64,000 nt of DNA, from IMG/VR virus record IMGVR_UViG_3300013901_000014, positions 1 through 64,000 of that record. The stretch is one strand, 5' to 3'. The DNA comes from a virus. Its lineage: Duplodnaviria; Caudoviricetes. The notes under the pieces were generated by a model. That model was not told the DNA's origin. It did not search any database and saw nothing but the letters and a program-made list of their open reading frames with translations. Positions 1-64,000 of this stretch are shown piece by piece. The translations under genes were made by a program, and so were the position numbers. How positions within the stretch are numbered: the first letter of the stretch is position 1; every line of letters begins with the position of its first letter.

Positions 1-8
1 TAACTGTG

Positions 9-78
9 TGCCCATGCGCGGAGTCGAACCGCACCCGCCAGGCCGCTGCCTGACTTGCCAAGGTCATTTGCCATGAGC
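9..78 (-). ncRNA. tRNA-like element A1 (acceptor stem + T arm, tetraloop hairpin instead of anticodon arm)
   Basis: Minus strand GCTCATG...GGCAAG TCAGGC-AGCG-GCCTGG CGGG TGCGG-TTCGACT-CCGCG CATGGGC A; near-identical inverted copy at 46784-46853. Confidence 0.7.
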
Positions 79-126
79 ATCACCCGCGTGCCGTTATGCG
101 GGCGCCTAAGATTGTTTCGGCACTTG

Positions 127-201
127 TGCCCAGATGAGGAGTCGAACCTCACTCACCGCGCCTCTGCGCGGCTTGCCGACGGCCGGTCTGTCGCCTTGGG
201 C
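127..201 (-). ncRNA. tRNA-like element A2
   Basis: Minus strand GCCCAAG...GGCAAG CCGCGC-AGAG-GCGCGG TGAG TGAGG-TTCGACT-CCTCA TCTGGGC A; stems covary with A1. Confidence 0.7.
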
Positions 202-374
202 TCCACCCTCGACGCGGGCTTTGAGGGGGTGCAAAATAGAACTAATAATGGTTAACTTCCTGTGCCCGCGCTTTGCTTGCGCCGCGGGGCGGCGGCGCGT
301 GTCTACTATCTATTCCTAAAAGCTATTGACTGAATTGCGATTTGCCCCGTGGGCACCTCTGTGCCCTTTGTTTG

Positions 375-467
375 TGCCGGGTGTGGGGGTCGAACCCACA
401 CCGCCCGCGCGTCCCTCCAGCTCCCGAAGCCATTAATCCCCAGCGGAAATGACGCGCCGCGCCCGGC
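375..467 (-). ncRNA. long tRNA-like element A3 (acceptor + T arm enclosing an extended hairpin)
   Basis: Minus strand GCCGGG...TGTGGG-TTCGACC-CCCACA CCCGGC A; internal GCGCGTC/GACGCGC stem; homolog at 46517-46608. Confidence 0.65.
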
Positions 468-564
468 TTGTTACCCGCCGCGCAATCGCTGCGCACGCGG
501 GGCATAAAACTTATTATGATATTACCCTTATGAGCGGGCGTCATCACGACGCCACTTCGATGCT

Positions 565-768
565 TCAATCGTTTTCGTTTGGCTGGGCCGTCACTGCCAG
601 CCAGCCAGCTATGTAGGCTATGCCGGCGAAACAGATGCCCATAAATGGGTTGCTGTACCAGAATGCTCGGGCAGAGAAGAACACTGCCGCCAAGCAGATT
701 GCGGCCATGAAGATGGCCGTTGTGATGTTCAATATCTTTTCCATTTTCAGTTGTTTTTTAAGTACCAC
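565..768 (-). CDS. small two-TM membrane protein, early operon A
   Basis: Two hydrophobic segments; positional counterpart of 46008-46196. Confidence 0.7.
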   Translation of the reverse strand: MVLKKQLKMEKILNITTAIFMAAICLAAVFFSARAFWYSNPFMGICFAGIAYIAGWLAVTAQPNEND

Positions 769-992
769 ATTTTACCTATCTGAACTCCGCCGTAGATGCC
801 GCGCTTGATGCGGTTGACCACGGTCTGCGTTGTGATGCCATGAAGCTTGGCGAACTCGCCCGTGGTAATCAGGCCGTCGCGCCGCTCCTGCTCGTTGTCG
901 AGCAGCATCCGCTCAATGAGCGTCCGCAGCGCCCTCACTTCGCGCTGCAGTTGGCTGAGCTTCCTTGTTGTCTCGTCCATGTCTTGGGGCAT
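747..992 (-). CDS. excisionase-like HTH protein
   Basis: C-terminal ITTGEFAKLHGITTQTVVNRIKRG...KMWYL resembles Xis/MerR-like winged HTH; located in early operon. Confidence 0.6.
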   Translation of the reverse strand: MPQDMDETTRKLSQLQREVRALRTLIERMLLDNEQERRDGLITTGEFAKLHGITTQTVVNRIKRGIYGGVQIGKMWYLKNN

Positions 993-1194
993 ATAGGCCG
1001 GCTGCCTGGATAATCTTAGCCACCCCAGGCACGGTCAGGTTATATCTAATTGCTATCACTCGCATGACCCCGTAGGGTCTTAGCATCTCGTGGTCCTTAG
1101 TGATGCGGCGGTAGGCATTGCAGACCTCCTCGCGACGCCGTGCACGCTCCTGCTGCGTGCTTGTCATATAATCTTTTTCCATGTCGTTGCTCAT
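913..1194 (-). CDS. Cro-like/early DNA-binding protein
   Basis: Paralog of 45790-46011 (DYMTSTQxERARR...IAxRYNxTVPGV); HTH-like. Confidence 0.7.
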   Translation of the reverse strand: MSNDMEKDYMTSTQQERARRREEVCNAYRRITKDHEMLRPYGVMRVIAIRYNLTVPGVAKIIQAAGLYAPRHGRDNKEAQPTAARSEGAADAH

Positions 1195-1595
1195 TTGAAA
1201 TCTCCGCGAAGTTGGCGCAGCATATTGCGGGCGCCATCATAGGTATACATATCTTCGTTTGCGCTGTCGCTGTACGCCAGCACTCCGTAGCAGTACACGT
1301 CCCAGTGGTCGCCACTGACCGATTTCCGTAGCGTCCAACCGCTGGGCACACGCGGCTCAATTTTGCGCCCGTGCTTGTCAAAATGAACACCGCTGTTCTT
1401 CACGTCGTCGCGCAAGCGTTTAAGCGCTGCCTGCGTAGGATAGCCCTGCGCGTTGCGGATTTCGTCAATTAATTCTAAGTCGGTGACTTCTGCGCGCCAG
1501 CTATCGCCGCGGCGGGGAGTTTGATATTCTACATTGTAGCGGCCAAAGCCGCTTGGGAGGATTGAAAAATCACTGATGGATAGTTTCGTCTTCAT
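1191..1595 (-). CDS. first early lytic gene of phage A, hypothetical
   Basis: First gene after leftward promoter; N-terminal half homologous to 45276-45542 (YxTPRRGDxWRAxxTDxEL). Confidence 0.8.
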   Translation of the reverse strand: MKTKLSISDFSILPSGFGRYNVEYQTPRRGDSWRAEVTDLELIDEIRNAQGYPTQAALKRLRDDVKNSGVHFDKHGRKIEPRVPSGWTLRKSVSGDHWDVYCYGVLAYSDSANEDMYTYDGARNMLRQLRGDFK

Positions 1596-1629
1596 ATTTG
1601 TTTTATTTAATGTTTTATCTTATTTTTGC

Positions 1630-1710
1630 TTTTGGTTTCAAACTTCGATGCAAAGATAAAACCATTTTGGTTCCAAACTTTTTACAAACTTTTTTTATTT
1701 ATTTTTGGTT
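1630..1710. promoter_or_regulatory. lysogeny switch A: leftward Bacteroidetes promoter and candidate operators
   Basis: TATCTTTG on minus strand at 1651-1658; TTTTGGTT at 1630, 1665 and 1703; AACCA-TTT-TGGTT dyad at 1660-1672. Confidence 0.7.
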
Positions 1711-1743
1711 ATAGTAGGGCAGGTTATTAAATATCAATAAGTT

Positions 1744-2211
1744 ATGAAAGAGGATGATTTTTTGTTAGACTTAAAATTTTTTTTTAAGCGAGAGGGAATT
1801 TCGCAGCAGCAGGTTGCGGACAAACTCGGAGTAAAACAGACCTTTATCAATGCCATTTTCAATGGTCGAAAAAGCATCGGCCGCCAGACTGCCCAGAAGC
1901 TGCACGACGCTTATGGTCTTTCGGTCGCATGGTTATTAACTGGTGAGGGAGACATGATGGCTGAACCGCACATCACAGGAGGAACACACATTAACATTAC
2001 ACGCGGAGGTAATGTAAGCGTCAAGGGTGGCGACAATAGTTTCAATTCATCAGCATCAACGACAATGGAGTCAGAGGTGTTGCAGCGGATGATGGAGCAG
2101 AACGACAACCTAACCGCACAGGTCGCTCGGCTGACAGAGCAGAATACTCAACTCATAGAGCAGAACAAGAAACAGACAGAAATCATTAACACATTAATAT
2201 CACGACAATGA
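1744..2211 (+). CDS. CI-like XRE HTH repressor (phage A)
   Basis: N-terminal HTH_3 pattern ending SVAWLLTGEGDM; divergent from early genes; paralog at 44253-44702. Confidence 0.85.
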   Translation: MKEDDFLLDLKFFFKREGISQQQVADKLGVKQTFINAIFNGRKSIGRQTAQKLHDAYGLSVAWLLTGEGDMMAEPHITGGTHINITRGGNVSVKGGDNSFNSSASTTMESEVLQRMMEQNDNLTAQVARLTEQNTQLIEQNKKQTEIINTLISRQ

Positions 2212-2579
2212 CAGACAACGAATTAACCAACCTTGAACGAATGATGGCGCACGGCTACGAGGTGCGCGAGAAGCAACTCGACAGAATGATTAAGCTATTT
2301 GAACAGGGCGAGAAGCTCATCACCGACAGCGAGGCCCGCATCGCCGAGACAAACAGGATGATACAGCAGCTGACGAACGTGGTAGACACACTCACAGAGA
2401 CCTACCGCGACAGCATACAGCGGCTGAGCGACAACCGCGACCGCATCACCGAGCAGAACACCACGCTGCTGCGGCTGCTTGAAGCTGAGAAGAAGCGCGT
2501 CGAGCGCTGCGAGAAGAGGCTTCAGGATGTGATAGATAAGATATTGTGCAATAACGCTACTAATGTGAATGTGAGATGA
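2208..2579 (+). CDS. coiled-coil protein co-transcribed with repressor
   Basis: Heptad-rich; overlaps the CI stop; paralog at 43866-44240. Confidence 0.75.
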   Translation: MTDNELTNLERMMAHGYEVREKQLDRMIKLFEQGEKLITDSEARIAETNRMIQQLTNVVDTLTETYRDSIQRLSDNRDRITEQNTTLLRLLEAEKKRVERCEKRLQDVIDKILCNNATNVNVR

Positions 2580-2677
2580 AGTTCGACCAGTTCAGCTACG
2601 ACCAAATAACTATCATCTCAATTATACTTTTGTTTTTGTTTGGCGCGTGGGCTGGTGAGCATCTGAAGAGGCTGGGG

Positions 2678-2907
2678 TTATGTGCTACTTATGTGCTACC
2701 CAAACAAGTTAAATACTACCCAAAGATTTGATTATAAACAAGTTAGTAAGTTATATAAATGAATAAGGTATTAACTGCAGAAAGAGATTATATGTGTTTG
2801 ATGATGAGTTATTTACATTGATTGTCAGTTGGTTATGAAAATCAGATGTCGAAAAATGTCGAAAAATAACGGCAATTAGCGATGCCGCTATGCTACCTTA
2901 ATGCTAC
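2678..2907. repeat. att-like region with tandem arm-type repeats
   Basis: TTATGTGCTAC x2 (2678-2699); ATGCTAC x2 with 11-bp period (2890-2907); TGTCGAAAAA x2 (about 2847-2866); AT-rich core upstream of integrase. Confidence 0.55.
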
Positions 2908-4045
2908 TATATATATGATTAACGTTAATGTGATTTTTAACCGAAAGCACCGCCGCGAGCTGGAGGTGAGTGTGTACAACGCGGGGCGGCGCAGATACCT
3001 TGCGCTGGGCATCAGGCTGCCCGAGGGGGCGAAGTACAGCAATGGAGTTGTTAACGCCTGCCTGGACGCGGCTGAGATTAATAACGCCATCGCGGCTGCG
3101 GTGAGGTCGCTCAGGCGGCAGGACGAGGAAGGCGTGGAGCTGTGCGACCTCACGCTCAGGCAGCGCCGCTCGGAGGTGGATGTGGCCGGCTGGATTGAGG
3201 CATATATATATAATAAGTACACGAAGGAGAGTAGCAGGAAGTTATATATGTATGCGCTGAAGGAACTGCGCTCGGGCGGCTTCGTGTATCGGGAAGACTT
3301 CATTTCCGCCCGCGCCCGGAAATTTGTCGCGGCACTTCAGAGCAGGCCGCGGTCGGAGGTGTACAACTATCAGATGTGCAATATCGCGCATATACTCGTG
3401 CGCGCTGCCGTGCGCGCGGGGGTGCTCAGTAAGGACTGCTTCGAGGGTGTGCAGATTAAGGCCGCACACGCGCGGGAGATTGAGTACCTGACAGAGGATG
3501 AGGTACACCAGGTTGAGGCTGTGCGGCTGCGGGAGGGCTCGCGTCACGCGAAGGCGCGCGACATGTTTCTGTTCGCATGTTACACAGGGCTGGCATATAT
3601 AGACATTATAAGATGTAGTGTCAAGGATGTGCGCACGATTGCGGACTCGCGGTGCATATCAGGTCGGCGGCAGAAGACGGGTCAGCCCTACCTCATTAAG
3701 TTGAGCGACAAGGCATATACTATCTTGTGTCGCTACGGCGCTATGAACTTGCTTAACTGCTCGTCAGCGGATGCGGTGCTGACCAGGCGCAAGGATGAGA
3801 CTTCGCCCAGCGTGGCGGAGCTGGCGGGGGTGACCAAGCGCATGACGATGCACGTCGGGCGGCACACGTTCGCCACCATCGCGTTGAGCCGGGGGGTGCC
3901 CATCGAGGTCGTCAGCAAGATGCTGGCGCACGCGTCAGTTAAGACTACTGAGATTTATGCGAAGGTTATCCCCCAGCGCGTTATGGACGCTTATGACTTG
4001 ATAGACAGGGCATTAAACCAAAACAATAAAAACGCTAAACGTTAA
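2882..4045 (+). CDS. int: tyrosine integrase, Bacteroidales type (start may be 2915)
   Basis: FLFACYTGLAYID, HVGRHTFAT and TTEIYAK catalytic motifs. Confidence 0.92.
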   Translation: MPLCYLNATIYMINVNVIFNRKHRRELEVSVYNAGRRRYLALGIRLPEGAKYSNGVVNACLDAAEINNAIAAAVRSLRRQDEEGVELCDLTLRQRRSEVDVAGWIEAYIYNKYTKESSRKLYMYALKELRSGGFVYREDFISARARKFVAALQSRPRSEVYNYQMCNIAHILVRAAVRAGVLSKDCFEGVQIKAAHAREIEYLTEDEVHQVEAVRLREGSRHAKARDMFLFACYTGLAYIDIIRCSVKDVRTIADSRCISGRRQKTGQPYLIKLSDKAYTILCRYGAMNLLNCSSADAVLTRRKDETSPSVAELAGVTKRMTMHVGRHTFATIALSRGVPIEVVSKMLAHASVKTTEIYAKVIPQRVMDAYDLIDRALNQNNKNAKR

Positions 4046-4082
4046 ACAAAGTTAATAGATTGCATTTTTTATGCTTTATTCT

Positions 4083-4112
4083 TGCAAGCACGGAATGTTG
4101 CTTGTATCTTTG
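4083..4112 (+). promoter_or_regulatory. promoter with dyad operator for 4154-5104
   Basis: TATCTTTG at 4105-4112; CAAGCA-N8-TGCTTG inverted repeat between the -33 and -7 elements. Confidence 0.65.
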
Positions 4113-4153
4113 CAGCGTAATCAAAAACAAACAACAATTAAAACTAAAAGATT

Positions 4154-4843
4154 ATGGCAACAAACAAAACAATTGTAGCATTTCACATTCACCGCGGCGG
4201 CCACTTCAACAACGCAGGCCACTATGATTACATGAGTGATATTAAGAACTTCCAAGACCTGCTTGGGGTGTGTTGAGATAACGAAATCTTCTTCAATGAT
4301 ACAGATCCCGGAACAGATAAGCCGCTGACGGCGGCAGAGCAGACGATAACCGATGGCAGCGGCAGAGTATTGGTCGAGGGGGCTGACGCAATCAACGCAG
4401 AGGTCGGCTTCTTGGACTTTGATGGTGAGTATGACAGCTATGACGTGTGCTACATAGATAATTGCAGCGAGCGCGAGGAGGCGGCATTATTAACCGCCTA
4501 CAAAGCGGGCGAGGTGAGCAAATGGGACGACCGCCACGACAGCATTAAGGAATATCTCATCGACAAAGGCTTGATTATTGACGAAGAGAAGTTTAGCAAC
4601 GCGCTTTGCGGCGACAATGGCGGCGCGTGGATAGCCGAAAGCGATGATGATATGCTGCGCGTTGCTGACACGTGGGCAAAAGGTTATGTGACCTGCTATG
4701 AGCCCGCCGACGGTGAGGACTTTGACTTCGCCTGCTCGCAGGTGGACGCAGACCCCGCAAAGGTTAAACGCATCTATGGCATAGCAGAAGATGGCTCGCT
4801 TGATGACACTTTATTTGTCGCGCTTAGCGAGGACGTAGACTGA
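4154..4843 (+). pseudogene. acidic phage protein interrupted by in-frame TGA at 4274-4276
   Basis: ATG 4154 after an A-rich leader is in frame with ORF 4370-4843; a single TGA at codon 41. Confidence 0.65.
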
Positions 4844-4888
4844 TTATTAACCACGGGCGGCAACCCGCCGCCCATATTTTTTAACGAT

Positions 4889-5104
4889 ATGACAGAAGAA
4901 GAATTAACAGCACGGGCTGCGAATATCGCCCGAATTATAGCCGATGCGCGGGCGGCCAGCGGCATAACGCTGCGAGCCTTGGAGCAGCGCACGGGCATCA
5001 ACAACGGCAACTTATCACGCATTGAGCGCGGCGACTTGATGCCGCGCATAGATACGTTATTGCGAATAGCCGACGCATTAGGCATTAAGGCGCTGCCCGT
5101 ATAG
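4889..5104 (+). CDS. XRE-family HTH regulator
   Basis: ITLRALEQRTGINNGNLSRIERG...LLRIADALG, an HTH_3 pattern. Confidence 0.9.
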   Translation: MTEEELTARAANIARIIADARAASGITLRALEQRTGINNGNLSRIERGDLMPRIDTLLRIADALGIKALPV

Positions 5105-5126
5105 CAGCGAAAAAACAAAACGACAG

Positions 5127-5160
5127 CGGCCACCCACTTCAATGTGTGGGTGGCCGTTTT
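5127..5160 (+). terminator. intrinsic terminator
   Basis: CGGCCACCCAC/GTGGGTGGCCG stem followed by TTTT. Confidence 0.75.
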
Positions 5161-5255
5161 GCTTCCGTGGCGCGGCACATCTACATGTAGATGAGTAGAT
5201 TACGAGAAACCCGCGCTGGTGGGCGCGGGGAAACTAAAACAAAATCATGAAAACA

Positions 5256-5555
5256 TCATTCGCCTTCGTCGCTTGAGAGGGCGACTAATCTATCCTCAAT
5301 TGTGATGCCGCCACCGGACACGCTCATGTCGACCGCGGTGGCCTGCATTCGGGCGGTGTGGAACTCGAGCAACTTAGTCTCAGCCGCTACGCGGTCGCGC
5401 GCATCGAGCTGCTCCATGTCGCGGTCGAACTGACTGAGGCCGCTGGCGTCGGGCGTGAAGTACTTTATAGAGTGCTCACGGATGGGCACCTTAATCGGGT
5501 TGTTCTTGTTGGGCGTGCCCTTGACGCGCCCGCCTGTCTTCTTTCCTTTTGCCAT
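5256..5555 (-). CDS. putative terminase small subunit (podovirus module)
   Basis: N-terminus MAKGKKTGGRVKGTPNK is typical of phage TerS-like proteins. Confidence 0.6.
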   Translation of the reverse strand: MAKGKKTGGRVKGTPNKNNPIKVPIREHSIKYFTPDASGLSQFDRDMEQLDARDRVAAETKLLEFHTARMQATAVDMSVSGGGITIEDRLVALSSDEGE

Positions 5556-5602
5556 TTTTCGCGCGTGTTAAAAGTTAAAGTTATGCCGCTAAGGTAGACA
5601 AC

Positions 5603-5610
5603 TATCTTTG
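5603..5610 (+). promoter_or_regulatory. Bacteroidetes -7 promoter for the ejection-protein operon
   Basis: TATCTTTG 38 nt before ATG 5648. Confidence 0.65.
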
Positions 5611-5647
5611 ACAATCACTTATAAGTTTAACTTTAACACACATATAT

Positions 5648-6157
5648 ATGAGTATTTTCAAGGGATCCATCGGCTCGATGGTGGGCAGCGGGCTGAAAAT
5701 CGGCAGCAGCATCTTCGGCGGCATCAACGCCTCTAAGGCGATGAGCCGCGTGCGCGATAACATCAAGGCTGCGCGCACGGAAAACACAAACTGGTACAAC
5801 AGACGATATAATGAGGATGCGACGCAGCGCGCTGACGCTCAGTCGCTGCTGAACAACACACGTGAGTTGCTTCTGCACAAAGCGCAGAACGCAGCCGCGA
5901 CAAACGCGGTGATGGGCGGCACTGATGAGGCGGCCGCGCTGGACAAGGCCGACAGCAACAACACACTCGCCAACACGATTGACAAGCTCAACACCGCCGC
6001 AGATGCGCGCAAGGACCGCATCGAGAACGACTACCGCACGCGCGATGAAGGATATCAATCGAAGCTCAACGACCTTGAGATTAGCAAGGCTAAGGCAATC
6101 AAAGATGCCGTTAACGGAGCAGCGACCGCGGCGGGAGACATTGCGCAAAACTTTTAA
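5648..6157 (+). CDS. ejection/pilot protein (P22 gp7-like)
   Basis: Gly-rich amphipathic N-terminus, Ala-rich helical body, first of three genes preceding the portal. Confidence 0.6.
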   Translation: MSIFKGSIGSMVGSGLKIGSSIFGGINASKAMSRVRDNIKAARTENTNWYNRRYNEDATQRADAQSLLNNTRELLLHKAQNAAATNAVMGGTDEAAALDKADSNNTLANTIDKLNTAADARKDRIENDYRTRDEGYQSKLNDLEISKAKAIKDAVNGAATAAGDIAQNF

Positions 6158-6169
6158 TCTCAACGAGTT

Positions 6170-7462
6170 ATGCCGAAAATAACACTACAACAGATACTCA
6201 ACCCGGCTGGCGCCCAGGGTCGGCCTGTGACCGCTGCCGCGCCCGTGTCGCAGAAACTCGCCCAGGGCAGCGACCTGAGCGAGCCGAACGCGGCCACGGC
6301 GGGCGTGCAGCCCCAGCAGCAGCCGCTGCAGATGCAGCCACAACAGCAACCGACAACGACACAGCAGCACTTCACCGCGCCAGCCCAGCCGCTGACGCAG
6401 ATGCAGAAGGACGACTTCGCAGCCGTGAACGACGCTGCGAAACCCACGAGCGTAGCGCCCGAGAGCGCACAGCAGGCGGTGAAGACACCACCCGCCACCA
6501 TGGGCGTGGGACAAGGGACAACGAAGGACGCCAACGGCGACGACACCTTCGACGAGAACCACTTCGTTAACTGGTATGTAAAGAATCATAACTACAAGCA
6601 GCCCACGCCCGAGGAACTGGCCGAGCAAGCGAAAATCGACAAGCGCAACAAGGTGATTAACGCCATCGGTGACGGCATCAGCGCGCTGAGCAACATCTAC
6701 TTTACAACCAAGGGTGCGCCGAGTCAGACGCTCACCCCTACCCTATCCAGCCGTCAGCACGACCGTTGGACGGCGCTGCAAGAGCAGGCCGAGAAGGAGC
6801 GGAAAGACTACTTTGAGGGACTTCAACGCGCACAGCAGCTCGACCTCGACGCGACCGACAAATACCGAAACTGGCGGCGGCTGCTCAGCAAGGACCGCGC
6901 GGAGCAAGACCGGAAGGACGCCATCGCGGACGCCCAGCGGGGGCGTTATAACGCAGCGGCGGCTAAGGATACGGGCATGGCGGCCTACTATGACGCGAAA
7001 GTCAAGGCACTTGAGGAGGGCCTGCCCTACGACCTCGCGGTCAAGCAGGCGCAGAAGGCGAAGCTTGAGGCTGAAGCCGACAGGGCGCGCCGCCAGGGCA
7101 CCAGCGGCAAGAAGGGCGGAAGCAGCTCGTCAGGCGGCAAAAAGAGCGGCGGCGGCAAAAAGAGCGGCTACCATATCTACAACCGCTTCACCGGCAAGGA
7201 CGAATACTACCCCAATATTGAGTCCCGCAATCAGCGCGCAGCTGATCTCGGCTACGATGTGACGCCTGACGTGTCGCGCAGCGTGACCTCAGAGGACATC
7301 GCGAGCGGGCGGAAAACGACAGATAGACGCGCGGGGACAAGCATTTCAGCGAAACTCGGAAAACAAGAGAGGGCATACAAGCAGCGCGCCGCACAACAAA
7401 AAAAATCCGCTGGCGGCTCTTACATAGACAAAAAAGCGAAAAAGAAAGTGAGTATCAAATAA
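6170..7462 (+). CDS. second ejection/internal virion protein
   Basis: 430 aa, Q/P-rich N-terminus, helical; lies between pilot-like gene and giant protein. Confidence 0.55.
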   Translation: MPKITLQQILNPAGAQGRPVTAAAPVSQKLAQGSDLSEPNAATAGVQPQQQPLQMQPQQQPTTTQQHFTAPAQPLTQMQKDDFAAVNDAAKPTSVAPESAQQAVKTPPATMGVGQGTTKDANGDDTFDENHFVNWYVKNHNYKQPTPEELAEQAKIDKRNKVINAIGDGISALSNIYFTTKGAPSQTLTPTLSSRQHDRWTALQEQAEKERKDYFEGLQRAQQLDLDATDKYRNWRRLLSKDRAEQDRKDAIADAQRGRYNAAAAKDTGMAAYYDAKVKALEEGLPYDLAVKQAQKAKLEAEADRARRQGTSGKKGGSSSSGGKKSGGGKKSGYHIYNRFTGKDEYYPNIESRNQRAADLGYDVTPDVSRSVTSEDIASGRKTTDRRAGTSISAKLGKQERAYKQRAAQQKKSAGGSYIDKKAKKKVSIK

Positions 7463-7467
7463 ATAAA

Positions 7468-10400
7468 ATGGCATACGACAGACTTTATAAACTATATGAC
7501 GCTCTTAAGGAACAGAATGCGACGAGCGTTGACAGAGAAGCATTCCACAAGCAGATGTCTGCGCCCGGATTCGAGGGCTACCAGAACCGCCTGCAGCTGT
7601 ACAAAGAGCTGAAAGCCAACGGCTACGTTGACTACCCAAACTATGAGACGTTTTCGGCGGAGCTGGGCATGCACGCGGCTGCGCCCGCCAAGGGAGCGCA
7701 GAAACATCAGCAAAGGCAGCAGACAACGCCTGCCAAACCGCAGTCCGCGAAGCCGCAGCCCACGAAGCCGCAGCAGGGGTGGACGGCGGCGCAGCGCAAG
7801 CAGGCGGAGGCGCAGCTGGAGCAAAACGCTTATGACAACGCGCGCCTCAGCCGGCAGTGGCAGCAGCAGTCGCAGAACGCCAAGCGCATGCAGCAGCGGG
7901 CGAAGCACATAGGCACTGACTTCACAGGCGACTTTCGCGCCAAGGCGGAGGCGCGGATGGCTGGCATAGCGACCCCAGAGCCTAATATGATAGGCAGCTC
8001 AAACAACGCCGCCAAGGCCACGGGCGTAGTGATAGGCGACGACGGCAGGGCGTACAATCAGTATGAGACTGATGACGGCTCACTGACGACCAACGTCGGT
8101 GACGTGATACGGGCTAACGAGACGCGCAATCTGCGTGAGAGGCTTAACCGCCACGGCCTTGACCCTGAAAATGTGACAGACGACGACATCATGAAGATGT
8201 ATGCTGACGAGGCGTACGACGCTGCGCTGCGAGCAGACAAGACGGCTAACCAGCAGGCCGTGGACGAGGACGCGGGCCGCACGCCGCTTGAGACGATGAG
8301 GCGTGCCGTGGCCAACTACGATGACCTTGATGATGAGTATAGCGATGTTGAGCGCGAAGTCAAGCGCGCCCAGCGCATCAACCCCGACGCGATGGTGGCG
8401 GAGACGCTGCGCAGAATGCCGCCCAGCGTGCTGAGTAGGCTCAGGCGGCAGTACGGCTTATATTACGAGCAGCACCCTAAGGAGTTGAAAAGGGGGCAGA
8501 ACGCGCAGCAGGCGGCTGAAGAGGCCATCAAGGGCAGCATCTATCAGCACGTGTACAACAAGCTTGTCGCAGCCAACGCGCCCAAGTCGACGCTCGAGTA
8601 TCTTATGCGCAAGATTGCCGACCAGCCGCTGTACTCGCAGCACATTGCCAACCAGACCGCGGCAGGCGCGATAACGGGCAATCACGCGCAGTATCTTGCT
8701 GACGAGCAGGCGATGAGCGCCTATGAGAACGAGCACCCCGTGACTGGCTTCTTCGGCACCGTGGGCAACATGGCCGCAGACCCGACAATGTACATCGGCG
8801 GCTGGGTCGGCAGCATGGCGAGCAAGGCCGTGGCGCGCGGAATAGGCCGCGCGGTGGTGAAGGGCGCGAGCGAGAAGATGGCCGAGCGGCTTGCGGGCCG
8901 CACACTGGCCGGGCGCATAGCGCAAGGCGTGGCGGCCGGCGCGGGCAATCTTGGCTTCTATGAGGGCTCGCACGCGGCGCTGCGGCAAGACCGCACGGGC
9001 GAGCACAGCATAGGCGATGTGCTTGCGGCAACCGGCCGCGGCGTGCTGCTGGGAGCCGCAACCGGTGTCGCCGCACCGCTCATCGGCAACGTTGCCGACA
9101 AGGTGGTGGCACGCACCGCCAGCACCGGCGGCAAGTTGGCCGTGCGGACGGGCGAAACCGCCACATCGGTGCTTGCCGAGGGCACGATATTCGCCGCGCC
9201 CGAACTGATTGAGAACGCACGACTCGCAGACGGAGACCCCAACAAGCGCAGCGGCTGGAGCATCTGGGCGGGAAGCCTGGGCACGATGGCCGGCTTCAAG
9301 GGCAAGCACCTGATTGAGAGCGCACCGCGCGTGCTGGCAGAGTTGCGCACCGACGGGGCACGCCGCGGAGTGGGCTTCGAGGGCCGTTTGCGCAACATGC
9401 TCGACCGCACGCCCGCCGACCTGCAGATGACCAATGCCGACCTGCAAGAGCTGCGCGACCGCGGATATGGAGGACTGGCAGACCTTTATGCGCAGGTGCG
9501 CCCGCCCAAACTCCCATCCACACCGCCCGAGTTTCGCACCACTCCACCGCCACTGAAGGACTATGCCCAGTATGCGCAGCCCGAGGAGCTCGGCAAGAAC
9601 AAGGACAAAGACCTTGACGGCTACTCAGCCATGCAACGGCTGATGGACGACCACAGCGTGAGCGCGGCTGTGCGCGCGAAAGCCTACTATCTGCTGACCG
9701 GCAAGATGCTGCCGATGCCCTCTGTGCTGTCGTATGACCGCACAGCCAACGATGACGGCACGATAACCATCACCGCGCTGGGAGCCGAAAACCCAATACC
9801 GGCATACGGCAGCGGCCCTAAAAGCAAGATGCAGGAGATGGGTGCTGACGTGGTTGTTCGCAAGACGTTCAAGAGTGCGAAAGAGGCCGATGTGTATGAG
9901 GCAAAAGTGCGTAGACAGATTGAGCTAAACACCGTGGACGTGGGCGAGCAGCTGCGAGAGGCACAAGTTCAAGACGATGCGCTCGATGCAGCCATAGACG
10001 CGGTGTATCCGGAAGGAAACCACGAGCTGCTGAAGAACCAGTACTGGAGCGGCAGGGTGAAGAGTATAAAGGACGCCATCGACAAGTATCTTGAGAGTCA
10101 ACTCACCGCCAACTCGCCGCACAATCCTCACACCATAAGGCGCGGCATAGAGGAGGAGTATGGCGTTGACATCGACAAGGCGCTGAAGAAGGAGCCTAAC
10201 CGCCGCACACAAGCCGAGGTGGAAGCCGTGCAGGAGTACGCCAACGAACTGTACAACTTCGGCGGCAGAGAGGAAACAGTCGAAAATGCCCAAGTTGGCG
10301 GTAGTGGCCAAGCTGGAGTGCCGCCCGCTGCTGGTGCCACATCGGAGGAGGCAGCCAAGTCCACAACCGAGAACGCCGCCGAACAGGCGCACGAGGAAGG

Positions 10401-13400
10401 GAAGAAGGCGTGGACCGACAACGACGGAGCAGACGACGACACTGCGCTGCAGGGTGCGGTAGACGAAAAGGCCGCACGCGCGCATGCAGCGCTCGACCGC
10501 TTGAACGAGTTATTTGACGAGGAGGCGGTGTCTGTCATCAAGGAAGACCCCAACGCCATGCTGAGTTCTCCAGCGCTGAGCGAGGAGCACAGGGCCGCCA
10601 TACAAGAGTATATCGAGGCCATGGCGGGGCTTGACGGCGTTAAAGAGGCCGCTCAGAAGGCTGCCGAGCAGAACCAGGCCGAGGTGGAGAACGAGGTTGT
10701 GAAGAGCACCAACAAGGAAACAAAGCTGCTGATGCCCGCCACCATGAAGGACGACAGCGGCAAGCTGGTGAGCATCTATGTTGTCGACGGCAAGCTGGTG
10801 CTGAACACCTCAGGCGGCATCGACACGCAGAAGTCAGCACAGACAATAGTAGTGTACGACCCGAATACGGGCAAGTACCGCTTCGTTGACCCGCACGACA
10901 TTCTCGAGCTTGGTCTGCCGGTATCGCCCGACACTGCCGTGCAGTCGGCCATAGACGCGATACAGCAGCGCCACAACGGCATATTCGACCACGCAGAGCA
11001 GGCCGCCCGGCAGCAGAAGTCGCTGCCCGCGCCCACAGCAGAGGGAGGTGAAGGGCCGAAGCCGCCGCGTGGACGCAAGATGGTGGTGAAATGTCTGCGA
11101 GAACTGTCAGAGGCCAAGAAGCCAATCGACAAGCTGAATGCCATCGCCAGAATTTTGTATACTGTGAAATATGGCAGTGAGGGCATAATTACACCCGAGG
11201 AGCAGGCTCTTGTCGACAAGACGCTCGCTGAACTGAAAGAAGAGGGCTACGAGATTGTGGATAAGTGGGAAGGACAGCCTTATGACGAAGGGATGAAATT
11301 AAGCTCCGATACCGAGTTTAAACTCGTTGAAGGCGAGAACATATGGGGAGTGCAAGATGGCGAGACTAAGATTGTTGGGCTGAACAAACCCGAGGTCTGG
11401 AACATGAAAGAGGAGACCACTCAATACCGCATTGGCCCTAATGGCGAGCGCATTCCCTACAAGACAAAGGGCAGACGCTTGCAGAGCGCCGCCGCTATTG
11501 TTGTCACGCGCGATGACACCGGCTGGTCGGTTACAGCGAGACGACTTGAAGAGGTCAAGGGGCGCTTGGAGCGGCTCAAGAAGGGCCAAGCGCCCACCAA
11601 GGTTATTGAGCATCTTGAGAAAGACGTGGCCGGCCTTGAGCGCCAGTTAGCCGAAGAAAAGAAGCAGGCGGCAGCGCGAGACAAGCTGAAAAGTTTGTTT
11701 ACGAATGAAGAAATTACGGCCATTAGAAAAGACCCATACGCAATGCTCGATTCGCCCGGCTTGAGCGAGGAGCACAGGGCCGCTATCCGCGAATATATAG
11801 AAGCGTACAACATCAAGAGAAAGGAACCTGAAGGCGAAGCCAGTGCTACTGGCGAGGGCATGACCGGAAGCGAGAGTACTCCTGCTCCTGAAGAGAAGCA
11901 GCCCATTCAGATGGGCTCAGGTGCGCTTGGGAGCATTCCGAAGAACGAGAAGGGCGAGCCGGTGTATGAGCAAGCCGAGCCTTCGACGGCCTGGCAGGCC
12001 ATATTAGAGCAGACTGAGGGCGACACAGACATGGCGGCCGGTGTGGTCGACAGCATGATTGCCGACAAGGAGGCCGCGGTGAAGAAGGCGAAGAAGGCCA
12101 AGCCGAAGCACGCTGACACCATTGCGGGCAAGATTGCCGCTGAGAAGGAGCGCAAGGCCGCCATCGAGCGTGCCAAGGCCGAGCTTGAGGCGTGGAAGAA
12201 GATTGCCGCCGCCAAGGCCGGGCACGAGAAAGCCGTGGCCGAGCGCAAAGCGGCTGAGGCGAAACAGCAGGAGGCAGAACAACAGACGGTGCAAGGACAG
12301 CCGACAGAACCAAAGCAAGAAGAACAGCCAAAGGCTGATGATGAGGACGCAGCAGAGCGAGCCATTGCTGTCGAAACTGATTGGAACGACAAAATTGACG
12401 ACTATATAGTAGAGCATTATCCGCACATAGACGGGACACGCGCACGCACTCCAGAGGAGCAAAAGCTGTATGATGCAGAACGCGAGGCTTTGAAGAATGA
12501 CAAGACTTATAAAGAAATGATCGCAGCACGTGATGCTGCAATAGAAAAAACTGAGGAGACGAAGCAGCAAGAACAGGAGCGGCACGAGGCCGCCGTGGAC
12601 CAGGCGGAGCAACCCACTAAACCCGAGAAAGCAGACAAGCCGGTTAAGGCTGAGCCGACAGAGGCCAAAGAGGGAAAGCAGAGCACCGAAGCCGAGGGAG
12701 AGAAACCCGACGGGCAAAATGATGGAGCCGACAGTGAGATGCCTGAGGCTGGCGAAGGCGAGGACGCGGGGAAAAATCCGTCACTGGGAGATGTGATAAG
12801 CACGCTCTATGGAAAGGGAAAGGATTTCGCGTCAAGGATTTTCAATATGAAATTCTTTGATTTTGCAAAGACGCCAGACTTCATGAAGCGACTTGGAATA
12901 ACTGGCTCGAAATTCACAATAAGATATGGCGTGATAGCGCGTCACTTCGGCAAAGACGGCTCTCATGACTTCACACAATCGGAGTGGGAGCAGCTGCCCA
13001 ACGCCATAGGACACCCATTTGCAATCACACGGCTGGCTGATAAGGAGAAGGGATTTCGCATATACACTACGTTTAAGACCGAGAAAGGCGAGTATGTTGT
13101 GGTTGGCGTTGATGTGAAGAATGCTGGGCGTGATGTGGAGGTGAACGCAATCTCTACATTATTTGGCCGCAGAAATGGCGCGCACCTATCGGAAAATGAG
13201 CAGGTGGTGTATAGAAGCGAAATAATAACTCCCGAACAGGAGTCACTTCTCAGCCGGCCCAATTCCGACCAATATCCACCTGAACGGGAGTCTTCTGAAG
13301 GCAAAGATAACGCAAGCGGGGCAGACACGCAAGAGGGCGGCGGAAAATCTGCCGTGGCGGTGAAGGAAAAGCCGGAGGAGAAGCCGAAAAAGGACGATGA

Positions 13401-16400
13401 CGACGACGGACCGGACGGGCCCACTGCCGGCGGTGCGGCCACGGGCGGCAAGGGCAAGCCGGAAAGCGACTCTGAAAGCGAGGAGGTTAAGAAGCTCCGC
13501 AAGGAATACGATGAGGCGTGTGACCATTTGGAGGATGTGATGACCGAATGGGACGACAAAATAATTGACTATATCGCTGAGCACTATCCGACTCAAGCCA
13601 CCGTTAGTGCTGAGACAAGGTCGCCTAAGGGCATAAAAGAGCGTGAGGCGATGGACAATGATCCTGTCCTGAAAAAGATGCGCGAGGAGCGTAACGCCGC
13701 TGTTAAGAAAGCCGATGAGGAGCGCTATAAGGCATTTAAAAGAATGGACGCGGCAGAGACGGGCAAGGGTGAGCAAGAGCCGGCAAGCCCGTCGGCCGCG
13801 GCAGAGCAGAAGAAGCCTGCCGAGAGGAAGATTGAGGACGTGGGCGAGCACATTGCCGGTGCGCGCAAGGACGCACTGGCCGAGCTGTCGCAGAGCGTGG
13901 CCGACGTGACGCTGGAGAGCCTGATAGAGCTGCCTGCGTCTAAGGCGTTTAAGCGGCCCGACCTGAAGAGGGCGGTGAAGGAGGGCGTGCTGCGCGAGGA
14001 GGACGCGCGGTTTGCCGAGGCGGTGATGGCCGCGTATCTGGGAGCCGCGAAGCCGAAACTGAAGGAGGGCTACAGGCGCGCCAAGAGCGAGGCTGCGGTG
14101 CGGGCGTGGGCCGAGCACGCCAAGGAGGGCGTGGACTTGCTGGCCAAGCTGTTCTCGCTTGACGAGAAGGGACGCGACAAATACATGGCCGAGGTGCGCG
14201 CCCGCAAGATGTACAGCGAGGAAGAGGTGCGGGAGCGCCAGCGGCAGCTGGAGCAGTGGAACCCCGGCAAGAAGTTCAACGGAACGTGCTATCCGCTGAA
14301 CCCGGTGGACGTGATGGCGCGCGTGATGGAGCGGCTGGGCTATGAGGCCGGGGCCAAGGTGGCGCTTCCGGTTGTGGCGGCTGCGCCCGACAGCGGCTTT
14401 GGCTATTATGTGCTGACTACGCGCAACGGCAAGACGTACTACCCCGGCAGGTGGCTGACGACCATTGACGATGTGGTGGACGAGATTGTGTATGCGGCCA
14501 AGGTGGAGAACGCGGACCCCGACACCGACCACCCCGCGGGCAAGTTCTCGGTGAAGGGTGTGGGCGAGGTGCTGACGGAGCACACCGGCAAATGGACCGT
14601 GATAACTCAGCGCAGCCTCAGTGCGCGGGTTGAACAGCACACGTTCGGCTCAAAGGAGGAGGCCGAGGCGTTTGCGGAGAAGTACAAGGCGGGCGGCAAG
14701 AACCGTTATGCCTCAGCGCCGGAAGAAGAGGTGCGCGCTGCCGGCTACACACAATACGAGATAGTGTACCGGCACGACAGCCCCACCAAGGGGACGGGTG
14801 TGTACATGCCCACGGGCAAGATGTACGGCTCTCTTGAGGAGGCTCGCGCAGCCATTGACGGGGAGCATGACGAGTTGAACGGCATTGTGAACGCCAAGTT
14901 GGCCGAGGAGAAGGGCAAAGGCGGTGAAGGCAGGAAGAAGGACTATGTGAAGATAGTGTTGTACACCGAGGACGGGCGGACGTGGAAATACGGTGTTGTG
15001 CTGGATGACAAATATGCGCCCAAGAAGACTTCGACCGGCTCCATGCCGTTCTACCTTGGTGACGGCTTCGGCACGCGGAAGGAGGCGCAGGCATTTGTGG
15101 ATAAGCACCGCGAGGAGTGGGACGCCAAAATAGCAGACATAGAGAAGGCGCGCCGCGACTTTGTGTATTTCAAAGGCACCGGCGAGCGCACCGGCCAGGA
15201 CTGGCGCAAGGGTGCTGACGTGAGTGCGGAGCAACTGATGGAGCAGTTCGGCTTCCGCGGCGTGCAGTTTGGCAACTGGACCAACCAGCGCGACCGGCAG
15301 GCTGCGGTGAACGGTGCCTTTGACGCCCTTATGGACTTGGCGCAGATATTGGGAGTGTCGCCGCGCGCGCTGAGCCTGAACGGCGAGCTTGGCCTTGCGT
15401 TCGGCTCGCGCGGCGGCGGCAGCGCGAAGGCCCACTACGAGCCGGACGAGGTGGTGATTAACCTCACCAAGACACAGGGGGCGGGCTCGCTGGCCCACGA
15501 GTGGTGGCATGCGCTGGACAACTACTTCGCGCGCCACGGCAACGTGAAGGGCGGCATGGTGACCGAGTCGAAGGGCATAGCGATGCGCGACGAGCTGCGG
15601 GAGGCGTTCAACGCCCTCATCGACAGCGTGGCGGGCAGCGACTACAACATCCGCTCGCGCCAGCGCGGCGCCAGCTATTGGGGCCGGCCCGCTGAGGAGA
15701 CCGCGAGGCTGTTTGCCGCGTGGGTGAGCGACGAGCTGCAGAAGCGCGGCTTGTCGAGTCCGTTCCTTTCTGACACCGACCCCGGTGCTGCCGAGCGGTA
15801 TGCCGAGATGATGTATCGCTTATACAAGGCGATGTATGAGAGTCGCAAGGCGGAGACCGGCGGCAAGGCGATGACTTTTGAGGAGTTCAAGAAGACGCCG
15901 CTGGCTCTGAGCGGGTTTGTGTTTCCCGGCACGGAGGAGCTTGCGGCATTCGGCGGGCATCTGCGAAACATCTTCAACACAGTTCAGGAGAAGGTGGACG
16001 GGCAGACCGGCAAGACGCTGCTGTATCACCGCGGTCCGGTGGTGGCCGAGCCCAACGAGGCCGAGCAGGCTCTGCTGGAGGCGGTGAACGGTGTGCTGAA
16101 GGACACCGGCATCGAGGTGGTGACCGACACGGACGAGGGCCAGAAAGTGCTGGACGCGGCCAACGGGAATGATGTCAAGCTGGAGGCGAGCCACAGAAGC
16201 GGGGAAGCGGAGGAGCGCAACAAGATGTGGCGCCTCATAGACCGCGCAACGGCCATGTTTACAGGCAAAACAGAGAAGGAGGCGCGTGAGGCCCGCCGCA
16301 AGGAGATGCAAAAAATCACTGCTGAGAGGAAAGAAATGTACGACAGGGTTTTGTCGGGAAACTTCGATGAAGTAACTTTGCGGCAGATAGACAACTACAT

Positions 16401-19400
16401 CGATAATTTCTCACCCTACAACAATGAATGGAGACCAATTTCTAAACGACTTCCACAGAAGGCACTACGAGGCTTGCGAAAAGGAGAACGCGCGAGTGCG
16501 GTCGATGTACTTTTCTCACGAATATCTGAAAGCGCAGTCCCAAAGAATGAACGAGCTGGTGCAGAAGGAAAGAGAAGAATTGAGGAGAAAAAGAAAGAAC
16601 TCCTCAAAAAGTGGGCAATAGCCACCGGCAACTGGCACACAAGTGTGTCGGACTTCACCGATGCCAAAGAGCCGCTTGGCAGCGGAAAAGACTCTGACGT
16701 ATACCAGTCCAAAGACGGAAAGCACGTAATCAAAGTGTCGAAAGGCAAGGACGGCCTTAAGAAGTTCCGCCCCGACATTGATGCTGTAACGCTGTTCAAC
16801 TACATATTCCCTGAAAGTAGATACGAGATTCTGGGCTATGGCGAGGTTGACGGCAAGTTCGTGAAGTTCCTCAAGCAGCCAGTAGTGGACTTCACCGGCA
16901 GCAAACCGCTGTCGGCGGAGGAGCGTGTCGCCTATATGGCCGACATGGGCTTCAAGCCCGTCAACAAGGAGAAGACCGCTTTCAGCAACGGCACTATCGT
17001 GGTTGCCGACCTGCAGGGCAACAACATCGTCAGAGACAAGTCGGGCAACATCCGCGTGATTGACGCAGACGTGAAGCTGCACACCAAGGACTTTGGCGGG
17101 CAGTACAGCTATCCGCCCGTTGAGGCCGACACCGCCCTGCCTCAAGCCAACAACGGCGGCAATGAAAAGCCGCGCATGCAGAAGGTGTACCACGGCAGTG
17201 GGGCGGACTTCGACGAGTTCGACAACTCGCACATGGGCGAGGGCGAAGGCGCGCAGGCATACGGCTGGGGCACATACGTGACCGAGGTTGAGGGAATTGG
17301 CCGGACTTATGCGAAAGCGACTGCCCGTTATGATGACAACTCGTCGGAGGAAGTGCTGAATAGGGTCGAATCTTTGGCCGCAGATTTGATTAAAGACCGC
17401 TTCGGCTTTAGGCCGGGGCTTAGCGTTTCGGCCCGCGGTGACAACTACGACTTGGAAATTCCATCGGACAAAAAGACACTGGAGCAGATTAAATCATATT
17501 TCGACGAGTATCCGTATATGTGGAATGCGAAAGTCGACAGGGAATTGAGTTCGTTCAATCTGGACGATGCCGCTTCAAGAAGAGAGTTTGCCAACTGGGT
17601 TTATGAAATTGTTGAGCCGTTTGCGGCGGACGCCGTAGGCTATGCGCAGAAAGAAGAGACCGCCTCCCGCCACCTCTATACTGTTGAAATTCCCGATGAC
17701 AACGGCGAGAACTATATTGATTATAATGGCAGGATAAGCGACATTCCATCACAGAAAATAGATGCAATATGCACGGAGCTTGAAAAACTCGGATGGAAAC
17801 GTAAGGACTTGCCGAGCATGGTAAGGCTCACGGATGGCTATGGCAATATAGTACTTAATCCCAATGCTGCGGGAGCAGACCTCTACGAGGAGATTAAGGT
17901 TGCGTTGAAGAGTCAGAAACTGGCGAGCGAACTGCTGTCAAGAGCCGGCTTTGCCGGCATAAAATACCCTGCTGAGTATATGAGCGGCGGGCGCAAGGAC
18001 GGCGCCAAGAACTATGTGATTTTCAACGAGAAGGACGCAAGGATAACCGACCACGTGCGGTTTTTCCGCACGTCCGGCGGCGAGGCCTACGGCTTCACGG
18101 TGGGCGGCAAGATATACGTGGACCCGCGCATAGCCACTGCCGACACGCCGATACACGAGTACGCCCACCTGTGGGGCGACATGATGCGCCGCGTCAACCC
18201 CAAGGCGTGGGGCGACATCGTGCGCCTGATGAAGGGCAAGGGCGGCCTTTGGGACTGGGTGAAGAAGAACTACCCGGAGCTGGAGACCGACGACGAGGTG
18301 GCCGACGAGGTGCTGGCGCAGTTCTCGGGCAAGCGCGGAGCCGAGCGGCTGCGCGAGGAGATGCGCAAGACTGCCGAGGGCAGCGGCAGCATAACCGAAA
18401 AGGCCAAAGCCATAAGCGCGCTGCAGCGGGTGAAGGAGGCCCTTGGCAGGTTTTGGCGCGGAGTGGCCGAGCTGCTGCACATACGCTTCACCACGGCCGA
18501 GGAGGTGGCCGACCGCGTGATGGCCGACCTGCTGCACGGCGTGGACCCGCGCAAGGTCTCTAACGACAACAGATACAACGAGTTTGCCGAAAAACACAAA
18601 GTAGACGCAAACGAGGTGAAGGACTATGCCACTGCCATTAAGGATGGCAACCTGATGGCCGCCAATAGGGCATTAAGTGAAATTCGCCGCACTTTGCGAG
18701 TGGCGCACAGGGAAATGAACCTGCAAGAGTTCGGCAAATTCTTTCGGCCAATAAATCAAGAACTGGCAGAGCGGTTCGGCGATATTGAAAAATTGCGTCA
18801 AGAACACATTGCAGCTGCAGAGCGAGAGCACAACGCTATGGAGGCTGCACGCAAGAAAGCCGAAGAGGAGGAAGCAAAGAAGAGGAAGCGTCAGGAAGAA
18901 TTGTCAATGCTCACTGCCGACGAGATAGACAAACGCTATGCGGAAGCCCTTGAAAGAGGCGACGAGGCGGCGGCAAGAGAGATGCTTGACGAGGCTGCAC
19001 GCCGCAATGGATATGGCGACACGGAGAGCGACTACCAGGGCGTGGGCGCATGGGTGGCCCCTTCCAACCCAGGCTATGAGAGTGATGAGGCGCGACGCGC
19101 CGATGTTGAGGACAATGCGCCTGACGTGAATTTGGAGGACATGGCGTTAGGGTACAACCTACAGCCGGATGACTATTTTACGCACCCGGAGCGTTACTCA
19201 CAGGACACGCCGCACGGACGGGAGTCGACGCAAGCCATACACGCCGCACTCGAAGCGCTGAAGAGAGGCGACAAGGATGTGAAGGTGAAGGTGTACAGAG
19301 CCGTGCCGACATCGGTGAAAGAGGGAAGTCTGAGAAACGGCGACTGGGTGACCCCATCGAGAAAGTATGCCGAGATGCACGGAAAGAGCAGGCTGGAAGG

Positions 19401-22400
19401 CAAATACCGCATCATAGAAGACGAAGTCCCGGCCAAAGACCTTTGGTGGGACGGCAACGATGCCAACGAGTTCGGATATGATGACGGCAGGGGGTACAAG
19501 TACAAGAACACCAAGAACAACAGAAAGCTGAACGACTTGGTGACGCGCGATGATGACGGCAACATCATTCCACCGTCAAAGCGTTTTAACGAGCGTGAGC
19601 AAGATGTGCGCTATTCGCTGCGCCACGTGTTTGGCGGCAACAGCGGCTATGTGGGCTACTCGATGAGCAAGCGCGCGGCGCAGGCGCGTGAGGACGGACG
19701 CTATCCGAAAACCGACTTCCGGAAGGAGTACAGCGTGACGCCGAAGACCTTTGACGCGCTTGTGGACGCTGGCGTGATTGACAGCGGCGAGTGGCACCAC
19801 ACCAGCATGTATGGCAACAAGACTCCGTTCTACGGGTGGAAGCCCATGTATGACGCAGTGTATGCCGCCAACAAAAAGGAAGTTGACAAGATGGCGCGGA
19901 CCCTCAAGATGCAGCAGACTGAGGCTGAGTTTTCGGACTACCTTGACAACGACAACCCTTACCGCTACCGTCCCACTTCGGAGGAGTACCAGAAGAAGAT
20001 GGGCGATATAGACCGGCAAGAGAGTCATGCCGCCAGAGACATAAACCTGATGTATGACGATGCCTACAACCCTGAGACCGAGCGGAAGAGGATGCAAGAG
20101 CTTCAATCGCTACGCGAAAAGAGCGGCAAACTTAAAGACGAGGTGCGCCGCCAATACCCCGAGGACGCAGCGATAGAGGCCGAAAACAGGAAAGGTGTCG
20201 ACTGGCACGTTGAGCAGATTGAGAAGCGCAACAAGGAGAGAGAAGCCCTAAGGCAGAAATTCCATGATTACTTTGACGCGAAGCGCGACGAGCTCGTGTA
20301 CGATGAGATGGAAAAGGCTGGCATACTCACTATGGGCGCGGACGGCCCGCATTGGAGCAAGCCTAAATATGCAGAGATATTCAACCATTATAAAGACGCG
20401 GCCATTGACACCATCGCAGAGGCAATGGCTGAAAGGCTGAAGAACCCCTACGACGAGGACTATGCCGAAGGGATTTCCGAATACCGGAAAGACCTGCAAA
20501 AGGTCAAGGCTGACAAATGGGCTGAAGGCAACGCCTTGAATGCAAAGTATAGGGACAAGGAGTTCCGAAAGCAACACCCTGACTACTACAAGCGAGAAAA
20601 AATGCTTGAAGAGGAAAAAGAGCGGCTCAGAGAGAAGTATGAGGCTCTTGAGGAAGATGTGCTCAAGCGTCACCCGGAGGAGTTGGAACGTAGGCAGAAA
20701 GCGTTTGAGTGGCCATCTGATGAGGAGGCGCAGCAACAAGCCCGAGAGAAACTACTTGCCGAACGCTTGCAACAGTTCTTTGAGGAAGACACCGCCGACC
20801 CGGACGAGGGGAAGAAGTTTCGTCTGCTGGACGATGACGACCCGCAGGCTCAGGAGCTGTCGCTGCCCGAAGGCGAGCCCAAGGAGACGCTTGCGCAGGC
20901 CATGGTGCGCCGCGTGAAGGAGCTGGCGGCGAAGCTTGGCGCGAAGGTGCGCATCGTCACCAGCGCCGATGATCTGCCCAAGACTCCGGGCAGCCGCCAG
21001 CGCAGGATGAAGGGCATGTATGACACCCGGACGGGCGAGGTGACAATAGTGATTGGCAACCACGAGAACCTTGCCGACGTGGAGAACACGGTGCTTCACG
21101 AGGCTGTGGGGCACAGGGGCTTTCGCGTGCTGTTTGACACCAAGGAGAAGTTCGACCACGCCATGGACGAGCTGTACCGCGTGTCGGGCGGGAAAATCAG
21201 GAAGTGGATAGACGACAAAGTGCGCAAGCTGTATGACGACGAGGTGGACCGCATAATGGAGCGCAAGCGCAAGGAGCGCCGCGCCAGGGGCGAGGGCCCG
21301 AGCGAGCACCATTTGGAGGACATGGCCGCGGCCGCCATCGAGGCGAGCAAGAAGAAGGACCAGTTCCGCCGCGAGGCCACCGAGGAATACGGCGCCCGCC
21401 TGGCTGGCCGCATAGGCGAGAAGGGCTTTGAGAAGCTGAGCGCGGAGGAGCAGACCTTCTGGGGCAGACTGAAGTCGATGCTGCAGAAGGCGCTGCAGCG
21501 ATTGGCCGAGGGGCTGAACATCACCGGCAGGCACGAGTGGACCGACAAGGACTGGGCCTACGTGCTGCACGAGGCTTACAAGCGCGAGAAGAACGGCGGC
21601 AAGCCGAGCATCTTTGACGAGGCCGACACCATAGCCATGCGCATGCGCACCGGCTTCGGCGAGGGCAAAGAGGAAGGCCGCAAGATGACCACCCTATCAG
21701 GGGAAGAGGCCAAGCAGGCTCTTAATGAGATTTTCAGCGCGGAGTCACATACGGTCAAGCCAGAGAAGATTTCGTCTCTTGCAAAGTTTAGGGATATATT
21801 CAGTAAGCCGATACGCACGTTTTTGGGTGAAGTTATAAAGGTCAAGGATGCCGTGTGGAACAAGGTCCTCCGCGAAAACCGACAGAACATTTCCGGTGCA
21901 ATACTGCCCACTTTGCAAAATGCGGACTTCGCCATCCGTGATACGGACGGAAGCATACTGTATGTGAAGCGGTTCTTGAACAGTACGGGAGAATCCACCT
22001 ATAACGTGGCGGTTGTAAACAAACATGGCGAACTGGAGGACTACATCAGTTCTGTTCACATAAAAACAAATAACAACCTGCTGAACAAAATAGGAAAAGG
22101 TGCCGAACTGCTAATACCGGAAAACCGGAATGGCTATGGGCACGAAGTCCCAAGCAGTTCAACACCCGATGCAAAGATAGACATAGAAAACGAAAGCGGC
22201 AACACTTTCGGCTCGAATAAGTACAAAAAATCTTCTGATGAGAACCCGGACGAGGGCATGATGTTCCGCGACGGTGACGATGACGACATTGGCGATGTGG
22301 ACCTTGGCGACGCTGTGGACAAGATGCGCGATGCGGCAGTGGAGAGCAACGCCAACAACCTGCAGGCCAAGCGCGAGGCGATGAAGGCCATAGGCGGCAA

Positions 22401-25400
22401 CCTGAGCAAGCTGCGTCAGGCTATGTCGCGGCAGAAGGTGTATGACAAGGGCACTGTGAAGAGCGTGACCGACATGGCGCGCGAGATGCTGCAAAACGGC
22501 ATGCTTGACAAGCTGAGCGGCTACGAGGCCAAGCGCATACTCTCGGCCGCGGCCAACGTGACGGGCGCGGAGAACACGGCCAGACAGATTAACAAGCTGA
22601 TGGACGTGATGGTGGACAACCAGCTGCGCAACGCCGGCGACACATTCGGCAAGCTGCTGCACTCCAAGGGCACGCGCGTGAACGCAAGCGGCGTGGAGGT
22701 GCAGGGCAAGCTCGACCCCGACGGCGCGGCCATAGTGGACGCCCTGAAGAAAGGCGTGCAGCTTGACAAGGAGGAGCTGAACGGGCGCATCGGCAAAGCG
22801 CTTGACAAAATCGGCAGCGAGGACAAGGTCATTGCCGACCAGGCCGCCAACGAGCTGGCCGGCCTGCAGCTGGCGTCCCGCTACGTGGAGGACATCAAGG
22901 GCAGCAAAGCCGAAGAGACAGAACTGCGCGAGAGCCTGAAAGAGGCCAAGGCGCAGAAAGACGCCGGCAAGATGAGCGCGGAGGCCTACAAGCAGTATTG
23001 CGAAGCCACCGAAGATGCCATACGACAGAACAAGATAGAGCGTGCCGACGCCTACCGACAGCTGATTGCACAGCTTGGCGGAGTGATGGGAGAAAGCGCA
23101 GAGCGCGCCAAAGCGTGGCGGGAGGCCGAAAAGCAGCGGGTGCAGGACATTCAGCACAACGCCAACTCGGACATGCAGGGCAGGCCGTGTAACGAGCACC
23201 ACAAACCATCATCACTACAGAAGTTGTGCAACAGCGACCTTATAAGGGGTCTCTTGATGCCACTTGCGACCTTTGAGCAGATGCTGCGAATGTTCGGCAA
23301 CAAGAACGTGCACGGTGAGGGCTATCTGTGGAACCGCTTTGTGCGCGGCTGGCTCCGTGCTTCGGAAAACGAATACAGCGGTTACCGCGACGCGCTGAAA
23401 GAACTTGACGACAAAGTGAGCGAGATATTCGGCAAGAAGATGCGCTGGGGCGACATATTCAGCCTTGAGCGCAAGCTGCCCACCATGGAGGTGAAGTTTT
23501 GGGACGGCGGAGAGATGAAGCCGCACACGCTGACGCAGGGCAACCTTGCATACATCTACATGGTGGACAAGATGAGCGACGGGCGCATGAAGCTGCGCGC
23601 GATGGGCATCACCGAAGGAGATGTGGAGCAAATCGCAAAAGCACTTGACCCGAAACTGAAGAAACTTGCCGACTGGATGCAGGACGAGTTCCTGGTGCAG
23701 AGGCGCAACAAGTACAACGAGGTGCACAAGCGCATGTTTGGGGCATCGATGGCCGCCATTGAGAACTACTTCCCGCTGAAGATACTCTCGGGTGCACGCA
23801 CGGAGAACGTGGATGTGGCGGACGATACCGGTGAGCCTACAATGACATCCACCACCACTGGCAGCATTGTCAAGCGCCGCCGCAACAACCTTGCGCTCGA
23901 CATCACCAATGCAGACGCATTCTCGGTAATTCTTGAGCATTTGCAAGACATGGAGCACTGGGCCGCATACTCAGAGTTTAACCGCGACCTGAACACGCTG
24001 CTATCATACAGGCGGTTCAAGAACCAGGTGATGAACATGAGCAGCGCATACGGAGCCGGTGCAACACTGTGGAAAAACTTCCGCAATGTGTGCCAGCTGG
24101 CGGCTGGTTCATACCGCCCGCCGGTGGCGACACTTGACAAGACAATGGTAAACCTCGCCAAAGGCGTGACCGCTGCAAAGATTAGCTTCAGAATATTCAC
24201 CGCCATCAAGCAGTTGCTTTCGTTCCCCGCTTATCTGCCTGACGCGAGCGCAAGGTATCTGCTTCAGAACCTTGCGAACCCAGTGGGCGCATGGAAATGG
24301 AGCATAGAGAACCTGCCGCTATTCCACAAACGATGGAACAGCCGCATGGCAGGCGACCCGCGACTGCTTAAAACTGAAATGGACTGGAAGATGTGGCGCA
24401 GCCGCGTGGTGCAAATGGCGTCAAAATACGGCATGAGCCCCAACGCATTTGTGGATGCGGTTACCGTGGCAATGGGTGCGCACGCCATCTACAAGACCAA
24501 ACTCGCCAAGTACCTCAAGCAGGGCTATGACAAGGACAAGGCCGAAGAGAAGGCGCGCCAAGACGCGGAGATTGCATACAACCAGACACAGCAGTCAAGC
24601 GAAGGTGCGTTCTTGTCGACAATGCAGGCCGACAGAACGTGGGGCAGCGTGCTGTTCACAGTGTTCCGCAACTCGGCAATGTCGTACACACGTCAGGAGT
24701 ATGACGCGCTGCGCAACCTTGCGCGCAAGTTGACCACGAAGGGGTACAAGGAAAAGAGCATTGGGTTTATGGCAAAGCAGATGGTGCGTGACGGCCTTGA
24801 CGAAAACACCGCATGGAGGAATGCAAAGCGCACATACAGCCGCTCAATATGGCGCGAGTTTGTGCGGGTGGCCACGTTCGGCTACATATTGCAGCTTGCG
24901 TGGAACCTTGGCGCATACTTGCCGTATCTGTTGCTCGGAGACAACGACGACGACAAGAAGAAGATGCTCGAAGACGCAGGACTTCACGCACTTGTTGGCA
25001 GCGTGGAGGGCTTGACTGGCGGTGACGTGCTGAGCACAGCCGGCCAGTATGCACTCACGGGCGAGGGCACTATTGGCAACTTAAAGAAGGAAATGCCACT
25101 TACCTCAGACTTGCATGCAATCTACCAGAGCTTCGACTACGATGCAGTGCAAGCCACCAACGACGTGCTGAATTTGCTTGTGCAGGCAGGCGTGGGCGTT
25201 AACCCGCAATCGCTGACCGATGCCGTGGTGGGCGTGATGGACTACTGCGAAAACAACCCGGCAGACGCGCGTGAGTGCGCATTGCTGATAGCGCGCATAT
25301 TCAACACTCCGCAGAGCCAGCTCGACAAGATTTATTTCGACGAGATAGACCTTGACGGCAGCGACGCACGCAAATTGTCGCCCAAGCAGATTGCCGAGCG

Positions 25401-25839
25401 CTACGCAAAATACAAACTAAGACGTAACACACCGCTCACTGCTTGGATGTATGGCGAGGACGGCAGAAAGGAGCGTGTCGCCAAGTATAAAAAAGCAGCC
25501 AACGATGTGGCAAAGGAAAGACTTTCGGCGTTGACCGACAGCCGCAGCGGTGAGGACTTCACAGACTGGCGCAATGAGTACAAGCAGACATCTGAAGGTT
25601 GGGGCCGCATAAACGGGCTGAAGGATACAGACCCCGACCAATATGCGGCAGAAAGGAAGCAAATCGCGGGAACACCGGCCGACACACGCTACCGCATAGA
25701 GAACCGCTACAAAGCACGCATCAACAAACTGACCGATGCGTGGCTTAAGGCCAAAACACCAGCAAGGCGGATGAAACTCGCCGATGCGATGGTTGCCCTG
25801 AAAAAGGACGAAGCCAAGCATCTTGCAGCGGGTAAGTAG
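7468..25839 (+). CDS. giant (6123 aa) polyvalent virion/ejection protein
   Basis: One uninterrupted ORF. Recognisable modules: GrpE-like (about 11240-11510), PBECR/RelE-like nuclease (about 12780-13220), LPD5-like (from 13822, IEDVGEHIAGARKD), LPD1-like HEWWH (15496), kinase (about 16620-17110), ART-like VYHGS (about 17176-18050), HEYAH (18154), ART-like KVYRAVP (about 19280-19490), HEAVGH (21097), second PBECR-like (about 21690-22100). Confidence 0.9.
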   Translation: MAYDRLYKLYDALKEQNATSVDREAFHKQMSAPGFEGYQNRLQLYKELKANGYVDYPNYETFSAELGMHAAAPAKGAQKHQQRQQTTPAKPQSAKPQPTKPQQGWTAAQRKQAEAQLEQNAYDNARLSRQWQQQSQNAKRMQQRAKHIGTDFTGDFRAKAEARMAGIATPEPNMIGSSNNAAKATGVVIGDDGRAYNQYETDDGSLTTNVGDVIRANETRNLRERLNRHGLDPENVTDDDIMKMYADEAYDAALRADKTANQQAVDEDAGRTPLETMRRAVANYDDLDDEYSDVEREVKRAQRINPDAMVAETLRRMPPSVLSRLRRQYGLYYEQHPKELKRGQNAQQAAEEAIKGSIYQHVYNKLVAANAPKSTLEYLMRKIADQPLYSQHIANQTAAGAITGNHAQYLADEQAMSAYENEHPVTGFFGTVGNMAADPTMYIGGWVGSMASKAVARGIGRAVVKGASEKMAERLAGRTLAGRIAQGVAAGAGNLGFYEGSHAALRQDRTGEHSIGDVLAATGRGVLLGAATGVAAPLIGNVADKVVARTASTGGKLAVRTGETATSVLAEGTIFAAPELIENARLADGDPNKRSGWSIWAGSLGTMAGFKGKHLIESAPRVLAELRTDGARRGVGFEGRLRNMLDRTPADLQMTNADLQELRDRGYGGLADLYAQVRPPKLPSTPPEFRTTPPPLKDYAQYAQPEELGKNKDKDLDGYSAMQRLMDDHSVSAAVRAKAYYLLTGKMLPMPSVLSYDRTANDDGTITITALGAENPIPAYGSGPKSKMQEMGADVVVRKTFKSAKEADVYEAKVRRQIELNTVDVGEQLREAQVQDDALDAAIDAVYPEGNHELLKNQYWSGRVKSIKDAIDKYLESQLTANSPHNPHTIRRGIEEEYGVDIDKALKKEPNRRTQAEVEAVQEYANELYNFGGREETVENAQVGGSGQAGVPPAAGATSEEAAKSTTENAAEQAHEEGKKAWTDNDGADDDTALQGAVDEKAARAHAALDRLNELFDEEAVSVIKEDPNAMLSSPALSEEHRAAIQEYIEAMAGLDGVKEAAQKAAEQNQAEVENEVVKSTNKETKLLMPATMKDDSGKLVSIYVVDGKLVLNTSGGIDTQKSAQTIVVYDPNTGKYRFVDPHDILELGLPVSPDTAVQSAIDAIQQRHNGIFDHAEQAARQQKSLPAPTAEGGEGPKPPRGRKMVVKCLRELSEAKKPIDKLNAIARILYTVKYGSEGIITPEEQALVDKTLAELKEEGYEIVDKWEGQPYDEGMKLSSDTEFKLVEGENIWGVQDGETKIVGLNKPEVWNMKEETTQYRIGPNGERIPYKTKGRRLQSAAAIVVTRDDTGWSVTARRLEEVKGRLERLKKGQAPTKVIEHLEKDVAGLERQLAEEKKQAAARDKLKSLFTNEEITAIRKDPYAMLDSPGLSEEHRAAIREYIEAYNIKRKEPEGEASATGEGMTGSESTPAPEEKQPIQMGSGALGSIPKNEKGEPVYEQAEPSTAWQAILEQTEGDTDMAAGVVDSMIADKEAAVKKAKKAKPKHADTIAGKIAAEKERKAAIERAKAELEAWKKIAAAKAGHEKAVAERKAAEAKQQEAEQQTVQGQPTEPKQEEQPKADDEDAAERAIAVETDWNDKIDDYIVEHYPHIDGTRARTPEEQKLYDAEREALKNDKTYKEMIAARDAAIEKTEETKQQEQERHEAAVDQAEQPTKPEKADKPVKAEPTEAKEGKQSTEAEGEKPDGQNDGADSEMPEAGEGEDAGKNPSLGDVISTLYGKGKDFASRIFNMKFFDFAKTPDFMKRLGITGSKFTIRYGVIARHFGKDGSHDFTQSEWEQLPNAIGHPFAITRLADKEKGFRIYTTFKTEKGEYVVVGVDVKNAGRDVEVNAISTLFGRRNGAHLSENEQVVYRSEIITPEQESLLSRPNSDQYPPERESSEGKDNASGADTQEGGGKSAVAVKEKPEEKPKKDDDDDGPDGPTAGGAATGGKGKPESDSESEEVKKLRKEYDEACDHLEDVMTEWDDKIIDYIAEHYPTQATVSAETRSPKGIKEREAMDNDPVLKKMREERNAAVKKADEERYKAFKRMDAAETGKGEQEPASPSAAAEQKKPAERKIEDVGEHIAGARKDALAELSQSVADVTLESLIELPASKAFKRPDLKRAVKEGVLREEDARFAEAVMAAYLGAAKPKLKEGYRRAKSEAAVRAWAEHAKEGVDLLAKLFSLDEKGRDKYMAEVRARKMYSEEEVRERQRQLEQWNPGKKFNGTCYPLNPVDVMARVMERLGYEAGAKVALPVVAAAPDSGFGYYVLTTRNGKTYYPGRWLTTIDDVVDEIVYAAKVENADPDTDHPAGKFSVKGVGEVLTEHTGKWTVITQRSLSARVEQHTFGSKEEAEAFAEKYKAGGKNRYASAPEEEVRAAGYTQYEIVYRHDSPTKGTGVYMPTGKMYGSLEEARAAIDGEHDELNGIVNAKLAEEKGKGGEGRKKDYVKIVLYTEDGRTWKYGVVLDDKYAPKKTSTGSMPFYLGDGFGTRKEAQAFVDKHREEWDAKIADIEKARRDFVYFKGTGERTGQDWRKGADVSAEQLMEQFGFRGVQFGNWTNQRDRQAAVNGAFDALMDLAQILGVSPRALSLNGELGLAFGSRGGGSAKAHYEPDEVVINLTKTQGAGSLAHEWWHALDNYFARHGNVKGGMVTESKGIAMRDELREAFNALIDSVAGSDYNIRSRQRGASYWGRPAEETARLFAAWVSDELQKRGLSSPFLSDTDPGAAERYAEMMYRLYKAMYESRKAETGGKAMTFEEFKKTPLALSGFVFPGTEELAAFGGHLRNIFNTVQEKVDGQTGKTLLYHRGPVVAEPNEAEQALLEAVNGVLKDTGIEVVTDTDEGQKVLDAANGNDVKLEASHRSGEAEERNKMWRLIDRATAMFTGKTEKEAREARRKEMQKITAERKEMYDRVLSGNFDEVTLRQIDNYIDNFSPYNNEWRPISKRLPQKALRGLRKGERASAVDVLFSRISESAVPKNERAGAEGKRRIEEKKKELLKKWAIATGNWHTSVSDFTDAKEPLGSGKDSDVYQSKDGKHVIKVSKGKDGLKKFRPDIDAVTLFNYIFPESRYEILGYGEVDGKFVKFLKQPVVDFTGSKPLSAEERVAYMADMGFKPVNKEKTAFSNGTIVVADLQGNNIVRDKSGNIRVIDADVKLHTKDFGGQYSYPPVEADTALPQANNGGNEKPRMQKVYHGSGADFDEFDNSHMGEGEGAQAYGWGTYVTEVEGIGRTYAKATARYDDNSSEEVLNRVESLAADLIKDRFGFRPGLSVSARGDNYDLEIPSDKKTLEQIKSYFDEYPYMWNAKVDRELSSFNLDDAASRREFANWVYEIVEPFAADAVGYAQKEETASRHLYTVEIPDDNGENYIDYNGRISDIPSQKIDAICTELEKLGWKRKDLPSMVRLTDGYGNIVLNPNAAGADLYEEIKVALKSQKLASELLSRAGFAGIKYPAEYMSGGRKDGAKNYVIFNEKDARITDHVRFFRTSGGEAYGFTVGGKIYVDPRIATADTPIHEYAHLWGDMMRRVNPKAWGDIVRLMKGKGGLWDWVKKNYPELETDDEVADEVLAQFSGKRGAERLREEMRKTAEGSGSITEKAKAISALQRVKEALGRFWRGVAELLHIRFTTAEEVADRVMADLLHGVDPRKVSNDNRYNEFAEKHKVDANEVKDYATAIKDGNLMAANRALSEIRRTLRVAHREMNLQEFGKFFRPINQELAERFGDIEKLRQEHIAAAEREHNAMEAARKKAEEEEAKKRKRQEELSMLTADEIDKRYAEALERGDEAAAREMLDEAARRNGYGDTESDYQGVGAWVAPSNPGYESDEARRADVEDNAPDVNLEDMALGYNLQPDDYFTHPERYSQDTPHGRESTQAIHAALEALKRGDKDVKVKVYRAVPTSVKEGSLRNGDWVTPSRKYAEMHGKSRLEGKYRIIEDEVPAKDLWWDGNDANEFGYDDGRGYKYKNTKNNRKLNDLVTRDDDGNIIPPSKRFNEREQDVRYSLRHVFGGNSGYVGYSMSKRAAQAREDGRYPKTDFRKEYSVTPKTFDALVDAGVIDSGEWHHTSMYGNKTPFYGWKPMYDAVYAANKKEVDKMARTLKMQQTEAEFSDYLDNDNPYRYRPTSEEYQKKMGDIDRQESHAARDINLMYDDAYNPETERKRMQELQSLREKSGKLKDEVRRQYPEDAAIEAENRKGVDWHVEQIEKRNKEREALRQKFHDYFDAKRDELVYDEMEKAGILTMGADGPHWSKPKYAEIFNHYKDAAIDTIAEAMAERLKNPYDEDYAEGISEYRKDLQKVKADKWAEGNALNAKYRDKEFRKQHPDYYKREKMLEEEKERLREKYEALEEDVLKRHPEELERRQKAFEWPSDEEAQQQAREKLLAERLQQFFEEDTADPDEGKKFRLLDDDDPQAQELSLPEGEPKETLAQAMVRRVKELAAKLGAKVRIVTSADDLPKTPGSRQRRMKGMYDTRTGEVTIVIGNHENLADVENTVLHEAVGHRGFRVLFDTKEKFDHAMDELYRVSGGKIRKWIDDKVRKLYDDEVDRIMERKRKERRARGEGPSEHHLEDMAAAAIEASKKKDQFRREATEEYGARLAGRIGEKGFEKLSAEEQTFWGRLKSMLQKALQRLAEGLNITGRHEWTDKDWAYVLHEAYKREKNGGKPSIFDEADTIAMRMRTGFGEGKEEGRKMTTLSGEEAKQALNEIFSAESHTVKPEKISSLAKFRDIFSKPIRTFLGEVIKVKDAVWNKVLRENRQNISGAILPTLQNADFAIRDTDGSILYVKRFLNSTGESTYNVAVVNKHGELEDYISSVHIKTNNNLLNKIGKGAELLIPENRNGYGHEVPSSSTPDAKIDIENESGNTFGSNKYKKSSDENPDEGMMFRDGDDDDIGDVDLGDAVDKMRDAAVESNANNLQAKREAMKAIGGNLSKLRQAMSRQKVYDKGTVKSVTDMAREMLQNGMLDKLSGYEAKRILSAAANVTGAENTARQINKLMDVMVDNQLRNAGDTFGKLLHSKGTRVNASGVEVQGKLDPDGAAIVDALKKGVQLDKEELNGRIGKALDKIGSEDKVIADQAANELAGLQLASRYVEDIKGSKAEETELRESLKEAKAQKDAGKMSAEAYKQYCEATEDAIRQNKIERADAYRQLIAQLGGVMGESAERAKAWREAEKQRVQDIQHNANSDMQGRPCNEHHKPSSLQKLCNSDLIRGLLMPLATFEQMLRMFGNKNVHGEGYLWNRFVRGWLRASENEYSGYRDALKELDDKVSEIFGKKMRWGDIFSLERKLPTMEVKFWDGGEMKPHTLTQGNLAYIYMVDKMSDGRMKLRAMGITEGDVEQIAKALDPKLKKLADWMQDEFLVQRRNKYNEVHKRMFGASMAAIENYFPLKILSGARTENVDVADDTGEPTMTSTTTGSIVKRRRNNLALDITNADAFSVILEHLQDMEHWAAYSEFNRDLNTLLSYRRFKNQVMNMSSAYGAGATLWKNFRNVCQLAAGSYRPPVATLDKTMVNLAKGVTAAKISFRIFTAIKQLLSFPAYLPDASARYLLQNLANPVGAWKWSIENLPLFHKRWNSRMAGDPRLLKTEMDWKMWRSRVVQMASKYGMSPNAFVDAVTVAMGAHAIYKTKLAKYLKQGYDKDKAEEKARQDAEIAYNQTQQSSEGAFLSTMQADRTWGSVLFTVFRNSAMSYTRQEYDALRNLARKLTTKGYKEKSIGFMAKQMVRDGLDENTAWRNAKRTYSRSIWREFVRVATFGYILQLAWNLGAYLPYLLLGDNDDDKKKMLEDAGLHALVGSVEGLTGGDVLSTAGQYALTGEGTIGNLKKEMPLTSDLHAIYQSFDYDAVQATNDVLNLLVQAGVGVNPQSLTDAVVGVMDYCENNPADARECALLIARIFNTPQSQLDKIYFDEIDLDGSDARKLSPKQIAERYAKYKLRRNTPLTAWMYGEDGRKERVAKYKKAANDVAKERLSALTDSRSGEDFTDWRNEYKQTSEGWGRINGLKDTDPDQYAAERKQIAGTPADTRYRIENRYKARINKLTDAWLKAKTPARRMKLADAMVALKKDEAKHLAAGK
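13228..13309 (-). ncRNA. candidate antisense sRNA with promoter inside giant ORF (after nuclease domain 1)
   Basis: Minus-strand TATCTTTG at 13302-13309; ACTCCCG-N2-CAGG / CCTG-N2-CGGGAGT closing stem; U-rich tail. Confidence 0.5.
16350..16380 (+). promoter_or_regulatory. consensus Bacteroidetes promoter internal to giant ORF
   Basis: TTTG (16350-16353), 19-nt spacer, TAACTTTG (16373-16380). Confidence 0.6.
16424..16621 (+). CDS. candidate nested out-of-frame 65-aa gene before the kinase domain
   Basis: Starts 43 nt after the internal promoter with A at -3; charged helical sequence; stop coincides with the start of the kinase core. Confidence 0.45.
   Translation: MNGDQFLNDFHRRHYEACEKENARVRSMYFSHEYLKAQSQRMNELVQKEREELRRKRKNSSKSGQ
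22099..22179 (-). ncRNA. candidate antisense sRNA with promoter inside giant ORF (after nuclease domain 2)
   Basis: Minus-strand TATCTTTG at 22172-22179; 14-bp stem GGUGUUGAACUGCU/AGCAGUUCGGCACC that is continuous only on the antisense strand (two U-G pairs), followed by UUUU. Confidence 0.6.
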
Positions 25840-25858
25840 CAGCAAGTAAGTAGTTAAA

Positions 25859-25906
25859 CAGAGAGTGGGTGCAATAATGACTAATATTGCACCCACACTG
25901 TTTTTG
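25859..25906 (+). terminator. terminator/attenuator between giant gene and portal
   Basis: GTGGGTGCAATA/TATTGCACCCAC 12-bp stem followed by TGTTTTT. Confidence 0.75.
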
Positions 25907-25913
25907 CATACTT

Positions 25914-27899
25914 ATGATAACAAAGAACAACGATAAGGACACAGCCGTGGTGCTGCTCAGCCTGAGCCGCGTGACACCCGAGCCCGAGCCGAGCAGCGAA
26001 GAGATGGACAGCGTGAAAGTCTCGCAGCTGCAGCAGGACAGGCGCGCGTTTGACGTGCTGATGGAGGCACAGTACTACTGGAACCAGATGGATGACTTCC
26101 GCCGTGAGCGGCAGCGCAACAAGCGCTACGCCTACGGCAAGCAGTGGGACGACCTGATTACCGTGGACGGCTGCACGATGACCGAGGAGGAATACATAAA
26201 GAAGCAGGGCAACGTGCCGCTGAAGAACAACCTCATCCGCCGCCTGATGCGCAACGTGATAGGTGTGTTCCGCAGCCAATCGAAAGAGCCGACATGCACC
26301 GCCCGCGACCGCGACGAGCAGCGGTTGGGCGAGGCGATGTCGACACTGCTGCAATGCAACATGCAGCTGAACCGCATGGACGAGTTGAATGCGCGCACTA
26401 TGGAAGAGTTTCTGATAAGCGGCATAGCAGTGCAGCGCAAGAGCTATGGCTGGAGAAATGGGCGTGAGGACTGCTGGACCGATTATGTGCAGCCGAACAA
26501 CTTCTTTATCGACAACAACATGCGCGACTTCCGCGGCTGGGACGTGGGCTTTCTTGGCGAAGTTCACGACATATCGTTTGGACAGCTGTGCGAGCAGTTT
26601 GCCTCCACTCCCGACGACTACAGACGGCTGCGCGAGATATACCGCAACGCATCGCGCAAAGACTACATAGCATCGTACGCCGCCAGCTTCGGCTACAGCA
26701 AGCTCGACAACTACGACTTCCTGTTCACCAGCGAGCCGGGCCGCTGCCGCGTAGTGGAAGTGTGGCGCAAAGAGCAGAAGCCGCGATACCGCTGCCACGA
26801 CTACCAGAACGGCGACATCTTCAAGGTGGACGAGGAAGACTACGCATCGCAGGTGCTTGCCGTGAACGAGCAGCGCATGCAGATGGGGCGCGAGTATGGC
26901 ATGGAAGATGACGACATACCGCTAATCACCGCCGAGTGGTTTATGGACGATTACTGGTACTTTTACTACCTCAGTCCGTTTGGAGACATACTGAAAGAGG
27001 GCGAAACCCCGTTTGAGCACGGCTCCCACCCTTACGTGTTTAAGGTATATCCGTTCATTGACGGAGAGATACACAGCTTTGTGGGGGACGTGATAGACCA
27101 GCAGCGGTACACCAACCGCCTGATAACACTCTACGACTGGGTGATAAGGAGCACCGCCAAGGGCGTGCTGCTTGTGCCCGAGGACTGCCTTCCCGACGGC
27201 GTGAGCATGGACGACATAGCCGAGCGGTGGTCGGAGGTGAACGGAGTGATAGCGTTCAAGCCGAGCAAGAGCGGGGCGGTGCCGAGCCAAGTAGCCAGCA
27301 ACGCCACCAACATAGGCGTCGCCGAGCTGCTGAACATGCAGCTGAAGTTCTTTGAGGACATATCGGGCGTGAACGGTGCTTTGCAGGGCAAGCCAGGCTA
27401 CAGCGGCACAAGCGCGGCACTCTACAACCAGCAGACACAGAACGCCACCACATCGCTGCTTGACTTGCTCGAAGCGTTCAGCTACTTTGTGAAAGACGGA
27501 GCATACAAGGACGTGAAGAACATCCAGCAGTTCTATGACGAGAAGCGCGTGCTGAACATTGCCGGCAAGAGCGGCGCGGCAATACAGCTCGACCCACAGA
27601 GAATACGCGACACAGAGTTTGACTTGAGCATTACCGAGAGCACGAGCACGCCAGCATACCGCACGCTTGCCAACGACATACTGATGCAGCTGTGGCAGGC
27701 TCAGGCAATCAGCGTGGAGCAGTTGCTTGAATACGGCAACTTCCCATTTGCCGACGACTTGCTGCAAAGCATTCAGTCGCAAAAAGAACAGATACAGAAC
27801 GGCCAGACACCGGAGGGCATGTCGCCGCAGCTGCAACAGCAGGTGCAGGCACAAGCCAACCCACAGGCAATGGAACGGCTACAACAATACATGCAGTGA
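25914..27899 (+). CDS. portal protein (P22/podovirus-like)
   Basis: 661 aa from ATG 25914; N-terminal YYWNQMDDFRRERQRNKRYAYGKQW; Q-rich barrel-like C-terminus; context. Confidence 0.85.
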   Translation: MITKNNDKDTAVVLLSLSRVTPEPEPSSEEMDSVKVSQLQQDRRAFDVLMEAQYYWNQMDDFRRERQRNKRYAYGKQWDDLITVDGCTMTEEEYIKKQGNVPLKNNLIRRLMRNVIGVFRSQSKEPTCTARDRDEQRLGEAMSTLLQCNMQLNRMDELNARTMEEFLISGIAVQRKSYGWRNGREDCWTDYVQPNNFFIDNNMRDFRGWDVGFLGEVHDISFGQLCEQFASTPDDYRRLREIYRNASRKDYIASYAASFGYSKLDNYDFLFTSEPGRCRVVEVWRKEQKPRYRCHDYQNGDIFKVDEEDYASQVLAVNEQRMQMGREYGMEDDDIPLITAEWFMDDYWYFYYLSPFGDILKEGETPFEHGSHPYVFKVYPFIDGEIHSFVGDVIDQQRYTNRLITLYDWVIRSTAKGVLLVPEDCLPDGVSMDDIAERWSEVNGVIAFKPSKSGAVPSQVASNATNIGVAELLNMQLKFFEDISGVNGALQGKPGYSGTSAALYNQQTQNATTSLLDLLEAFSYFVKDGAYKDVKNIQQFYDEKRVLNIAGKSGAAIQLDPQRIRDTEFDLSITESTSTPAYRTLANDILMQLWQAQAISVEQLLEYGNFPFADDLLQSIQSQKEQIQNGQTPEGMSPQLQQQVQAQANPQAMERLQQYMQ

Positions 27900-28294
27900 T
27901 GAGGCTTATACTATTCTTGCTCAGGTACACGCCATTTGTGTTGACGCTGCTGATGATAGTCCACACGGCTCTGCTGCTGCGCGGAATTGATTGCAGCGTG
28001 CTGAACCATGCGTGCTTGTCGCCTTTGCCCTATGCGCTGTATATGGCGTTGAGCGTCAAGATGAAGTTCTGCGTGTTCCACCGCCTTGCACTGACATACA
28101 CGTTTGTGTTGTATATTTGCATAACGTTGCAGAGCTACAACGCCTTTGATGCTGTCGGCATTAACCTGCAAAGCGCGCGGCTGGTGATGCTGATAGTGGG
28201 AGTGATATTACTCACGGCATTTTTCACGATTAAGTTCTATGAATGGAAGAGAGGAATTAAATGCGGTGCTTGCCGAAATTGCGGCAGCTGCTAA
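27899..28294 (+). CDS. multi-TM membrane protein with C-terminal CxxC motifs
   Basis: TGATG overlap with portal stop; 3-4 hydrophobic segments. Confidence 0.7.
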   Translation: MRLILFLLRYTPFVLTLLMIVHTALLLRGIDCSVLNHACLSPLPYALYMALSVKMKFCVFHRLALTYTFVLYICITLQSYNAFDAVGINLQSARLVMLIVGVILLTAFFTIKFYEWKRGIKCGACRNCGSC

Positions 28295-28541
28295 CGATAA
28301 CATTTGTGGCATGGGTGATGAGACGCTGCACACGCTGGCCGGAGCATTGCGCACGATGTTCCGCGCCAAAGTGCCGCACACTTATTCGCGCGAGAGCGCG
28401 GCACGAGAGTTGGGCATCAGTGTGCGCCAGCTTCAGCGTGATGTACAGGCGAGCGGCGTGTGCTTCCGCAGAAATGGTGAGAGCAAGGTGTGGTTGACCG
28501 AAGAAGACATTAAGCGATTACGGAAATATCGTGAGAAGTAG
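28239..28541 (+). CDS. HTH DNA-binding protein
   Basis: YSRESAARELGISVRQLQRDV HTH. Confidence 0.75.
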   Translation: MNGREELNAVLAEIAAAANDNICGMGDETLHTLAGALRTMFRAKVPHTYSRESAARELGISVRQLQRDVQASGVCFRRNGESKVWLTEEDIKRLRKYREK

Positions 28542-28577
28542 ATTTCTTTGATTCTGGTTAGAATGTAAATTCAGGGA

Positions 28578-28608
28578 ATGGCCCAGCTGTGAAGCCGGGC
28601 CATTTTAT
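28578..28608. terminator. probable bidirectional terminator
   Basis: ATGGCCCAGCT-GTGA-AGCCGGGCCAT followed by TTTT; lies between convergent genes. Confidence 0.65.
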
Positions 28609-28645
28609 TGGCGGCAATAAAATGGTTTCCGCGCCAAAAAAAACA

Positions 28646-28691
28646 TACAAGATTTCGGCAAAATTATATACAAGAATTTGGCAAAATTATA
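28646..28691. repeat. two tandem imperfect 23-bp repeats
   Basis: TACAAGATTTCGGCAAAATTATA and TACAAGAATTTGGCAAAATTATA. Confidence 0.8.
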
Positions 28692-28698
28692 TATCGGC

Positions 28699-30786
28699 CT
28701 AAAACGAAGCCTCGGAAATGGCCTTTGCGTGTGGTGCTGAATAGGTGGCGCGGGTGACAATCGCGGGCGGGTCCATTTCGCGGAAACAGATATGCAGGCC
28801 AATGGCGCGCGTCATCAACAAGTCGTCGTGCTTGCCGATGATAGCGCCGAAAGCCCCATTCGGCTTGCGCTCGTAGGTAATGTACTCATCAAGACAGCGC
28901 GCGTCACGCTCAACATACATGCGCTCGCGAATGACCTTGACCAGCGTGGAGATAATCATAGGCTTGGTTGCGACATTGGTATGAAAGCCATACTTGCGCG
29001 GCAGCCCCTCGCGTATCTCCTCCTCAGACTGCTTGCGCTCGTAGAGGTTGGGATACACATCCTTTATCTGATTGAGGATATAACCAGACTGGTCGCCGTC
29101 GACCTGGCGCTGGCGGTCGTGCGTCTCAAGCGTGTTGCTCTCAATCACAAGCAGAGAGTTGTTGTAATAGGCCGCTATCTGCGCGGCTTTCCACGCCAGC
29201 AAGTCAATGTCGATATGCCCATACCATTGTGCGACAACCACCGGTTTGCCGCCGTCAGCCATGAACAAGCGGTCGAACACGACCACGACCGACCAGTCGG
29301 CCTTGTTGCTGCGGCCGCCAACATCGACCACAGTAAGATAGCGGTTGGTGACAATCTCTCTGCCGTCGGGCTCAGGGTCGGCCCATACCCACAGTTGCCC
29401 TTGCGAGTCGTCACGGAAGCGCAGCGACTTGAGGGCATCGCCGCCCTCGTCGCCATCGGCATACACATCGCCTATGCGCTTGGGCGCGCGGCAAGCATCG
29501 CGGAACCGCTCGACAAGTCCGGCATCAAACACGTGCGCGCCAGAGTTAACAAACGCCTCCACATCATCGCTTGGGTACTCAGCCGCCATCTGGCCGTGGT
29601 CGGTGTACTTGGCGCGCTCGCCAACATACCAGTTAATGGCTTCAAGCGTGGCCCCCTTCTCCCACAGCCGCCACAGATAGCGTCCGCTTTCCTCACGGCT
29701 CGACACCGCATTGTCGCGCTCACGGTTGAAGTAGAGCCATTGAGCGAACTCCACGGCATCGTCAAGCGGCTGCGAGTATGCCTCAATGTCGAACCACGAA
29801 ACGAACATAGCCTCGAACTGCGAGCGCTTCTGCGGGTCCTTGGCGTCATCATACTCACGCTGAAAAAAGTTGCCCGTGCCGTTGGCAGTGCTTTCGTAGA
29901 CAATCATAGTGTAAGGCTTGAGCAGAATACCAGAGCAGGCCGACCGCACAATATCCTCCGGCTTCTTTCCTTCGGTGGCTTTCCACAATCCCACCTCCGA
30001 AAGATGGACAAGGTTGTAGTCGCCGCCGCGGCAGGAGTCGGGCCGTTCAGCCGTACCGATTTTGATTTTGCAGTTGCGCTGCGGCACACGGAATATGGAG
30101 CCGGATCGTCCGACGCCCACAATCTTAGGCTCGTTCTCGTTGTACCGTTCGCCAAGTTGGTGCAGCATACTTACCGGGTAAACCTTAATCATGCGGTCGA
30201 ACATGTCCTTGATTTCGTCAGAGCCCGCACCCTGATGGGCAATGATGAGCGAGTTAAGGCCCACCTGGTGGACAAGCTGCAACCACGCCATATAGATTTG
30301 CGAAGTGGTAGAACCGCCCCACTGGCGTGCCTTGAGCAGCACTATGCGTATAGGCTTGCCCGCAAGACGCAGCGACTCCAACCGCGCCACAAAGCGGCGC
30401 TGCGGGCGCGTGAGACGGAACAGCACATCATTGCCGCCGCCCTTGTTTTTGATGTAGACAAACATAGCCGCCCAAAAAGGGAAGTCGTGCTTGCAGCGCA
30501 CGCGCACGAGCTGGTCTACAACCTTGTGCCGCTCCTCATCAGACGGCTCTACATTGAGCTTGGCAGACAGAAACTCATCGACACTGCCGCACTCCACAAC
30601 CTGCTTCACCAGCGGTACGGAAAGCATGGAGGCGGGCAGCCACTGCTCGGCCAGCGGGAAGTCGGGCAAGCGCACAAGCGTGCGCTCGCCGACAGAGCCA
30701 AGGCCGGTAATAGGATTGAAAGGCGCATTAATCTCAGCGTTGCGCCGCTCATTCTCTTTGAGTATGTCTTCTATCTCCTTTTCCAT
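28699..30786 (-). CDS. terL: terminase large subunit (podovirus module)
   Basis: Walker A LKARQWGGST, Walker B VHLSEVGLW, YESTANG coupling motif, nuclease VVDVGGRS...DWSV; likely start MEKEIED at 30786. Confidence 0.92.
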   Translation of the reverse strand: MEKEIEDILKENERRNAEINAPFNPITGLGSVGERTLVRLPDFPLAEQWLPASMLSVPLVKQVVECGSVDEFLSAKLNVEPSDEERHKVVDQLVRVRCKHDFPFWAAMFVYIKNKGGGNDVLFRLTRPQRRFVARLESLRLAGKPIRIVLLKARQWGGSTTSQIYMAWLQLVHQVGLNSLIIAHQGAGSDEIKDMFDRMIKVYPVSMLHQLGERYNENEPKIVGVGRSGSIFRVPQRNCKIKIGTAERPDSCRGGDYNLVHLSEVGLWKATEGKKPEDIVRSACSGILLKPYTMIVYESTANGTGNFFQREYDDAKDPQKRSQFEAMFVSWFDIEAYSQPLDDAVEFAQWLYFNRERDNAVSSREESGRYLWRLWEKGATLEAINWYVGERAKYTDHGQMAAEYPSDDVEAFVNSGAHVFDAGLVERFRDACRAPKRIGDVYADGDEGGDALKSLRFRDDSQGQLWVWADPEPDGREIVTNRYLTVVDVGGRSNKADWSVVVVFDRLFMADGGKPVVVAQWYGHIDIDLLAWKAAQIAAYYNNSLLVIESNTLETHDRQRQVDGDQSGYILNQIKDVYPNLYERKQSEEEIREGLPRKYGFHTNVATKPMIISTLVKVIRERMYVERDARCLDEYITYERKPNGAFGAIIGKHDDLLMTRAIGLHICFREMDPPAIVTRATYSAPHAKAISEASF

Positions 30787-31286
30787 TTGCAGAACAAAAA
30801 GCGCACCGCAGCGCACAGCAGCCCCAACAAGTAGCACCAAAGGTGGACAGCCGCGCTTGAATTGGGCAGCGCAAAACCTATAGCCAGATACAGAGCCATG
30901 CAGCACTGATAGTACCAACGGCGGCGCACATCGAACGACAGCAGGCCGAACAAGGCGTAGACCATTCCCGACAGCCCTATGGTGGGCGTAAGCAGAGAAG
31001 CGAACCAAGCGCCAAGCCAGGCAGCCGGCACAGATGCCGCAATGGCAGCAGCCAGTAGCAGCCGCGGCCACCTGACCTCATACAAGAACACGACAGAGAG
31101 CAGACACCAGCAATTGAGTGCGGCATGCAGCAGATTGGCGCGGAAGAACATGTAGGAGAGCCTCCCCCACCACGGGCCGCCGGCATACAAGCCGACCAAG
31201 AGCCAATCAACGTGAACAACAGCCACGCAAATCAGAATTAGAGACAGCCATAGAGCCGCAGCCTTTTCAGTTTTTCTTCCCTCCAT
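30771..31286 (-). CDS. rhomboid-family intramembrane serine protease
   Basis: LLHAALN, catalytic GLSG, distal AVHL histidine, about 6 TM segments; likely start MEGRK at 31286. Confidence 0.8.
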   Translation of the reverse strand: MEGRKTEKAAALWLSLILICVAVVHVDWLLVGLYAGGPWWGRLSYMFFRANLLHAALNCWCLLSVVFLYEVRWPRLLLAAAIAASVPAAWLGAWFASLLTPTIGLSGMVYALFGLLSFDVRRRWYYQCCMALYLAIGFALPNSSAAVHLWCYLLGLLCAAVRFLFCKWKRR

Positions 31287-31690
31287 TTCTTGCGGGCTTT
31301 GCAGATTATCAGTTTCGCACTGCCGGCCGACAGATAGAACCTTGGGGCGGGCTGCGCCACAACCTCGGCGCATAACTCCGTTGTAGTCCAATCGGGGTGC
31401 AGCTCGCGCAGTTCCAGCACACGGCGGTATATCTCCATGAACATCTCACGCTTGAGCGGACGCATGCGCAAGTGCTTGCGCTCGCCGCGCATTATTGCGG
31501 CCACCACCACAGAGGCGCGTATGTCGGAGACCCAGAAGCGTTTGGCGGGCGACTCCACCACGGCCTGATAGATGTCGGGCATGCGGATTTGGGCGCACGC
31601 GGCGATGTGCCGGTCATACGTCCTCATAAGGTCGGCCACCCTTTCATCTGAATACTCCATCTTACTGCCAAAATGCTTCATGCCTAACAC
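31238..31690 (-). CDS. hypothetical DNA-binding/late-regulator-like protein
   Basis: Basic 140-150 aa ORF, first in the operon with rhomboid and TerL. Confidence 0.65.
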   Translation of the reverse strand: MLGMKHFGSKMEYSDERVADLMRTYDRHIAACAQIRMPDIYQAVVESPAKRFWVSDIRASVVVAAIMRGERKHLRMRPLKREMFMEIYRRVLELRELHPDWTTTELCAEVVAQPAPRFYLSAGSAKLIICKARKKWREEKLKRLRLYGCL

Positions 31691-31759
31691 GTTGATTTAC
31701 CATAAAGTTAGCGATTTACAGCCGTAAGAAGATAAACAGACAGAGCCTATATGGGCGAT

Positions 31760-31767
31760 TAATTTTG
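31760..31767 (+). promoter_or_regulatory. promoter for head operon
   Basis: TAATTTTG 38 nt before ATG 31805; divergent intergenic region. Confidence 0.6.
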
Positions 31768-31804
31768 TGAAGAGAATTATTAACGCTACATACGAAATAT
31801 AGAT

Positions 31805-32593
31805 ATGGCTGAAAATAAGGAAGTTAAGAGCAACCGCGACACGATGCTTGAGCGCATGCGCAACAAGTATCCCGACGAGAACTTTGACGACGACGAAGCC
31901 TTGTACGGCAAAATCAATGCCGATTACGACGATTACGACAGCAAGCTGAAAGGCTACGAAAACGACAACAAAGTGTTGTCGGACATGTTCGCCGCGGACC
32001 CGAGAAGCGCGCAGTTCCTATCGTCGTGGCAGCAGGGCAAAGACCCCGCGATACAACTGGTGGAGCTGTTTGGCGATGACTTCGTAGACGAGTTGAAGAA
32101 GCCCGAGAAACAGGAGGAGCTTGCGCAGGCGAGCAAGGCGTTTGCCGAGCGCGTGGCGAAAGAGAAAGAGTACGAGCAGCAGTACAACGACAACATCGAG
32201 CAGACACGCAAAACCGTGGAGCAGATGCAGAAGGACGAAGGCCTGAGCGACGACGACATTGACCGCGCGATGGAGTTCCTCGTGAACGTGATGCAGGACG
32301 GCATTGTGGGCAAGTTCTCGCCCGAGAGCATACACATGGCGCTGAATGCGCTTGATCACGACAACGACGTGGAGCAGGCCGACCGCGAAGGAGAGGTGCG
32401 CGGACGCAACGCCAAGATTGAGGAGAAGCTGCGCAAGCCCAGAACCGGAGACGGCACAGCCGACCTTGCAGGCAAGAACGCAGGCGGCACAGGACTGCGG
32501 CAAGCGCCCGAACTTGGAGCGATAGGCCAGTACGGCGACGCCAACAAGAGCATTTGGGAGCGCGGAGGTTTCCGTCGCCGCTCAGGAAGATAA
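31805..32593 (+). CDS. capsid scaffolding protein
   Basis: Acidic, helical, directly upstream of capsid gene. Confidence 0.7.
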   Translation: MAENKEVKSNRDTMLERMRNKYPDENFDDDEALYGKINADYDDYDSKLKGYENDNKVLSDMFAADPRSAQFLSSWQQGKDPAIQLVELFGDDFVDELKKPEKQEELAQASKAFAERVAKEKEYEQQYNDNIEQTRKTVEQMQKDEGLSDDDIDRAMEFLVNVMQDGIVGKFSPESIHMALNALDHDNDVEQADREGEVRGRNAKIEEKLRKPRTGDGTADLAGKNAGGTGLRQAPELGAIGQYGDANKSIWERGGFRRRSGR

Positions 32594-32625
32594 CAACAAT
32601 CACCATTTAAGAGAGACAGATAGAT

Positions 32626-34065
32626 ATGAACAAATTCAAGACAATTCTGAGCTTTATGCTCAACGGCCTGGCCATGCTGGCCACGGCTGTAGTTAGCGCC
32701 TCGTGCGGAGTGATGATGGCCGATGCCACGGCACTGCCCGACGCAGGCAAGACAGAAGGCGGCAACGGCACCACCGACCAGACCCCCGACGGCATTGCCA
32801 CCGAGACCCGCGGACGCGCAGACGGCGACCCCGACTTCTACATGTCGGACGTAGACAAGCGCATTGTGAAAATCCGCCCCATGGCAACGCCCATCGACCA
32901 GATTTCGCGCTATGCGAAGTCGTCGAGCAGCAACAGCTTTGAGGTGAAGTATTACAGCGTGGGCACACGAGAAATCAAGTGCAAGACCACCGCAGCCGTG
33001 GAGGAACAGACACAGGGCGCGAGTGTGAAGTTGAGCGTGGCCGACACCAACATGTTCACCCTCGACGACACAATCCGCGTGGTTGGCGTCAAGGGCGTGA
33101 CCAACGACAAGGGCGTGGCCTACAATCAGAAAGACCCCAACTGCCCCGACCTCGTGCTGTGCGTGTGCGGCAAGGACACCGAAACCAACATGCCCATCGT
33201 GTATGCCGTGAACGGCAACATGGACACTTCGAGCAAGCAGCCCATTCTTGTGCCCGCAATTCCCAACGGCACAACACTGGTGCGCATGGGCAAGGCGTGT
33301 GGCGAGCTTGATGTGCAGACCGGCCGCTTCAACAACATACCCATGCCCGAGACCCAGTATTGCCAGAACTTCATGATACAGGTGGAGCAGTCAACATTCG
33401 ACAAGATTGCAGCCAAGGAGGTCAACTGGGGCTTCAGCGACGTGGAGGAAGACGGCATCTATGACATGCGTCTCGCAATGGAGAACAGCTTCCTCTTCGG
33501 TGTGAAGAACATGATTAAGCACGTGACCAAAGACGGCATGGCTACATGGTTCACCGGCGGCCTTTGGTGGATGGCCGGCAAGGACATTGAAGTGGGTACA
33601 TGGGACGCCCAGAACAAGTGTGCCGTAATCAGCGACGACAACCTTGTGGACATCACAAAAGACCTGTTTGTGGGCACCGGCATCGGCAACAAGCAGAAGA
33701 TTTTGTTCTGCGGTTCGGACATGCTTTCGGCATTCTCGAAAATCAAGAGCGAGAAATTCCGCCTCAAAGACACCGTGGAGGCATGGAACCTCAAGTTCAA
33801 AAGTTGGGATACCGACTTTGGCGAAGTGCTGACAATCCACCACGAGCTGTTTGACGTGAACGGAATGAGCGACTGCGGCTTTGCAATGGACCCCGAGTAT
33901 TTATCGAAGAAGACCCACGTGAGCTGGGCGCGCAACGTGCTCGACCTGCAAAAGGCCGGCATCCGCCGCACCGATGCAGTGGTGATTCAAGAGGTGTCGT
34001 GCCTCTATCTGCGATATGCCAAGGCCCATGCGCGCCTGAGACTTGCGCAGGCCCCCACAGAGTAG
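32626..34065 (+). CDS. major capsid protein with hydrophobic N-terminal leader
   Basis: 479 aa, between scaffold and strong terminator; ETQYCQNFMIQVEQS resembles the HK97-fold (SU10/DUF5309-like) N-Y-T-Q-I-F region. Confidence 0.8.
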   Translation: MNKFKTILSFMLNGLAMLATAVVSASCGVMMADATALPDAGKTEGGNGTTDQTPDGIATETRGRADGDPDFYMSDVDKRIVKIRPMATPIDQISRYAKSSSSNSFEVKYYSVGTREIKCKTTAAVEEQTQGASVKLSVADTNMFTLDDTIRVVGVKGVTNDKGVAYNQKDPNCPDLVLCVCGKDTETNMPIVYAVNGNMDTSSKQPILVPAIPNGTTLVRMGKACGELDVQTGRFNNIPMPETQYCQNFMIQVEQSTFDKIAAKEVNWGFSDVEEDGIYDMRLAMENSFLFGVKNMIKHVTKDGMATWFTGGLWWMAGKDIEVGTWDAQNKCAVISDDNLVDITKDLFVGTGIGNKQKILFCGSDMLSAFSKIKSEKFRLKDTVEAWNLKFKSWDTDFGEVLTIHHELFDVNGMSDCGFAMDPEYLSKKTHVSWARNVLDLQKAGIRRTDAVVIQEVSCLYLRYAKAHARLRLAQAPTE

Positions 34066-34087
34066 CCTTCATATAGAGTAAATAACC

Positions 34088-34133
34088 GACGCGTGGCGGA
34101 CGGACAACGAGCCGCCGCCACGCGTCATTTTTT
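34088..34133 (+). terminator. intrinsic terminator after capsid gene
   Basis: GACGCGTGGCGG/CCGCCACGCGTC stem followed by TTTTTT. Confidence 0.85.
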
Positions 34134-34144
34134 CAACAAGCGAT

Positions 34145-34522
34145 ATGATAAAGACATACAAATCAAATTCAAGCATAAGCATCAGCGTGGTGCTGCCCGG
34201 TACCGGCAAGAGCCTGCATGTGGCGTTCTCACCGCTGAGCGACGGCAGCAGCACATTCGCGACCGCCGACGCCAACATACAGAAAGCCATTGAGCGCCAT
34301 TACAGATTTGGCTCAATGTTCTTTGAGATTGAGACCCCCAAGGAACCCGAGAGAGTGCAGCAAAAAAAAGAGCAGAAGCCGCTGACAGTGAAGGTTACAG
34401 ACCTCGACTCCGCAAAAGACTACCTCGCCGAGACCTATGGCGTGAGCCGCACACAGCTACGCACGCAACGTGCCATAGAAGCAGCGGCAGCGGCCAACGG
34501 AATTGTGTTTGAGGGCATTTAA
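34145..34522 (+). CDS. hypothetical head-associated protein
   Basis: ORF after capsid gene with C-terminal small helical domain. Confidence 0.65.
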   Translation: MIKTYKSNSSISISVVLPGTGKSLHVAFSPLSDGSSTFATADANIQKAIERHYRFGSMFFEIETPKEPERVQQKKEQKPLTVKVTDLDSAKDYLAETYGVSRTQLRTQRAIEAAAAANGIVFEGI

Positions 34523-34536
34523 CGCACGGCCGCACT

Positions 34537-35172
34537 ATGGTGTACAAACTTGATGACGTGTTGCGCGATGTGCGCGTGGCCCTCGACCGCAACGGAGTTT
34601 CGGCCCCGCTGATAGAAGAGGGAGACATCGACACATTGTCGCTGAACGAAGTGATACGCAGCAAGGTGGTTGAAGCCGCGCGCCGCATAGAGTCGGAAGC
34701 CCCCGCGCACCTGCTGGAGGGCGGCCACACATTCGGAGATGCGGTGTATTGGGCCGACAAAGGCTGCGGCTGGGTGCTGCTGCCCGACGACTTCATGCGG
34801 CTTATAGTGTTTGAGATGAGCGACTGGGAGCGGCCCGTGTACAGCGCCCTATCGGCAGACGATGCGCGGTTTGCGCTGACACACAGCCGCTACAAAGGAC
34901 TGCGCGGCACACCGCAGCGTCCCGTGTGCTCCATAGTGTACCGCCCCGAAGGCCGCGCACTTGAATTCTGCTCGTGCAAAGACGAGACAGCCCAAGTCGC
35001 GCAAGGCAACTATCTGCCCTATCCCAAGACAGACGACAATGGCGGAATAGACCTGTGTGAGCGCTGCTACACCGCAATCGTGTATCAGACCGCGGCGCTT
35101 GTGGCAATGACATACGAAGAGACCGACAAAGGTTCGGCGTTAAACGAATTAGCTAAATCAGCATTAATATGA
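34537..35172 (+). CDS. head-tail adaptor / tail tubular protein A-like
   Basis: About 210 aa; position between capsid and tail spike genes. Confidence 0.6.
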   Translation: MVYKLDDVLRDVRVALDRNGVSAPLIEEGDIDTLSLNEVIRSKVVEAARRIESEAPAHLLEGGHTFGDAVYWADKGCGWVLLPDDFMRLIVFEMSDWERPVYSALSADDARFALTHSRYKGLRGTPQRPVCSIVYRPEGRALEFCSCKDETAQVAQGNYLPYPKTDDNGGIDLCERCYTAIVYQTAALVAMTYEETDKGSALNELAKSALI

Positions 35173-38100
35173 GTTCCATACCTACAAAAGAATTGGCGGG
35201 CGACATCAGCGTGGGACGCAACGCCACAATGGGCGGTGACGCCACCGTGCGCGGCAAACTCACCATCGGGCATAACCTGAAAGTGGAGGGGTGGCTTGAC
35301 GCGGCCAACATCAAAGGGCCGTCGAAAGGGCTGTTCGCCACACTCGACAACCTGAAAGAGGCGTACCCACTACCAACGGCCGGCTGGTGGGCGCTGGTGG
35401 GCGACACACTGCCGGCAGCCGTCTACATTGTGAAAGACGGCGTGTGGACCGCCACCGGCAAGACCGGCGGCACAACCACGATAAGCAGCGACGAGATAGA
35501 CAAGCTGCGAACCGAAGCCAACAGCGCGCAGGCCATAGGAGAAGACAACGCCAAGGCCATCACAAAACTGCAAACCGACTTCCAAAGCGGACAGGCCGAG
35601 CAGAATGTGAAGATAGCCAACAACGCCAGCGACATCACCGAGCTGAAAGAGACCACGGCAACGCACGGCACGGAGATAGCGGACATATACACCGACACAA
35701 TCAAGCGGCCAGGCGACTTTGTGCTGACCGCAGCCAGCGCGGCTGTGCCCTCATCGGCCACGCGCGCATATATTGGGGCGGCAGTAAACCCGTCATCGGA
35801 GCTGAGCATAACCATTCCCGCAGGCGTGGAACTCGCATTCGGGCGCGACGGCAAACTCGGAGCCAACGTCAAACTGAAACTGAACAGCACAAAGATAGTG
35901 GCGCGCCCCGACCAGCAGATATTTACGGCTGGCTGCAAAGTGAGCGGCCCGTTCAACTGCCCCTATATTCCCGTGGAGTGGTGGGGGGCCAAGGGCGACG
36001 GCGTGACAGACGACACAGAAGCCATCAACAACGCCATCAAGTACGCCGGCCGCACGACTGTGCTGCTCGCCGCAGAACGTTATTACGTGGCCGGCACGGT
36101 GCGCATAGTGGAGGGCGAGAGCGACAAGAGTTATTACGACGAGTCGGACGACCAGAACTATATGACCGACGGCATGTATGGCCAGAACGTGCTGGTGCGC
36201 GGTTCGATATGGGGGGGCAAGGCAGCTTCGCCAGTTTTGTATATAGACCAAAGCAGCCTCACACTGGAAGTGCGTGGAGCCGTAGTGTGCCACAAAGATG
36301 CCGACTGCGCAGTGTGGGCCAACACCGAGCGCAGCACCGACATATACATTAACCGCATAGGGCGTGCGCGAGACTACACACAAGGCGTGCAGTCGGAGGA
36401 CGACATCACCAAGTACGGCTTTGGCAAAGGCACGGCATTCCGCCACTATGGAGGCCGCGGTGCGCGCATCTGCATCAATACCATATTCGGCTTCAAGTAT
36501 GGTTACAACGCTTCGACAGACGATGCCGACTACTACATAGGCTGGATGTGTAACGAGATAAAGCTTGGCAACGTGGTGTGCAGTTACCCGATATACGTGC
36601 ATCTTGCCGAGAACGGCCCGAGCGTGAACCGCAACCAATCGTTCTTTAACAGCAACAGCATAAGGCTGCAAGCGTCGGTAGTTGGCTGGAAACCCAAAGT
36701 GCAGGCACAGATAGCCTCCGAGGACCACGACACCGCCGTGCTGACAATGGTAGACGAGACAGGGTGGCCAAGCGCAAAAATATCGGACTGCGATGTGGAG
36801 ATAATGGCGCTGGACTGCGCATGCTACAAGGTGTGCCACGTGCAGCGCACAGCCATGCTGAGCATCACGGCCCGCGGAGCATACAACGACGTGGCCGGCA
36901 TGGGTGGAGTGAACGGCGATGCAATGCGCGCGTGCTGCAACAACCAAGCCCCCTACTCCGACACGCGCAAAATCGTGGAGTTCATCGACAGCGAGCAGAC
37001 CCGCTACATAGTGCAGGGCACCCCAACCCCACCCGAGGCAATGCTGGTGAAAGGCTGCCGAGACTTTCGCACCAACATATTGCAGAACTACTACAACCTT
37101 GACCAATGGTTTATACTCGTCCCAGAAAACTTCTGGTATGCCGCGAGCTTCGAGCCGGCCTCACTGCTTGAAACACTTGGAGGCGACACAAGCAAGAACT
37201 CCCTTGCCGCCAACGGACAGGCAATGTTTATTGACAGCGGCTGTCTTGACAAGTGGAACGTAACCACAATATCGAGCGAAAAGGAAGCGACAAGCGACGG
37301 CTTATATCAACTGAAGCGCGACAGCAGCCGCGTGTGCGCCGTGCTTGAAGTGAAGTCGGGTGTCAAGCATTGGATAGGCTATGTGATACCTAACGGTGAG
37401 CGCGGCCCGATGGGACCGCAAGGCCCCAAGGGAGACAAAGGAGATACCGGGCCGCAAGGCAGCACCGGCCCAAAGGGCGACACCGGCGCGCAAGGCCCGA
37501 AAGGTTCGCAAGGCGATAAGGGTGATACCGGAGCCAAAGGTGACCAAGGTGAAAAGGGTGACACTGGAGCGAAGGGTGACCCGGGCAACGATGCTGTGGT
37601 GTACAGGCTGCTGCCTGGGGCGCTTGTGTACAAGGCGGACACGACGGCAATCACCTTGTCGCTGCTGAAGACGGAGGGCGAGAGCACCACGACTGCGGAG
37701 CTGCCGAGCGGCTGGCGTGTGGTGGTCAGTTGGAATGCCACGGGTGGGCTGACGAAGAGCGCCACGCTGAGCACGCTGGCGGCTGTAAACCCGAACTCGC
37801 TGGCTGGGGCGACGAGCGTGCAGTTGGCGCTGTTCACGGCCGACCCAGAGGCGAGCGGCAGCAGTGCGCAGCTCGTGGACAGCGCCACGATGCTGCTGGT
37901 GGCTGACGGCCTCAAGGGCGACAAAGGGGATGACGGCACGCTGACCAACTACCCGATTGAGGCGGTAAGCGGAGGCGAGATTGTGCTGAGCGACATTTAT
38001 CCCAACCGCATCTACAAGGGCGGCACGTGTACGACAGTGAGCGTTGATGTGGTGCATTACAGCGATGGCACAAGCGGCAGCGACTTCAGCGCCCACGGGG

Positions 38101-38267
38101 GCGTGGCCGATGAATACGTGCTTGACTTCGTTGCGGGGGCGAGCTGCAACGTTTCGCTGCCCGCCTCGCTCAAGTGGGCGTTCACCCCCTCGTTTGACGA
38201 GGGCAAGCGCTACGTGATTAGCATAGTTGACAACCTCGCCATTGCGGCAGAGTTTAACGGGGAGTAG
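35169..38267 (+). CDS. tail spike/fibre with pectate-lyase-like beta-helix and collagen-like segment
   Basis: WWGAKGDGVTDDTEAINNAI start-of-beta-helix motif; Gly-X-Y repeats at about 37400-37585. Confidence 0.8.
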   Translation: MSSIPTKELAGDISVGRNATMGGDATVRGKLTIGHNLKVEGWLDAANIKGPSKGLFATLDNLKEAYPLPTAGWWALVGDTLPAAVYIVKDGVWTATGKTGGTTTISSDEIDKLRTEANSAQAIGEDNAKAITKLQTDFQSGQAEQNVKIANNASDITELKETTATHGTEIADIYTDTIKRPGDFVLTAASAAVPSSATRAYIGAAVNPSSELSITIPAGVELAFGRDGKLGANVKLKLNSTKIVARPDQQIFTAGCKVSGPFNCPYIPVEWWGAKGDGVTDDTEAINNAIKYAGRTTVLLAAERYYVAGTVRIVEGESDKSYYDESDDQNYMTDGMYGQNVLVRGSIWGGKAASPVLYIDQSSLTLEVRGAVVCHKDADCAVWANTERSTDIYINRIGRARDYTQGVQSEDDITKYGFGKGTAFRHYGGRGARICINTIFGFKYGYNASTDDADYYIGWMCNEIKLGNVVCSYPIYVHLAENGPSVNRNQSFFNSNSIRLQASVVGWKPKVQAQIASEDHDTAVLTMVDETGWPSAKISDCDVEIMALDCACYKVCHVQRTAMLSITARGAYNDVAGMGGVNGDAMRACCNNQAPYSDTRKIVEFIDSEQTRYIVQGTPTPPEAMLVKGCRDFRTNILQNYYNLDQWFILVPENFWYAASFEPASLLETLGGDTSKNSLAANGQAMFIDSGCLDKWNVTTISSEKEATSDGLYQLKRDSSRVCAVLEVKSGVKHWIGYVIPNGERGPMGPQGPKGDKGDTGPQGSTGPKGDTGAQGPKGSQGDKGDTGAKGDQGEKGDTGAKGDPGNDAVVYRLLPGALVYKADTTAITLSLLKTEGESTTTAELPSGWRVVVSWNATGGLTKSATLSTLAAVNPNSLAGATSVQLALFTADPEASGSSAQLVDSATMLLVADGLKGDKGDDGTLTNYPIEAVSGGEIVLSDIYPNRIYKGGTCTTVSVDVVHYSDGTSGSDFSAHGGVADEYVLDFVAGASCNVSLPASLKWAFTPSFDEGKRYVISIVDNLAIAAEFNGE
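37400..37585 (+). repeat. collagen-like (Gly-X-Y)n coding repeat
   Basis: GPMGPQGPKGDKGDTG...GAKGDPG, about 20 triplets. Confidence 0.9.
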
Positions 38268-38270
38268 CCT

Positions 38271-38978
38271 ATGAGCCAGCTAAGGAGATTTTTAATGAGC
38301 AAGCCGCTACCGAGCGTGATAGACGGCTACGTGCGTGACGGCCTCGTGCTGTGCTTTGACGGATACCAGCCGCCCAGCGGTGGCGTGTGGAAAGACCTCA
38401 GCGGCAGCGGAAATGATATGATACAAGGGAGCGCAACGGCCTATGACGAGGTTAACCACTGCTGCGCCTTTACAACGTCAGACAACTATACCACGGGCGT
38501 TGTGCCGCACCCGCTGCTTGTAACCGTAGAGGTAGTTGTGAGTATGACGGGTTATTGCATCATTTACAGGTCGAAAACTGCACCGTGGCCGTATCAGCCG
38601 GAATTGTTTTTCGGCAATTTTTTGTATTTAGCATACAACAAGGCGTCAGGTAGCGGCATTGCATACGTCAATCTGCCCACGTTGGTATCTGTTGTGCCGA
38701 CCGATGACGCCAGCCAGCCGAGCATTTATCAGATTTGGCAGAATGACACGCAGAGCGGGGCGTGGTCATATCGCTATGACGAAAAAAAGGCTTGGCAGAG
38801 CGGGCCTGGGGCCCGAAACGCAGATATGGCCGAGACGGACGGACAAATCCTATTTGGCGACGTGTCGAGCGGCAACACGCTGCGCATTTATGCCCTGCGC
38901 ATATACAACCGCTGCCTCTCGCAAGACGAGATGGCGGCAAATCGAGAACTCGACATTAAAAGATTTAACATAATATGA
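38271..38978 (+). CDS. LamG/concanavalin-like tail-associated protein
   Basis: DGLVLCFDG...WKDLSGSGND and IYALRIYNRCLSQDEM motifs. Confidence 0.7.
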   Translation: MSQLRRFLMSKPLPSVIDGYVRDGLVLCFDGYQPPSGGVWKDLSGSGNDMIQGSATAYDEVNHCCAFTTSDNYTTGVVPHPLLVTVEVVVSMTGYCIIYRSKTAPWPYQPELFFGNFLYLAYNKASGSGIAYVNLPTLVSVVPTDDASQPSIYQIWQNDTQSGAWSYRYDEKKAWQSGPGARNADMAETDGQILFGDVSSGNTLRIYALRIYNRCLSQDEMAANRELDIKRFNII

Positions 38979-39307
38979 CACACTACGAGAGAGAGGGCGA
39001 GCGGTTCACGCAGCCGCTCATCACCGCCAACGGGCGGCAGATTTTCAACCCCACGGCCGAGCAGATGGCCGCTGAGGGGTGGGTGCTAACAGAGGACACG
39101 GCCACCGAGCCGACAGCCGAGGACAAGGCACGGCAGCGCATTGCCGAGCTGGAGGAGCAGTTGAGGGCGAACGACTACAAGGTCATCAAGTGCTTTGAGG
39201 CGCAGGCCACGGGCGGCACAATGCCATACGACATTGCCGCACTGCACGCTGAGAGAGAGGCGGCACGCAGCGAGATTAACGAGCTGCAACAGAAGTTTAA
39301 CGTTTAA
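38975..39307 (+). CDS. small tail-fibre-associated protein
   Basis: C-terminal L-x-x-x-DYKVIK...REAARSEINEL resembles tail-fibre chaperone-like proteins. Confidence 0.55.
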   Translation: MTHYEREGERFTQPLITANGRQIFNPTAEQMAAEGWVLTEDTATEPTAEDKARQRIAELEEQLRANDYKVIKCFEAQATGGTMPYDIAALHAEREAARSEINELQQKFNV

Positions 39308-39320
39308 CAAGGAGGTTCCT

Positions 39321-39629
39321 ATGTACATTGTATTATCGGTATTGGGCCTCGCCGTGGTAGCCTTCGGGTTTGCATTCGCGGCGGAGCGGCAAAACAAACT
39401 CGCAGCCATTAGCGAGATCATGCGCAAGCGGCACATCATCGAGGCGCAGCGCGAGCAACTCGAGAGCATCAAGGAGATGCTCAAGAACGCACGCAGCCAG
39501 GAGGACGAGGCGAGCGCCGAGGCGGCCGCACTGAAGGCAAAGCTCTCACGCAAGAGCTGTGGCACATCGAAATCAAAGAAGGCCAGAGGCGGTGCACAGC
39601 CGAGGGCCATTAATTCACATATTGTTTAA
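39321..39629 (+). CDS. N-terminally membrane-anchored coiled-coil protein
   Basis: ATG 39321; hydrophobic first 20 aa then coiled coil. Confidence 0.6.
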   Translation: MYIVLSVLGLAVVAFGFAFAAERQNKLAAISEIMRKRHIIEAQREQLESIKEMLKNARSQEDEASAEAAALKAKLSRKSCGTSKSKKARGGAQPRAINSHIV

Positions 39630-39646
39630 TTCTTAAATTTTTTCTT

Positions 39647-40477
39647 ATGGACTCTGAAAAAATCTATTGCACCGATTGCAGAAGCAACGACGCGCTGTGA
39701 GCAGCCACAATGGCCAACAGCAGGAACAACAACGACCCGATGGCCATGGCGGCCATGATGAACGGCGGAATGGGCAACCAGTGGAACAACCCCTTCATCT
39801 ACCTCGTGTGGATGATGTTTGCCCGCCGGATGTGGGGCGACGAGGGCGGCAACGTCCAGAACGCCGAAATCCAGGGGCAGCTCAACGCGCTGCGCACCCA
39901 GATGAGCGACAACCAGAACGCGAGCAACATCATCGACGCGGTGAAGGGCGTGGGCTGCAACGTAAGCCAGCTGGCCGCGAACCTGAACTGCGACTTCAAC
40001 ACGCTGAATGCAGCCATTTGCGACGTCCGCGGCGGCATCGACCGCCTCGGCGGGGCTGTGGGCATGAGCGCCGAGCGCGTAATCAACGCCATCGGCACGG
40101 GCAACCTCAACCTCGTGCAACAGCTGAAGGACTGCTGCTGCACCACACAGCAGAACATCACGCGCATGGGCTATGAGAACCAGCTCGGCCAGAAGGACAT
40201 CATCAACACGATGCAGTCGGGCTTCGACCGCACCAACACCGGCCTCGAGCGTGGCTTCTCGGCCCTGGGCTATCAGATGGCCACAGACAAGTGCGACATT
40301 CTGCGCAGCAACCAAGACAGCACGCAGCGCATCATCGACACGCTGAACCAGCACTGGCAGGCCGACCTCCAGCAGCGCTACAACGACGCGCGCCTGGAAC
40401 TGAGCCAGCAGCGCCAGAACGCGACGCTGATCGCAGCGCTCAAGACCACCACGACGACGGCAGCCGCGGGCGCATGA
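39647..40477 (+). CDS. conserved phage late protein (Asn/Met-rich N-terminus, CCC motif) with in-frame TGA at 39698-39700
   Basis: ORF 39710-40477 extends in frame to ATG 39647 (MDSEKIYCTDCRSNDAL*AATMANS). Confidence 0.7.
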
Positions 40478-40509
40478 CGCACCCGGCCGCCACGGCTGAA
40501 TGAATAAAA

Positions 40510-40557
40510 ACGCCCGCGCTCACGAGCGCATGGCTCAGAACGCGGGCGTGTTTTTTT
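40510..40557 (+). terminator. large-loop terminator/attenuator
   Basis: ACGCCCGCG/CGCGGGCGT stem followed by T7. Confidence 0.65.
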
Positions 40558-40585
40558 ATGGACTCTAAAAAACATTTGCGAAGTT

Positions 40586-41095
40586 ATGAATTTCAAAGAT
40601 ATTCGACAAGGCTACCCGGTCTATATTTTAGACAAACAGGCATTATCCCTCAGCGAAGGCAAGGTCACCGCCGTGGGCTTCCCGTATTTCCCGACCCAGA
40701 CGCCGGGACCGGCCGCCCCGGGGGCGCAGCCGCTCGGCATGAGCGTTGACGTTACCATCGAAGCCGGGGGCAAGGCCGCCACCTACACAATACCCGAGCA
40801 GTTGTCGGTGACCTTCGCGGGCAACCTCGTGCTGAGCACCGACCGCGCCGGGCTTGCCGCAGAGGTGGAGGCGATGCGCACAGCCGCCCGCCAGGCCCTC
40901 GAAGGAATGGAGCGGCAGAAGGAAATCGTGGCCGCGGCCGACGGGCTGCTGGCCCAGCTCAAACCTGAGTATCGCGAGCGGGCCGAAACCGAGAAGCGCT
41001 TCAGCGTACTCGAGGGCGCGATGGCCGACGTTAAGAGCCTGCTGCGGGAGATGGCCGACGAGCTGAAGAACAACAGAACGCAAAACAACACATAA
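40586..41095 (+). CDS. hypothetical late protein
   Basis: Clean ORF with coiled-coil C-terminus. Confidence 0.7.
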   Translation: MNFKDIRQGYPVYILDKQALSLSEGKVTAVGFPYFPTQTPGPAAPGAQPLGMSVDVTIEAGGKAATYTIPEQLSVTFAGNLVLSTDRAGLAAEVEAMRTAARQALEGMERQKEIVAAADGLLAQLKPEYRERAETEKRFSVLEGAMADVKSLLREMADELKNNRTQNNT

Positions 41096-41097
41096 AT

Positions 41098-41709
41098 TTG
41101 ACAAAGACAATTAAAACGATTACAAGCATGCTCAAGACCCTCGCATTCAACCTCGGCCCCGTTTTGCTCATCAGCACACTCGGCACCGAGCTGGCCGCCG
41201 TATTGTTCGATTTAAGATATATCGCCCTGTTCATCGCGGCGCTGTTGATGATGGATTTTTGGTTCGGCAAAAGCGAGAGCAACATGCGCTACAAGGCCGC
41301 CGAGGCCCGGCACGACACGGCGGCGATGATACTTTATGAGTTTCATTTATCGAGGGCCACGCGGCGCACCGCCGTCAAGGCCGTCGATTACACGGGCGTG
41401 CTGGCGCTTTTCGTGCTGGCGGGGCTGATACTCGAGCAGTGCAAAATCGGGGTGACGCACGTCCAGATGGCCGCCATATCGCTGATTTGGGCGGCATGCG
41501 CCGAGGGCTGGAGCATTCTCACCCACATCCTCGTGCTGCGCGGCCACCATATCGACCGCAGCAGCCTGGGCACAACGCTCCGCAGCGTTGCCCGCGCCGT
41601 GGCCGTGAGCTGGCTCAGGAGTAAGAGCGAGAGCCTGGGCAACGCGGTGGACAAGGCGCTCGACGGGCTGCCGCAAAGCACCGGCGGCGATGGCGACAAA
41701 GACGACTAA
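41098..41709 (+). CDS. holin (phage holin family 4-like); start may be 41128
   Basis: 3-4 TM segments; DFWFG...RRTAVKAVDY and EGWSI motifs. Confidence 0.7.
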   Translation: MTKTIKTITSMLKTLAFNLGPVLLISTLGTELAAVLFDLRYIALFIAALLMMDFWFGKSESNMRYKAAEARHDTAAMILYEFHLSRATRRTAVKAVDYTGVLALFVLAGLILEQCKIGVTHVQMAAISLIWAACAEGWSILTHILVLRGHHIDRSSLGTTLRSVARAVAVSWLRSKSESLGNAVDKALDGLPQSTGGDGDKDD

Positions 41710-41741
41710 CCAATTTTGTTTAACATTCAAATATTTTCATC

Positions 41742-42005
41742 ATGGACATGGACAAAGTTCTTCATTTTGCAGTTTGCGCGGTGGTAAGCGCGGTTTTTGG
41801 CACACTGGCAATGCTATGCGGGGGCAATTTCGGAGCCGGAGCGATAGCAGCCATCGGCACGGGCCTGGGCGCGGGTCTCGGCAAGGAGTTTGGCGACGCG
41901 GCAGCGGCAGACAACCGCTGGGATTGGTATGACGTGGCAGCCGACGCCGTCGGCGTTGTCCTCGGCGTAGCCTGGTGCGCGATGTTCTACTATTGCAAGG
42001 GCTAA
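41742..42005 (+). CDS. small membrane protein (DKxLHF...GKE...DWYDxxAD type)
   Basis: Three hydrophobic segments with conserved-looking motifs. Confidence 0.7.
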   Translation: MDMDKVLHFAVCAVVSAVFGTLAMLCGGNFGAGAIAAIGTGLGAGLGKEFGDAAAADNRWDWYDVAADAVGVVLGVAWCAMFYYCKG

Positions 42006-42023
42006 GACAACCACACAACGGAG

Positions 42024-42047
42024 AGGCGGCCAAGTGCCGCCTTTTTT
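42024..42047 (+). terminator. terminator at end of late operon
   Basis: AGGCGGC/GCCGCCT stem followed by TTTTT. Confidence 0.75.
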
Positions 42048-42051
42048 GCTA

Positions 42052-42130
42052 TATAAAAGATGAGCCGCGGCAATGAAGCCACGGCCCAAAGGTGTTATAA
42101 GAGCAAAAAATAATTGCTTGTACAAAGATA
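42052..42130 (-). ncRNA. candidate standalone sRNA
   Basis: Minus-strand TATCTTTG at 42123-42130; 9-bp stem GGCCGUGGC/GCCGCGGCU complete only on the minus strand; UUUU tail. Confidence 0.45.
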
Positions 42131-42158
42131 GCACGAAGAACTGACAGCGGCAAATCAT

Positions 42159-43328
42159 TTAACGATTTTCGGAACCCGGGCCAACCACGGCATCAATGAC
42201 GCGGCGGTTGGCGATGTCGACCTTCGAGCGGTCGAAGCGGATGTAAATGTCCGTAACCGAGCCGCTGGAGTGGCCCAGGCCCTCGGCGATGACCTCCTTC
42301 GGCACATCAAGCTCGGCCGCCGCCGTGGCCCAGGAATGCCGTGCCCAGTAGGTGGTGAGCTGGCCAAAGCCAGGCAGCCGGTGAAGCCCGGCGTTTATTT
42401 GCATATTCGCGCTGCGCAAATCGGAATAGCGCTCATGCAGGTCGAGGAGCCACACACCGCCGGGCGAGCGGTAGCGCTCAATGAGTGCCGCTGCCTCGGG
42501 CTCCACCTTTATATCGTAGAGGTGGCCCGTTTTGGCGCGCCGGTAGCTGAGACGGCCGCCGCTGTAGTCCTCGGCCCGGAGGCTGAAGAGGTCCGTTGCG
42601 TTGATGCCCATCAGCAGGAAGATGAGGCGGAACATGTCGAGGGCAAAGGCCTCCAGCGCGCCAGCGGGCTGAAGCGTCCACAACGAGCGCAAGGCTAACA
42701 GCTCAAGCGACCGCTTCGCGGTTGGCTCTTTCTTGAGCTTATAGCGGCGGAACGGATACGCGGTTGTCGCCTCATCATCGATGGCGGCATTGAACACCGC
42801 CCGGAGGCATCGAAGATAAAGCCCGCATGTGTTAAGGCAGTTGCCGCGCGCAAGGTTCCATGACACAAACCCGTCCAGCCATTGCCGGTTGACCTCGTCG
42901 AAAGTAACCGAGGCGAACCCGGGGCACCAGGCGCGCAGGGCCGACAGCGCCGTGGCGTAAGCGTGCCGGGAATTGGCGCTGCGGCGCGAGTTCATCACAC
43001 GCTCGAAGTAGGGCAGGAGGAGGTTTGCCTTCGCCGGCTTCTCGGGCTCATAGAAGCGGGCCAGGAGCGCGGTGCGGATGTCGGCAAGCGGCATGCCCTG
43101 CATATCGAGCAGCGCGGCCTCGATGTCGAGGTAACGGCGCATCAGGTAGTTGTTATAAGCGGCGCGGCTGGGGTGCTTCACCACGCGCTGGGCGCGGGCG
43201 TCCCACTGCCCCGGGGCGAGGCTGATGTTAGTAGGCAGATAGACCGCGGAGTTCTTTTTGCGGATTGCGAATTTAAGCGGCGAGAGGTCCTTGCCGTGAC
43301 GGGTATCGAGATAAAGCGAAAGTTTCAT
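42159..43328 (-). CDS. int: tyrosine integrase (phage B)
   Basis: MKLSLYLDTR N-terminus, LMGINATDL, YWARHSWAT and VTDIYI motifs. Confidence 0.92.
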   Translation of the reverse strand: MKLSLYLDTRHGKDLSPLKFAIRKKNSAVYLPTNISLAPGQWDARAQRVVKHPSRAAYNNYLMRRYLDIEAALLDMQGMPLADIRTALLARFYEPEKPAKANLLLPYFERVMNSRRSANSRHAYATALSALRAWCPGFASVTFDEVNRQWLDGFVSWNLARGNCLNTCGLYLRCLRAVFNAAIDDEATTAYPFRRYKLKKEPTAKRSLELLALRSLWTLQPAGALEAFALDMFRLIFLLMGINATDLFSLRAEDYSGGRLSYRRAKTGHLYDIKVEPEAAALIERYRSPGGVWLLDLHERYSDLRSANMQINAGLHRLPGFGQLTTYWARHSWATAAAELDVPKEVIAEGLGHSSGSVTDIYIRFDRSKVDIANRRVIDAVVGPGSENR

Positions 43329-43332
43329 TTTT

Positions 43333-43562
43333 GGTGCATTGTTTTGAACATTGTCGGCGCTGCAAAGGGCAGCAGCCGCGGGCGGAAAAGTGCGAAAATA
43401 ATGCACCCCGGAAGCGCCCGGGAGCATTGCCGGCAAACGAATGCCGCATAAATAAAGGGCCGGCGGCTTTGCGCGCACAACTCTTATTACTTATTTATAG
43501 CGCTTTCGCAATTATTTTATTTTCAGACAGTTGTGATTTGGCCGCGAAATCGGTGCATTGTT
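43333..43562. repeat. att-like/arm-type repeats upstream of integrase B
   Basis: GGTGCATTGTT at 43333 and 43552; inverted AATGCACC at 43400. Confidence 0.5.
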
Positions 43563-43863
43563 GTTGCACTTTTAGGTGGCGTTTTACGCGCTCGGCGTCC
43601 CACCCGGGGGCATAGAAGCGGCCGTGCCCCGAGAGCAGCCAGGAGGGGCTCACGCCGAAGTCGCGGGCCAGCAGCTCGAGCCACGACAGCTGGAACATGT
43701 CGCGCCAGGGCTCGCGCCGCTGGGTGGCGAAGTTCCACTTGTTGAACCCGTAGATGCGGGCAAACGCGCTCACGCCGCGGATGGCCCCGTCGGCCGCAAG
43801 GCGGTCGAGGGCGCGGTAAAAGCGGAGGACGATTTGCTGGCTTTGTCCGTTTTGCATTTTCAA
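43495..43863 (-). CDS. HTH-like protein in repressor operon B
   Basis: RFYRAL...FGVSPSWLLSGHG pattern. Confidence 0.7.
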   Translation of the reverse strand: MKMQNGQSQQIVLRFYRALDRLAADGAIRGVSAFARIYGFNKWNFATQRREPWRDMFQLSWLELLARDFGVSPSWLLSGHGRFYAPGWDAERVKRHLKVQQQCTDFAAKSQLSENKIIAKAL

Positions 43864-43865
43864 AT

Positions 43866-44240
43866 TCAGTGTGACACGTTTATGTGATTTTCAGCCGCCG
43901 CGCCCTGGGGCATGGCGAGGAGGCGGTTTGTCAAATCGGTGTTGCGGCGGCGCTCGTTTTCAAGCAGCCGCGTGAGGTTCTCGATTTCGCCCATCAGGCG
44001 GGCGCGGCATTTCGTGAGGCTTTCGATGTGTGTCATGTAATTGCCGCTGATGTATTCAGCCAGACGGGTGAGGCCGCCCACGATTTCATTTGTGCGGTCG
44101 ATGCGGTTCTCGCTCGCGGCGAGGAGTTCGCAGAATTGCCGCATTTGCATTGCCATGCAGCCCATGTCGCAGGCCGGGCCGTGGGCGCGGCGGGCGGGAC
44201 GGCTGGCCGCGCGGGATTGTTCATTGTGTTTGTTTTTCAT
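43866..44240 (-). CDS. coiled-coil protein, paralog of 2208-2579
   Basis: Shared ...RIxxTNxxxxxLT...Y...IxxL...LxxLLExE pattern. Confidence 0.75.
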   Translation of the reverse strand: MKNKHNEQSRAASRPARRAHGPACDMGCMAMQMRQFCELLAASENRIDRTNEIVGGLTRLAEYISGNYMTHIESLTKCRARLMGEIENLTRLLENERRRNTDLTNRLLAMPQGAAAENHINVSH

Positions 44241-44252
44241 ACTACTTTTTAA

Positions 44253-44702
44253 TTATTGATTGTTTTTATAGCTCGCGGCCAGGAGGTCGATGAGCTTTTT
44301 GTTCTGCTCTATCAGCTGCGCGTTTTGGTCGAGCAGCTGGGCCACGGTGGCCGCATCGCCGCCGGCGGGCGTAACGGAGGAGCCGCCAACGGCCTGGACC
44401 GCCGTGGCACTGCCGGAGGCGTTCACGCGGTTGCCGCGCGCGTCGATGTTGATCGTGTTGACCGCCGCCGCGCCCCGGGCCATCATATCGCCCTCGCCCG
44501 TGAGGAGCCAAGCGACCGAGAAGCCGTAGGCGTCATGCAGCTTCTGCGCAGTCTGGCGGCCGAGGCTACATTTGCCATTAAGCATCAAATTAACGTAAGC
44601 TTGGGTCGTGCCTAATGTTTCGCCAACTTGCTGTTGAGTAATGCCTTGTGCCTTGAAGAATTTTTTCAGTTGTATGTAAAATTTTTCGCTCTGCATAATC
44701 AA
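44253..44702 (-). CDS. CI-like XRE repressor (phage B)
   Basis: HTH; shares GRQTAQKLHDAYGxSVAWLLTGEGDMMA with 1744-2211. Confidence 0.85.
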   Translation of the reverse strand: MIMQSEKFYIQLKKFFKAQGITQQQVGETLGTTQAYVNLMLNGKCSLGRQTAQKLHDAYGFSVAWLLTGEGDMMARGAAAVNTINIDARGNRVNASGSATAVQAVGGSSVTPAGGDAATVAQLLDQNAQLIEQNKKLIDLLAASYKNNQ

Positions 44703-44715
44703 TTGAATATTAACG

Positions 44716-44794
44716 ATTTATAAAATAATAAACAAAATATTTATAAAATAACCCATGATTCACTTGCATTATAAATATAATGCTTATATCTTTG
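44716..44794 (+). promoter_or_regulatory. lysogeny switch B: operators and rightward promoter
   Basis: ATTTATAAAATAA at 44716 and 44739; CATTATA-AA-TATAATG dyad at 44767-44782; TATCTTTG at 44787-44794. Confidence 0.7.
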
Positions 44795-44849
44795 CAGCGT
44801 AGTTAAAAATAACGATACAAATATAATTAGAAACTAAATATAAAACAAG

Positions 44850-45254
44850 ATGAAGACGATTAAGACGAATGACATTAAGGCGATGACGAAGCTCTTCAAG
44901 CTGAGCGACCTCGAGGCCATCTACCTGCAGGGGTTTGCAGACAGCATCAACGCAGAGAAGAGCGATACCTGCGGCGACCTTCAATTCTACCTGATCCACG
45001 GGACGAGCGACAACGCAGAGCGCCGCGCAGCCATCAACGCCCTGCTGATCTACGAGGCAGCGAAGGCGCAGGCGGACAACGACCTCCACATGGCGCTCGA
45101 CAAGACCTCATGGGTGGTGGCCGATACGCTGAAATGCAGCTGCTACCAGCTAATGCTTTGGTACAAGGGCCTGCCCCTGAAGCGCGACCGCTTCGGCGAG
45201 CACGTCGAATGCAGCGACACATTCGGGCTGAATTATCTGGAGGTAACACTTTAG
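44850..45254 (+). CDS. first early gene of phage B, hypothetical
   Basis: Follows promoter and A-rich leader. Confidence 0.8.
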   Translation: MKTIKTNDIKAMTKLFKLSDLEAIYLQGFADSINAEKSDTCGDLQFYLIHGTSDNAERRAAINALLIYEAAKAQADNDLHMALDKTSWVVADTLKCSCYQLMLWYKGLPLKRDRFGEHVECSDTFGLNYLEVTL

Positions 45255-45275
45255 CGACTAAAAGGAGGAGAAGAA

Positions 45276-45542
45276 ATGAAAAATAATGCATACACAAGCA
45301 AGCACACGCTCAGCAGCAGCGACTTCGATTTAACCTTCAAGGGCCGCGGAGCCTACGAGATAACCTACACCACGCCGCGCCGCGGCGACTACTGGCGGGC
45401 ATACATCACCGACATGGAACTGGTGAACGACACCCTGCACGAGGACGAGCCGACGCAGGCAGCCTGGAAGCGGCTGCGCGACAAAGTGAAGATGAACGGC
45501 ACGCATTACAGCAAGTGCGGCGAAAGGATTTACAACGACTAA
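45276..45542 (+). CDS. early hypothetical protein, paralog of the 1191-1595 N-terminus
   Basis: TPRRGDYWRAYITDMEL. Confidence 0.8.
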   Translation: MKNNAYTSKHTLSSSDFDLTFKGRGAYEITYTTPRRGDYWRAYITDMELVNDTLHEDEPTQAAWKRLRDKVKMNGTHYSKCGERIYND

Positions 45543-45556
45543 TCGGAGGAAAATAA

Positions 45557-45778
45557 ATGAGATATCACGGCAATTACATCACCAACCAGGGCACCCAGAT
45601 GGCTGCCCCTGTATACGACACCAACAAGGCGCGGCTTGCCCGCGACCTGCGCGAGATGCTGCGCGGCAACACCGAGAGAGGCGGCAGCGGCTGCTGGTAT
45701 ATCAACGACGAGCACGAGCGCCACATTGACGGAGGCTCAATGATTTGCGGCAAATGGTACAAATGGGACAACGACTAA
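45557..45778 (+). CDS. early hypothetical protein
   Basis: A-rich leader, in operon. Confidence 0.65.
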   Translation: MRYHGNYITNQGTQMAAPVYDTNKARLARDLREMLRGNTERGGSGCWYINDEHERHIDGGSMICGKWYKWDND

Positions 45779-45789
45779 TAAATTCAGAT

Positions 45790-46011
45790 ATGGAGATTAA
45801 CGACTACATGACCAGCACCCAGCTGGAGCGCGCAAGGCGCCACAGCGAGATTTGTGAGGCATACCGCAGCCTCGCGGGTATAGGGCTGAAGCCCTACGGG
45901 GCTATGAGAGTGGTTGCGGGCAGATACAATATGACGGTGCCCGGAGTGAACCGCATCATCACGGCGGCCGGGCTTTATACGCCGAAGACGAGAAAGGGGG
46001 CGGAGTTATGA
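45790..46011 (+). CDS. Cro-like/early DNA-binding protein, paralog of 913-1194
   Basis: MEINDYMTSTQLERARR. Confidence 0.75.
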   Translation: MEINDYMTSTQLERARRHSEICEAYRSLAGIGLKPYGAMRVVAGRYNMTVPGVNRIITAAGLYTPKTRKGAEL

Positions 46012-46196
46012 TCAAGGCATTGAAATTATCGGTATTCATCGCGATGCTCACTGTGGCATTCGGGAGCATATACCTCGGCGGCCGCGCGCTGATAGTGGGC
46101 GGAAACGTATTCGCCGCCGTCCTGTGGGGCGGCGTGGCACTGATAAGCGGGCTGCTGGCCCGCGAGCAGGCCCTCGAGGAGGAGGACGAGCCATGA
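46008..46196 (+). CDS. small two-TM membrane protein
   Basis: ATGA overlap; two hydrophobic helices. Confidence 0.7.
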   Translation: MIKALKLSVFIAMLTVAFGSIYLGGRALIVGGNVFAAVLWGGVALISGLLAREQALEEEDEP

Positions 46197-46390
46197 CACC
46201 GCACGAGCCGAAGGTGGCGGCCAGCGACCGCTACACCATCACCCAGGCGGCCGAGCTGCTGGGCATGCACCGCAACACGCTGTGCGATTATTGGAGGCGC
46301 GGACTCATCAAGTGCGGCTTCAGGCGGCCCACGGGGCGGAAGTTCTTCACAGGGCGCGAGATTGTCCGGTTTTGGAACGCGCAGCTCTGA
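46193..46390 (+). CDS. excisionase-like HTH protein
   Basis: YTITQAAELLGMHRNTL...FFTGREIVRFW; ATG 46193 overlaps the upstream stop. Confidence 0.8.
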   Translation: MTPHEPKVAASDRYTITQAAELLGMHRNTLCDYWRRGLIKCGFRRPTGRKFFTGREIVRFWNAQL

Positions 46391-46516
46391 CAAGGCACAG
46401 GGCGCCGGGAGGGCGCTCCCGATTAAAAACATATTATCTAACTTGACACATTTTCATTTGTGTATTAGTGTTTTTACACACGCCCCGCCCGCGCTGTGAA
46501 GCGCAGCGGGAAACAA

Positions 46517-46608
46517 GCCGGGCGCAGCGCCGCCGCCTCCGCTGGGACAAGGGCCTCGGGAGCTGGAGGGACGCGCGGGCGGTGCGGGTTCGACCCCCAC
46601 ACCCGGCA
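46517..46608 (+). ncRNA. long tRNA-like element B1 (homolog of A3)
   Basis: GCCGGG...TGCGGG-TTCGACC-CCCACA CCCGGC A. Confidence 0.65.
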
Positions 46609-46783
46609 CAAGAGACAAGGGCGCAGCGGCGCCCACGGGGCAATCGCAATTCAGTCAATAGTTTTAGGAATAAATAGTAACGCGCGCCGCCGCCCCGCGG
46701 CGCACACACAGCGCGGGCGCAAGTAGTCAACATTATTAGTCCTATTTTGCACCCTCCCAAAAATGCCCGCGCCGGGAGGTGGA

Positions 46784-46853
46784 GCCCATGGCCAATGGCC
46801 GGGGTAAGTCAGGCAGCGGCCTGGCGGGTGCGGTTCGACTCCGCGCATGGGCA
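46784..46853 (+). ncRNA. tRNA-like element B2 (homolog of A1)
   Basis: GCCCATG...GGTAAG TCAGGC-AGCG-GCCTGG CGGG TGCGG-TTCGACT-CCGCG CATGGGC A; perfect 7-bp acceptor stem. Confidence 0.7.
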
Positions 46854-46892
46854 CACAGTTAACTCAATAAAACATAAAAAAACAAAGACATC

Positions 46893-47732
46893 ATGAACGA
46901 AGTTCAAATCATCAACACCAACGACGCTCTGCAGGCCATCAACCGTGCGGAGATTGACATTCAAGTCAACACAGCCAAGCAGTTCCCCCGCGAGCTGCCC
47001 GTGGTTCTCAACAAGATAGCCACGTTCGCCACTATGGACACAGAGACGGCTGCCGACTGCTTCTACGTGCTGCGCCGCGGTGGCGCGCACGGCTCGCAGA
47101 CCATTGAGGGCCTTTCGGTGCGCATGGCTGAAATCATCGCCAGCGCCTGGGGCAACCTCCGCGTGCAGACGCGCATCATCGGCAACGACGGCCGCACCAT
47201 CACTGCTCAGGGCGTGTGCCACGACCTGGAAACCAACGTGGCAGTGTCGGTCGAGGTCAAGCGCCGCATCACCGACAAGCAGGGCCGCACGTTCAGCGAC
47301 GACATGCAGGTGGTCACCGGCAATGCGGCCAGCGCCATTGCATTCCGCAACGCCGTCCTAAAGGTCGTGCCCAAGGCCGTGACAAAAAAGGTTATTGCCG
47401 AAGTCAAGAAGGTGGCCATGGGCCAGAGCCTCGACCTCGAAACAAGCCGTCAGAACATGATTGCCTACTTCGCCAAGTTGGGCGTAACCGAGCAGATGCT
47501 GCTCGACTATCTCGACATCACCAAGCGCGAGGAAATCGATAAGGAGATGGTGTTCGAGCTCAAGGCCACAGCCAACGCCATCAAGGAGGGCACGACCACC
47601 GTGCAAGAGAGCTTCATCAAACCACTTGAGGAGAAGAAGAAGGCAATTGAGGCCAAGAGCCAGGCCGACGCAATCAAGGAAAAAGCGGCAGCCGCCATCG
47701 CAGCCGCAACCAAGAAGGAGGATAAGCAATGA
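46893..47732 (+). CDS. putative single-strand annealing/recombination protein (partner of YqaJ exonuclease)
   Basis: IEGLSVRMAE...WGN motif; translationally coupled to the exonuclease. Confidence 0.6.
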   Translation: MNEVQIINTNDALQAINRAEIDIQVNTAKQFPRELPVVLNKIATFATMDTETAADCFYVLRRGGAHGSQTIEGLSVRMAEIIASAWGNLRVQTRIIGNDGRTITAQGVCHDLETNVAVSVEVKRRITDKQGRTFSDDMQVVTGNAASAIAFRNAVLKVVPKAVTKKVIAEVKKVAMGQSLDLETSRQNMIAYFAKLGVTEQMLLDYLDITKREEIDKEMVFELKATANAIKEGTTTVQESFIKPLEEKKKAIEAKSQADAIKEKAAAAIAAATKKEDKQ

Positions 47733-48691
47733 AGCCCGCAGTCCCCTACGAGATTATCCGCCCCGCCACTCAGGCCGAGTGGCTCGAAGTGCGCAAGCAC
47801 GGCATAGGCTCCAGCGAGGCTGGGGCGGTCATGGGCCTCAATCCGTGGCAAAGCGCCTACCAGTTGTGGCGGCACAAGCTGGGCATCGACCCGCCCGTGC
47901 AAGAGAACTTCGCAATGCGTGCGGGGCACTATCTGGAGGGCGTGGTGGCGCACTTCTACGCCGACGCCACTGGCGCAACCATCATCAAGTCCAGTGCGGG
48001 CGACTGGATTGCGCGCGACCGCAAGCAGCCGTGGCTGCAGGTGTCGCCCGACCGCCTGGCGTGGCCCGCTGGCGTTAGCCACTCCCCCGCAAACCGCATG
48101 ATAGTGGAGTGCAAGACCACGCAGCGCACCATCGACCCCGACCACGTGCCTATGTCGTGGTTCGTCCAACTGCAATACCAGCTGATGGTGATGCGCCTCA
48201 ACCGCGGCGCGCTGGCATGGCTCACCGCCGGGCGCGACTTCGGCTATCTCAACGTTGAGCGCGACCCCACGCTCTGCGAAATGATAGAGACAGCCCTGGC
48301 CGCATTCTGGTGGGATAACATCGTCGGGCGCAAGGAGCCCGCGTGTATCACCGGTGACGATGCCGAGCTGCACTGGCCGCGTCAGGCCGACGGCAAGACA
48401 GCCGAGGCCGACGGCAATCTGCTTGATGTGGTGGCCAACCTGCGCTACATCAAGGCGCGCATCGCCGAACTCACCACCGCCAAAGCCGAGCTTGAGGGCC
48501 GCATAAAGGCCGCCATGGCCGATGCCGAGCTGCTCGTCGACGACTTCGGCAACACGCTGGCCACATGGCGCACGCCCAAGCGCGACCCCGCGCCCAAGTT
48601 CGACGCCAAGCGCTTCCAGGCCGAGCACCCCGACGAGTGCGCGCCCTACATGGTTTCTCAGCCCCCTACTCGGCGGCTGCTGATAAAATGA
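47729..48691 (+). CDS. YqaJ / lambda-exonuclease-like viral recombinase
   Basis: WLEVRKHGIGSSE, VSPDRL, ECKT, QLQYQL motifs. Confidence 0.9.
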   Translation: MKPAVPYEIIRPATQAEWLEVRKHGIGSSEAGAVMGLNPWQSAYQLWRHKLGIDPPVQENFAMRAGHYLEGVVAHFYADATGATIIKSSAGDWIARDRKQPWLQVSPDRLAWPAGVSHSPANRMIVECKTTQRTIDPDHVPMSWFVQLQYQLMVMRLNRGALAWLTAGRDFGYLNVERDPTLCEMIETALAAFWWDNIVGRKEPACITGDDAELHWPRQADGKTAEADGNLLDVVANLRYIKARIAELTTAKAELEGRIKAAMADAELLVDDFGNTLATWRTPKRDPAPKFDAKRFQAEHPDECAPYMVSQPPTRRLLIK

Positions 48692-48698
48692 GCGGGTC

Positions 48699-48875
48699 AT
48701 GAGGTATCTGCTCACCAAGACGGACAAGGCCGCGGTTGAGCGTCTTCTTCAGGCGCTCAGCCGTAGGCGGGCCGTCACCACACGCGAGCTCAACGAGAAC
48801 CGCATGGCGCGGCTCATGCTCACGAAATTAACGAAGTTGAAAACCACCGGTAATGAGTTGGATAAAGCTACATAG
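48699..48875 (+). CDS. small basic hypothetical protein (58 aa, not in ORF track)
   Basis: ATG 48699 to TAG 48875 fills the gap in the operon. Confidence 0.5.
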   Translation: MRYLLTKTDKAAVERLLQALSRRRAVTTRELNENRMARLMLTKLTKLKTTGNELDKAT

Positions 48876-49734
48876 GAAGTTTATGGCTTGGCAGTGGTAC
48901 ACCGATGCCAACATGGTGCGTGTGTTCATTCACCTGCTCCTGAGTGCCGCCCACGAGGATGGCATGAAGCAGCGCGGCATCGAGGTTCGGCGCGGCCAGG
49001 CGGTAATCGACACCACCGATCTTGCCGAAGCTCTGATGATAGGCCGGCACGCTGTGCGCATCTGCTTGGACAAACTCAAGGAGACCGGCGAGATAACCAT
49101 CACGACTACGCGCGGCCGCATGGGTTACACGGTCGTGACGATTTGTAATTATGACAACTATCAATCTGTAAGCAAATCAAACTCGGGCCAATTTAGGGCC
49201 AATTTAACGGCCAATTTAGCGGCCAATTTAACAAGTAATTCAACTTCCGATAAATCAATAGTTTACAAAGAGCAAGAAAAAGAAACGGGCCAATTTAGCG
49301 ACCAATTTAAAAACCGTAACGCGGCCATTCTATATAATAATAAGGTAAAAGAAGAACAAGAATATATCGTCGTAGCAGACGCGCGCGCACGCGAGGAGGC
49401 GATTAAAAAGCTGCGCTGCGAGTTGCAGTCATCGCCGCTGAAAATCGAGGCCGCCATGCGGGCTACAAGAATTACCGATGCCGCCCGCCTCTTCGACCTG
49501 TGCGAAGAAGTCTTCGCCGAGTGGTCGCTGCGTACCGATGGTTCTATCGATTGGCCGCACCTGCTCAACCAGGTGCGCATAAAGGCCGAGGCGCAGCGGC
49601 GCGACGCCAAGCGCCTGGCCGCAATCCCCGAATCCAAGAAAGACGTCCAGCAATGGCGCCGCGACTTCATGACCGACTACACGGCCTATATCAACAATCA
49701 ACTTAACTCAAAAAAGAACAATGGAACTGAATAA
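48853..49734 (+). CDS. replication initiator (winged-HTH replisome organizer)
   Basis: MSWIKLHRKF...W...FIHLLL, RGQ and TVVTICNYDNYQ motifs; central repetitive ANLTAN iteron-like segment. Confidence 0.85.
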   Translation: MSWIKLHRKFMAWQWYTDANMVRVFIHLLLSAAHEDGMKQRGIEVRRGQAVIDTTDLAEALMIGRHAVRICLDKLKETGEITITTTRGRMGYTVVTICNYDNYQSVSKSNSGQFRANLTANLAANLTSNSTSDKSIVYKEQEKETGQFSDQFKNRNAAILYNNKVKEEQEYIVVADARAREEAIKKLRCELQSSPLKIEAAMRATRITDAARLFDLCEEVFAEWSLRTDGSIDWPHLLNQVRIKAEAQRRDAKRLAAIPESKKDVQQWRRDFMTDYTAYINNQLNSKKNNGTE

Positions 49735-50377
49735 CTCAATCACCCGCGCCCAAAGCGCACTGCCAGCAGCCGCCAGCCGCGAGCCGTGGGCGCTCGCCCT
49801 CCGTGCCTGCTATGGCGCCGACGGCCAGATGCTGCGCGCGTGGTCGCCCGACAAGCGCGACTACTGCCTGGCCAACATCGCCGGCGCAGCCATGTCGCCA
49901 TCGGTTGTGCGCATGCTCAAAAGCTACCCTGAGGCGTGGCCCGTGGCCGTGAGCAACGCCGTGGCCGCCACACTCGTAGAGACCACCGATGCCGAAGCCG
50001 CGCCCACCGCGCCCGCCGACATCACCCGCATGGTCGGCCGGCTGCTATCCGACGACCGCTTGCGCACGCTGCCCGCCGGTATGCTCTGGGCGTTCTTCGC
50101 CCGCCTTGGCGCACGCCGCTACACCATCTACGGCAAGCACGCCACCCCAGGCCGCATGCTCGACACCCTTCAGCGCGAATACCCCAACCTCCGCGCCGAG
50201 GTGCAGCGCGCGCAGGCCGAAGCCGAGAGCCGCGACAAGGCCGAGCGCGAGGCCCGCCACAGGGCCGATGCGATGAATTGGCAGCAGTACGCCCGCAGCC
50301 GCGGCCTTGATCCCCGCAACAACCCACTCGAAAAGTTCAACCCCTCAAACGATACACGACATGGCAACAACGACTGA
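49721..50377 (+). CDS. putative helicase loader/replication accessory protein
   Basis: Directly follows and overlaps the initiator gene. Confidence 0.5.
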   Translation: MELNNSITRAQSALPAAASREPWALALRACYGADGQMLRAWSPDKRDYCLANIAGAAMSPSVVRMLKSYPEAWPVAVSNAVAATLVETTDAEAAPTAPADITRMVGRLLSDDRLRTLPAGMLWAFFARLGARRYTIYGKHATPGRMLDTLQREYPNLRAEVQRAQAEAESRDKAEREARHRADAMNWQQYARSRGLDPRNNPLEKFNPSNDTRHGNND

Positions 50378-50714
50378 CACTCCCATAATCCCCGCCCCTC
50401 ATGCGGTCATTACCGAAATGCTGCTCACTATGAGCCGCAGCTACGCCAACCGCGAGCCGCTCCTTGAGAGCGACAACGAGGCCAGCGTGTGCGGCTGGGC
50501 CGACGGCATCGAAATCGGAGGCCTGCACTACTACGCCGACATCGAGGCCACCGCCGTCATCGACGGCGAGGACGACACCTACGACTGCCCCGGCTGGTCG
50601 GAGGCCACCGTGGAATACATCGACTACCTTGACGGCAACGTGCGCGACGATGACGATAACATCGTGGCCACTCTCGACTTCGATGTGCGGGACTTCATAG
50701 GGGAGCGTCTTTAA
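50361..50714 (+). CDS. very acidic small protein
   Basis: About 27 D/E versus 5 R and no K in 117 aa. Confidence 0.75.
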   Translation: MATTTDTPIIPAPHAVITEMLLTMSRSYANREPLLESDNEASVCGWADGIEIGGLHYYADIEATAVIDGEDDTYDCPGWSEATVEYIDYLDGNVRDDDDNIVATLDFDVRDFIGERL

Positions 50715-50792
50715 CGTAGAGCCACCAAAGAGCCGCGCTGACGGCATTAAATTACTCAGACGATAACTTACCCATTTAAGAAAATTAAAGCG

Positions 50793-51374
50793 ATGAGAAA
50801 GCGAAAACGATACAACATTACCGCCGCGCAAAAACGCTGCAAGTGCCAAGCGATTGATTGGGCAAAGGTGGACGGCATAGTTGCCGCAATTAAAGAAACC
50901 GAAACAATACGCGACAATATGCTGCGCATCTACAACGACCGCAAGCTGCAAGACCAATTTGAGGACAAGATTGCTGTGCTGCGCAAGGAGCGCGATGAAC
51001 TGCTGGCACAGATAGAGGCCGACCGCCAGCGCATGGCCCGCGCCCTCATCACTTCACTCGCCTGCTGCGACCTTGCGGCCACCATGGCCGAGCGGTTCAG
51101 CGACATAGTGAAGCGCGTGAGCAAGATTGACTTCGCAGGCAACGCCTACACGCAGAGCGTCAAGGAGGCCCGGACGCACACAAACAACCTCCTGAAGAAG
51201 GTACTCGAGAGCGAGCGCCTCTGGGAGGGCCTTGTGAGTTCCATCGACGGACCCGGCGACAACACCACCTCACTGCGCTATGCCGACATCAGCGAGCGTT
51301 TTGCGCAAGCCGTTCAGCCTATCGTGGAGAAGTTCGAGCGAGAGATGGAAGATAAGTATACGGAACAATTTTAA
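50793..51374 (+). CDS. hypothetical helical protein
   Basis: Clean ORF in early operon. Confidence 0.7.
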   Translation: MRKRKRYNITAAQKRCKCQAIDWAKVDGIVAAIKETETIRDNMLRIYNDRKLQDQFEDKIAVLRKERDELLAQIEADRQRMARALITSLACCDLAATMAERFSDIVKRVSKIDFAGNAYTQSVKEARTHTNNLLKKVLESERLWEGLVSSIDGPGDNTTSLRYADISERFAQAVQPIVEKFEREMEDKYTEQF

Positions 51375-51387
51375 CCCAATAAACGAT

Positions 51388-51579
51388 ATGGAATACAACG
51401 AATTATGCGACCTATGCAACAGGCTGAAGAACGACATCAAGCAGCTCAGCGATTACGTGTTCGAGCTGCGCGAGGATAACGAGAGCGACACGCTACGCTC
51501 CATCAGTGATTATGACCTGATTGCAGAACTTGAAGACCGCGGCTATGACGTGGTTAAACACAAGGAGGACGAGCAATGA
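51388..51579 (+). CDS. small hypothetical protein
   Basis: ATG 51388; LIAELEDRGY motif. Confidence 0.65.
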   Translation: MEYNELCDLCNRLKNDIKQLSDYVFELREDNESDTLRSISDYDLIAELEDRGYDVVKHKEDEQ

Positions 51580-51998
51580 AGAGGACTAAGCGATTAATTG
51601 TTGAGAACTGCTTCTCATTTACGAGCGCCCACGGCTGGGGCAACGGCTACGTTGCCGTGCCTCCCGGGCATCCGCTGTGGGGCAAAGCGTATAACGACGA
51701 CGATTATCCTGATATGGACGTACACGGCGGCGTGACCCTCACCGAGCCTGTGCTGCTTGGCGAGTGCATGGCCGCAAGCAAATGCAAGGTGCACCCCGAA
51801 TATGTGGGCAAGCGGCAGCCGCTGTTTGACTTTGCCGAGTGCCTCGACGGAGATATTCCCGACAACTGGTGGCTCATCGGCTTCGACACCTGTCATGCGG
51901 ATGACAGCGCGGACGTATGGCCGAAAGACAGGGTTGTCGAAGAGACAACTAAGCTGCAGGAGGAAATTGAAACGCTGGAACAACAGAGTCATGAGTAA
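51576..51998 (+). CDS. conserved phage hypothetical protein
   Basis: GWGNGYVAVP, VHGGVT and WLIGFDTCH motifs. Confidence 0.75.
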   Translation: MKRTKRLIVENCFSFTSAHGWGNGYVAVPPGHPLWGKAYNDDDYPDMDVHGGVTLTEPVLLGECMAASKCKVHPEYVGKRQPLFDFAECLDGDIPDNWWLIGFDTCHADDSADVWPKDRVVEETTKLQEEIETLEQQSHE

Positions 51999-52521
51999 TC
52001 GCATAATCATAGGCATCGACCCCGACGTGAAGGACAGCGGGGTGGCGCGCCTTGACTGCTCGACAAGGCAGGTCAGAATCGCATCGCTGCCCTTCCCGGA
52101 CCTGCTCGACTACCTGCGCAGGGCGAAATTGACCGCCACGGCCGCAAATACGCCCTGTGTGGTGGTCATCGAGGCGGGGTGGATGAACAAGACGCATTGG
52201 CACATCAGCCCCCGCGACAGCCGCCAGGCAGCGGCCGCAAAGGGCAACCAGGTGGGGCGCAACCACGAGACGGGCCGGAAGATTGCCGAAATGTGCCGGC
52301 ACTGGCAAATCCCCTTCGTACTGCAGCGCCCGCTCCCGCTCCGTGCCGGAGGACGCCCGCTGTGGAGCGGCAAGGACGGCAAGGCCTCGCAGGCCGACAT
52401 CGAGGCGTTCATGGCTTTCACCCCGTCACGGACCAACCAGGAAGGGCGCGACGCTGCCCTGCTTGCATGGCATCACGCAGGGCTCCCGATAGTGATAAAC
52501 AGACAAAGCAAACAGAAATGA
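51991..52521 (+). CDS. RuvC-like Holliday junction resolvase
   Basis: IIIGIDPD...SG, VVIEAGW and RDAALLA RNase H-fold motifs. Confidence 0.75.
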   Translation: MSNRIIIGIDPDVKDSGVARLDCSTRQVRIASLPFPDLLDYLRRAKLTATAANTPCVVVIEAGWMNKTHWHISPRDSRQAAAAKGNQVGRNHETGRKIAEMCRHWQIPFVLQRPLPLRAGGRPLWSGKDGKASQADIEAFMAFTPSRTNQEGRDAALLAWHHAGLPIVINRQSKQK

Positions 52522-53212
52522 GAGACATCACATTCAACTACGACATAACGGACCTTGTGACTCCCGAACAGCCTAAGAAACGCCGCTGGCGGCGCATCAA
52601 ACAACGCCAAATTGACATCGTTGTGGCCAACGCCGACAAGGTGCCCCACAGCCGGCTTGGGGCGCTGGCGGGCATAAGCCAATCGGGAGTTGCCCGCATT
52701 TTGAGGGATAACGGATGCCGCATATTCGATCAGGCGGCGGCCAGACAGCGCGCTGAGGAGGCCGCCCGCAACGGGTACAAGACAAAATCACTGCGCGAGA
52801 TGGCCGAAGAGCCGGCGTGGGCAAGTCCACGATCAAGCGCGCTATGGCCCGCCTTGGGCTTGAGCGCCCCGAGGGGTATGCCGAGAAGGTGCGCGCACGC
52901 AACGTGGAGCGCCTGGCCGCTGGCCGCGGCAACGTGGACAGAAATCGCTTCGGTTCCCGGAGGCGGCTGCTCGTGCGCCGCGAATACGAACGCCAGGCGA
53001 TGGGGATGCCGCAACGCACCGCCGTGCGGCTAAGGCCCGCCTGCCTTACCGCCCGCAGCTACAAGGCGCGGTGGTCGCTGTGCAAGCGCTACGGATACAG
53101 GATTGACCCGGAGCACCCCATCCGCCTGCTTTATTCCCCTGGTCAGCGCCGGTCCCCGCGCGAGGACCATTACACTGCGAAATACGGCTTTGAGTTTACT
53201 GAGGTTCAATAG
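52518..53212 (+). pseudogene. tandem-HTH protein split by a 1-nt frameshift at about 52811
   Basis: Frame 1 reads MRDITF...SLREMAEE and frame 2 continues GVGKSTIKRAMARLG; one missing base restores a canonical HTH (MAEELGVGKSTIKR). Confidence 0.7.
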
Positions 53213-53245
53213 GCTGAACAGCTGATAGAAAACTGAAATATCTAT

Positions 53246-53352
53246 TTGTGTTGCAAATATATTTTGTGTAACTTTGCCCAAAGGGCACGCACATTATGAG
53301 ACCCTGGCGTACGCGGGCTCTTGGACATCTGCCTCCAAGGGCCCGCAAACGC
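53246..53352 (+). promoter_or_regulatory. promoter and structured leader of ParB-MTase/packaging operon
   Basis: TTTG-N19-TAACTTTG (53269-53276); 13-bp GCGGGCTCTTGGA/TCCAAGGGCCCGC hairpin. Confidence 0.6.
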
Positions 53353-53385
53353 TTATGATACAAACAAATCAATCCGCACACAGAT

Positions 53386-55002
53386 ATGACGACAAAACAG
53401 GTTAAATTATCCCAAGTCAAGGTCAATAAGGAGAACCCTCGCACGATCACAAAGGACAAGTTCCAGAAGCTTGTAAACTCGCTGCTGGTGTTTCCTGACA
53501 TGCTCGAACTCCGTCCCGTCGTGGTTGACGCCCGCATGGTGGCGCTCGGCGGCAATATGCGCCTTAACGCCCTCAAGGAGATCTCCAAGATGGCCGGGGC
53601 CGAAATCGAGCGGCGGCTTGGGGATATGCCGGAGTACAGGGTGCTGACAGAGGCCGAGCGCCAGCGTCTCGTTGAGCGATGGACGGGCTGGCTCGGCAAC
53701 CCCTCGGTACCGGTAATCGACGCCCGCGCGCTGACAGAGGCCGAGCGCCGGCAGTTCATCATCAAGGACAATGTCAGCTTTGGTGCCTGGGACTACGATG
53801 AGCTTGCGAACAACTGGGAAGACACGCAGCTTGAGCAATGGGGCATGGACGTGTGGAGCTGGAACGACAGCCCGGCAGGGGGCGAGCCCGGCAATGCGTC
53901 ATCCTCTCCTTCCGATGCTCCGCTTGACGACGGGGAGGTCTACGATGTACAGGCTGAGGAGCCGAAAAAGACAGGCACCATCGAGAAGCGATTCCTAATA
54001 CCCCCGTTCTCGGTGCTGAACAGCAACAGCGGGAGGTGGAAAAAGCGCAGAAACTATTGGCTTTCGCTTGGAATAAAGAGCGAGATAGGACGGCACAAAG
54101 GACTCACATTTGCGTTGTCGGCGCAGCCTCCGGGGGCCTATGAGAAGAAGAGTAAACTCGAGGCGGAGCTTGGCCGAACCTTGGGCTGGGACGAGTTCGC
54201 CCAAATGTCCCCAGACGCCATCACTATGACTGGGACGTCAATATTCGATCCTGTAGTGTGCGAGCTGGCCTACCGATGGTTCATGCCGTCGGGCGACGGC
54301 CTTGTGATAGACCCGTTCTGCGGCGGCAGCGTGCGCGGCATAGTGGCCGCCCTCGTGGGCAAGCGGTATTGGGGTAATGACCTTCGCCAGGAGCAGGTGG
54401 ACGCTAACATTGCCAATGCCGGTGAGGTTTGCCACGGCAACATGATGCCCGCATTCTCATGCGGCGATAGCTGTGACATTAAAGTCCTGTATGACAACGG
54501 AGGCAAGGCCGATCTCATCTTCTCGTGCCCGCCATACGCAGACCTTGAGCGATACAGCGATGACGCGCGCGACATCTCAACGATGAAGTATCCCGATTTC
54601 TTGCAGAAATACAATGAGATCATCGCACAGGCCTGCTCCCTTCTCAAGGACGGCAGATTCGCGGTATGGGTCGTTGGGGAGGTGCGCGGCAAGGACGGCG
54701 AATACTATAACTTCGTTGGTGACACGATAGCGGCGTTCAAGGCCGCCGGGCTAAAATACTACAATTGCTTCGTGCTCTACAACAGCACTTGCAGTATAGC
54801 CATGCGCATAACACGGACATTTAAGACGCGTAAATGCGGCCCCTGCCATCAGTACGTTCTCGTGTTCTACAAAGGAGATCTTGCCAACATCAAGGACGAG
54901 TTCGAACCCGTCGACCTGTCATATTTGACCGAGACCGAGGGCGGTGACGATTTAAATGCTGAAGACGATGATGAAACAGACGAAACCAATGCGGATGAGT
55001 GA
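53386..55002 (+). CDS. ParB-N domain fused to DNA amino-methyltransferase
   Basis: N-terminal KENPRTI...RPVVVD...LGGNMRL; MTase motif I DPFCGGS and motif IV SCPPY. Confidence 0.85.
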   Translation: MTTKQVKLSQVKVNKENPRTITKDKFQKLVNSLLVFPDMLELRPVVVDARMVALGGNMRLNALKEISKMAGAEIERRLGDMPEYRVLTEAERQRLVERWTGWLGNPSVPVIDARALTEAERRQFIIKDNVSFGAWDYDELANNWEDTQLEQWGMDVWSWNDSPAGGEPGNASSSPSDAPLDDGEVYDVQAEEPKKTGTIEKRFLIPPFSVLNSNSGRWKKRRNYWLSLGIKSEIGRHKGLTFALSAQPPGAYEKKSKLEAELGRTLGWDEFAQMSPDAITMTGTSIFDPVVCELAYRWFMPSGDGLVIDPFCGGSVRGIVAALVGKRYWGNDLRQEQVDANIANAGEVCHGNMMPAFSCGDSCDIKVLYDNGGKADLIFSCPPYADLERYSDDARDISTMKYPDFLQKYNEIIAQACSLLKDGRFAVWVVGEVRGKDGEYYNFVGDTIAAFKAAGLKYYNCFVLYNSTCSIAMRITRTFKTRKCGPCHQYVLVFYKGDLANIKDEFEPVDLSYLTETEGGDDLNAEDDDETDETNADE

Positions 55003-55561
55003 TTATCGCCGCGCGCAGATCCTGCGCCTTGACATAATCAGCGAGCTCTACAAGCGCGGCTACACGTACCGAGCCATTCGCGAGGAGGTGATGGCGCGGC
55101 TCGACCTCGACGCATACTCACTGCAGACCGTACACAAGGATGTGCAGCGCCTGCTGGCCGAGTGGCGAGCAACGCGCATCGAAAACGTTGACCTGAACAT
55201 GCAGCTCGAGCTGCAGCGTCTCGACGACCTCATTCGCGAGGCATGGGCGGCTTGGGACAAGAGCAAGATTGACTACGAGCACGAGCGCACACGGCAAACG
55301 GGCGTTCCCGGGGCTGGCGGCAGCGGGCAGCAGGGCGCATCTGTTGAGACCGTCAAGATAGAGAAGACGAGGGAAAACGTTAATGCATGCGGTGACCCCC
55401 GGTTCCTTGAGATGGTTCACAAACTGCTCATCGAGCGCCGCAAGATTCTCGGCCTCTACTCGCCAGAGAAGAAGGAGGTCACGGGAGGGATAGCAATCAG
55501 CAAAGAGATAACGATGGACGAGGCGCGAGGCCTGATAGCGGACCTCGAGGCCAACACTTAA
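54956..55561 (+). CDS. terS: terminase small subunit (phage B); start may be 54995
   Basis: HTH N-terminus; GDPRFL...RRKILGLYSPEK; directly precedes TerL. Confidence 0.7.
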   Translation: MLKTMMKQTKPMRMSDYRRAQILRLDIISELYKRGYTYRAIREEVMARLDLDAYSLQTVHKDVQRLLAEWRATRIENVDLNMQLELQRLDDLIREAWAAWDKSKIDYEHERTRQTGVPGAGGSGQQGASVETVKIEKTRENVNACGDPRFLEMVHKLLIERRKILGLYSPEKKEVTGGIAISKEITMDEARGLIADLEANT

Positions 55562-55576
55562 CTAACGACAACGGCG

Positions 55577-57013
55577 ATGGCGGCAACAGCGACAACGGCA
55601 ATAACCCATGAGGGCGTGACGAGGGCGTGGACAATGCAGTCCATGCTCAACTTCACGCGCTATTTTTTCGCTGCGGCCAACCCCGGCAAGAGATACGTGG
55701 TAGGTGACCACCACCGCGCCATTTGCGCAAAGCTCGACGACGTGTTCCAGGGTCGATGCCGCCGCCTGATCATCAACATCGCGCCCCGATATGGCAAGAC
55801 CCTCCTGGCCGTTCACAGCTTCATTGCCATGGGCCTCGCGCTCAACCCGCGGGCTCGGTTTATCCATTTGAGCTATTCGGGCGCGCTGGCCCAGGACAAC
55901 AGCATGGCCATCAAGGACATCATCAACAGCGACAAGTATCGCGCGCTCTTCGACACTCGCATCAAGTATGGCAGCGACACCAAGAGCTGGTGGGACACCG
56001 AGCAGGGCGGCGGCGTTTACGCAACCTCCACCCTTGGCCAGATTACCGGCTTCGGAGCCGGCCTTGTGCCCAAGCCTGGCGAGCCATACCGCTTCGGCGG
56101 GGCAATCGTGATAGACGACCCCATCAAGCCCGAGGATGCCCTGAGCGATGTGGTGCGCGAGCGCGTGAACCGCCGCTTCGAGACCACAATCCGAAACCGC
56201 GTGAACGACCGCAACACGCCCATCATAATCATCATGCAGCGCCTCCACGAGCACGACCTTTGCGGTTACCTCGAAGGCCTCGAGCCGGACGGATGGGAGG
56301 TCCTCTCGCTGCCATGCATCAAGGAGGATGGGCAGCCGCTATGGCCATTCAAGCACAGCCTCGAGGAGCTGCGGGGCATAGAGGCGGCGAACGCATTTGT
56401 ATTTGAAACGCAGTACATGCAGAACCCGCGCCCGCTCGAGGGCCTGATGTATTCGGGCTTCAAGACATACGACACCCTGCCCACCGAGCCAATGCGCCGC
56501 TGCAATTATACCGACACGGCCGACACGGGCGCCGACTATTTGTGCAGCATCTGCTACAGCCGCACGGCTGCGGGCGAGATATACGTGACCGACGTGCTCT
56601 ATACCCAGAAGCCGATGGAGTACACCGAGCCCGAGACCGCCCGACTGCTGATGCGCAACGACACCGACCAGGCCGTGATCGAGGGCAATAACGGCGGCCG
56701 CGGCTTCGCCCGCAACGTGGAGCGGCTCGTGCGCCAGACGGGCAACACCTGGATGCGCATATCCACATTCACGCAGACGGCCAACAAGGCCGTGCGCATA
56801 TTCACCCACAGCGCCGATGTCCAGAACATGGTGCGCTTCCCCGTGGGCTGGGAGACGCGCTGGCCCGCGTTCTACAACGCCCTGACCAGTTACCGCAAGG
56901 AGGGCGGCAACGCCCACGACGACGCCCCGGACGCGCTCACGGGGGCATTCGAGCGCTCCAGCGGCCGCGCCACTCTCGACGTCGGGCGCATCGCCGCCAG
57001 GATAAACCGATAA
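55577..57013 (+). CDS. terL: terminase large subunit (phage B)
   Basis: IINIAPRYGKT Walker A, IVIDDPIK Walker B, YTDTAD and HDDAPDALTG nuclease motifs. Confidence 0.92.
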   Translation: MAATATTAITHEGVTRAWTMQSMLNFTRYFFAAANPGKRYVVGDHHRAICAKLDDVFQGRCRRLIINIAPRYGKTLLAVHSFIAMGLALNPRARFIHLSYSGALAQDNSMAIKDIINSDKYRALFDTRIKYGSDTKSWWDTEQGGGVYATSTLGQITGFGAGLVPKPGEPYRFGGAIVIDDPIKPEDALSDVVRERVNRRFETTIRNRVNDRNTPIIIIMQRLHEHDLCGYLEGLEPDGWEVLSLPCIKEDGQPLWPFKHSLEELRGIEAANAFVFETQYMQNPRPLEGLMYSGFKTYDTLPTEPMRRCNYTDTADTGADYLCSICYSRTAAGEIYVTDVLYTQKPMEYTEPETARLLMRNDTDQAVIEGNNGGRGFARNVERLVRQTGNTWMRISTFTQTANKAVRIFTHSADVQNMVRFPVGWETRWPAFYNALTSYRKEGGNAHDDAPDALTGAFERSSGRATLDVGRIAARINR

Positions 57014-57046
57014 CACCGATTTTCACTTTTTACGCACATTAGACAC

Positions 57047-58435
57047 ATGACTGTAGATGAGATTTTGAACAGCGGCGGCACAATAGAGGAAATCATCGCC
57101 GCCTTGAAGAACAAGACGCTGGCCGTGCCCCTGTGGACGGGGCCGAAGGGACTGCAATCCGAATACGACCCGCGGCTGCACCCGGTAATGGACCGGGCCA
57201 AATACCCCGATATCGTGACCGCCGACGGCGTGACACGGGTAACGCGCATCCCGTGCGACCTCCAGCGCCTGGCCACCAAGCGAATGACGGAGCTCGTTTG
57301 TGGCATCCCCGTGAAGCGGGTTTACAAGGCCGAGAGCGAGCGCCAGAACGAGATTGCCGGCTACATCGAGGCCGTGCTCCAGCGCAACCGCATTGACAGC
57401 GTGAATGTCGAGCGCTGCAACATGCTTTTTGCCGGCTGCGAGGTAGTAACGCTCTGGTTTGCGGCCGCCCAGCCGAACACCGATTACGGGTTTGGCAGCC
57501 CCCTGAAGCTGCGATGCCGCAATTTCAGCCCCATGCTGGGCGACAGCCTCTATCCGCTATTTGACGAGTATGGCGACATGATAGCGCTGAGCGTTGGCTA
57601 CGCCCGCAAGGTAAACGGCAACCGCGTGGAGTATTTCGACTGCTACACGGCCGACCGCCACATCAAGTGGAGCGACGCATCGGGGCAATGGGCCGAGGAG
57701 GAGCACGAGCTGACCACCGTGGGGAAGATACCCGCGGTTTACGCCTGGCGCCCCGCGCCTGTTTGGGAGCAGTCATCGCCAATCGTCTACGAAATCGAGT
57801 GGTCGCTCAGCCGCAACGGCAACTATTTGCGCGAGAACAGCAAGCCGCTTTTTGTCGTGTTTGCAGACGAGGCCATCGCATACGGCGACGAGAAGGACGT
57901 GGACAAGGAGTTCAGGGCTGTTATGCAATACCCCAAGGGCAGCACCGCCCAGTACATCACCTGGCAGCAGGCCGTCGACAACCTCAAATTTTACGTAAGC
58001 GAGCTGCGCTCGCAGTTTTTCACGCAGCTCCAGCTCCCCGATTGGAGCTACGAGAAGATGAGCAGCATCGCCCTGAGCGGAGAGAGCCGCAAGCAGTTGT
58101 TCATCGACGCCCAGATGAAGGTGAAGGACGAGAGCGGCCGCCTGCTGGAGTTTTTCGACCGCGAGGTTAACGTGATAAAGGCATTTCTCAAAATCGCCCT
58201 GGGGGCCGCGTACGAGGCCGACATCGACGCCCTGCGCGTGGAGACGGTCATCACCCCGTTCACCATCACCGATGAGACGGACACCGTCAACCGCCTGACC
58301 GCGGCGACGGGCGGCAAGGCCATCATGAGTCAGCGCGAAGCCATCCAGGAGTTCGGCCACAGCAGCGACCCCGACAAGACGCTGCAGGAGATAGCCGAGG
58401 AGGGCCGCCTCGACGCAATGGACATGGCCATGTGA
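57047..58435 (+). CDS. SPP1 gp6-like portal protein
   Basis: 462 aa after TerL; ALSGESRKQLFIDA and IMSQREAI motifs. Confidence 0.85.
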   Translation: MTVDEILNSGGTIEEIIAALKNKTLAVPLWTGPKGLQSEYDPRLHPVMDRAKYPDIVTADGVTRVTRIPCDLQRLATKRMTELVCGIPVKRVYKAESERQNEIAGYIEAVLQRNRIDSVNVERCNMLFAGCEVVTLWFAAAQPNTDYGFGSPLKLRCRNFSPMLGDSLYPLFDEYGDMIALSVGYARKVNGNRVEYFDCYTADRHIKWSDASGQWAEEEHELTTVGKIPAVYAWRPAPVWEQSSPIVYEIEWSLSRNGNYLRENSKPLFVVFADEAIAYGDEKDVDKEFRAVMQYPKGSTAQYITWQQAVDNLKFYVSELRSQFFTQLQLPDWSYEKMSSIALSGESRKQLFIDAQMKVKDESGRLLEFFDREVNVIKAFLKIALGAAYEADIDALRVETVITPFTITDETDTVNRLTAATGGKAIMSQREAIQEFGHSSDPDKTLQEIAEEGRLDAMDMAM

Positions 58436-58725
58436 TGATGAGAAGGAGCACAAACAACCGCAAGCCGATAGGCGCCGTCCCCGCCCGGCAGGAGGCACCT
58501 GTCCGCCATTGCTGGGATTGCGATCTCGTGGCTGACACCTATGGCGTGAACCGGGCGGGCGCTCCGATCCTTTGCCAATGCCCGCATGGGGGCAAGCACT
58601 ATCACTTTTTGTCCGATACCGCCTGTGCGCATTTTAGGGCCGCAGACGCAACCAAGCAACAGCAACAGACAGCACATGACCGAGGAGGAAAGACGCGCGC
58701 AGCGGGCGCGCATTGCAGCGATTGA
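58432..58725 (+). CDS. small Cys/His-rich hypothetical protein
   Basis: CWDC...CQCPH...C..F, possible Zn site. Confidence 0.5.
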   Translation: MMMRRSTNNRKPIGAVPARQEAPVRHCWDCDLVADTYGVNRAGAPILCQCPHGGKHYHFLSDTACAHFRAADATKQQQQTAHDRGGKTRAAGAHCSD

Positions 58726-61030
58726 GCGCAAGTATAACCAAACCCATCTGCGCAACCTCGCGCAATATCAGGCGGAGATTACGCGCATATTCGAGGACGT
58801 GGCCCAGGAGGCCGCGCGCCTCGGCGTGACCCTTGACGCCCCCGGTGGGCGGATGCTTTCCTTCAACGACCTGCCCGCTGCCAAGCGCCGCGTCAACGCC
58901 ATGCTTAAGGCCATGCGCAAGCGGCTGGAGGCGGCGGTGGTCAACGGCATAGACGCGGAGTGGGCGCTCGCCAACGGCAAGAACGATGCCGTCGTCGAGC
59001 AGATAGCGGCTGCGGGGCTGACGAAGGGCGACACGAAGGTCTACTTCAACAGCCACGCTGCCGCCCTCAAGGCGTTCAAGGCACGCAAGACGGCGGGCAT
59101 AGGGCTGAGCCGCCGCGTGTGGAACCTTACGCAGCAGTACAAGAGCGAGCTCGAGATGGCGCTCGACTGCGGCATCCGCGACGGGCTGTCGGCACAGGAG
59201 ATGGCCCGGCAGCTGAAGCAGTACCTGAATTATCCCGACAAGCTGTTCAGGCGGGTGAGGGACGAGCACGGGGTGCTCCAGCTGAGCAAGGCGGCTGCGG
59301 CGTTCCACCCGGGCCGCGGCGTGTACCGCAGCAGCCACAAGAATGCGCTGCGTCTGGCCGGCACCGAGACGAACATCGCCTACCGCACGGCCGACCACGA
59401 GCGCGTCCAGGCCCTCGATTTCGTCCTCGGCATAAAAATCGTACTGAGCAACAACCACACCATCCGCAACAGCAAGGGCCAGCGGGTGCCGCTGACCGAC
59501 ATCTGCGACGAGCTGGCGGGCAGCTACCCCAAGGGCTTCAAGTTCACGGGGTGGCATCCGAACTGCCGCTGCCATACCGAGACAATCCTCCTGAGCGGTG
59601 CGGACTTCGAGAACTTCATCAAGGCCAAGCGCGAGGGGCGGGCCTACGACATCACCAAGGCCAGGGGCTACGTGGCCGAGCCACCCGCGGCATTCAAGGC
59701 CTGGGTGAAGGGCAACGCGGGGCGCATTGCCGCAGCGGCCAAGGCGGGCACCACGCCCTACTTCATCAAGGACAACCAGGGGGCCGTGGACGCGCTGCTC
59801 GGCCAGTCCAAGGCGGCATCGAAGCCCGCGGCGTCGACCCAACCCGCACAGGTTGCAAAGGAGCCAACCGAGATTGAGGCATTGGCCAAGAGGCTGGGCA
59901 TCGAGGCAGGCGAGCCGATGACGCATGAGCAGGCAAACACCATGAGGCCGAACCCCCACTTCCAGGAGGATGAGCAATATCAAATCAACTGCCAAAGCGC
60001 GGTCGTGACATACGAGCTGCGCCGCCGCGGCCTGGATATTGAGGCGTTCGGAAATCCGGGCTCACCGGATTACGCACCCAGATGGCTGTCATACAACACG
60101 CGCGCCGCATGGCTTACGGACGATGGCAAGCTCCCCGAATGGATATATCGCGTGAGAGAAGTGAAGGGGTGGACCGCGGACAAACTTGGACGGGCGCGGC
60201 GCACATACGAGAAGCCCGATGAGGTATGGCTGGACTTCGCAGATAAGACTAAGGCGCCGGGGCGCTATCACATCAGCTGGACCTGGAAAAATGAAAGAGC
60301 GGGTCACATAATAACGATGGAAGTCAGCGAGAAAGGCCGCCGAAGTTTTTATGACCCGCAGACGGGCCAAAACTCAAGGACCATCATCACGTGGCTCATG
60401 GATGGCCGCAAATGCCGGATTGACCTGGACAAAGGCATCTGGGGCTACCGGGTAGACAACGCCCACCCGAATGCCGAGATTGTAAGGGGCGTTGTCAAGA
60501 AGGCGGGGTCGAAGGCGAAGACGCCAAAGATCAGCGCCGAGGCGAAGGACGCATTCCTCAAGCTCCAAAACGGGAAGAACTGGACGCAGGCGGGGGCAAC
60601 ATCGCAAGTTGGGGCAGGAAGGGATCCGGGTATATTTCAGAAACAAAAAGAGGTCAGAAAAGACAGAAGCAAATTTGTGACTTCTGTATTAAAAGATTGT
60701 CCAGGTACAAAAACGGGTAAACTTTGGCATAATGGCCAGTCAAGAAAAGCCGTTATCGCACATTTGCGCCACGAGGAGGAAATCCCCGCGGCGGAATATG
60801 CGTGGAGCAATCCGCAAGAGCTGCATTTCGTCAAAAAAAGTCCATTAGGAGAGGGAAAAGACATGTCGACAGAGAAAGCGCAAAATAACATTGCACGAAA
60901 AACAGCACGCGGGGTGCAATATTATAACTTGTACGAATTTGAGTTCAACGGGAAAACATGGCACATGAAAATGGAGGTCATACAAAAAGGGGCGGCTCTT
61001 TTTGAGCAGTTTTACAGTTTAGTCCCATAG
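58676..61030 (+). CDS. MuF (SPP1 gp7-like) minor head protein with papain-fold toxin-like and nuclease-like C-terminal domains
   Basis: MuF motifs RLAGTETNIAY and WHPNCRC; NCQS...GHII...YDPQ Cys-His-Asp triad; AT-richer terminal domain at about 60640-61030. Confidence 0.85.
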   Translation: MTEEERRAQRARIAAIERKYNQTHLRNLAQYQAEITRIFEDVAQEAARLGVTLDAPGGRMLSFNDLPAAKRRVNAMLKAMRKRLEAAVVNGIDAEWALANGKNDAVVEQIAAAGLTKGDTKVYFNSHAAALKAFKARKTAGIGLSRRVWNLTQQYKSELEMALDCGIRDGLSAQEMARQLKQYLNYPDKLFRRVRDEHGVLQLSKAAAAFHPGRGVYRSSHKNALRLAGTETNIAYRTADHERVQALDFVLGIKIVLSNNHTIRNSKGQRVPLTDICDELAGSYPKGFKFTGWHPNCRCHTETILLSGADFENFIKAKREGRAYDITKARGYVAEPPAAFKAWVKGNAGRIAAAAKAGTTPYFIKDNQGAVDALLGQSKAASKPAASTQPAQVAKEPTEIEALAKRLGIEAGEPMTHEQANTMRPNPHFQEDEQYQINCQSAVVTYELRRRGLDIEAFGNPGSPDYAPRWLSYNTRAAWLTDDGKLPEWIYRVREVKGWTADKLGRARRTYEKPDEVWLDFADKTKAPGRYHISWTWKNERAGHIITMEVSEKGRRSFYDPQTGQNSRTIITWLMDGRKCRIDLDKGIWGYRVDNAHPNAEIVRGVVKKAGSKAKTPKISAEAKDAFLKLQNGKNWTQAGATSQVGAGRDPGIFQKQKEVRKDRSKFVTSVLKDCPGTKTGKLWHNGQSRKAVIAHLRHEEEIPAAEYAWSNPQELHFVKKSPLGEGKDMSTEKAQNNIARKTARGVQYYNLYEFEFNGKTWHMKMEVIQKGAALFEQFYSLVP

Positions 61031-61032
61031 GC

Positions 61033-61115
61033 ATAAAAAATCCCAGTCCCTGCCCACTTAAGAGCCGGCGCGTTCATACCCACGCCTTGCGACTGAGATT
61101 CTCAGTGCAAAAGTA
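61033..61115 (-). ncRNA. candidate antisense sRNA directly after the MuF-toxin stop
   Basis: Minus-strand TACTTTTG at 61108-61115; 10-bp stem AAUCUCAGUC/GACUGGGAUU complete only on antisense strand; U-tract tail. Confidence 0.6.
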
Positions 61116-61200
61116 GTACTTTTTTTCGACCCACGAAACAATCAGTATCAAAAAAAGTATTAAATTTGCCCTGCTATAAAACATTTAACAACATTTTGGC

Positions 61201-61347
61201 ATGGAAGATTTTAAGAACAAAGTGGCGGAGCTGGCCGAAATCCTGCTCCAGATGAAATGGGCGTATCCCAACGGGTATCAACAGCTGCTGCGTGAGGCCC
61301 AAAGGCTTTTCGAGGAATTGTCCGACCCCAGCGGCTGGGAGGAGTAA
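61201..61347 (+). CDS. 48-aa hypothetical protein (not in ORF track)
   Basis: ATG 61201 follows TAAATTTG promoter at 61161; MEDFKNKVAEL...WEE. Confidence 0.6.
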   Translation: MEDFKNKVAELAEILLQMKWAYPNGYQQLLREAQRLFEELSDPSGWEE

Positions 61348-61373
61348 AGCCACCACGAACACGGCAAACAAAA

Positions 61374-61601
61374 ATGGAAGAAGAAAAAACAATCATGCGC
61401 GAGCGCCTGGAGGATTTAAGGCTCGCAATTTCATGGCGCGACATTGCAAACCGATATTTTAGCAAATCGGCCTCCTGGCTGTACCACAAGCTCGACGGCA
61501 TCGATAGCAAAGGCGGTTTTACCGAGGAGGAGGCGGAGCAGCTGAAGCGCGCGCTTTACGACCTTTCGGACCGGATAAGAGCCGCCGCCGATAAGATATG
61601 A
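61374..61601 (+). CDS. DUF5053-like Bacteroidetes HTH protein
   Basis: ISWRDIANRYFSKSASWLYHKLDGID...GGFTEEEAEQLK. Confidence 0.8.
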   Translation: MEEEKTIMRERLEDLRLAISWRDIANRYFSKSASWLYHKLDGIDSKGGFTEEEAEQLKRALYDLSDRIRAAADKI

Positions 61602-61642
61602 CAACATCGCCCACCGGTGGGCAAAATAAAAAAAAACACATT

Positions 61643-62059
61643 ATGAGAAAAATCAGAGAAATCATCGTCCACTGCTCGGCCACACCCGAGGGCAAGGACT
61701 TCACCACGGCCGACATCGACCGCTGGCACAAGGCCCGCGGCTTCCGCTGCATCGGCTACCATTATGTGATTTACAGAGACGGCAGCGTCCACCGCGGCCG
61801 CCCGGAGGCCGATGTCGGCGCGCATTGCACCGGGCACAACGCCGCGAGCATCGGCGTTTGCTACATAGGCGGCTGCGCGGCCGACGGCAGGACACCGAAG
61901 GACACCAGGACGGCAGCCCAGAAGGCCGCGCTGCTGAAACTCCTCACCGAACTCAAGCACCGCTATCCGTTAGCAACGATCCACGGGCACCGCGACTTCG
62001 CGGCCAAGGCCTGCCCGAGCTTTGACGCCACAACCGAGTATCGCTGCATAAAGGCATGA
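61643..62059 (+). CDS. N-acetylmuramoyl-L-alanine amidase endolysin (T7-like, Amidase_2)
   Basis: IIVHCSAT, IGYHY, GAHC, SIGVCYIGG and GHRD...KACPSF motifs. Confidence 0.92.
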   Translation: MRKIREIIVHCSATPEGKDFTTADIDRWHKARGFRCIGYHYVIYRDGSVHRGRPEADVGAHCTGHNAASIGVCYIGGCAADGRTPKDTRTAAQKAALLKLLTELKHRYPLATIHGHRDFAAKACPSFDATTEYRCIKA

Positions 62060-62550
62060 AGAAGACAATGATTGCGGCCGTGATTGCCGCGGCCTGGGCC
62101 GGATGGTGGCTGGCCGAACGGAGGGCGGCCAGCCAAGGCGAAACCCTCGTGCGCGTTGACACCATCACACGCACCGACACGATTATCGCCCGCGCCCCCG
62201 CGGCGCGCGGATGCACGCTGGTGAGATACATCACCGTGCGGGCGCCCGCAGTGCGCGGGGACACCGCCACAGGCGCCCACGAGGCTACGGGGGACACCGC
62301 CGAGGTGGCCCTGCCGATAACGCAGCTGCGCTACACCGACGACAGCACCTACACGGCGTGGGTGAGCGGCTACCAGCCGCGGCTCGACAGCATACGCACC
62401 TACAGGCGCACGGCCACCATCACGCGTGAAATCACGCGCCAGGCACCGCGCAGCCGCTGGGGCCTCGGCGTGCAAGCCGGCTACGGCCTGACCCCGCACG
62501 GGTTCCAGCCGTATATCGGTCTGGGTATAAATTATCGAATCGGAAAATAA
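62056..62550 (+). CDS. lysis-associated (spanin-like) protein
   Basis: N-terminal TM, DTxxxxDT beta repeats, LPITQ...YTAWVSGY...LDSI, C-terminal WGLGVQAGYG. Confidence 0.6.
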   Translation: MKKTMIAAVIAAAWAGWWLAERRAASQGETLVRVDTITRTDTIIARAPAARGCTLVRYITVRAPAVRGDTATGAHEATGDTAEVALPITQLRYTDDSTYTAWVSGYQPRLDSIRTYRRTATITREITRQAPRSRWGLGVQAGYGLTPHGFQPYIGLGINYRIGK

Positions 62551-62561
62551 AAAAGAGAAAA

Positions 62562-62789
62562 ATGAAGCAGAAATATTTGCAAGAAGCAAAAAAGATGGCC
62601 CGGAATTTGGGCTATCACGACGCGGTGCGCCGCGGCACCTGGAACGGCTACGAAGTGGTCGCTCCGGTATTCACCGACAACGAGATGCACATCATCGGCC
62701 TGCCGCAATACATCCTTTACAAGGACGGCAAGCTGAACTGGACCAAAGGCATGGAGGGGCTCAAAATCATGAGTGCGCTGATGGGTTAA
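62562..62789 (+). CDS. small protein, candidate immunity protein of the MuF papain-like toxin
   Basis: 75 aa, GTWNGYEVV...IGLPQYIL; AT-richer; position downstream of MuF. Confidence 0.45.
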   Translation: MKQKYLQEAKKMARNLGYHDAVRRGTWNGYEVVAPVFTDNEMHIIGLPQYILYKDGKLNWTKGMEGLKIMSALMG

Positions 62790-62864
62790 CCACATTATTA
62801 ACAACGTAGCAATGTAAAAGTTATGAAAATTATGTATTTGCATTGAAAATCGAAAAATTATCTG

Positions 62865-62872
62865 TATATTTG
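62865..62872 (+). promoter_or_regulatory. promoter for head operon B
   Basis: TATATTTG 24 nt before ATG 62896. Confidence 0.55.
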
Positions 62873-62895
62873 CCGAAAACAAACGTTTGCACAAA

Positions 62896-63600
62896 ATGAG
62901 ATACCGACAACTAATCATCGACACGCTCAAAGCCAATTTCAAGGGGGTGAGCGACAAGATCATCGGCAGACTTGCCGACAAGCTGGCCGCGAAGGCCGCG
63001 ACCGAGGAAGACGCGAAAGCAGCCGCCGAGGCGGTGACATTCCAGCAGGTGCTGGACAGCTATGGCGACAGCCGCGCCACCGAGGCCAGCATTACCGCGG
63101 TCAAGAACTATGAAAGCAAGTACGGCCTCAAGGACGGGGTCTCAACGGCCAATGAGGGGGACGGCAAAGAGGACCCCGCCAGCACCATCAAGAAGGATAA
63201 GCAGCCCAAGGGAGCGGACGACATGCCCGCATGGGCGCAGGCCCTCATCGACAGCAACAAGAAGCTGAGCGAGGACCTCGCGAACATGAAGCGTGGCAAG
63301 GTAACCGAGACCAGACAGGCACAGCTCGCAGAGATAACCTCGAAGCTGCCCGAGAACCTGCGCAAGGCATACGCGCGCACACCCCTCGACAAGCTCACAG
63401 ACGAGGAGTTCGAGACACTCAAGGGCGACATCACCACCGAGGTGAGCGGCCTGCAGACCGAGCTCGCAGCGAAGGGCGCGATCTTCGGAAAGCCCGCAGC
63501 CAACCACGGAGGCGGCGGAGGCGCCGAGCTGACCAAGGAGCAGCAGGCGGCAATCGCACACCGCGAGGGCCTGCCCACGGCCGACAACCAGCCCTTCTGA
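62896..63600 (+). CDS. capsid scaffolding protein (phage B)
   Basis: DDMPAWAQALID motif, coiled coil, precedes head genes. Confidence 0.75.
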   Translation: MRYRQLIIDTLKANFKGVSDKIIGRLADKLAAKAATEEDAKAAAEAVTFQQVLDSYGDSRATEASITAVKNYESKYGLKDGVSTANEGDGKEDPASTIKKDKQPKGADDMPAWAQALIDSNKKLSEDLANMKRGKVTETRQAQLAEITSKLPENLRKAYARTPLDKLTDEEFETLKGDITTEVSGLQTELAAKGAIFGKPAANHGGGGGAELTKEQQAAIAHREGLPTADNQPF

Positions 63601-63640
63601 GAAATCCACAATTCGTTTAACCCAAAAAACAATCATCAAC

Positions 63641-64000
63641 ATGGCAATGACTGTGAAGCGCAGAAAGGACTCGGCAACGAGACCGATTTTTGTGCACAAG
63701 ATAGCAGACGTGCGCGGCGGCGTTTCTGTCGCCACCAGCGACCTCGCGGGCAACTACCTCGCCGAGGGCGCGCCGCTGTATTACGCCGATGGCAAATGGC
63801 ACGCTCTGAAGTATGCCCGCGTAATCGAAAAATCGACTACGACCGACGTCAAGGTCGAGAAGACGCACAACCTCAAGACGGGCGATGTGCTTTTGGCTAC
63901 CATCGACAATGGCAGCAGCGGCAGCGTCACCAAGATAGACACCAGCAAATCGGCCTACGACACCATCACGTTGTCGGCGGCCCTCGGTACGCTTGAGGCA
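63641..64000 (+). CDS. head decoration-like protein (runs off window end)
   Basis: ATG 63641; KIADVRGGVSV motif; follows scaffold. Confidence 0.6.
   Translation, partial: MAMTVKRRKDSATRPIFVHKIADVRGGVSVATSDLAGNYLAEGAPLYYADGKWHALKYARVIEKSTTTDVKVEKTHNLKTGDVLLATIDNGSSGSVTKIDTSKSAYDTITLSAALGTLEA

Follow-up and report, generated by a model that had tools for sequence, protein, structure and literature searches.

Conserved minus-strand RNA elements with host-type promoter boxes at the ends of nuclease domains in a giant polyvalent gene of a Bacteroidales phage: candidate cis-antisense small RNAs

In prophage-borne type I pairs, for example txpA/RatA and bsrG/SR4 of Bacillus subtilis, a constitutively promoted, structured antisense RNA is complementary to the coding end of the toxin; the pair is inherited together, and most such toxins are small membrane peptides translated from an mRNA of their own. 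Type III systems (ToxIN, CptIN and TenpIN) combine a structured RNA with an endoribonuclease of the ToxN/Kid-like fold, the ToxI-type RNAs being tandem repeats, encoded ahead of the toxin gene in its own orientation and excised by the toxin. The OOP RNA of phage lambda shares 52 bases with the C-terminal coding part of cII, whose product is toxic when over-made, and suppresses this toxicity; cleavage of the OOP/cII duplex by RNase III has been proposed (PMC5869508). Cis-antisense RNAs of Bacteroides comprise the DonS family and 78 mapped in Bacteroides thetaiotaomicron; these are chromosomal and act on PUL or other host genes (PMC7366714). Polyvalent proteins are described as counter-defence weapons by Iyer, Burroughs, Anand, de Souza and Aravind (2017; PMC5512222), who class MuF-C among the PBECR families; their account covers the protein layer only, and the word 'antisense' is absent from its text. 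We found no paper in the literature matching the RNAs described below.

The window analyzed here (the first 64,000 nucleotides of a 78.9-kb virus record) belongs to a temperate Bacteroidales phage and contains, on the plus strand, a gene for a giant polyvalent protein of 6123 aa (7468..25839, from the open reading frame list and its translation), with the portal gene directly downstream (25887-27899) and an integrase gene at 2882-4045. Adjoining the portal gene, it is a textbook example of a polyvalent protein gene. Pfam models matched in the protein are MuF_C, LPD1 and Kinase-PolyVal, together with a weak ART-PolyVal. The MuF_C domain (PF18819; 34.4-39.9 bits, cutoff 27.6), a predicted RNase of the PBECR class, covers aa 1829-1907 (12952..13189, plus strand); with the RNA element that follows it (site 1), it is flanked by repeated helical segments at 12370..12594 and 13537..13755 (both plus strand; 43% identity between copies, BLASTP E 3e-15). 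The domain preceding the second element (site 2; aa about 4757-4886, 21736..22125, plus strand) gave no match in a direct Pfam search. We assign it as a divergent PBECR2-like domain via intermediate homologues (matched regions of distant phmmer hits exceed the Pfam PBECR2 threshold), and its language-model neighbours belong to PBECR2, PBECR3 and MuF_C clusters. A fold search with its AF2 model (pLDDT 85.8) had weak best matches, to colicin D tRNase, RelE/ParE, BrnT and CdiA-CT (Z 3.5-4.9). Both elements stand at the ends of PBECR-type domains, as the initial annotation had claimed.

At each site, in frame of ORF 7468-25839 but in different codon phases, we found an inverted repeat and a minus-strand box TATCTTTG, both where the initial annotation had placed them. 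At site 1 the arms (13228-13240 and 13281-13293) comprise 7 bp, two A.A mismatches and 4 bp, and predicted small RNA 1 (13216..13296, minus strand, about 75-80 nt; from RNAalifold and pair counts) is made up of stems P1a (13286-13291 with 13228-13233) and P1b (13276-13282 with 13237-13243), hairpin P2 (13265-13272 with 13250-13257, loop AAUUGGG at 13258-13264) and a U-rich 3' tail (13216-13227), all on the minus strand. At site 2 the arms (22099-22112 and 22153-22166) form the closing stem P1 of predicted small RNA 2 (22089..22167, minus strand, about 70-78 nt), which has 14 bp, or 15 bp counting 22098/22167; the minus-strand hairpins P2 (22149-22152 with 22137-22140) and P3 (22125-22128 with 22117-22120) lie inside it, and the U-rich tail (22089-22098, minus strand) reads UUUU on the 3' side. 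This helix is continuous only in antisense, as claimed, two C.A mismatches on the plus strand becoming G.U pairs on the minus strand. An interior of two small hairpins had been proposed for both RNAs: it is found at site 2, which takes a Y shape, and not at site 1, which folds as a single hairpin on one long interrupted stem. A cloverleaf or tRNA-like fold was not borne out, since ARAGORN found no tRNA, Rfam has no family match for either RNA and site 1 is not a cloverleaf. Model R2 scores 108.7 bits at site 1, and model R1 scores 103 bits at site 2.

The boxes of RNA 1 (13302-13309, minus strand) and RNA 2 (22172-22179, minus strand), which read CAAAGATA on the plus strand, conform to TAnnTTTG, the Bacteroidetes -7 consensus (PMC7366714), and the conserved host-type box precedes the closing stem by 5-13 nt. 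At site 1 TAnnTTTG is kept in 10 of 10 aligned homologues, with variation confined to nn (CAAAGATA, CAAAGTTA, CAAAGGTA and CAAATGTA); at site 2 it occurs in all 21 Bacteroidales-type homologues, 18 times in the same column, once shifted 3 nt by an insertion and twice at 7-8 nt further upstream. The consensus is held in two codon phases (xCA-AAn-nTA and xxC-AAA-nnT-A) in which nn alone is free, and the predicted use of TTA as the Leu codon after AK/AN was confirmed in loci retrieved later. The Y-shaped RNA recurs in a distant relative, L060 (z -5.68), which in place of the -7 box has, on the same strand, the best sigma-70 type promoter of its region (TTGACT-17-TATCAT plus TG), ending ~7 nt before the stem. 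A -33 TTTG element is inconsistently present among homologues. From the promoter spacing, RNA 1 would start at ~13295/13296 and RNA 2 at ~22166/22167. Conservation extends to the U tract, where an ATA Ile codon is invariant; the putative terminator is atypical (a 14-bp stem around about 40 nt), and a simple terminator scan of L060 found none.

Taken alone, the window makes a weak case against chance. When the codons of the gene are shuffled synonymously, 45% of the shuffles contain a stem of at least 15 bp; the fold z at site 1 is -1.86 (minus strand; -0.14 for plus), and TAnnTTTG is at background, with four occurrences in the giant gene and roughly 5 derived from shuffles (18.6 per 64 kb); the two remaining occurrences lack structure (z +0.86 and +1.53). 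The tail peptides are themselves conserved (ITPEQ..LL..PNSDQY and GAELL.P..R...G....NSTP.AK(V/I)), which rules out their earlier reading as low-complexity linker remnants, and in the AF2 model the final helix and strand of the folded domain are encoded in sequence shared with the 3' part of RNA 2. The window statistics and the conserved peptides would suit an explanation without any nucleic-acid function, in which repeats and 8-mers arise secondarily from peptide-tail conservation, codon bias and common ancestry. We find this scarcely credible, because compensatory changes couple synonymous sites with amino-acid replacements at a distance of about 15 codons, the stems persist through changes in the peptides, synonymous diversity is sharply reduced across the element and TAnnTTTG is kept in both frames.

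Judged with homologous DNA, a chance origin is excluded, as far as comparison of sequences can establish it. On a structure line partly drawn from the same alignments, predicted pairs are kept at 94-97% across 22 distinct sequences at site 2 and 10 at site 1: the site 2 alignment (A6, 22 sequences) is 96.8% paired with double changes at 10 of 21 pairs (slid controls 30-59%), the site 1 alignment (A5) has 93.8% of cells paired with double changes at 9 of 21 pairs, and alignment A4 is 96.6% paired with 8 doubly changed pairs. At both sites, none of 500 shuffles reached the values of A4, A5 or A6 (slid controls 25-59%), although such controls overstate significance because the sequences share descent. 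Stem P1 of site 2 occurs in at least four complementary states (CUGCU/AGCAG, UUGUU/AACAA, UUACU/AGUAA and GGAGCAG/CUGCUCC), and the inner-hairpin stem of site 1 is wholly replaced (AGCCGG/CCGACC, GGTCAG/CTGACC, GAACGA/TCGTTC and GGTGAG/CTCGCC) as the amino acids under it change from SD to FV, FA or PR. Compensation runs across coding layers, synonymous Leu, Gly and Ala codons covarying with Ser/Asn or STP/PAP changes. Synonymous-codon entropy drops exactly across the elements, from 1.26 to 0.59 bits (p 1.3e-4) and from 1.13 to 0.31 bits (p 1.1e-5).

The constraint proposed at the RNA level is supported, and it can be assigned to the minus strand by the distribution of G.U cells, which number 28 on minus versus 4 on plus at one site and 30 versus 1 at the other (58 versus 5 in total). 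Alternatively, the hairpins could act without a separate transcript, as structure of the sense mRNA (ribosome pausing or processing), against which the same asymmetry speaks, or as single-stranded DNA or cruciform recombination signals comparable to integron attC. Such a role would fit elements placed exactly at the ends of domain cassettes, one of them bracketed by repeats; stems form on the plus strand too, with mismatches (site 2 z -3.41, versus -4.95 on minus, window alone), and minus-strand single-stranded DNA permits G.T pairs. It would leave unexplained a two-frame promoter box with free nn that is swapped for a sigma-70 type in another host, as well as the conserved U tract, and an integron-type integrase context is absent (both integrase matches are to general phage integrase families); we regard it as highly improbable.

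The link between element and domain is regular: the tail motif is kept in all 86 giant and all short homologues examined, and newly fetched loci score 91-116 bits with model R1. Every homologue examined, giant or short, has the element, which bears out the proposal that the RNA travels with its nuclease domain. Analogous modules also occur downstream of LPD13 and LPD3 domains. Conservation of structure, strand, promoter box and domain linkage is established at the level of sequence. Real RNAs could nevertheless have trans targets outside the giant gene (host or rival-phage transcripts, or defence systems), with the linker serving as free coding space beside mobile cassettes; host-type promoters permit early, factor-independent expression, and because polyvalent proteins serve counter-defence, they could be accompanied by RNA effectors. 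From a generic effector one would expect neither strict positional linkage to particular domain families nor RNAs specific to each family, and no second copy exists outside the giant gene in the 78.9-kb record, so that we consider this unlikely.

The reading that we favor, with a probability of roughly 0.5, is that the elements encode cis-antisense small RNAs overprinted on the giant gene, inherited as a cassette with the nuclease domain and regulating its message. Transcription, RNA ends, target and effect would then be as follows. The -7 box would be recognized by host RNA polymerase carrying the primary sigma factor of Bacteroidetes, which would start about 5 nt past it, at or just ahead of the closing stem; the RNA would fold stem-closed (at site 2 a Y bearing two hairpins, at site 1 one long hairpin with interruptions), and transcription would end in the U-rich tract after the stem, giving about 75 nt. 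Its gene would overlap the last secondary-structure elements and tail of the PBECR-class RNase domain, and both would be inherited as one cassette during reshuffling of polyvalent genes. Hairpin loops of the RNA would meet complementary hairpins of the sense mRNA, leading to cleavage of the duplex or to a block in translation, on the model of lambda OOP and cII or of the type I antitoxins with a 3' overlap.

The likeness to OOP (pO-oop-tO) lies in a short, separately promoted phage RNA with a terminal hairpin, antisense to a C-terminal coding part; OOP covers the true 3' terminus of a small gene and continues into intergenic space, whereas the RNA genes here lie wholly within an 18-kb ORF at internal domain boundaries, in two non-identical copies with a stem closing the whole RNA, and we found no sequence or Rfam relation. 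Type I pairs share the 3'-overlapping antisense position and joint inheritance, but here the putative toxin, an RNase domain, forms part of a larger multi-domain virion protein, and silencing would therefore hit the whole protein. With the Bacteroides cis-antisense RNAs the elements share host clade, TAnnTTTG -7 box and extensive predicted structure (about 80-130 nt there; PMC7366714), but none of those is described within phage polyvalent genes or tied to nuclease domains. Against antisense action, one domain of a fused 18-kb ORF cannot be silenced selectively by antisense RNA, a conserved three-way junction and fully paired ends are not obviously needed for it, and just two hairpin loops are free for initiating pairing.

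The main rival is a tentative one in which the same RNA genes yield an RNA that acts in the manner of a type III antitoxin, binding the neighbouring PBECR RNase domain and serving as its inhibitor or pseudo-substrate. The modules occur in association with PBECR-class domains (MuF_C, PBECR2-like and LPD13, which appears PBECR-like by language-model features), each domain family has its own RNA family (models R1 and R2 cross-match only at E 0.5-1), and the precise stem-closed form with paired ends, kept across the switch of promoter type, is commoner in protein-bound stable RNAs than in simple antisense RNAs. Moreover, an already injected protein cannot be neutralized by antisense RNA. The combination of RNA and endoribonuclease is shared with type III systems, but the orientation is opposite, the toxin fold is BECR, ToxI-type tandem repeats and processing sites were looked for and are absent, and the loops are not anticodon-like. 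We know of no RNA inhibitor of any BECR-fold RNase. The function of LPD3 and LPD13 is given as unknown (PMC5512222), which also weighs against protein binding.

Because relatives retain the elements by compensating mutations, every nuclease module seems to have an RNA partner of its own. If the RNAs act as cis-antisense regulators, a toxic RNase-carrying protein would be kept silent in lysogens or until late infection. If they instead bind the protein, each nuclease cassette would contain a portable RNA immunity factor, which, given its host-type promoter, could be transcribed from the incoming genome without delay and inactivate the injected RNase, and which could also shield the producing cell before packaging.

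The giant ORF at 7468-25839 encodes a protein of 6123 aa (from the ORF list and its translation), in which Pfam recognizes MuF_C (aa 1829-1907), LPD1, Kinase-PolyVal and a weak ART-PolyVal domain, and it is flanked by an integrase gene (2882-4045) and by portal, head and tail genes. Because of these effector domains, and because of this position between integrase and structural genes, we conclude that the phage is temperate and that the product is a virion protein of the polyvalent type described by Iyer et al. 2017 (PMC5512222), with many effector-type domains in one phage polypeptide encoded among virion genes. Homologous DNA occurs in assemblies of Muribaculaceae, Bacteroidaceae and Tannerellaceae, with a Muribaculaceae MAG contig (L041) as the closest genome hit, which places the hosts in the Bacteroidales; the phage itself was detected in four DNA-like sequencing runs, all from one study. 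The window is part of an IMG/VR virus record of 78.9 kb (rated complete) that contains two tyrosine-integrase genes (window 2882-4045, plus strand, and 42159-43478, minus strand), and may represent two elements or a composite. Opposite the giant gene lie many long open frames of up to 465 aa, among them 13243-14640 and 22159-23202 on the minus strand; such mirror ORFs are probably a by-product of a coding region that is long and biased.

Within this gene, the inverted repeats and both minus-strand TATCTTTG octamers lie exactly where the initial annotation had placed them, at site 1 (RNA 1, 13216-13296, minus strand) and site 2 (RNA 2, 22089-22167, minus strand). Both elements are in frame with the giant ORF, in codon phases that differ between the sites. 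A PBECR-type domain had been claimed to precede each site, which holds directly for site 1 and, through intermediates, may hold for site 2. Site 1 lies directly behind MuF_C (PF18819; 34.4 and 39.9 bits versus a cutoff of 27.6), assigned by Iyer et al. to the PBECR RNase domains (PMC5512222). For the domain preceding site 2, Pfam gives no direct match, and PBECR2 was reached by a phmmer scan of 1.84 billion representatives (E 1e-4 to 1e-12), in whose matches the aligned regions are PBECR2 above the Pfam threshold; its language-model neighbours fall in the PBECR2, PBECR3 and MuF_C clusters. An hhalign comparison of this domain with MuF_C was not significant, and a PDB sequence search returned nothing significant. 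Its AF2 model, built from 25 sequences (pLDDT 85.8; a version built on 7 sequences, with pLDDT 48, was unusable), shows helices followed by a four-stranded antiparallel sheet, as in the BECR-type topology. The best fold matches of this model in VIA-align are weak (Z 3.5-4.9) and comprise colicin D tRNase (Z 4.9, rmsd 3.1, 77 aligned), RelE/ParE, BrnT and CdiA-CT toxins; Foldseek returned nothing at E<=0.001.

Statistics from the single window hardly exceed chance, and the case rests on relatives. The site 2 fold has z -4.95 on the minus strand and -3.41 on the plus strand, and the site 1 fold is weak (-1.86 and -0.14, respectively). A stem of at least 15 bp occurs somewhere in 45% of synonymous-codon shuffles of the giant gene, and the motif TAnnTTTG occurs four times in this gene, which is about background (across the window there are 30 occurrences versus 18.6 expected); the other two sites in the gene (20127, minus, and 16373, plus) have no associated structure. 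By raw 80-nt folding energy, GC-rich regions (15350, 8900 and 9050) rank far above both sites. The strongest raw folds in the giant gene (15340-15440 and 8880-9180; -45 to -51 kcal/mol per 80 nt) lie in GC-rich, Gly/Ala-rich coding sequence and fall inside the codon-shuffle range. Exact TATCTTTG boxes were also found at window positions 1651, 4105, 5603, 42123 and 44787, in or near intergenic regions, where they are probably the phage's ordinary host-type promoters.

We gathered relatives with a degenerate DNA pattern and alignment-based scans (a search of viral and metagenome contigs with the single site 2 protein gave a downstream fragment only). For site 2, viral contigs, GTDB genomes and assemblies together supplied 22 different DNA versions, across which the RNA body aligns without gaps (an earlier version of the covariation analysis used 17 sequences). 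The 14-bp closing stem, which the initial annotation had proposed from one sequence, is kept in all 22, in complementary states that include CUGCU/AGCAG, UUGUU/AACAA, UUACU/AGUAA and GGAGCAG/CUGCUCC. In this alignment 96.8% of pair cells are standard pairs, versus 30-59% with slid partners, and double-sided changes occur in 10 of 21 pairs, values not attained in any of 500 shuffles. At the end of the folded domain (GAELL), Gly, Ala and Leu codons change synonymously in step with amino-acid replacements about 15 codons downstream (SS/NN/SN and STP/SAP/PAP). Because synonymous changes here compensate amino-acid replacements so far away, constraint at the protein level alone, as read from the alignment, cannot explain the compensation. 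Site 1 is represented by 12 distinct versions, with covariation counted on a 10-sequence alignment, in which the paired fraction of cells is 93.8% and double changes affect 9 of 21 pairs (0 of 500 shuffles). The outer stem of site 1 persists through a change of CCC/CGG to CCT/CAG. An inner hairpin with the loop AAUUGGG likewise persists; its stem has been wholly replaced several times, changing the encoded residues from SD to FV, FA or PR.

Pair cells that rely on G.U pairing favour the minus strand over the plus strand by 28:4 and 30:1 (58:5 together). Over conserved, degenerate codons, the synonymous-codon entropy of 1.26 bits in the domain body shrinks to 0.59 bits across RNA 2 (p 1.3e-4), and for RNA 1 the corresponding values are 1.13 and 0.31 bits (p 1.1e-5); the drop starts in the U-tract codons, within which an Ile codon is invariantly ATA, and stops at the promoter box. 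The closing stem of site 2 encloses about 40 nt and is followed by a U-rich tract in 22 of 22 sequences. The overlapping peptides, previously described as low-complexity remnants, are conserved motifs, and the final helix and strand of the folded domain, as placed in the structural model, are overlapped by the 3' third of RNA 2. The proposed cloverleaf-like fold does not apply to site 1, which forms one long interrupted stem, and at site 2 takes the form of a Y with two hairpins. The accompanying suggestion of a tRNA-like pseudo-substrate finds no support, in that ARAGORN predicts 0 genes over 7400-25900 and an Rfam scan at E<=1 returns no family at either site (three chance miRNA rows, elsewhere in the giant gene, were its only output). 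A GTTRRRY-like heptamer in the site 2 stem raised the possibility of an attC-like recombination site; it is absent at site 1, has no integron context and was judged by eye to be a coincidence.

The Bacteroidetes primary sigma factor has TAnnTTTG as its -7 consensus, and its -33 element is often unrecognizable (PMC7366714). All Bacteroidales-type homologues of the two sites carry this motif on the minus strand at a distance of 5-13 nt ahead of the stem (21 of 21 distinct sequences of the site 2 type and 12 of 12 of the site 1 type). Variation in the motif is confined to the two n positions, the other six bases being invariant, and a -33 box is not consistently present. The motif is encoded in two codon phases, one being GCA-AAG/T-nTA, translated as AK(V/I/L) or AN(V/L), and the other xxC-AAA-nnT-A, translated as GKDN, DKVT, DKGS, SKDT or VKYS. 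The prediction that Leu in the AKL and ANL variants would be encoded by TTA held in loci fetched afterwards. In a distant 314-aa PBECR2-like protein from another assembly (L060:2028-2157, minus strand) the Y-shaped RNA is kept (z -5.68), and the Bacteroidetes box gives way, at the same position and strand, to TTGACT-17-TATCAT with an upstream TG, which ranks first among the sigma-70 type promoters of that region; a simple terminator scan of this locus found none.

The expectation that the RNA travels with its domain is borne out by the tail motif, which was found in 86 of 86 giant homologues of the site 2 domain and in all of its short homologues examined. The protein searches yielded more than 500 homologues. 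Independent loci match R1, our RNA model of the site 2 type, with 91-116 bits, always antisense to the gene, and R1 and R2 (the model of the site 1 type) each match their own site only when the whole record is searched. Weak cross-matches of the two models led to two further module types in related genes, both on the minus strand and antisense to the domain they follow. The third, over the tail of LPD13 (L009:433-562 and L027:5742-5875), has TAnnTTTG, a long closing stem and a U tail, and the language-model features of LPD13 resemble those of PBECR2, PBECR3 and MuF_C. The fourth, over the tail of LPD3 (L018:7707-7821 and L057:4939-5052), has TAAATTTG or TAATTTTG boxes, a closing stem and a U tail (z -3.88 in L018). 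Genes with two domain copies carry two RNA modules (L009 and L027). Among short homologues (193-1100 aa) there were no solo forms with the module over the true gene end; all continue past the module. The 193-aa solo PBECR2 protein on a GC-rich contig (L059:1190-1290, minus strand) has TATCTTTG followed by a 10-bp closing stem (CAAGCUGCUG/CAGCAGCUUG) in its tail, with a fold z of only -1.39. In the giant gene itself, a helical segment (W-N/D-DKI-x-DYI-x-EHYP...) occurs at 12370-12594 and again at 13537-13755 (43% identity, E 3e-15), and because these copies bracket MuF_C and RNA 1, the arrangement suggests that this cassette was inserted or exchanged by recombination between the repeats.

At the level of sequence, the comparisons show that a strand-specific structure, its host promoter box and its U-rich end have been conserved and are inherited together with PBECR-type domains. 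The RNAs would be about 75 nt long and start at or near the closing stem. We would place them among cis-antisense or antitoxin-like small RNAs, a kind that is known in general; no description of these particular RNAs was found in the literature searched (one limited collection). The function we favour, by analogy, is that of a cis-antisense regulator of the nuclease-bearing message. One analogue is lambda OOP, which overlaps 52 bases of the C-terminal coding part of the toxic cII gene and suppresses cII toxicity (PMC5869508), with 3'-overlapping type I antitoxins as a second analogue. Like these, the RNA is complementary, by construction, to the end of each PBECR domain (last helix and strand, and tail), with the difference that the ORF runs on beyond it; the type I toxin is a small stand-alone gene, whereas here the domain is internal to a 6123-aa ORF. 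The main rival is an RNA that would bind the RNase domain and inhibit it as type III antitoxins do, which would better account both for the precision of the stem-closed architecture and for its association with RNase domains. ToxIN-like systems, however, have tandem RNA repeats upstream of the endoRNase gene and on its strand, whereas here the RNA lies inside the gene on the opposite strand and ToxI-type repeats are absent (no tandem repeats were found at sites 1 and 2). We know of no precedent for an RNA inhibitor of BECR enzymes. That PBECR-class RNase cassettes of phage polyvalent proteins carry an opposite-strand structured RNA as an immunity factor, which binds and switches off the cognate nuclease, is a tentative proposal to which we give a probability of roughly 0.3. 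Under it, a host-type promoter would direct synthesis of the RNA as soon as the genome is injected, or already in the producing cell, and RNase and RNA would form a two-strand, single-locus unit of toxin plus RNA antidote that can be shuffled between genes and has crossed between hosts with different promoter types.

Whatever their mode of action, such RNA genes would give polyvalent proteins, hitherto analysed as strings of protein domains only, a hidden layer of RNA. They account for the conserved 'linker motifs' after PBECR, LPD3 and LPD13 domains, on which a promoter and an RNA helix have partly left their mark. At these sites RNA pairing takes precedence over amino-acid identity, which makes them a clear case of dual coding, and two covariance-model families are ready for the annotation of gut phage genomes. 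The RNAs also offer a testable answer to the questions of how phages can carry RNase weapons in virion proteins and spare their own gene expression, and how RNase domains stay safe during shuffling between genes.

Follow-up and report, generated by a model that had tools for sequence, protein, structure and literature searches.

A conserved +1-frame gene with its own predicted promoter lies nested ahead of the kinase domain in a giant phage polyvalent gene

Small genes that lie inside a larger phage gene in the +1 frame are known from lambda Rz/Rz1 and other embedded two-component spanins. Kinase toxins with small upstream antitoxins, of the HipBA type, offer another comparison, as do the orphan immunity genes of the polymorphic-toxin and T6SS systems of Bacteroidales. 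The promoters of Bacteroides reportedly have -33 and -7 boxes, with the consensus TTTG ... TAnnTTTG (Bayley, Rocha & Smith 2000). The enzyme that concerns us here belongs to the polyvalent proteins of phages and conjugative elements, whose Kinase-PolyVal domain was described by Iyer et al. 2017 (PMC5512222). A C-lobe-less Kinase-PolyVal occurs in Bacteroidetes in both polyvalent and stand-alone forms (PMC5512222). No partner gene for the kinase is described in that paper, from which the terms 'overlapping' and 'internal promoter' are absent (PMC5512222). The gene that we describe below, nested within the DNA encoding such a kinase, is an addition to the polyvalent-kinase picture of Iyer et al. 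2017.

We have analyzed a stretch of 64,000 nucleotides of DNA, called here the window. Its source is a temperate Bacteroidales phage, with two integrases in the phage record. The giant host gene lies directly upstream of the portal gene at 25887-27899, and its product contains MuF_C, LPD5, LPD1 and Kinase-PolyVal domains from Pfam, together with a weak match to ART-PolyVal. It fits the description of a polyvalent protein (PMC5512222), with many effector-type domains and a packaging-linked domain, of the MuF type, in a single ORF adjacent to the portal. The features of the locus are collected in Table 1.

Table 1. Positions of the features in the window and the basis for each.
Feature	Position	Strand	Basis
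Host gene, 6123-aa polyvalent protein	7468..25839	+	ORF list, Pfam scan of three overlapping pieces
Kinase cassette: helical leader with predicted promoter and nested gene, then kinase domain	about 16150-17150	+	Codon alignment
-33 box TTTG of predicted Bacteroidota-type promoter	16350..16353	+	Codon invariance across homologues
-7 box TAACTTTG, Val-Thr-Leu in host frame	16373..16380	+	Codon invariance across homologues
Nested +1-frame gene, 65-aa protein P0001	16424..16621	+	ORF open with ATG and conserved stop in homologues
Dual-coding core, host-frame synonymous sites almost frozen	16441..16621	+	Per-codon table
Kinase-PolyVal domain (PF18762), minimal protein-kinase fold	about 16585-17082	+	Pfam match

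The kinase domain is matched with 125.2 bits against a curated cut-off of 27 (3.2e-36), over profile positions 2-159 of 160. Residues K42, D134, N139, D152 and D154 are invariant in 20 homologues and lie in the expected motifs, and the glycine-rich loop is found at about 16678. An AF2 model of 16321-17118 has a pLDDT of 87.5 and a pTM of 0.86. The best PDB neighbours of this model are all protein kinases, the nearest solved folds being HopBF1 (6pwd), DAPK and NleH1 (4lrj). Like the phage kinase, HopBF1 and NleH1 are compact kinases with much of the C-lobe missing that are delivered to a second cell, but their resemblance to it is weak (E about 1e-3, 14-17% identity) and the delivery route and hosts differ. 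We know of no nested partner gene for either.

The region around the kinase stands out from its flanks. In a codon alignment of 19 giant-ORF stretches covering 13.2-20.3 kb, only the kinase cassette aligns in all homologues. Nowhere else do sequence coverage and the share of conserved columns rise, and the flanks are mosaic. As judged from this alignment, the nested ORF, the promoter and the kinase domain form one conserved cassette. The GC content is 0.445 in 16300-16599, compared with 0.63-0.66 upstream and 0.58-0.63 downstream, in keeping with the preliminary description, which had called the segment AT-richer than its flanks.

The same description had pointed to an out-of-frame ORF of 65 aa, starting 43 nt after the -7 box with A at -3. 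All its descriptive elements were confirmed when we rechecked them, and the observation is much strengthened by comparison with homologues. The nested ATG is the first in any frame after the box, and the stop codon lies 36 nt inside the kinase domain, ahead of the glycine-rich loop. The preliminary description had made its case depend on the frame being open in homologous kinase proteins. We examined about 40 homologous loci. None of the 33 that were scanned interrupts the +1 ORF, nor does any of four more distant viral copies (L047-L050), and the position of the stop is conserved. An ATG is present in every copy; it aligns either to 16406 or to about 16424, never to both. Homologues with 6- and 12-nt insertions stay in frame. 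Among non-redundant homologues the +1 frame is open in 25 of 25, compared with 3-14% of synonymous recodings of each homologue in which the host protein was held constant; the homologues are phylogenetically related, so that these counts are non-independent events. Of the same 25, 18 have an open antisense frame as well.

The host frame bears the mark of the second gene. At conserved residues the codon entropy is 0.32 inside the dual-coding core and 1.14 outside (Mann-Whitney p = 7.6e-11), which provides the synonymous-site constraint that the preliminary description had proposed looking for, and 53% of codons are invariant inside compared with 2.8% outside. Free synonymous variation returns one codon past the nested stop. 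Nucleotide identity is 84% in the core and 74% in the kinase domain, while protein identity is equal. Wherever its residues occur, the run TCT-AAA-CGA-CTT-CCA shows no codon variation (21-25 of 25 sequences per codon), for which codon usage gives a probability of about 8e-5 per sequence. One multi-base change, TCA-CGA to AGC-AGA, preserves Ser-Arg in the host frame and leaves both proteins sensible. The mean pairwise identity of the small protein is 79%, and that of the host-frame segment 76%. A search for conserved RNA structure was negative, with RNAalifold giving -13 kcal/mol over 260 nt and a covariation term of +0.22, and with no match in Rfam. We conclude from these sequence comparisons that 16350-16621 is a true dual-coding segment, with the polyvalent protein in frame 0 and the small gene in frame +1.

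The arrangement shares with Rz/Rz1 a small gene that is wholly embedded in the +1 frame, with both frames under selection. Here, however, the host gene encodes a 6123-aa multi-effector protein, and the nested gene has its own conserved predicted promoter inside the coding sequence. It is moreover linked to one type of domain, the kinase, and has free-standing chromosomal copies, and its product has neither a lipoprotein or membrane signal nor a link to lysis.

The predicted promoter is TTTG-N19-TAACTTTG, spanning 16350-16380 within the giant ORF. The full -33/-7 motif of the preliminary description is present, with conserved boxes and a free spacer. The boxes have exactly the consensus of the Bacteroides promoters, with a spacer of 19 nt, but here a promoter predicted from sequence lies within a coding region, where it doubles as Val-Leu ... 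Val-Thr-Leu codons. TTTG-N17-21-TAnnTTTG occurs five times in the window where 0.42 are expected (about twelve-fold), and none of 100 shuffles reach five, so that the motif is a real signal class of this phage genome. In the -33 box the Leu codon TTG at 16351-16353 is invariant in 25 of 25 homologues despite the availability of six Leu codons, and the first T of the box is present in 20 of 25. The third positions of the -7 box are likewise invariant, with GTA/CTA/TTA in 25 of 25, ACT in 24 of 25 and TTG in 25 of 25; outside the box these codons make up 19%, 27% and 29% of the usage of the respective amino acid. Third codon positions in the spacer vary freely (H3 of 1.4-1.9 bits). Both the distant viral copies L047-L050 and the kinase-less copies described below retain a -7 box of the form TAnnTTTG. 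On this pattern of conservation we assign the boxes to the nested gene as its own predicted promoter.

In distant polyvalent genes and in stand-alone kinase genes, too, the small protein is detectable ahead of the kinase domain in the +1 frame. In six of these (L049, L050, L053, L056, L062, L063) the similarity of the +1 frame to the small-protein profile is reached by none of 400 synonymous shuffles, and thus exceeds what host-frame homology would yield. An ATG-initiated +1 ORF of 49-80 aa is present in 12 of 14 diverse kinase genes tested, its end falling at most 18 codons short of the kinase-domain start or 16 codons beyond it, although for this distant set the ORF-length null is only moderate (Fisher p = 3.5e-4). 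L053 is a stand-alone kinase gene, and there the small ORF is nested in the N-terminal extension of the kinase. In L055 the ATG of the small ORF lies about 27 nt before that of the kinase and is the first ATG on the mRNA, with the frames overlapping over roughly 45 codons. No nested copies were found before any domain other than Kinase-PolyVal. By these comparisons the small gene has long and almost constantly accompanied Kinase-PolyVal, whether the domain occurs in polyvalent or in stand-alone genes. The preliminary description had envisaged an antitoxin-kinase bicistron absorbed in frame. The conserved ORF and promoter linked to the kinase agree with that proposal. A classical two-cistron ancestor is not supported; the stand-alone genes have the same +1 overlap with the N-terminal extension of the kinase.

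The gene also occurs without the kinase. A profile search gave 283 clusters of small called proteins, and several of the family members sampled stand free in chromosomes, without a neighbouring kinase. The free-standing homologues anticipated in the preliminary description thus exist, but those sampled are mostly not next to kinases, where they had been expected. We found six independent chromosomal copies without an intact kinase (L028; L029; L030; L025/L031/L032; L033; L070-L077, the orphans of this last group including L070, L073, L075, L076 and L077), and the small ORF is intact in all kinase-less copies. In L029, L031, L033 and L012 the host frame is broken but not the small ORF. Of 12 orphan copies, 9 have a TAnnTTTG box 27-47 nt upstream of the small ORF, and no intact kinase was found in the assemblies examined of the orphan-bearing genomes G002 and G003. 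The orphans retain host-frame remnants of the kinase leader, and so derive from kinase genes. Their detection is biased to fragments with a conserved core because one scan pattern lies inside the core, and, as both frames are open there, the orphans do not prove selection on the small ORF by itself.

The 65-aa protein is predicted to be a two-helix hairpin. Its AF2 model, from 34 sequences, has a pLDDT of 82.5 with helices at 9-29 and 32-62. The family has no Pfam match reaching the cut-off and no significant match in NCBIfam, PHROGs or PADLOC; Foldseek found no match in the PDB or the Atlas, and hence no solved fold, and no antitoxin, immunity or defence family is matched. The tail is basic with conserved serines (R-K-R-K-N-S-S); S60 is invariant and S61 near-invariant, both following basic residues, and the K-N-S end is also found in the distant members L055, L056 and P0008.

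Since the small protein accompanies Kinase-PolyVal in many elements and occurs alone in chromosomes, it is probably a dedicated partner of the kinase, and perhaps an inhibitor. Linkage across very different gene architectures, the order of the ATGs in L055 and the intact kinase-less copies argue for a function that is directed at the kinase and separable from it. We propose that the small gene would be transcribed from its own -33/-7 promoter embedded in the coding sequence, and that translation would begin at the first ATG of the transcript to give the helical hairpin. The product may then act on Kinase-PolyVal, most likely as a small neutralising subunit of an immunity- or antitoxin-like kind. 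Its production could be uncoupled from the late giant transcript and take place from a prophage, for instance, which is possible for a temperate phage with two integrases, and the chromosomal orphans may be kept to blunt a virion- or element-delivered kinase. An immunity or inhibitor role would be in keeping with the link to the kinase, with the separate predicted promoter and with the existence of orphans. The likeness to toxin-antitoxin and effector-immunity pairs is one of gene layout. As there, a small gene lies in close linkage with an enzyme domain that could be harmful and starts upstream of it, can apparently be expressed independently, and has scattered kinase-less orphans in chromosomes; here, in contrast, the two products share DNA in different frames instead of occupying adjacent cistrons, and sequence and fold matches to antitoxin, immunity and defence families are lacking. 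Polyvalent effectors act in the next host, so that the need for self-immunity is not obvious. Our overall reading, of a dual-coding segment with its own promoter whose small product is directed at the kinase and most likely neutralises it, is tentative, and we would give it somewhat less than an even chance.

The evidence of kinase linkage would serve equally well if the product of a real nested gene were a positive partner, whether an activating or targeting subunit, a chaperone, or a preferred substrate or pseudosubstrate. Its tail resembles a basophilic kinase site with a recurrent K-N-S end, and the products of nested phage genes and of their host frames are often partners, as in lambda Rz/Rz1. 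The conservation of the tail may, however, just reflect E-E-K-K-K-E-L-L in the host frame at the start of the kinase domain, and it is hard to see what an activator would do for orphans whose genomes lack an intact kinase; a positive role is in our view rather unlikely. Alternatively the gene might have nothing to do with the kinase, encoding a small regulator or moron-type host modifier that was fixed by overprinting, with the orphans acting alone. It has its own predicted promoter, the sampled members of its large free-standing family lie in contexts without kinases, and a basic helical hairpin could bind nucleic acid. Yet nested copies always immediately precede Kinase-PolyVal, and the orphans carry remnants of the kinase leader, and we consider this alternative unlikely.

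Other explanations dispense with a trans-acting protein. The small ORF could be a cis-acting leader or uORF that tunes translation of the kinase frame, as might be imagined for L055, where the overlapping frames share an mRNA, and from the position of the nested stop, always at the start of the kinase domain. But the peptide is as strongly conserved as the host-frame protein from end to end, the first host-frame ATG downstream of the promoter in the window lies well inside the kinase, and the orphans persist without a kinase, all of which makes such a leader improbable. What is directly observed is conservation of nucleotides, which would also be expected of an RNA structure, a small RNA, a DNA binding site or a recombination joint for cassette shuffling, with the open +1 frame as a by-product; the mosaic flanks point to frequent recombination nearby, and cassette recombination has been raised for kinase polyvalent loci (Iyer et al. 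2017, PMC5512222). Against this, the nested stop and the end of the frozen zone coincide to within one codon, the ATG is kept by use of alternative sites in otherwise variable sequence, and the insertions and the TCA-CGA replacement respect both reading frames. Similarity at the protein level remains in distant homologues where the DNA has diverged, and RNA covariation and an Rfam match are both lacking, so that we regard a nucleic-acid constraint as very improbable. Finally, Lys/Glu-rich coding sequence has few +1 stops, leaving 3-14% of frames open for a single sequence, and the antisense frame is often open too, as might be expected of a chance ORF with a chance promoter-like motif in an AT-richer, Lys/Glu-rich linker. 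That explanation is effectively refuted by the open frame in 25 of 25 homologues, the frozen synonymous sites (p = 8e-11), the invariant boxes and the shuffle tests.

Some of the chromosomal orphans lie near Fic, SocA/Panacea and Cas12a genes, and kinase-only remnants, which count against the proposed pairing, are also found (L064-L066 and L069).

An ATG-initiated ORF encoding a 65-residue protein lies in the +1 frame of the giant gene, and its start is the first ATG past the -7 box of a full -33/-7 motif within the coding sequence. Both elements were recognized in the preliminary description, as was a stop codon at the start of the kinase domain, which we place 36 nt inside the Pfam kinase match, and an AT-rich segment, seen here as a local dip in GC content to 0.445. 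Promoter motifs of this class are enriched in the window, with 5 matches against 0.42 expected.

Locations of the features discussed, in window coordinates unless a locus is named; fragments are partial chromosomal copies at homologous loci
Feature	Position	Context
Giant ORF, + strand	7468-25839	6123 aa
Leader and kinase cassette	~16150-17150	
-33/-7 promoter motif	16350-16380	TTTG-N19-TAACTTTG
Nested ORF, +1 frame	16424-16621	65 aa
Kinase-PolyVal, Pfam match	~16585-17082	
ART-PolyVal match	17176-17316	directly after the kinase cassette
Integrases and apparent packaging sets	2882-4045, 25887-27899, 42159-43478, 55577-61030	
Portal	25887	packaging set one
TerL	55577	packaging set two
MuF-like head protein with Bxa-type ADP-ribosyltransferase match	58586	packaging set two
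Two facing -33/-7 motifs, opposite strands	53245-53282	directly upstream of ParB/methyltransferase gene 53386
Decaying giant gene, Sodaliphilus MAG	L012:2826-3420	
Tandem free-standing small genes	L073:638-1011	vWA-like gene next
Split or frameshifted polyvalent gene (apparent)	L074:248-4302	
L029 fragment		between mazG-like and dtd/uvrC
L028 fragment		between alcohol dehydrogenase and AraC regulator
L030 fragment		adjoins ECF sigma/anti-sigma pair
L025/L031/L032 fragments		orthologous in three genomes, between glycogen debranching enzyme and TonB receptor
L033 fragment		adjoins GH127 gene

Homologues were collected from 30 loci with protein identities of 60-95% over a 370-aa query, and aligned by codon in the giant frame. 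The +1 frame is open in every one, with the stop in the same position; given each host protein sequence, just 3-14% of synonymous recodings leave that frame open. In every copy the last upstream stop is followed by an ATG, which occupies either of two alternative sites and never both: one aligns to 16406 (xAT-Gxx at an Asn/His-Val pair), the other to ~16424. The surrounding stretch is variable in sequence apart from the maintained ATG. No copy has the +2 frame or one of the antisense frames open; a further antisense frame is open in 18 of the 25 and so not in all.

The overlap is also constrained at synonymous sites. At conserved residues the codon entropy is 0.32 inside the overlap compared with 1.14 outside (p = 7.6e-11), and 53% of codons are invariant inside the frozen zone compared with 2.8% outside. 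The third-position entropy of the host frame drops from 1.2-1.6 to 0.35-0.6 bits over 16411-16620, and is 1.2 bits again in 16621-16680. Ser-Lys-Arg-Leu-Pro is encoded as TCT-AAA-CGA-CTT-CCA wherever the residues are present (21-25 of 25 copies per codon), against an expectation of ~8e-5 from codon usage outside the zone. Immediately past the nested TAG, the full set of codons is in use at Thr, Gly, Asn, His, Asp, Phe, Pro and Val residues that are themselves invariant. In nucleotides the overlap is 84% identical and the kinase domain 74%, with equal identity at the protein level. Averaged over pairs of copies, the small protein is 79% identical and the host-frame segment 76%. Multi-base switches occur, such as TCA-CGA to AGC-AGA, which keeps Ser-Arg in the host frame and changes His to Ala in the nested one.

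The TTG of the -33 box does not vary among the 25 non-redundant copies, nor does the -7 box except for one change of ACT to ATT that still gives TAnnTTTG. The codons GTA, ACT and TTG make up 19%, 27% and 29% of those for their amino acids outside the zone. In the spacer codons the third positions vary, with 1.4-1.9 bits. The -7 box is TAACTTTG or TAGTTTTG in viral copies in which the kinase is just 60-66% identical. Fixed boxes with a free spacer are the pattern that would be expected of a working -33/-7 promoter inside a coding sequence. Past the small gene, the + strand showed no intrinsic terminator. At the level of sequence, these comparisons establish that the segment codes in two frames and contains a conserved internal promoter motif, and we are highly confident that the nested gene is real. 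Programmed frameshifting from the giant to the +1 frame is rejected in view of the ATG present in every copy, which in the stand-alone kinase locus L055 lies upstream of the kinase ORF. Production of a shorter in-frame kinase from the internal promoter is rejected as well, since past the promoter the host frame has no ATG before a point well inside the kinase domain.

For the small protein, the predicted structure is a two-helix hairpin (pLDDT 82.5) whose tail is basic and contains serines. Neither this protein nor any of nine relatives scored above cut-off in Pfam, PHROGs, NCBIfam or PADLOC, and the hairpin model had no match in the PDB by Foldseek and no usable match in the ESM Atlas. The host-frame cassette was modeled with a pLDDT of 87.5 and pTM of 0.86; its overlap region forms helices 57-70 and 81-102 that lead into the kinase N-lobe, and its nearest solved folds are the minimal effector kinases HopBF1 and NleH1, and also DAPK. 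Taken together, the two models predict an ordered helical protein from both frames.

The region ~16150-17150 alone aligns across giant genes and its flanks are mosaic, so that leader and kinase behave as one cassette. A Pfam search for Kinase-PolyVal gave matches in 16 of 401 Bacteroidales genomes, in polyvalent genes and in stand-alone genes of 200-290 aa. In the polyvalent loci L063 and L056, a profile of the small protein matches just before the kinase domain in the +1 frame; it also matches that frame in L062 (527 aa), the stand-alone kinases L053 and L055 and the remnant L065. In L049, L050, L053, L056, L062 and L063 its score exceeds those of all 400 synonymous shuffles of the host protein; this comparison replaced an ORF-length null for distant kinase genes that gave moderate significance only and was partly mis-specified for L055 and L062. 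An ATG-started +1 ORF of 49-80 aa is present in 12 of 14 diverse kinase genes tested, ending between 18 codons before and 16 after the domain start, and none is found in L067, which has no N-terminal extension. The small proteins share the motifs Y/F-L/I-N-D/E-F-H-R/K near the N-terminus and H/Q-P-x-S-x-E...Q at the hairpin turn.

It had been proposed that an antitoxin-kinase bicistron was absorbed in frame. Free-standing small genes do exist, in keeping with part of this proposal. In L055, however, a -7 box is followed by the small-ORF ATG and, ~27 nt on, by the kinase ATG in another frame, and in L053 the small ORF is nested within the kinase ORF. The overlap is therefore ancestral to the family rather than a by-product of the giant-gene fusion. 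In L074, an 832-aa called protein (P0039) ends in small-protein sequence (residues 771-821), with a separate 501-aa Kinase-PolyVal and LPD1 gene directly after it; this looks like a polyvalent gene that has been split or frameshifted, the upstream part reading into the nested frame.

At several loci, which come from metagenome assemblies, a fragment only is present amid housekeeping genes. The 5' ends of these fragments lie 0-60 nt upstream of the promoter, or exactly at the -7 box in L030, and the 3' ends lie 0-35 nt (L029, L030 and L033), ~170 nt (L028) or ~370 nt (L031) past the nested stop. The small ORF is intact in all the chromosomal fragments. In L029 and L031 a 4-nt insertion disrupts the host frame, and in L033 a stop after Val-Thr-Leu-Arg does so. 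One of the scan patterns falls within the conserved core, so that detection is biased to fragments bearing that core; kinase-only remnants exist too. The aligned flanks have no shared terminal sequence that would mark these fragments as a mobile element. In the decaying giant gene of L012 the frame is broken around the cassette, leaving a 194-aa open stretch only, with TGG changed to TAG at the equivalent of window position 16612 and the nested 64-aa ORF intact.

When the 65-aa protein was searched for in six frames across 401 Bacteroidales genomes, just 2 contained it; the close subfamily is thus rare, and the wider family is visible only by profile search. Such a search of 1.84 billion representatives gave 283 clusters at E <= 1e-3 and 42 at <= 1e-10, with members almost all of 48-170 aa. 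A search for free-standing homologues next to Kinase-PolyVal genes had been suggested. In the sampled contexts, free-standing genes lie near those for Fic, NUDIX, DUF2442, SocA/Panacea or Cas12a, and no kinase is adjacent. TAnnTTTG lies 27-47 nt before the ATG in 9 of 12 free-standing copies. No intact kinase was found in the assemblies of genomes G002 and G003, which bear orphans (small genes lacking an intact kinase). Orphans L070, L075, L076 and L077 adjoin Fic/DUF4172, DUF2442, Cas12a and SocA/Panacea genes, neighborhoods typical of defense or toxin-antitoxin loci. The tandem genes of L073 (70 and 65 aa) overlap slightly, with no kinase downstream.

The small gene is thus tied to Kinase-PolyVal across architectures and is also able to exist alone. 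The internal promoter would allow the small protein to be made at times when the late giant transcript is absent, as in a lysogen, and the protein would act on the kinase. We tentatively favor a neutralizing, immunity-like role, given the predicted independent expression, the position upstream of the kinase and the existence of orphans without a kinase, which are reminiscent of orphan immunity genes. That the protein is instead an activating partner or substrate of the kinase seems unlikely, and that it is a regulator unrelated to the kinase less likely still. A cis-acting leader ORF is improbable. RNA structure was set aside as the cause of constraint, since the RNAalifold structure for 16 diverse copies was weak and lacked covariation, and Rfam had no match over 15800-17300 at a permissive threshold; a nucleic-acid element is about as improbable as a leader ORF.

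The 65-aa protein might be the first cognate immunity or regulatory factor for a polyvalent effector domain, overprinted in the effector's own leader and internally promoted, with Bacteroidales hosts repeatedly capturing promoter and small-gene fragments as an orphan 'anti-kinase' defense against virion- or element-delivered kinases. We regard this extended scheme as possible, though on the doubtful side. Should orphans prove protective against phages that bear the kinase, they would represent a new type of anti-phage gene, one whose source is the coding sequence of the phage itself.

Nested +1 genes such as Rz/Rz1 and intragenic promoters are known phenomena. To our knowledge, an ORF nested in a longer ORF is not reportable by gene callers. 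This leaves an annotation blind spot, in which the family comes into view only if the host frame is interrupted or missing and yet comprises 283 unnamed small-protein clusters, in gut metagenomes. It has no Pfam or NCBIfam model, and a full-text literature search found nothing on such a nested gene. The kinase and its stand-alone forms were described by Iyer et al. 2017 (PMC5512222), with no overlapping gene or partner. What this region adds to such precedents is a partner gene overprinted within a polyvalent effector gene and equipped with a promoter of its own, and with it a large family of derived orphans that lack annotation. A gene overprinted on the kinase leader offers a testable handle on the control of, and resistance to, polyvalent enzymes, and the nested start codon can be removed by a single base change that is synonymous in the host frame.

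Polyvalent proteins are thought to be multi-enzyme payloads injected by phages and conjugative elements to disarm a new host. The giant ORF carries MuF_C, LPD5, LPD1 and Kinase-PolyVal domains, with an ART-PolyVal match of 24.4 bits that is below the cut-off of 31.2, and its product is a polyvalent protein as defined by Iyer et al. 2017 (PMC5512222). Close relatives of the region occur in MAGs of Muribaculaceae and Bacteroidaceae and others labeled Porphyromonadaceae, and in five other viral contigs. The parent IMG/VR record is 78,874 bp, complete by CheckV, and encodes two tyrosine integrases, portal, major head protein, tail fibers and terminase, which indicates one temperate tailed phage or two such elements together. 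There are apparently two packaging sets in the window, and one record may join two elements. The facing motifs upstream of the ParB/methyltransferase gene look like a divergent promoter region. Finally, one MAG (G001) has three copies, comprising a full kinase-bearing gene (L017) and orphan fragments L025 and L029 at different chromosomal loci. L025 and L017 are identical over 122 bases upstream of and into the small ORF, and gene conversion between them is possible.

Follow-up and report, generated by a model that had tools for sequence, protein, structure and literature searches.

A predicted rhomboid protease in the head module

This locus raises the question of why a tailed phage would carry an intramembrane protease among its head genes, and on which protein that protease acts. 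The window analyzed here (64,000 nucleotides) comes from a 78.9-kb phage record, IMGVR_UViG_3300013901_000014, which is rated 100% complete and corresponds to a ~79-kb gut Bacteroidales-type phage. Its rhomboid gene and neighboring head genes are as follows.

25887..27899, + strand: portal protein, P22-type (PF16510, E 1.2e-43; phrog_156, E 3e-103)
28699..30795, − strand: large terminase subunit, TerL (phrog_2 terminase large subunit, E 3.6e-21)
30771..31286, − strand: minimal rhomboid intramembrane serine protease with six transmembrane (TM) segments, 171 aa (PF01694, AF2, Foldseek)
30843..30845, − strand: codon of the catalytic His in TM6, the distal His (His183 in the long ORF, His148 from the likely start)
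30969..30971, − strand: codon of the catalytic Ser in G-L-S-G (Ser141 in the long ORF, Ser106 from the likely start)
31238..31690, − strand: 150-aa protein upstream of the rhomboid (phrog_27246, a phrog of unknown function)
31805..32593, + strand: scaffold-like acidic protein, 262 aa, directly upstream of the major capsid protein (MCP) gene (phrog_22323)

The longest ORF of the rhomboid gene (30771-31391, − strand) matches PF01694 with an E value of 6.6e-8 (33.3 bits, cut-off 22.6), and its translation likely starts at the ATG at 31286 (MEGRKTEK), the same start as in phage BS-TP4. Besides the catalytic Ser and His, the protein carries an HxxxN motif in TM2 (oxyanion region). Across 49 phage rhomboid homologs with 19-46% identity, four residues (H54, G104, S106, and H148) never vary, and two others (H49 and N58) are nearly invariant (at least 90%). 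The AF2 model has a pLDDT of 95.2 and a pTM of 0.90; when it was compared with the PDB using Foldseek, the top 36 matches, ranks 1-19 among them, were GlpG, with TM scores of 0.6-0.68, and the remaining rhomboid-superfamily matches were GlpG and iRhom. The fold and the invariant catalytic set indicate that the phage rhomboid is most probably catalytically intact, in agreement with a preliminary description of this DNA that had called it intact-looking from its GLSG and distal His.

The rhomboid gene shares 49 nt with the 3' end of the 150-aa gene before it, and its stop overlaps the start of TerL by 25 nt, all on the same strand; its co-transcription with TerL, also put forward in the preliminary description, is therefore plausible. 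TerL shares 73-77% identity with the TerL of relatives. From its position, the 150-aa gene suggests a putative small terminase subunit, and a gene of ~130-190 aa occupies the same place in nearly all rhomboid-positive lineages. The 262-aa gene is divergent from the rhomboid operon and keeps its position in all relatives; we infer from position and composition that its acidic product is a scaffold. The MCP sits in the head module together with the terminase, the scaffold, and a portal of P22 type; among solved capsids, those of VP1, crAss001, and SU10 come closest. Profiles PF04586, PF00574, and PF01343 (S78, ClpP, and S49, respectively) had no match in the complete 78.9-kb record, which bears out the earlier remark that a prohead protease was not recognizable. 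Phages with P22-like heads and a separate scaffold protein normally have no prohead protease.

The hydrophobic leader of the major capsid protein

Downstream of the scaffold-like gene, the MCP gene comprises three parts relevant here.

32626..34065, + strand: MCP precursor, 479 aa, HK97 fold, SU10_MCP/DUF5309 type (PF17236, E 9e-31)
32626..32721, + strand: signal-peptide-like leader, codons 1-32 (basic n-region, hydrophobic helix, S-A-S-C-G-V-M-M-A to Ala32)
32722..32871, + strand: disordered acidic Gly/Thr/Asp-rich linker from leader to capsid core, residues ~33-82, ~50 aa (AF2)

The AF2 model of the MCP has a core pLDDT of 80-94 and yielded 335 capsid matches with Foldseek at E<=1e-3, the best being the VP1 capsid (9in6, E 5.8e-24), followed by crAss001 and SU10. 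It contains a helix at residues 2-26, with pLDDT values <50 at residues 26-64 and 71-82. The linker has a median length of 52 aa in rhomboid-positive phages, versus 32 aa in rhomboid-negative ones. The preliminary description had quoted the start of this protein exactly and likened it to a signal peptide, a resemblance that extends well beyond this phage: 120 close MCP homologs likewise begin with a basic n-region that is followed by a hydrophobic run and G-A-S-S-G-V-x-M-A, and so do most of 150 MCP representatives, down to ~28% identity. In 83 distinct MCP genes, Ala32 is invariant (83/83), Val29, Met31, and Ala34 are each found in 79, and Gly28 in 74, whereas position 30 varies (Met 45, Thr 11, Val 11, Leu 10, Ala 3). 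Ala32 is also one of only two near-invariant leader columns among 59 MCPs of 26-96% identity. Codon-position entropy places the leader under coding constraint, and the motif in codons 28-35 is constrained like the core.

Translation might instead begin at the internal Met30 or Met31, which would turn the leader into an annotation artefact. Met-Ala is a common genuine N-terminus, and the conservation of Met31 in 79/83 close genes fits such a start. Nevertheless, it is very improbable given the third-position-biased variation and whole-codon length changes across codons 2-35, the presence of a basic-start hydrophobic leader in nearly all family members, including those that lack that Met, and the alignment of PHROG 26635, which begins at residue 7. 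The upstream ATG (32626) is preceded by an A/G-rich stretch and lies 32 nt past the scaffold-gene stop, whereas the internal ATGs (32713 and 32716) have GC-rich surroundings. As judged from the sequences, the leader is translated, selected, and of membrane type, neither a product of chance nor of a misplaced start. In this phage's own sequence, Cys27 follows small residues (S-A-S-C27), as in the lipobox of a lipoprotein signal that would lipidate the capsid. We rejected this scarcely credible reading because the Cys27 column is not conserved, being Ser (60), Asp (7), Asn (5), or Gly (3) in relatives.

Distribution and evolution of rhomboid and leader

In most members of this very large Bacteroidota phage clade, the head module includes a phage-encoded rhomboid. 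A single hydrophobic leader is present in all 44 rhomboid-positive MCP clusters, and the leaderless MCPs, found in chromosomal mini-islands and 55 distant SU10-like loci, are all without rhomboid. In 100 of 106 distinct loci, the rhomboid gene ends upstream of the MCP gene, at 1.1-1.5 kb from its start. This spacing holds even for MCPs of just 24-35% identity; a distance of ~1.3 kb between rhomboid and scaffold-MCP pair is also kept where TerL is located elsewhere (L184/L185, L191/L193). A search for other conserved single-TM proteins near the rhomboid across the 44 lineages found none; in the head module around it, only the MCP is both conserved and of membrane type. Gene order across these genomes marks the rhomboid as a constant component of the head module. 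The isolated phages BS-TP4, BKO1-TP3, and BF1-TP2 carry the rhomboid-leader module, as does Odoribacter laneus YIT 12061 (L421), a cultured lysogen candidate.

With leaderless outgroups as root, the tree shows the leader-bearing ingroup as one clade (100*) with rhomboid-positive basal lines. The rhomboid is missing from two nested clades, each of which has a two-part leader or none. Since there are just two such clades, no more than two independent contrasts in evolution underlie the association (sign test, p 0.5). Among the relatives that have a leader but no rhomboid are three 100%-complete genomes, in which no known protease of the S78, S49, and ClpP families was found; they have a longer leader made of two parts, in which a similar G-V-x-M-A motif occurs. 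MCPs with a leader thus do not generally depend on the phage rhomboid. The co-occurrence that the preliminary description had named as a check holds in one direction, the rhomboid never being found without a leader-bearing MCP (44/44), but not in the other. The same description had regarded rhomboid-less relatives with the same leader and the same processing as evidence against its proposal. This counter-evidence is present in part: relatives lacking the rhomboid do keep a leader with a similar motif, although not one of the same length and structure.

Proposed mechanism and alternative explanations

Our preferred reading, to which we give somewhat less than even chances, is that the predicted-active minimal rhomboid is a dedicated head-morphogenesis gene and that it most likely acts on the leader at the N-terminus of this phage's own MCP. 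More tentatively still, the signal-like leader may deliver capsid subunits to the cytoplasmic membrane, from which the phage intramembrane rhomboid would release them for assembly. The MCP precursor would be brought to the inner membrane by its leader, so that subunits are concentrated or held back there; the rhomboid would cut at or near the helix-breaking G-A-S-S-G / V-x-M-A32 stretch; and the mature subunit, starting at ~Asp33, would then be free to assemble on scaffold and portal. In the rhomboid-less relatives, a second apolar stretch after the same motif may fold the leader into a hairpin that keeps the body cytoplasmic, and these phages would depend on a host enzyme or do without cleavage.

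Rhomboid substrates are characterized by a recognition motif and an unstable TM helix, as in those of AarA and GlpG. The leader has comparable traits, namely a small P1 residue (Ala32), a hydrophobic P4 residue (Val29), and a helix-destabilizing run (G24-A-S-S-G28). Characterized rhomboids prefer a bulky hydrophobic P2', but the leader has Ala34 at this position (79/83). The greater difficulty concerns topology. The loops of the phage rhomboid have 8.6 K+R on the canonical cytoplasmic side versus 1.5 on the outer side and thus predict an N-in/C-in protein with its active site facing the periplasm. The leader, with a basic N-side flank (3.2 K+R) and an acidic C-side flank (3.8 D+E), is therefore also predicted to be N-in, which would place the conserved small-residue site in the periplasm and not in the compartment of capsid assembly, the cytoplasm. 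The rhomboid would consequently have difficulty cutting a capsid subunit that is cytoplasmic, and the polar linker would have to recross the membrane. The leader also departs from the type I (N-out) arrangement, since its site is predicted near the outer leaflet with the chain direction reversed. The membrane tethering and rhomboid release of the capsid advanced in the preliminary description therefore have on their side the predicted-intact enzyme, the conserved leader, and the co-occurrence, and against them topology and the rhomboid-less leader-bearing relatives.

The main rival to cleavage by the phage rhomboid is removal of the leader by a host enzyme, either SPase I acting after the Ala of V-x-M-A-D or a host rhomboid. 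The phage rhomboid would then serve another purpose, such as clearing leftover leader peptides, like a signal-peptide peptidase, or cleaving a membrane protein of host or phage (receptor, defence, or lysis timing). The leader fits Sec and SPase I about equally well, having the classical n/h/c layout of such signals, with a basic n-region, an h-region, a helix breaker, Gly at −5, and the invariant small residue at −1 (Ala). Residue −3, however, is mainly Met, Leu, or Thr, not Ala, Val, or Ser, and cleavage by SPase I would mean that the capsid body is exported. A DNA-packaging capsid has to be cytoplasmic, so that a mature domain acting outside the cytoplasm, as expected for a Sec signal, is unlikely for the MCP. 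All 14 control cell genomes, Bacteroides thetaiotaomicron among them, have a rhomboid, and the complete rhomboid-less relatives retain their leader and a similar motif with no phage protease of a known family. Among other phages, Stenotrophomonas phages DLP3/DLP5 encode the "rhomboid membrane protein" gp93, which belongs to accessory, cell-envelope-modifying genes and not to head genes (PMC7326821). By contrast, no further conserved membrane protein accompanies the rhomboid of our phages, which stays beside scaffold and MCP down to 24-35% MCP identity and is missing wherever the leader is missing or two-part. We consider host removal somewhat less probable than cleavage by the phage rhomboid.

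Even less probable is that the leader is never cleaved and serves as a permanent membrane anchor for assembly or as an internal capsid or ejection peptide, with the rhomboid unrelated to it. P22-like heads with a separate scaffold can do without proteolysis, the rhomboid-less relatives appear to have no protease, and the long flexible linker tethering the leader could allow it to tuck inside the shell. Nonetheless, several hundred greasy helices in each capsid would be unusual, the invariant small residue within a constrained motif resembles a processing site, and the leader type is tracked by the rhomboid distribution. Moreover, leaderless family members exist, and the MCP fold can therefore assemble without a leader.

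Significance and comparison with known systems

To our knowledge, HK97-fold capsid proteins are regarded as soluble and cytoplasmic, and the known maturation proteases are soluble and act inside the procapsid. Our literature search found no paper describing a rhomboid paired with a leader-bearing MCP, a pairing that hints at an undescribed membrane step in tailed-phage head building. If the two are enzyme and substrate, they would represent a new capsid maturation route, the first intramembrane protease of head maturation, and a rare natural dedicated rhomboid-substrate pair in the bacterial world. They would also constitute a membrane checkpoint of capsid assembly in one of the most prevalent gut phage lineages, clade relatives being present in about one third of the gut viromes of one cohort (PMC12694917). 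If they are not a pair, an explanation for the leader is still called for, as it is at odds with assembly in the cytoplasm.

Several phages remove a propeptide from the N-terminus of an HK97-fold MCP with a dedicated or borrowed protease, as would be the case here: HK97 uses gp4 (S78), T4 uses gp21, others use ClpP/S49-type enzymes, and the host protease Prp cuts the N-termini of the capsid and scaffold proteins of staphylococcal 80-alpha. All these proteases are, however, soluble, act in the procapsid or cytoplasm, and, unlike a rhomboid acting on the MCP leader, handle propeptides that are not membrane-like. Phage precedents linked to the membrane include the T4 prohead, which begins on the inner membrane via the portal gp20, so that the membrane-bound part is the portal and not the MCP. 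M13 procoat, processed by leader peptidase, and the SAR endolysins have releasable signal-like or weakly hydrophobic N-termini, but act outside the cytoplasm. Rhombosortase is a rhomboid-family enzyme whose presence across genomes follows a class of Gly/Ser-rich membrane sorting signals (GlyGly-CTERM), much as the phage rhomboid follows the leader; those signals are C-terminal, type I, and on exported proteins, whereas the MCP leader is N-terminal and on a protein that has to end up in the cytoplasm. The AarA rhomboid of Providencia stuartii activates one dedicated partner, TatA, by trimming a short N-terminal piece. TatA has an N-out orientation and stays in the membrane after the loss of just a few residues, whereas the MCP leader is predicted to be N-in and its product would be a soluble capsid subunit. 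Both AarA/TatA and the Vibrio rhombosortase pair RssP/VesB appear in a 2025 review of the rhomboid superfamily that names very few bacterial substrates and makes no mention of phages (PMC12615303). The gp93 protein of DLP3/DLP5 is likewise a phage rhomboid of ~175 aa, with no link to a capsid protein reported (PMC7326821). The phage rhomboid shares its six-TM core fold with GlpG of E. coli and H. influenzae (MEROPS S54, PF01694; PDB 2IC8, 2O7L, 2NR9), along with the conserved TM2 H..xxN, TM4 G-x-S, and TM6 His and an N-in/C-in topology by charge. It differs from GlpG in its small size (~170 aa), its low identity (15-20%), and the lack of a cytoplasmic domain, and above all in being encoded by a phage, in a gene that overlaps TerL and is fixed in the head-assembly module.

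Organization of the head module

The window belongs to a record of 78.9 kb that CheckV rates as 100% complete. Its head genes are arranged as follows:

7468-25839, + strand: uninterrupted ORF of 6123 aa, directly upstream of the portal gene
25887-27899, + strand: P22-type portal (PF16510, E 1e-43)
28699-30795, - strand: large terminase subunit (TerL), in an overlapping gene group
30771-31286, - strand: rhomboid, from its likely start, in the same overlapping group
31238-31690, - strand: 150-aa gene in tight overlap with the rhomboid-TerL group
31805-32593, + strand: scaffold-like 262-aa gene, divergent from the rhomboid group
32626-34065, + strand: major capsid protein (MCP; PF17236, E 9e-31)
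beyond the MCP, + strand: two small head genes and a collagen-repeat fibre

The 6123-aa ORF appears to encode a giant "polyvalent" protein of many domains; its versions in relatives measure 5391-5727 aa and have Pfam matches including InPase, an SNF2-type helicase and LPD38. A Pfam search with the 150-aa and 262-aa genes gave no significant match, even at E<=1. A gene overlapping the portal stop (27896-28294, + strand) encodes a 132-aa multi-pass membrane protein with a Cys-rich tail end (CGACRNCGSC). The tail-fibre-like protein (1032 aa; 35169-38267, + strand) contains a mid-protein collagen-like Gly-X-Y run (GPMGPQGPKGDKGDTGPQG...). The + strand shows a strong, sustained excess of A over T across the whole window (AT skew 0.1-0.4 in most 2-kb windows), and the G+C content, 52-64%, is well above typical Bacteroides values, which suggests that the host may be a higher-GC genus of Bacteroidales.

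Three isolated temperate phages of Bacteroides, BS-TP4, BKO1-TP3 and BF1-TP2, share this head-module layout. No other isolate in the phage collection has this MCP, and theirs are 81%, 81% and 47% identical, respectively, to that of the window. BS-TP4 lacks the 132-aa membrane protein, whose place is taken by small genes on the reverse strand; its counterpart of the 1032-aa fibre (gp14) is reported as a DGR target (PMC12694917). In the GenBank records of two isolated relatives (PQ571277.1 and PQ571263.1), TerL is labelled "tail spike protein", the MCP appears as "DUF2951 domain-containing protein" or "DUF5309 family protein", and the 16-kb gene is "hypothetical". A prophage carrying the module of rhomboid and single-leader MCP also lies in the chromosome of Odoribacter laneus YIT 12061 (NZ_JH594596.1, ~2.144-2.157 Mb); being that of a cultured strain, it is a possible experimental system.

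The rhomboid and the capsid leader

The rhomboid scores above the Pfam cut-off, and among 49 aligned phage copies, only 19-46% identical to that of the window, the invariant columns are exactly His54, Gly104, Ser106 and His148, with His49 and Asn58 near-invariant; by sequence, these conserved columns correspond to the rhomboid catalytic set. The AF2 model (pLDDT 95.2) finds GlpG structures as its best PDB fold matches (TM 0.6-0.68, probability 1.0). The enzyme displays every testable defining feature of the rhomboid family, to which we assign it, and the protein is real and looks active, in line with the preliminary description, which called it intact-looking. Over the 49 sequences, Lys plus Arg counts favour the two tails and loops 2 and 4 (8.6) over loops 1, 3 and 5 (1.5); this predicts the canonical N-in/C-in arrangement, in which the active site opens towards the periplasm.

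The MCP falls in the SU10_MCP/DUF5309 HK97-fold family, and the capsids of phages VP1, crAss001 and SU10 are the closest solved relatives of its core. Its AF2 model comprises a helix (residues 2-26), ~55 disordered residues and then the HK97 core; this N-terminal extension is missing from both the solved relatives and the Pfam model, whose match begins at residue 65. The signal-peptide-like N-terminus noted earlier proved real and conserved. Among 83 distinct close genes, codons 2-35 vary chiefly at third positions, and the motif at codons 28-35 is constrained as strongly as the core (Gly28 in 74/83, Val29, Met31 and Ala34 each in 79/83, Ala32 in 83/83); leader length differences are whole codons. 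Across 59 MCPs spanning 26-96% identity, no leader columns other than Ala32 and Met1 are near-invariant. The leader has a basic N side (K+R 3.2) and an acidic C side (D+E 3.8), from which an N-in orientation is predicted. It is not a lipobox, since Cys27 of the window is not conserved, and Met30/31 is rejected as the sole start, given the coding constraint on the leader codons and the presence of the leader in nearly all full-length relatives. A minor second start may exist there; annotation artefact and lipoprotein are essentially excluded as readings of the leader.

Distribution and evolution

A scan of 1.8 billion representatives yielded 662 MCP relatives, and a basic hydrophobic leader opens nearly all of the full-length ones down to ~28% identity. 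We collected ~400 loci with flanks, scored rhomboids by iterated HMM with Pfam checks on whole records, and compared 88 MCP clusters (at most 85% identity), each with at least 4 kb upstream. All 44 clusters with a rhomboid have one hydrophobic zone (median 25 aa) and a long acidic linker between leader and core (median 52 aa). The 44 clusters lacking it are leaderless or, mostly, bear a two-part apolar leader (median 38 aa), built of a ~20-aa helix, a Gly/Pro/Asp turn and a second Gly/Ala/Val/Thr-rich stretch; in the clusters with two-part leaders the linker is shorter (median 32 aa). The Mann-Whitney p of ~5e-7 for the cluster comparison ignores relatedness and is not valid as evidence. Because the automatic zone measure splits some two-part leaders, 13 rhomboid-less rows typed as single are artefacts. 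The sole apparent rhomboid-less case with a single leader (L266) is a decayed prophage fragment adjoining an IS element and host genes: the MCP gene has a transposase-like ORF and genes of host sugar metabolism as its direct neighbours (positions 4046-7317 of the locus), without scaffold, TerL or rhomboid.

Two rhomboid-less clades retain a leader, so that strict co-occurrence of leader and rhomboid is rejected. No rhomboid, S78, S49 or ClpP gene was found in three rhomboid-less genomes that are 100% complete, and a replacement protease of the latter three types is accordingly rejected. Host phylum is unsupported as a cause of the loss, rhomboid-less relatives also coming mostly from Bacteroidota MAGs (whose binning is imperfect). 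No rhomboid was found with leaderless MCPs, either in tiny chromosomal islands or in 55 distant SU10-like phages. In two such islands (L182:7755-13724 and L183:943-4329), an MCP of this same family is accompanied by an acidic protein of 68-72 aa, a protein of ~170 aa and a short P22-like portal; the former also has a TerL-like gene and an integrase nearby and adjoins host recQ/recJ. The islands resemble satellites able to form capsids, or else domesticated remnants.

A quick ML tree was built from MCP cores, with leaderless SU10-like proteins as the outgroup. Leader-bearing MCPs form one clade in it (support 100), the earliest branches of which are rhomboid-positive; nested within are two distinct clades of rhomboid-less phages (99 and 98). 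The simplest explanation is that the rhomboid was gained once and lost twice, leader architecture changing with each loss. The two losses are the only independent contrasts and point the same way, which makes statistical significance impossible.

Possible function and comparison with known systems

The preliminary description proposed that capsid subunits are membrane-tethered and freed by the phage rhomboid or by host signal peptidase. That the MCP leader is the rhomboid's substrate is our preferred though tentative reading, at somewhat less than even chances. The leader would carry the MCP precursor to the membrane, where rhomboid cleavage in or close to the G-A-S-S-G / V-x-M-Ala32 stretch would release a capsid subunit that starts near Asp33. 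In loci from which TerL has moved away, the rhomboid still lies ~1.3 kb upstream of the MCP. The chief rival, somewhat less probable, is removal of the leader by host signal peptidase I or a host rhomboid; the phage enzyme would then serve another purpose, such as clearing leader remnants or cleaving a different membrane protein. However, no other conserved membrane protein was found within ~4-5 kb of the rhomboid in 44 lineages, the MCP being the sole conserved protein of membrane type in that neighbourhood. That the leader stays uncleaved seems improbable.

Cleavage of the leader by the phage rhomboid meets its main obstacle in membrane topology: if the leader is N-in and the rhomboid's active site opens to the periplasm, the scissile region would lie across the membrane from where a cytoplasmic capsid protein needs it. 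One conceivable way out, purely inferential, is that the leader inserts as a usual loop and the extra ~20 polar linker residues, about one membrane crossing, return through a protein channel; in rhomboid-less relatives the second apolar stretch would make the return crossing, as a hairpin. The pairing of rhomboid and leader is real and conserved; the original proposal is plausible but unproven and faces this concrete objection. A bench test is worthwhile because isolates exist.

Phage rhomboids as such are already annotated, in the GenBank records of BS-TP4 and BF1-TP2 and as gp93 of Stenotrophomonas phages DLP3/DLP5 (PMC7326821). Our literature search found no paper tying such an enzyme to a capsid protein; phages go unmentioned in a 2025 rhomboid superfamily review (PMC12615303), and the paper isolating the BS-TP4, BKO1-TP3 and BF1-TP2 relatives contains no proteomics and does not mention the rhomboid. 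The pairing described here is alike in logic to AarA-TatA and rhombosortase-GlyGly-CTERM, and alike in purpose to prohead protease-propeptide systems, but differs from each of them in orientation, location or enzyme class.
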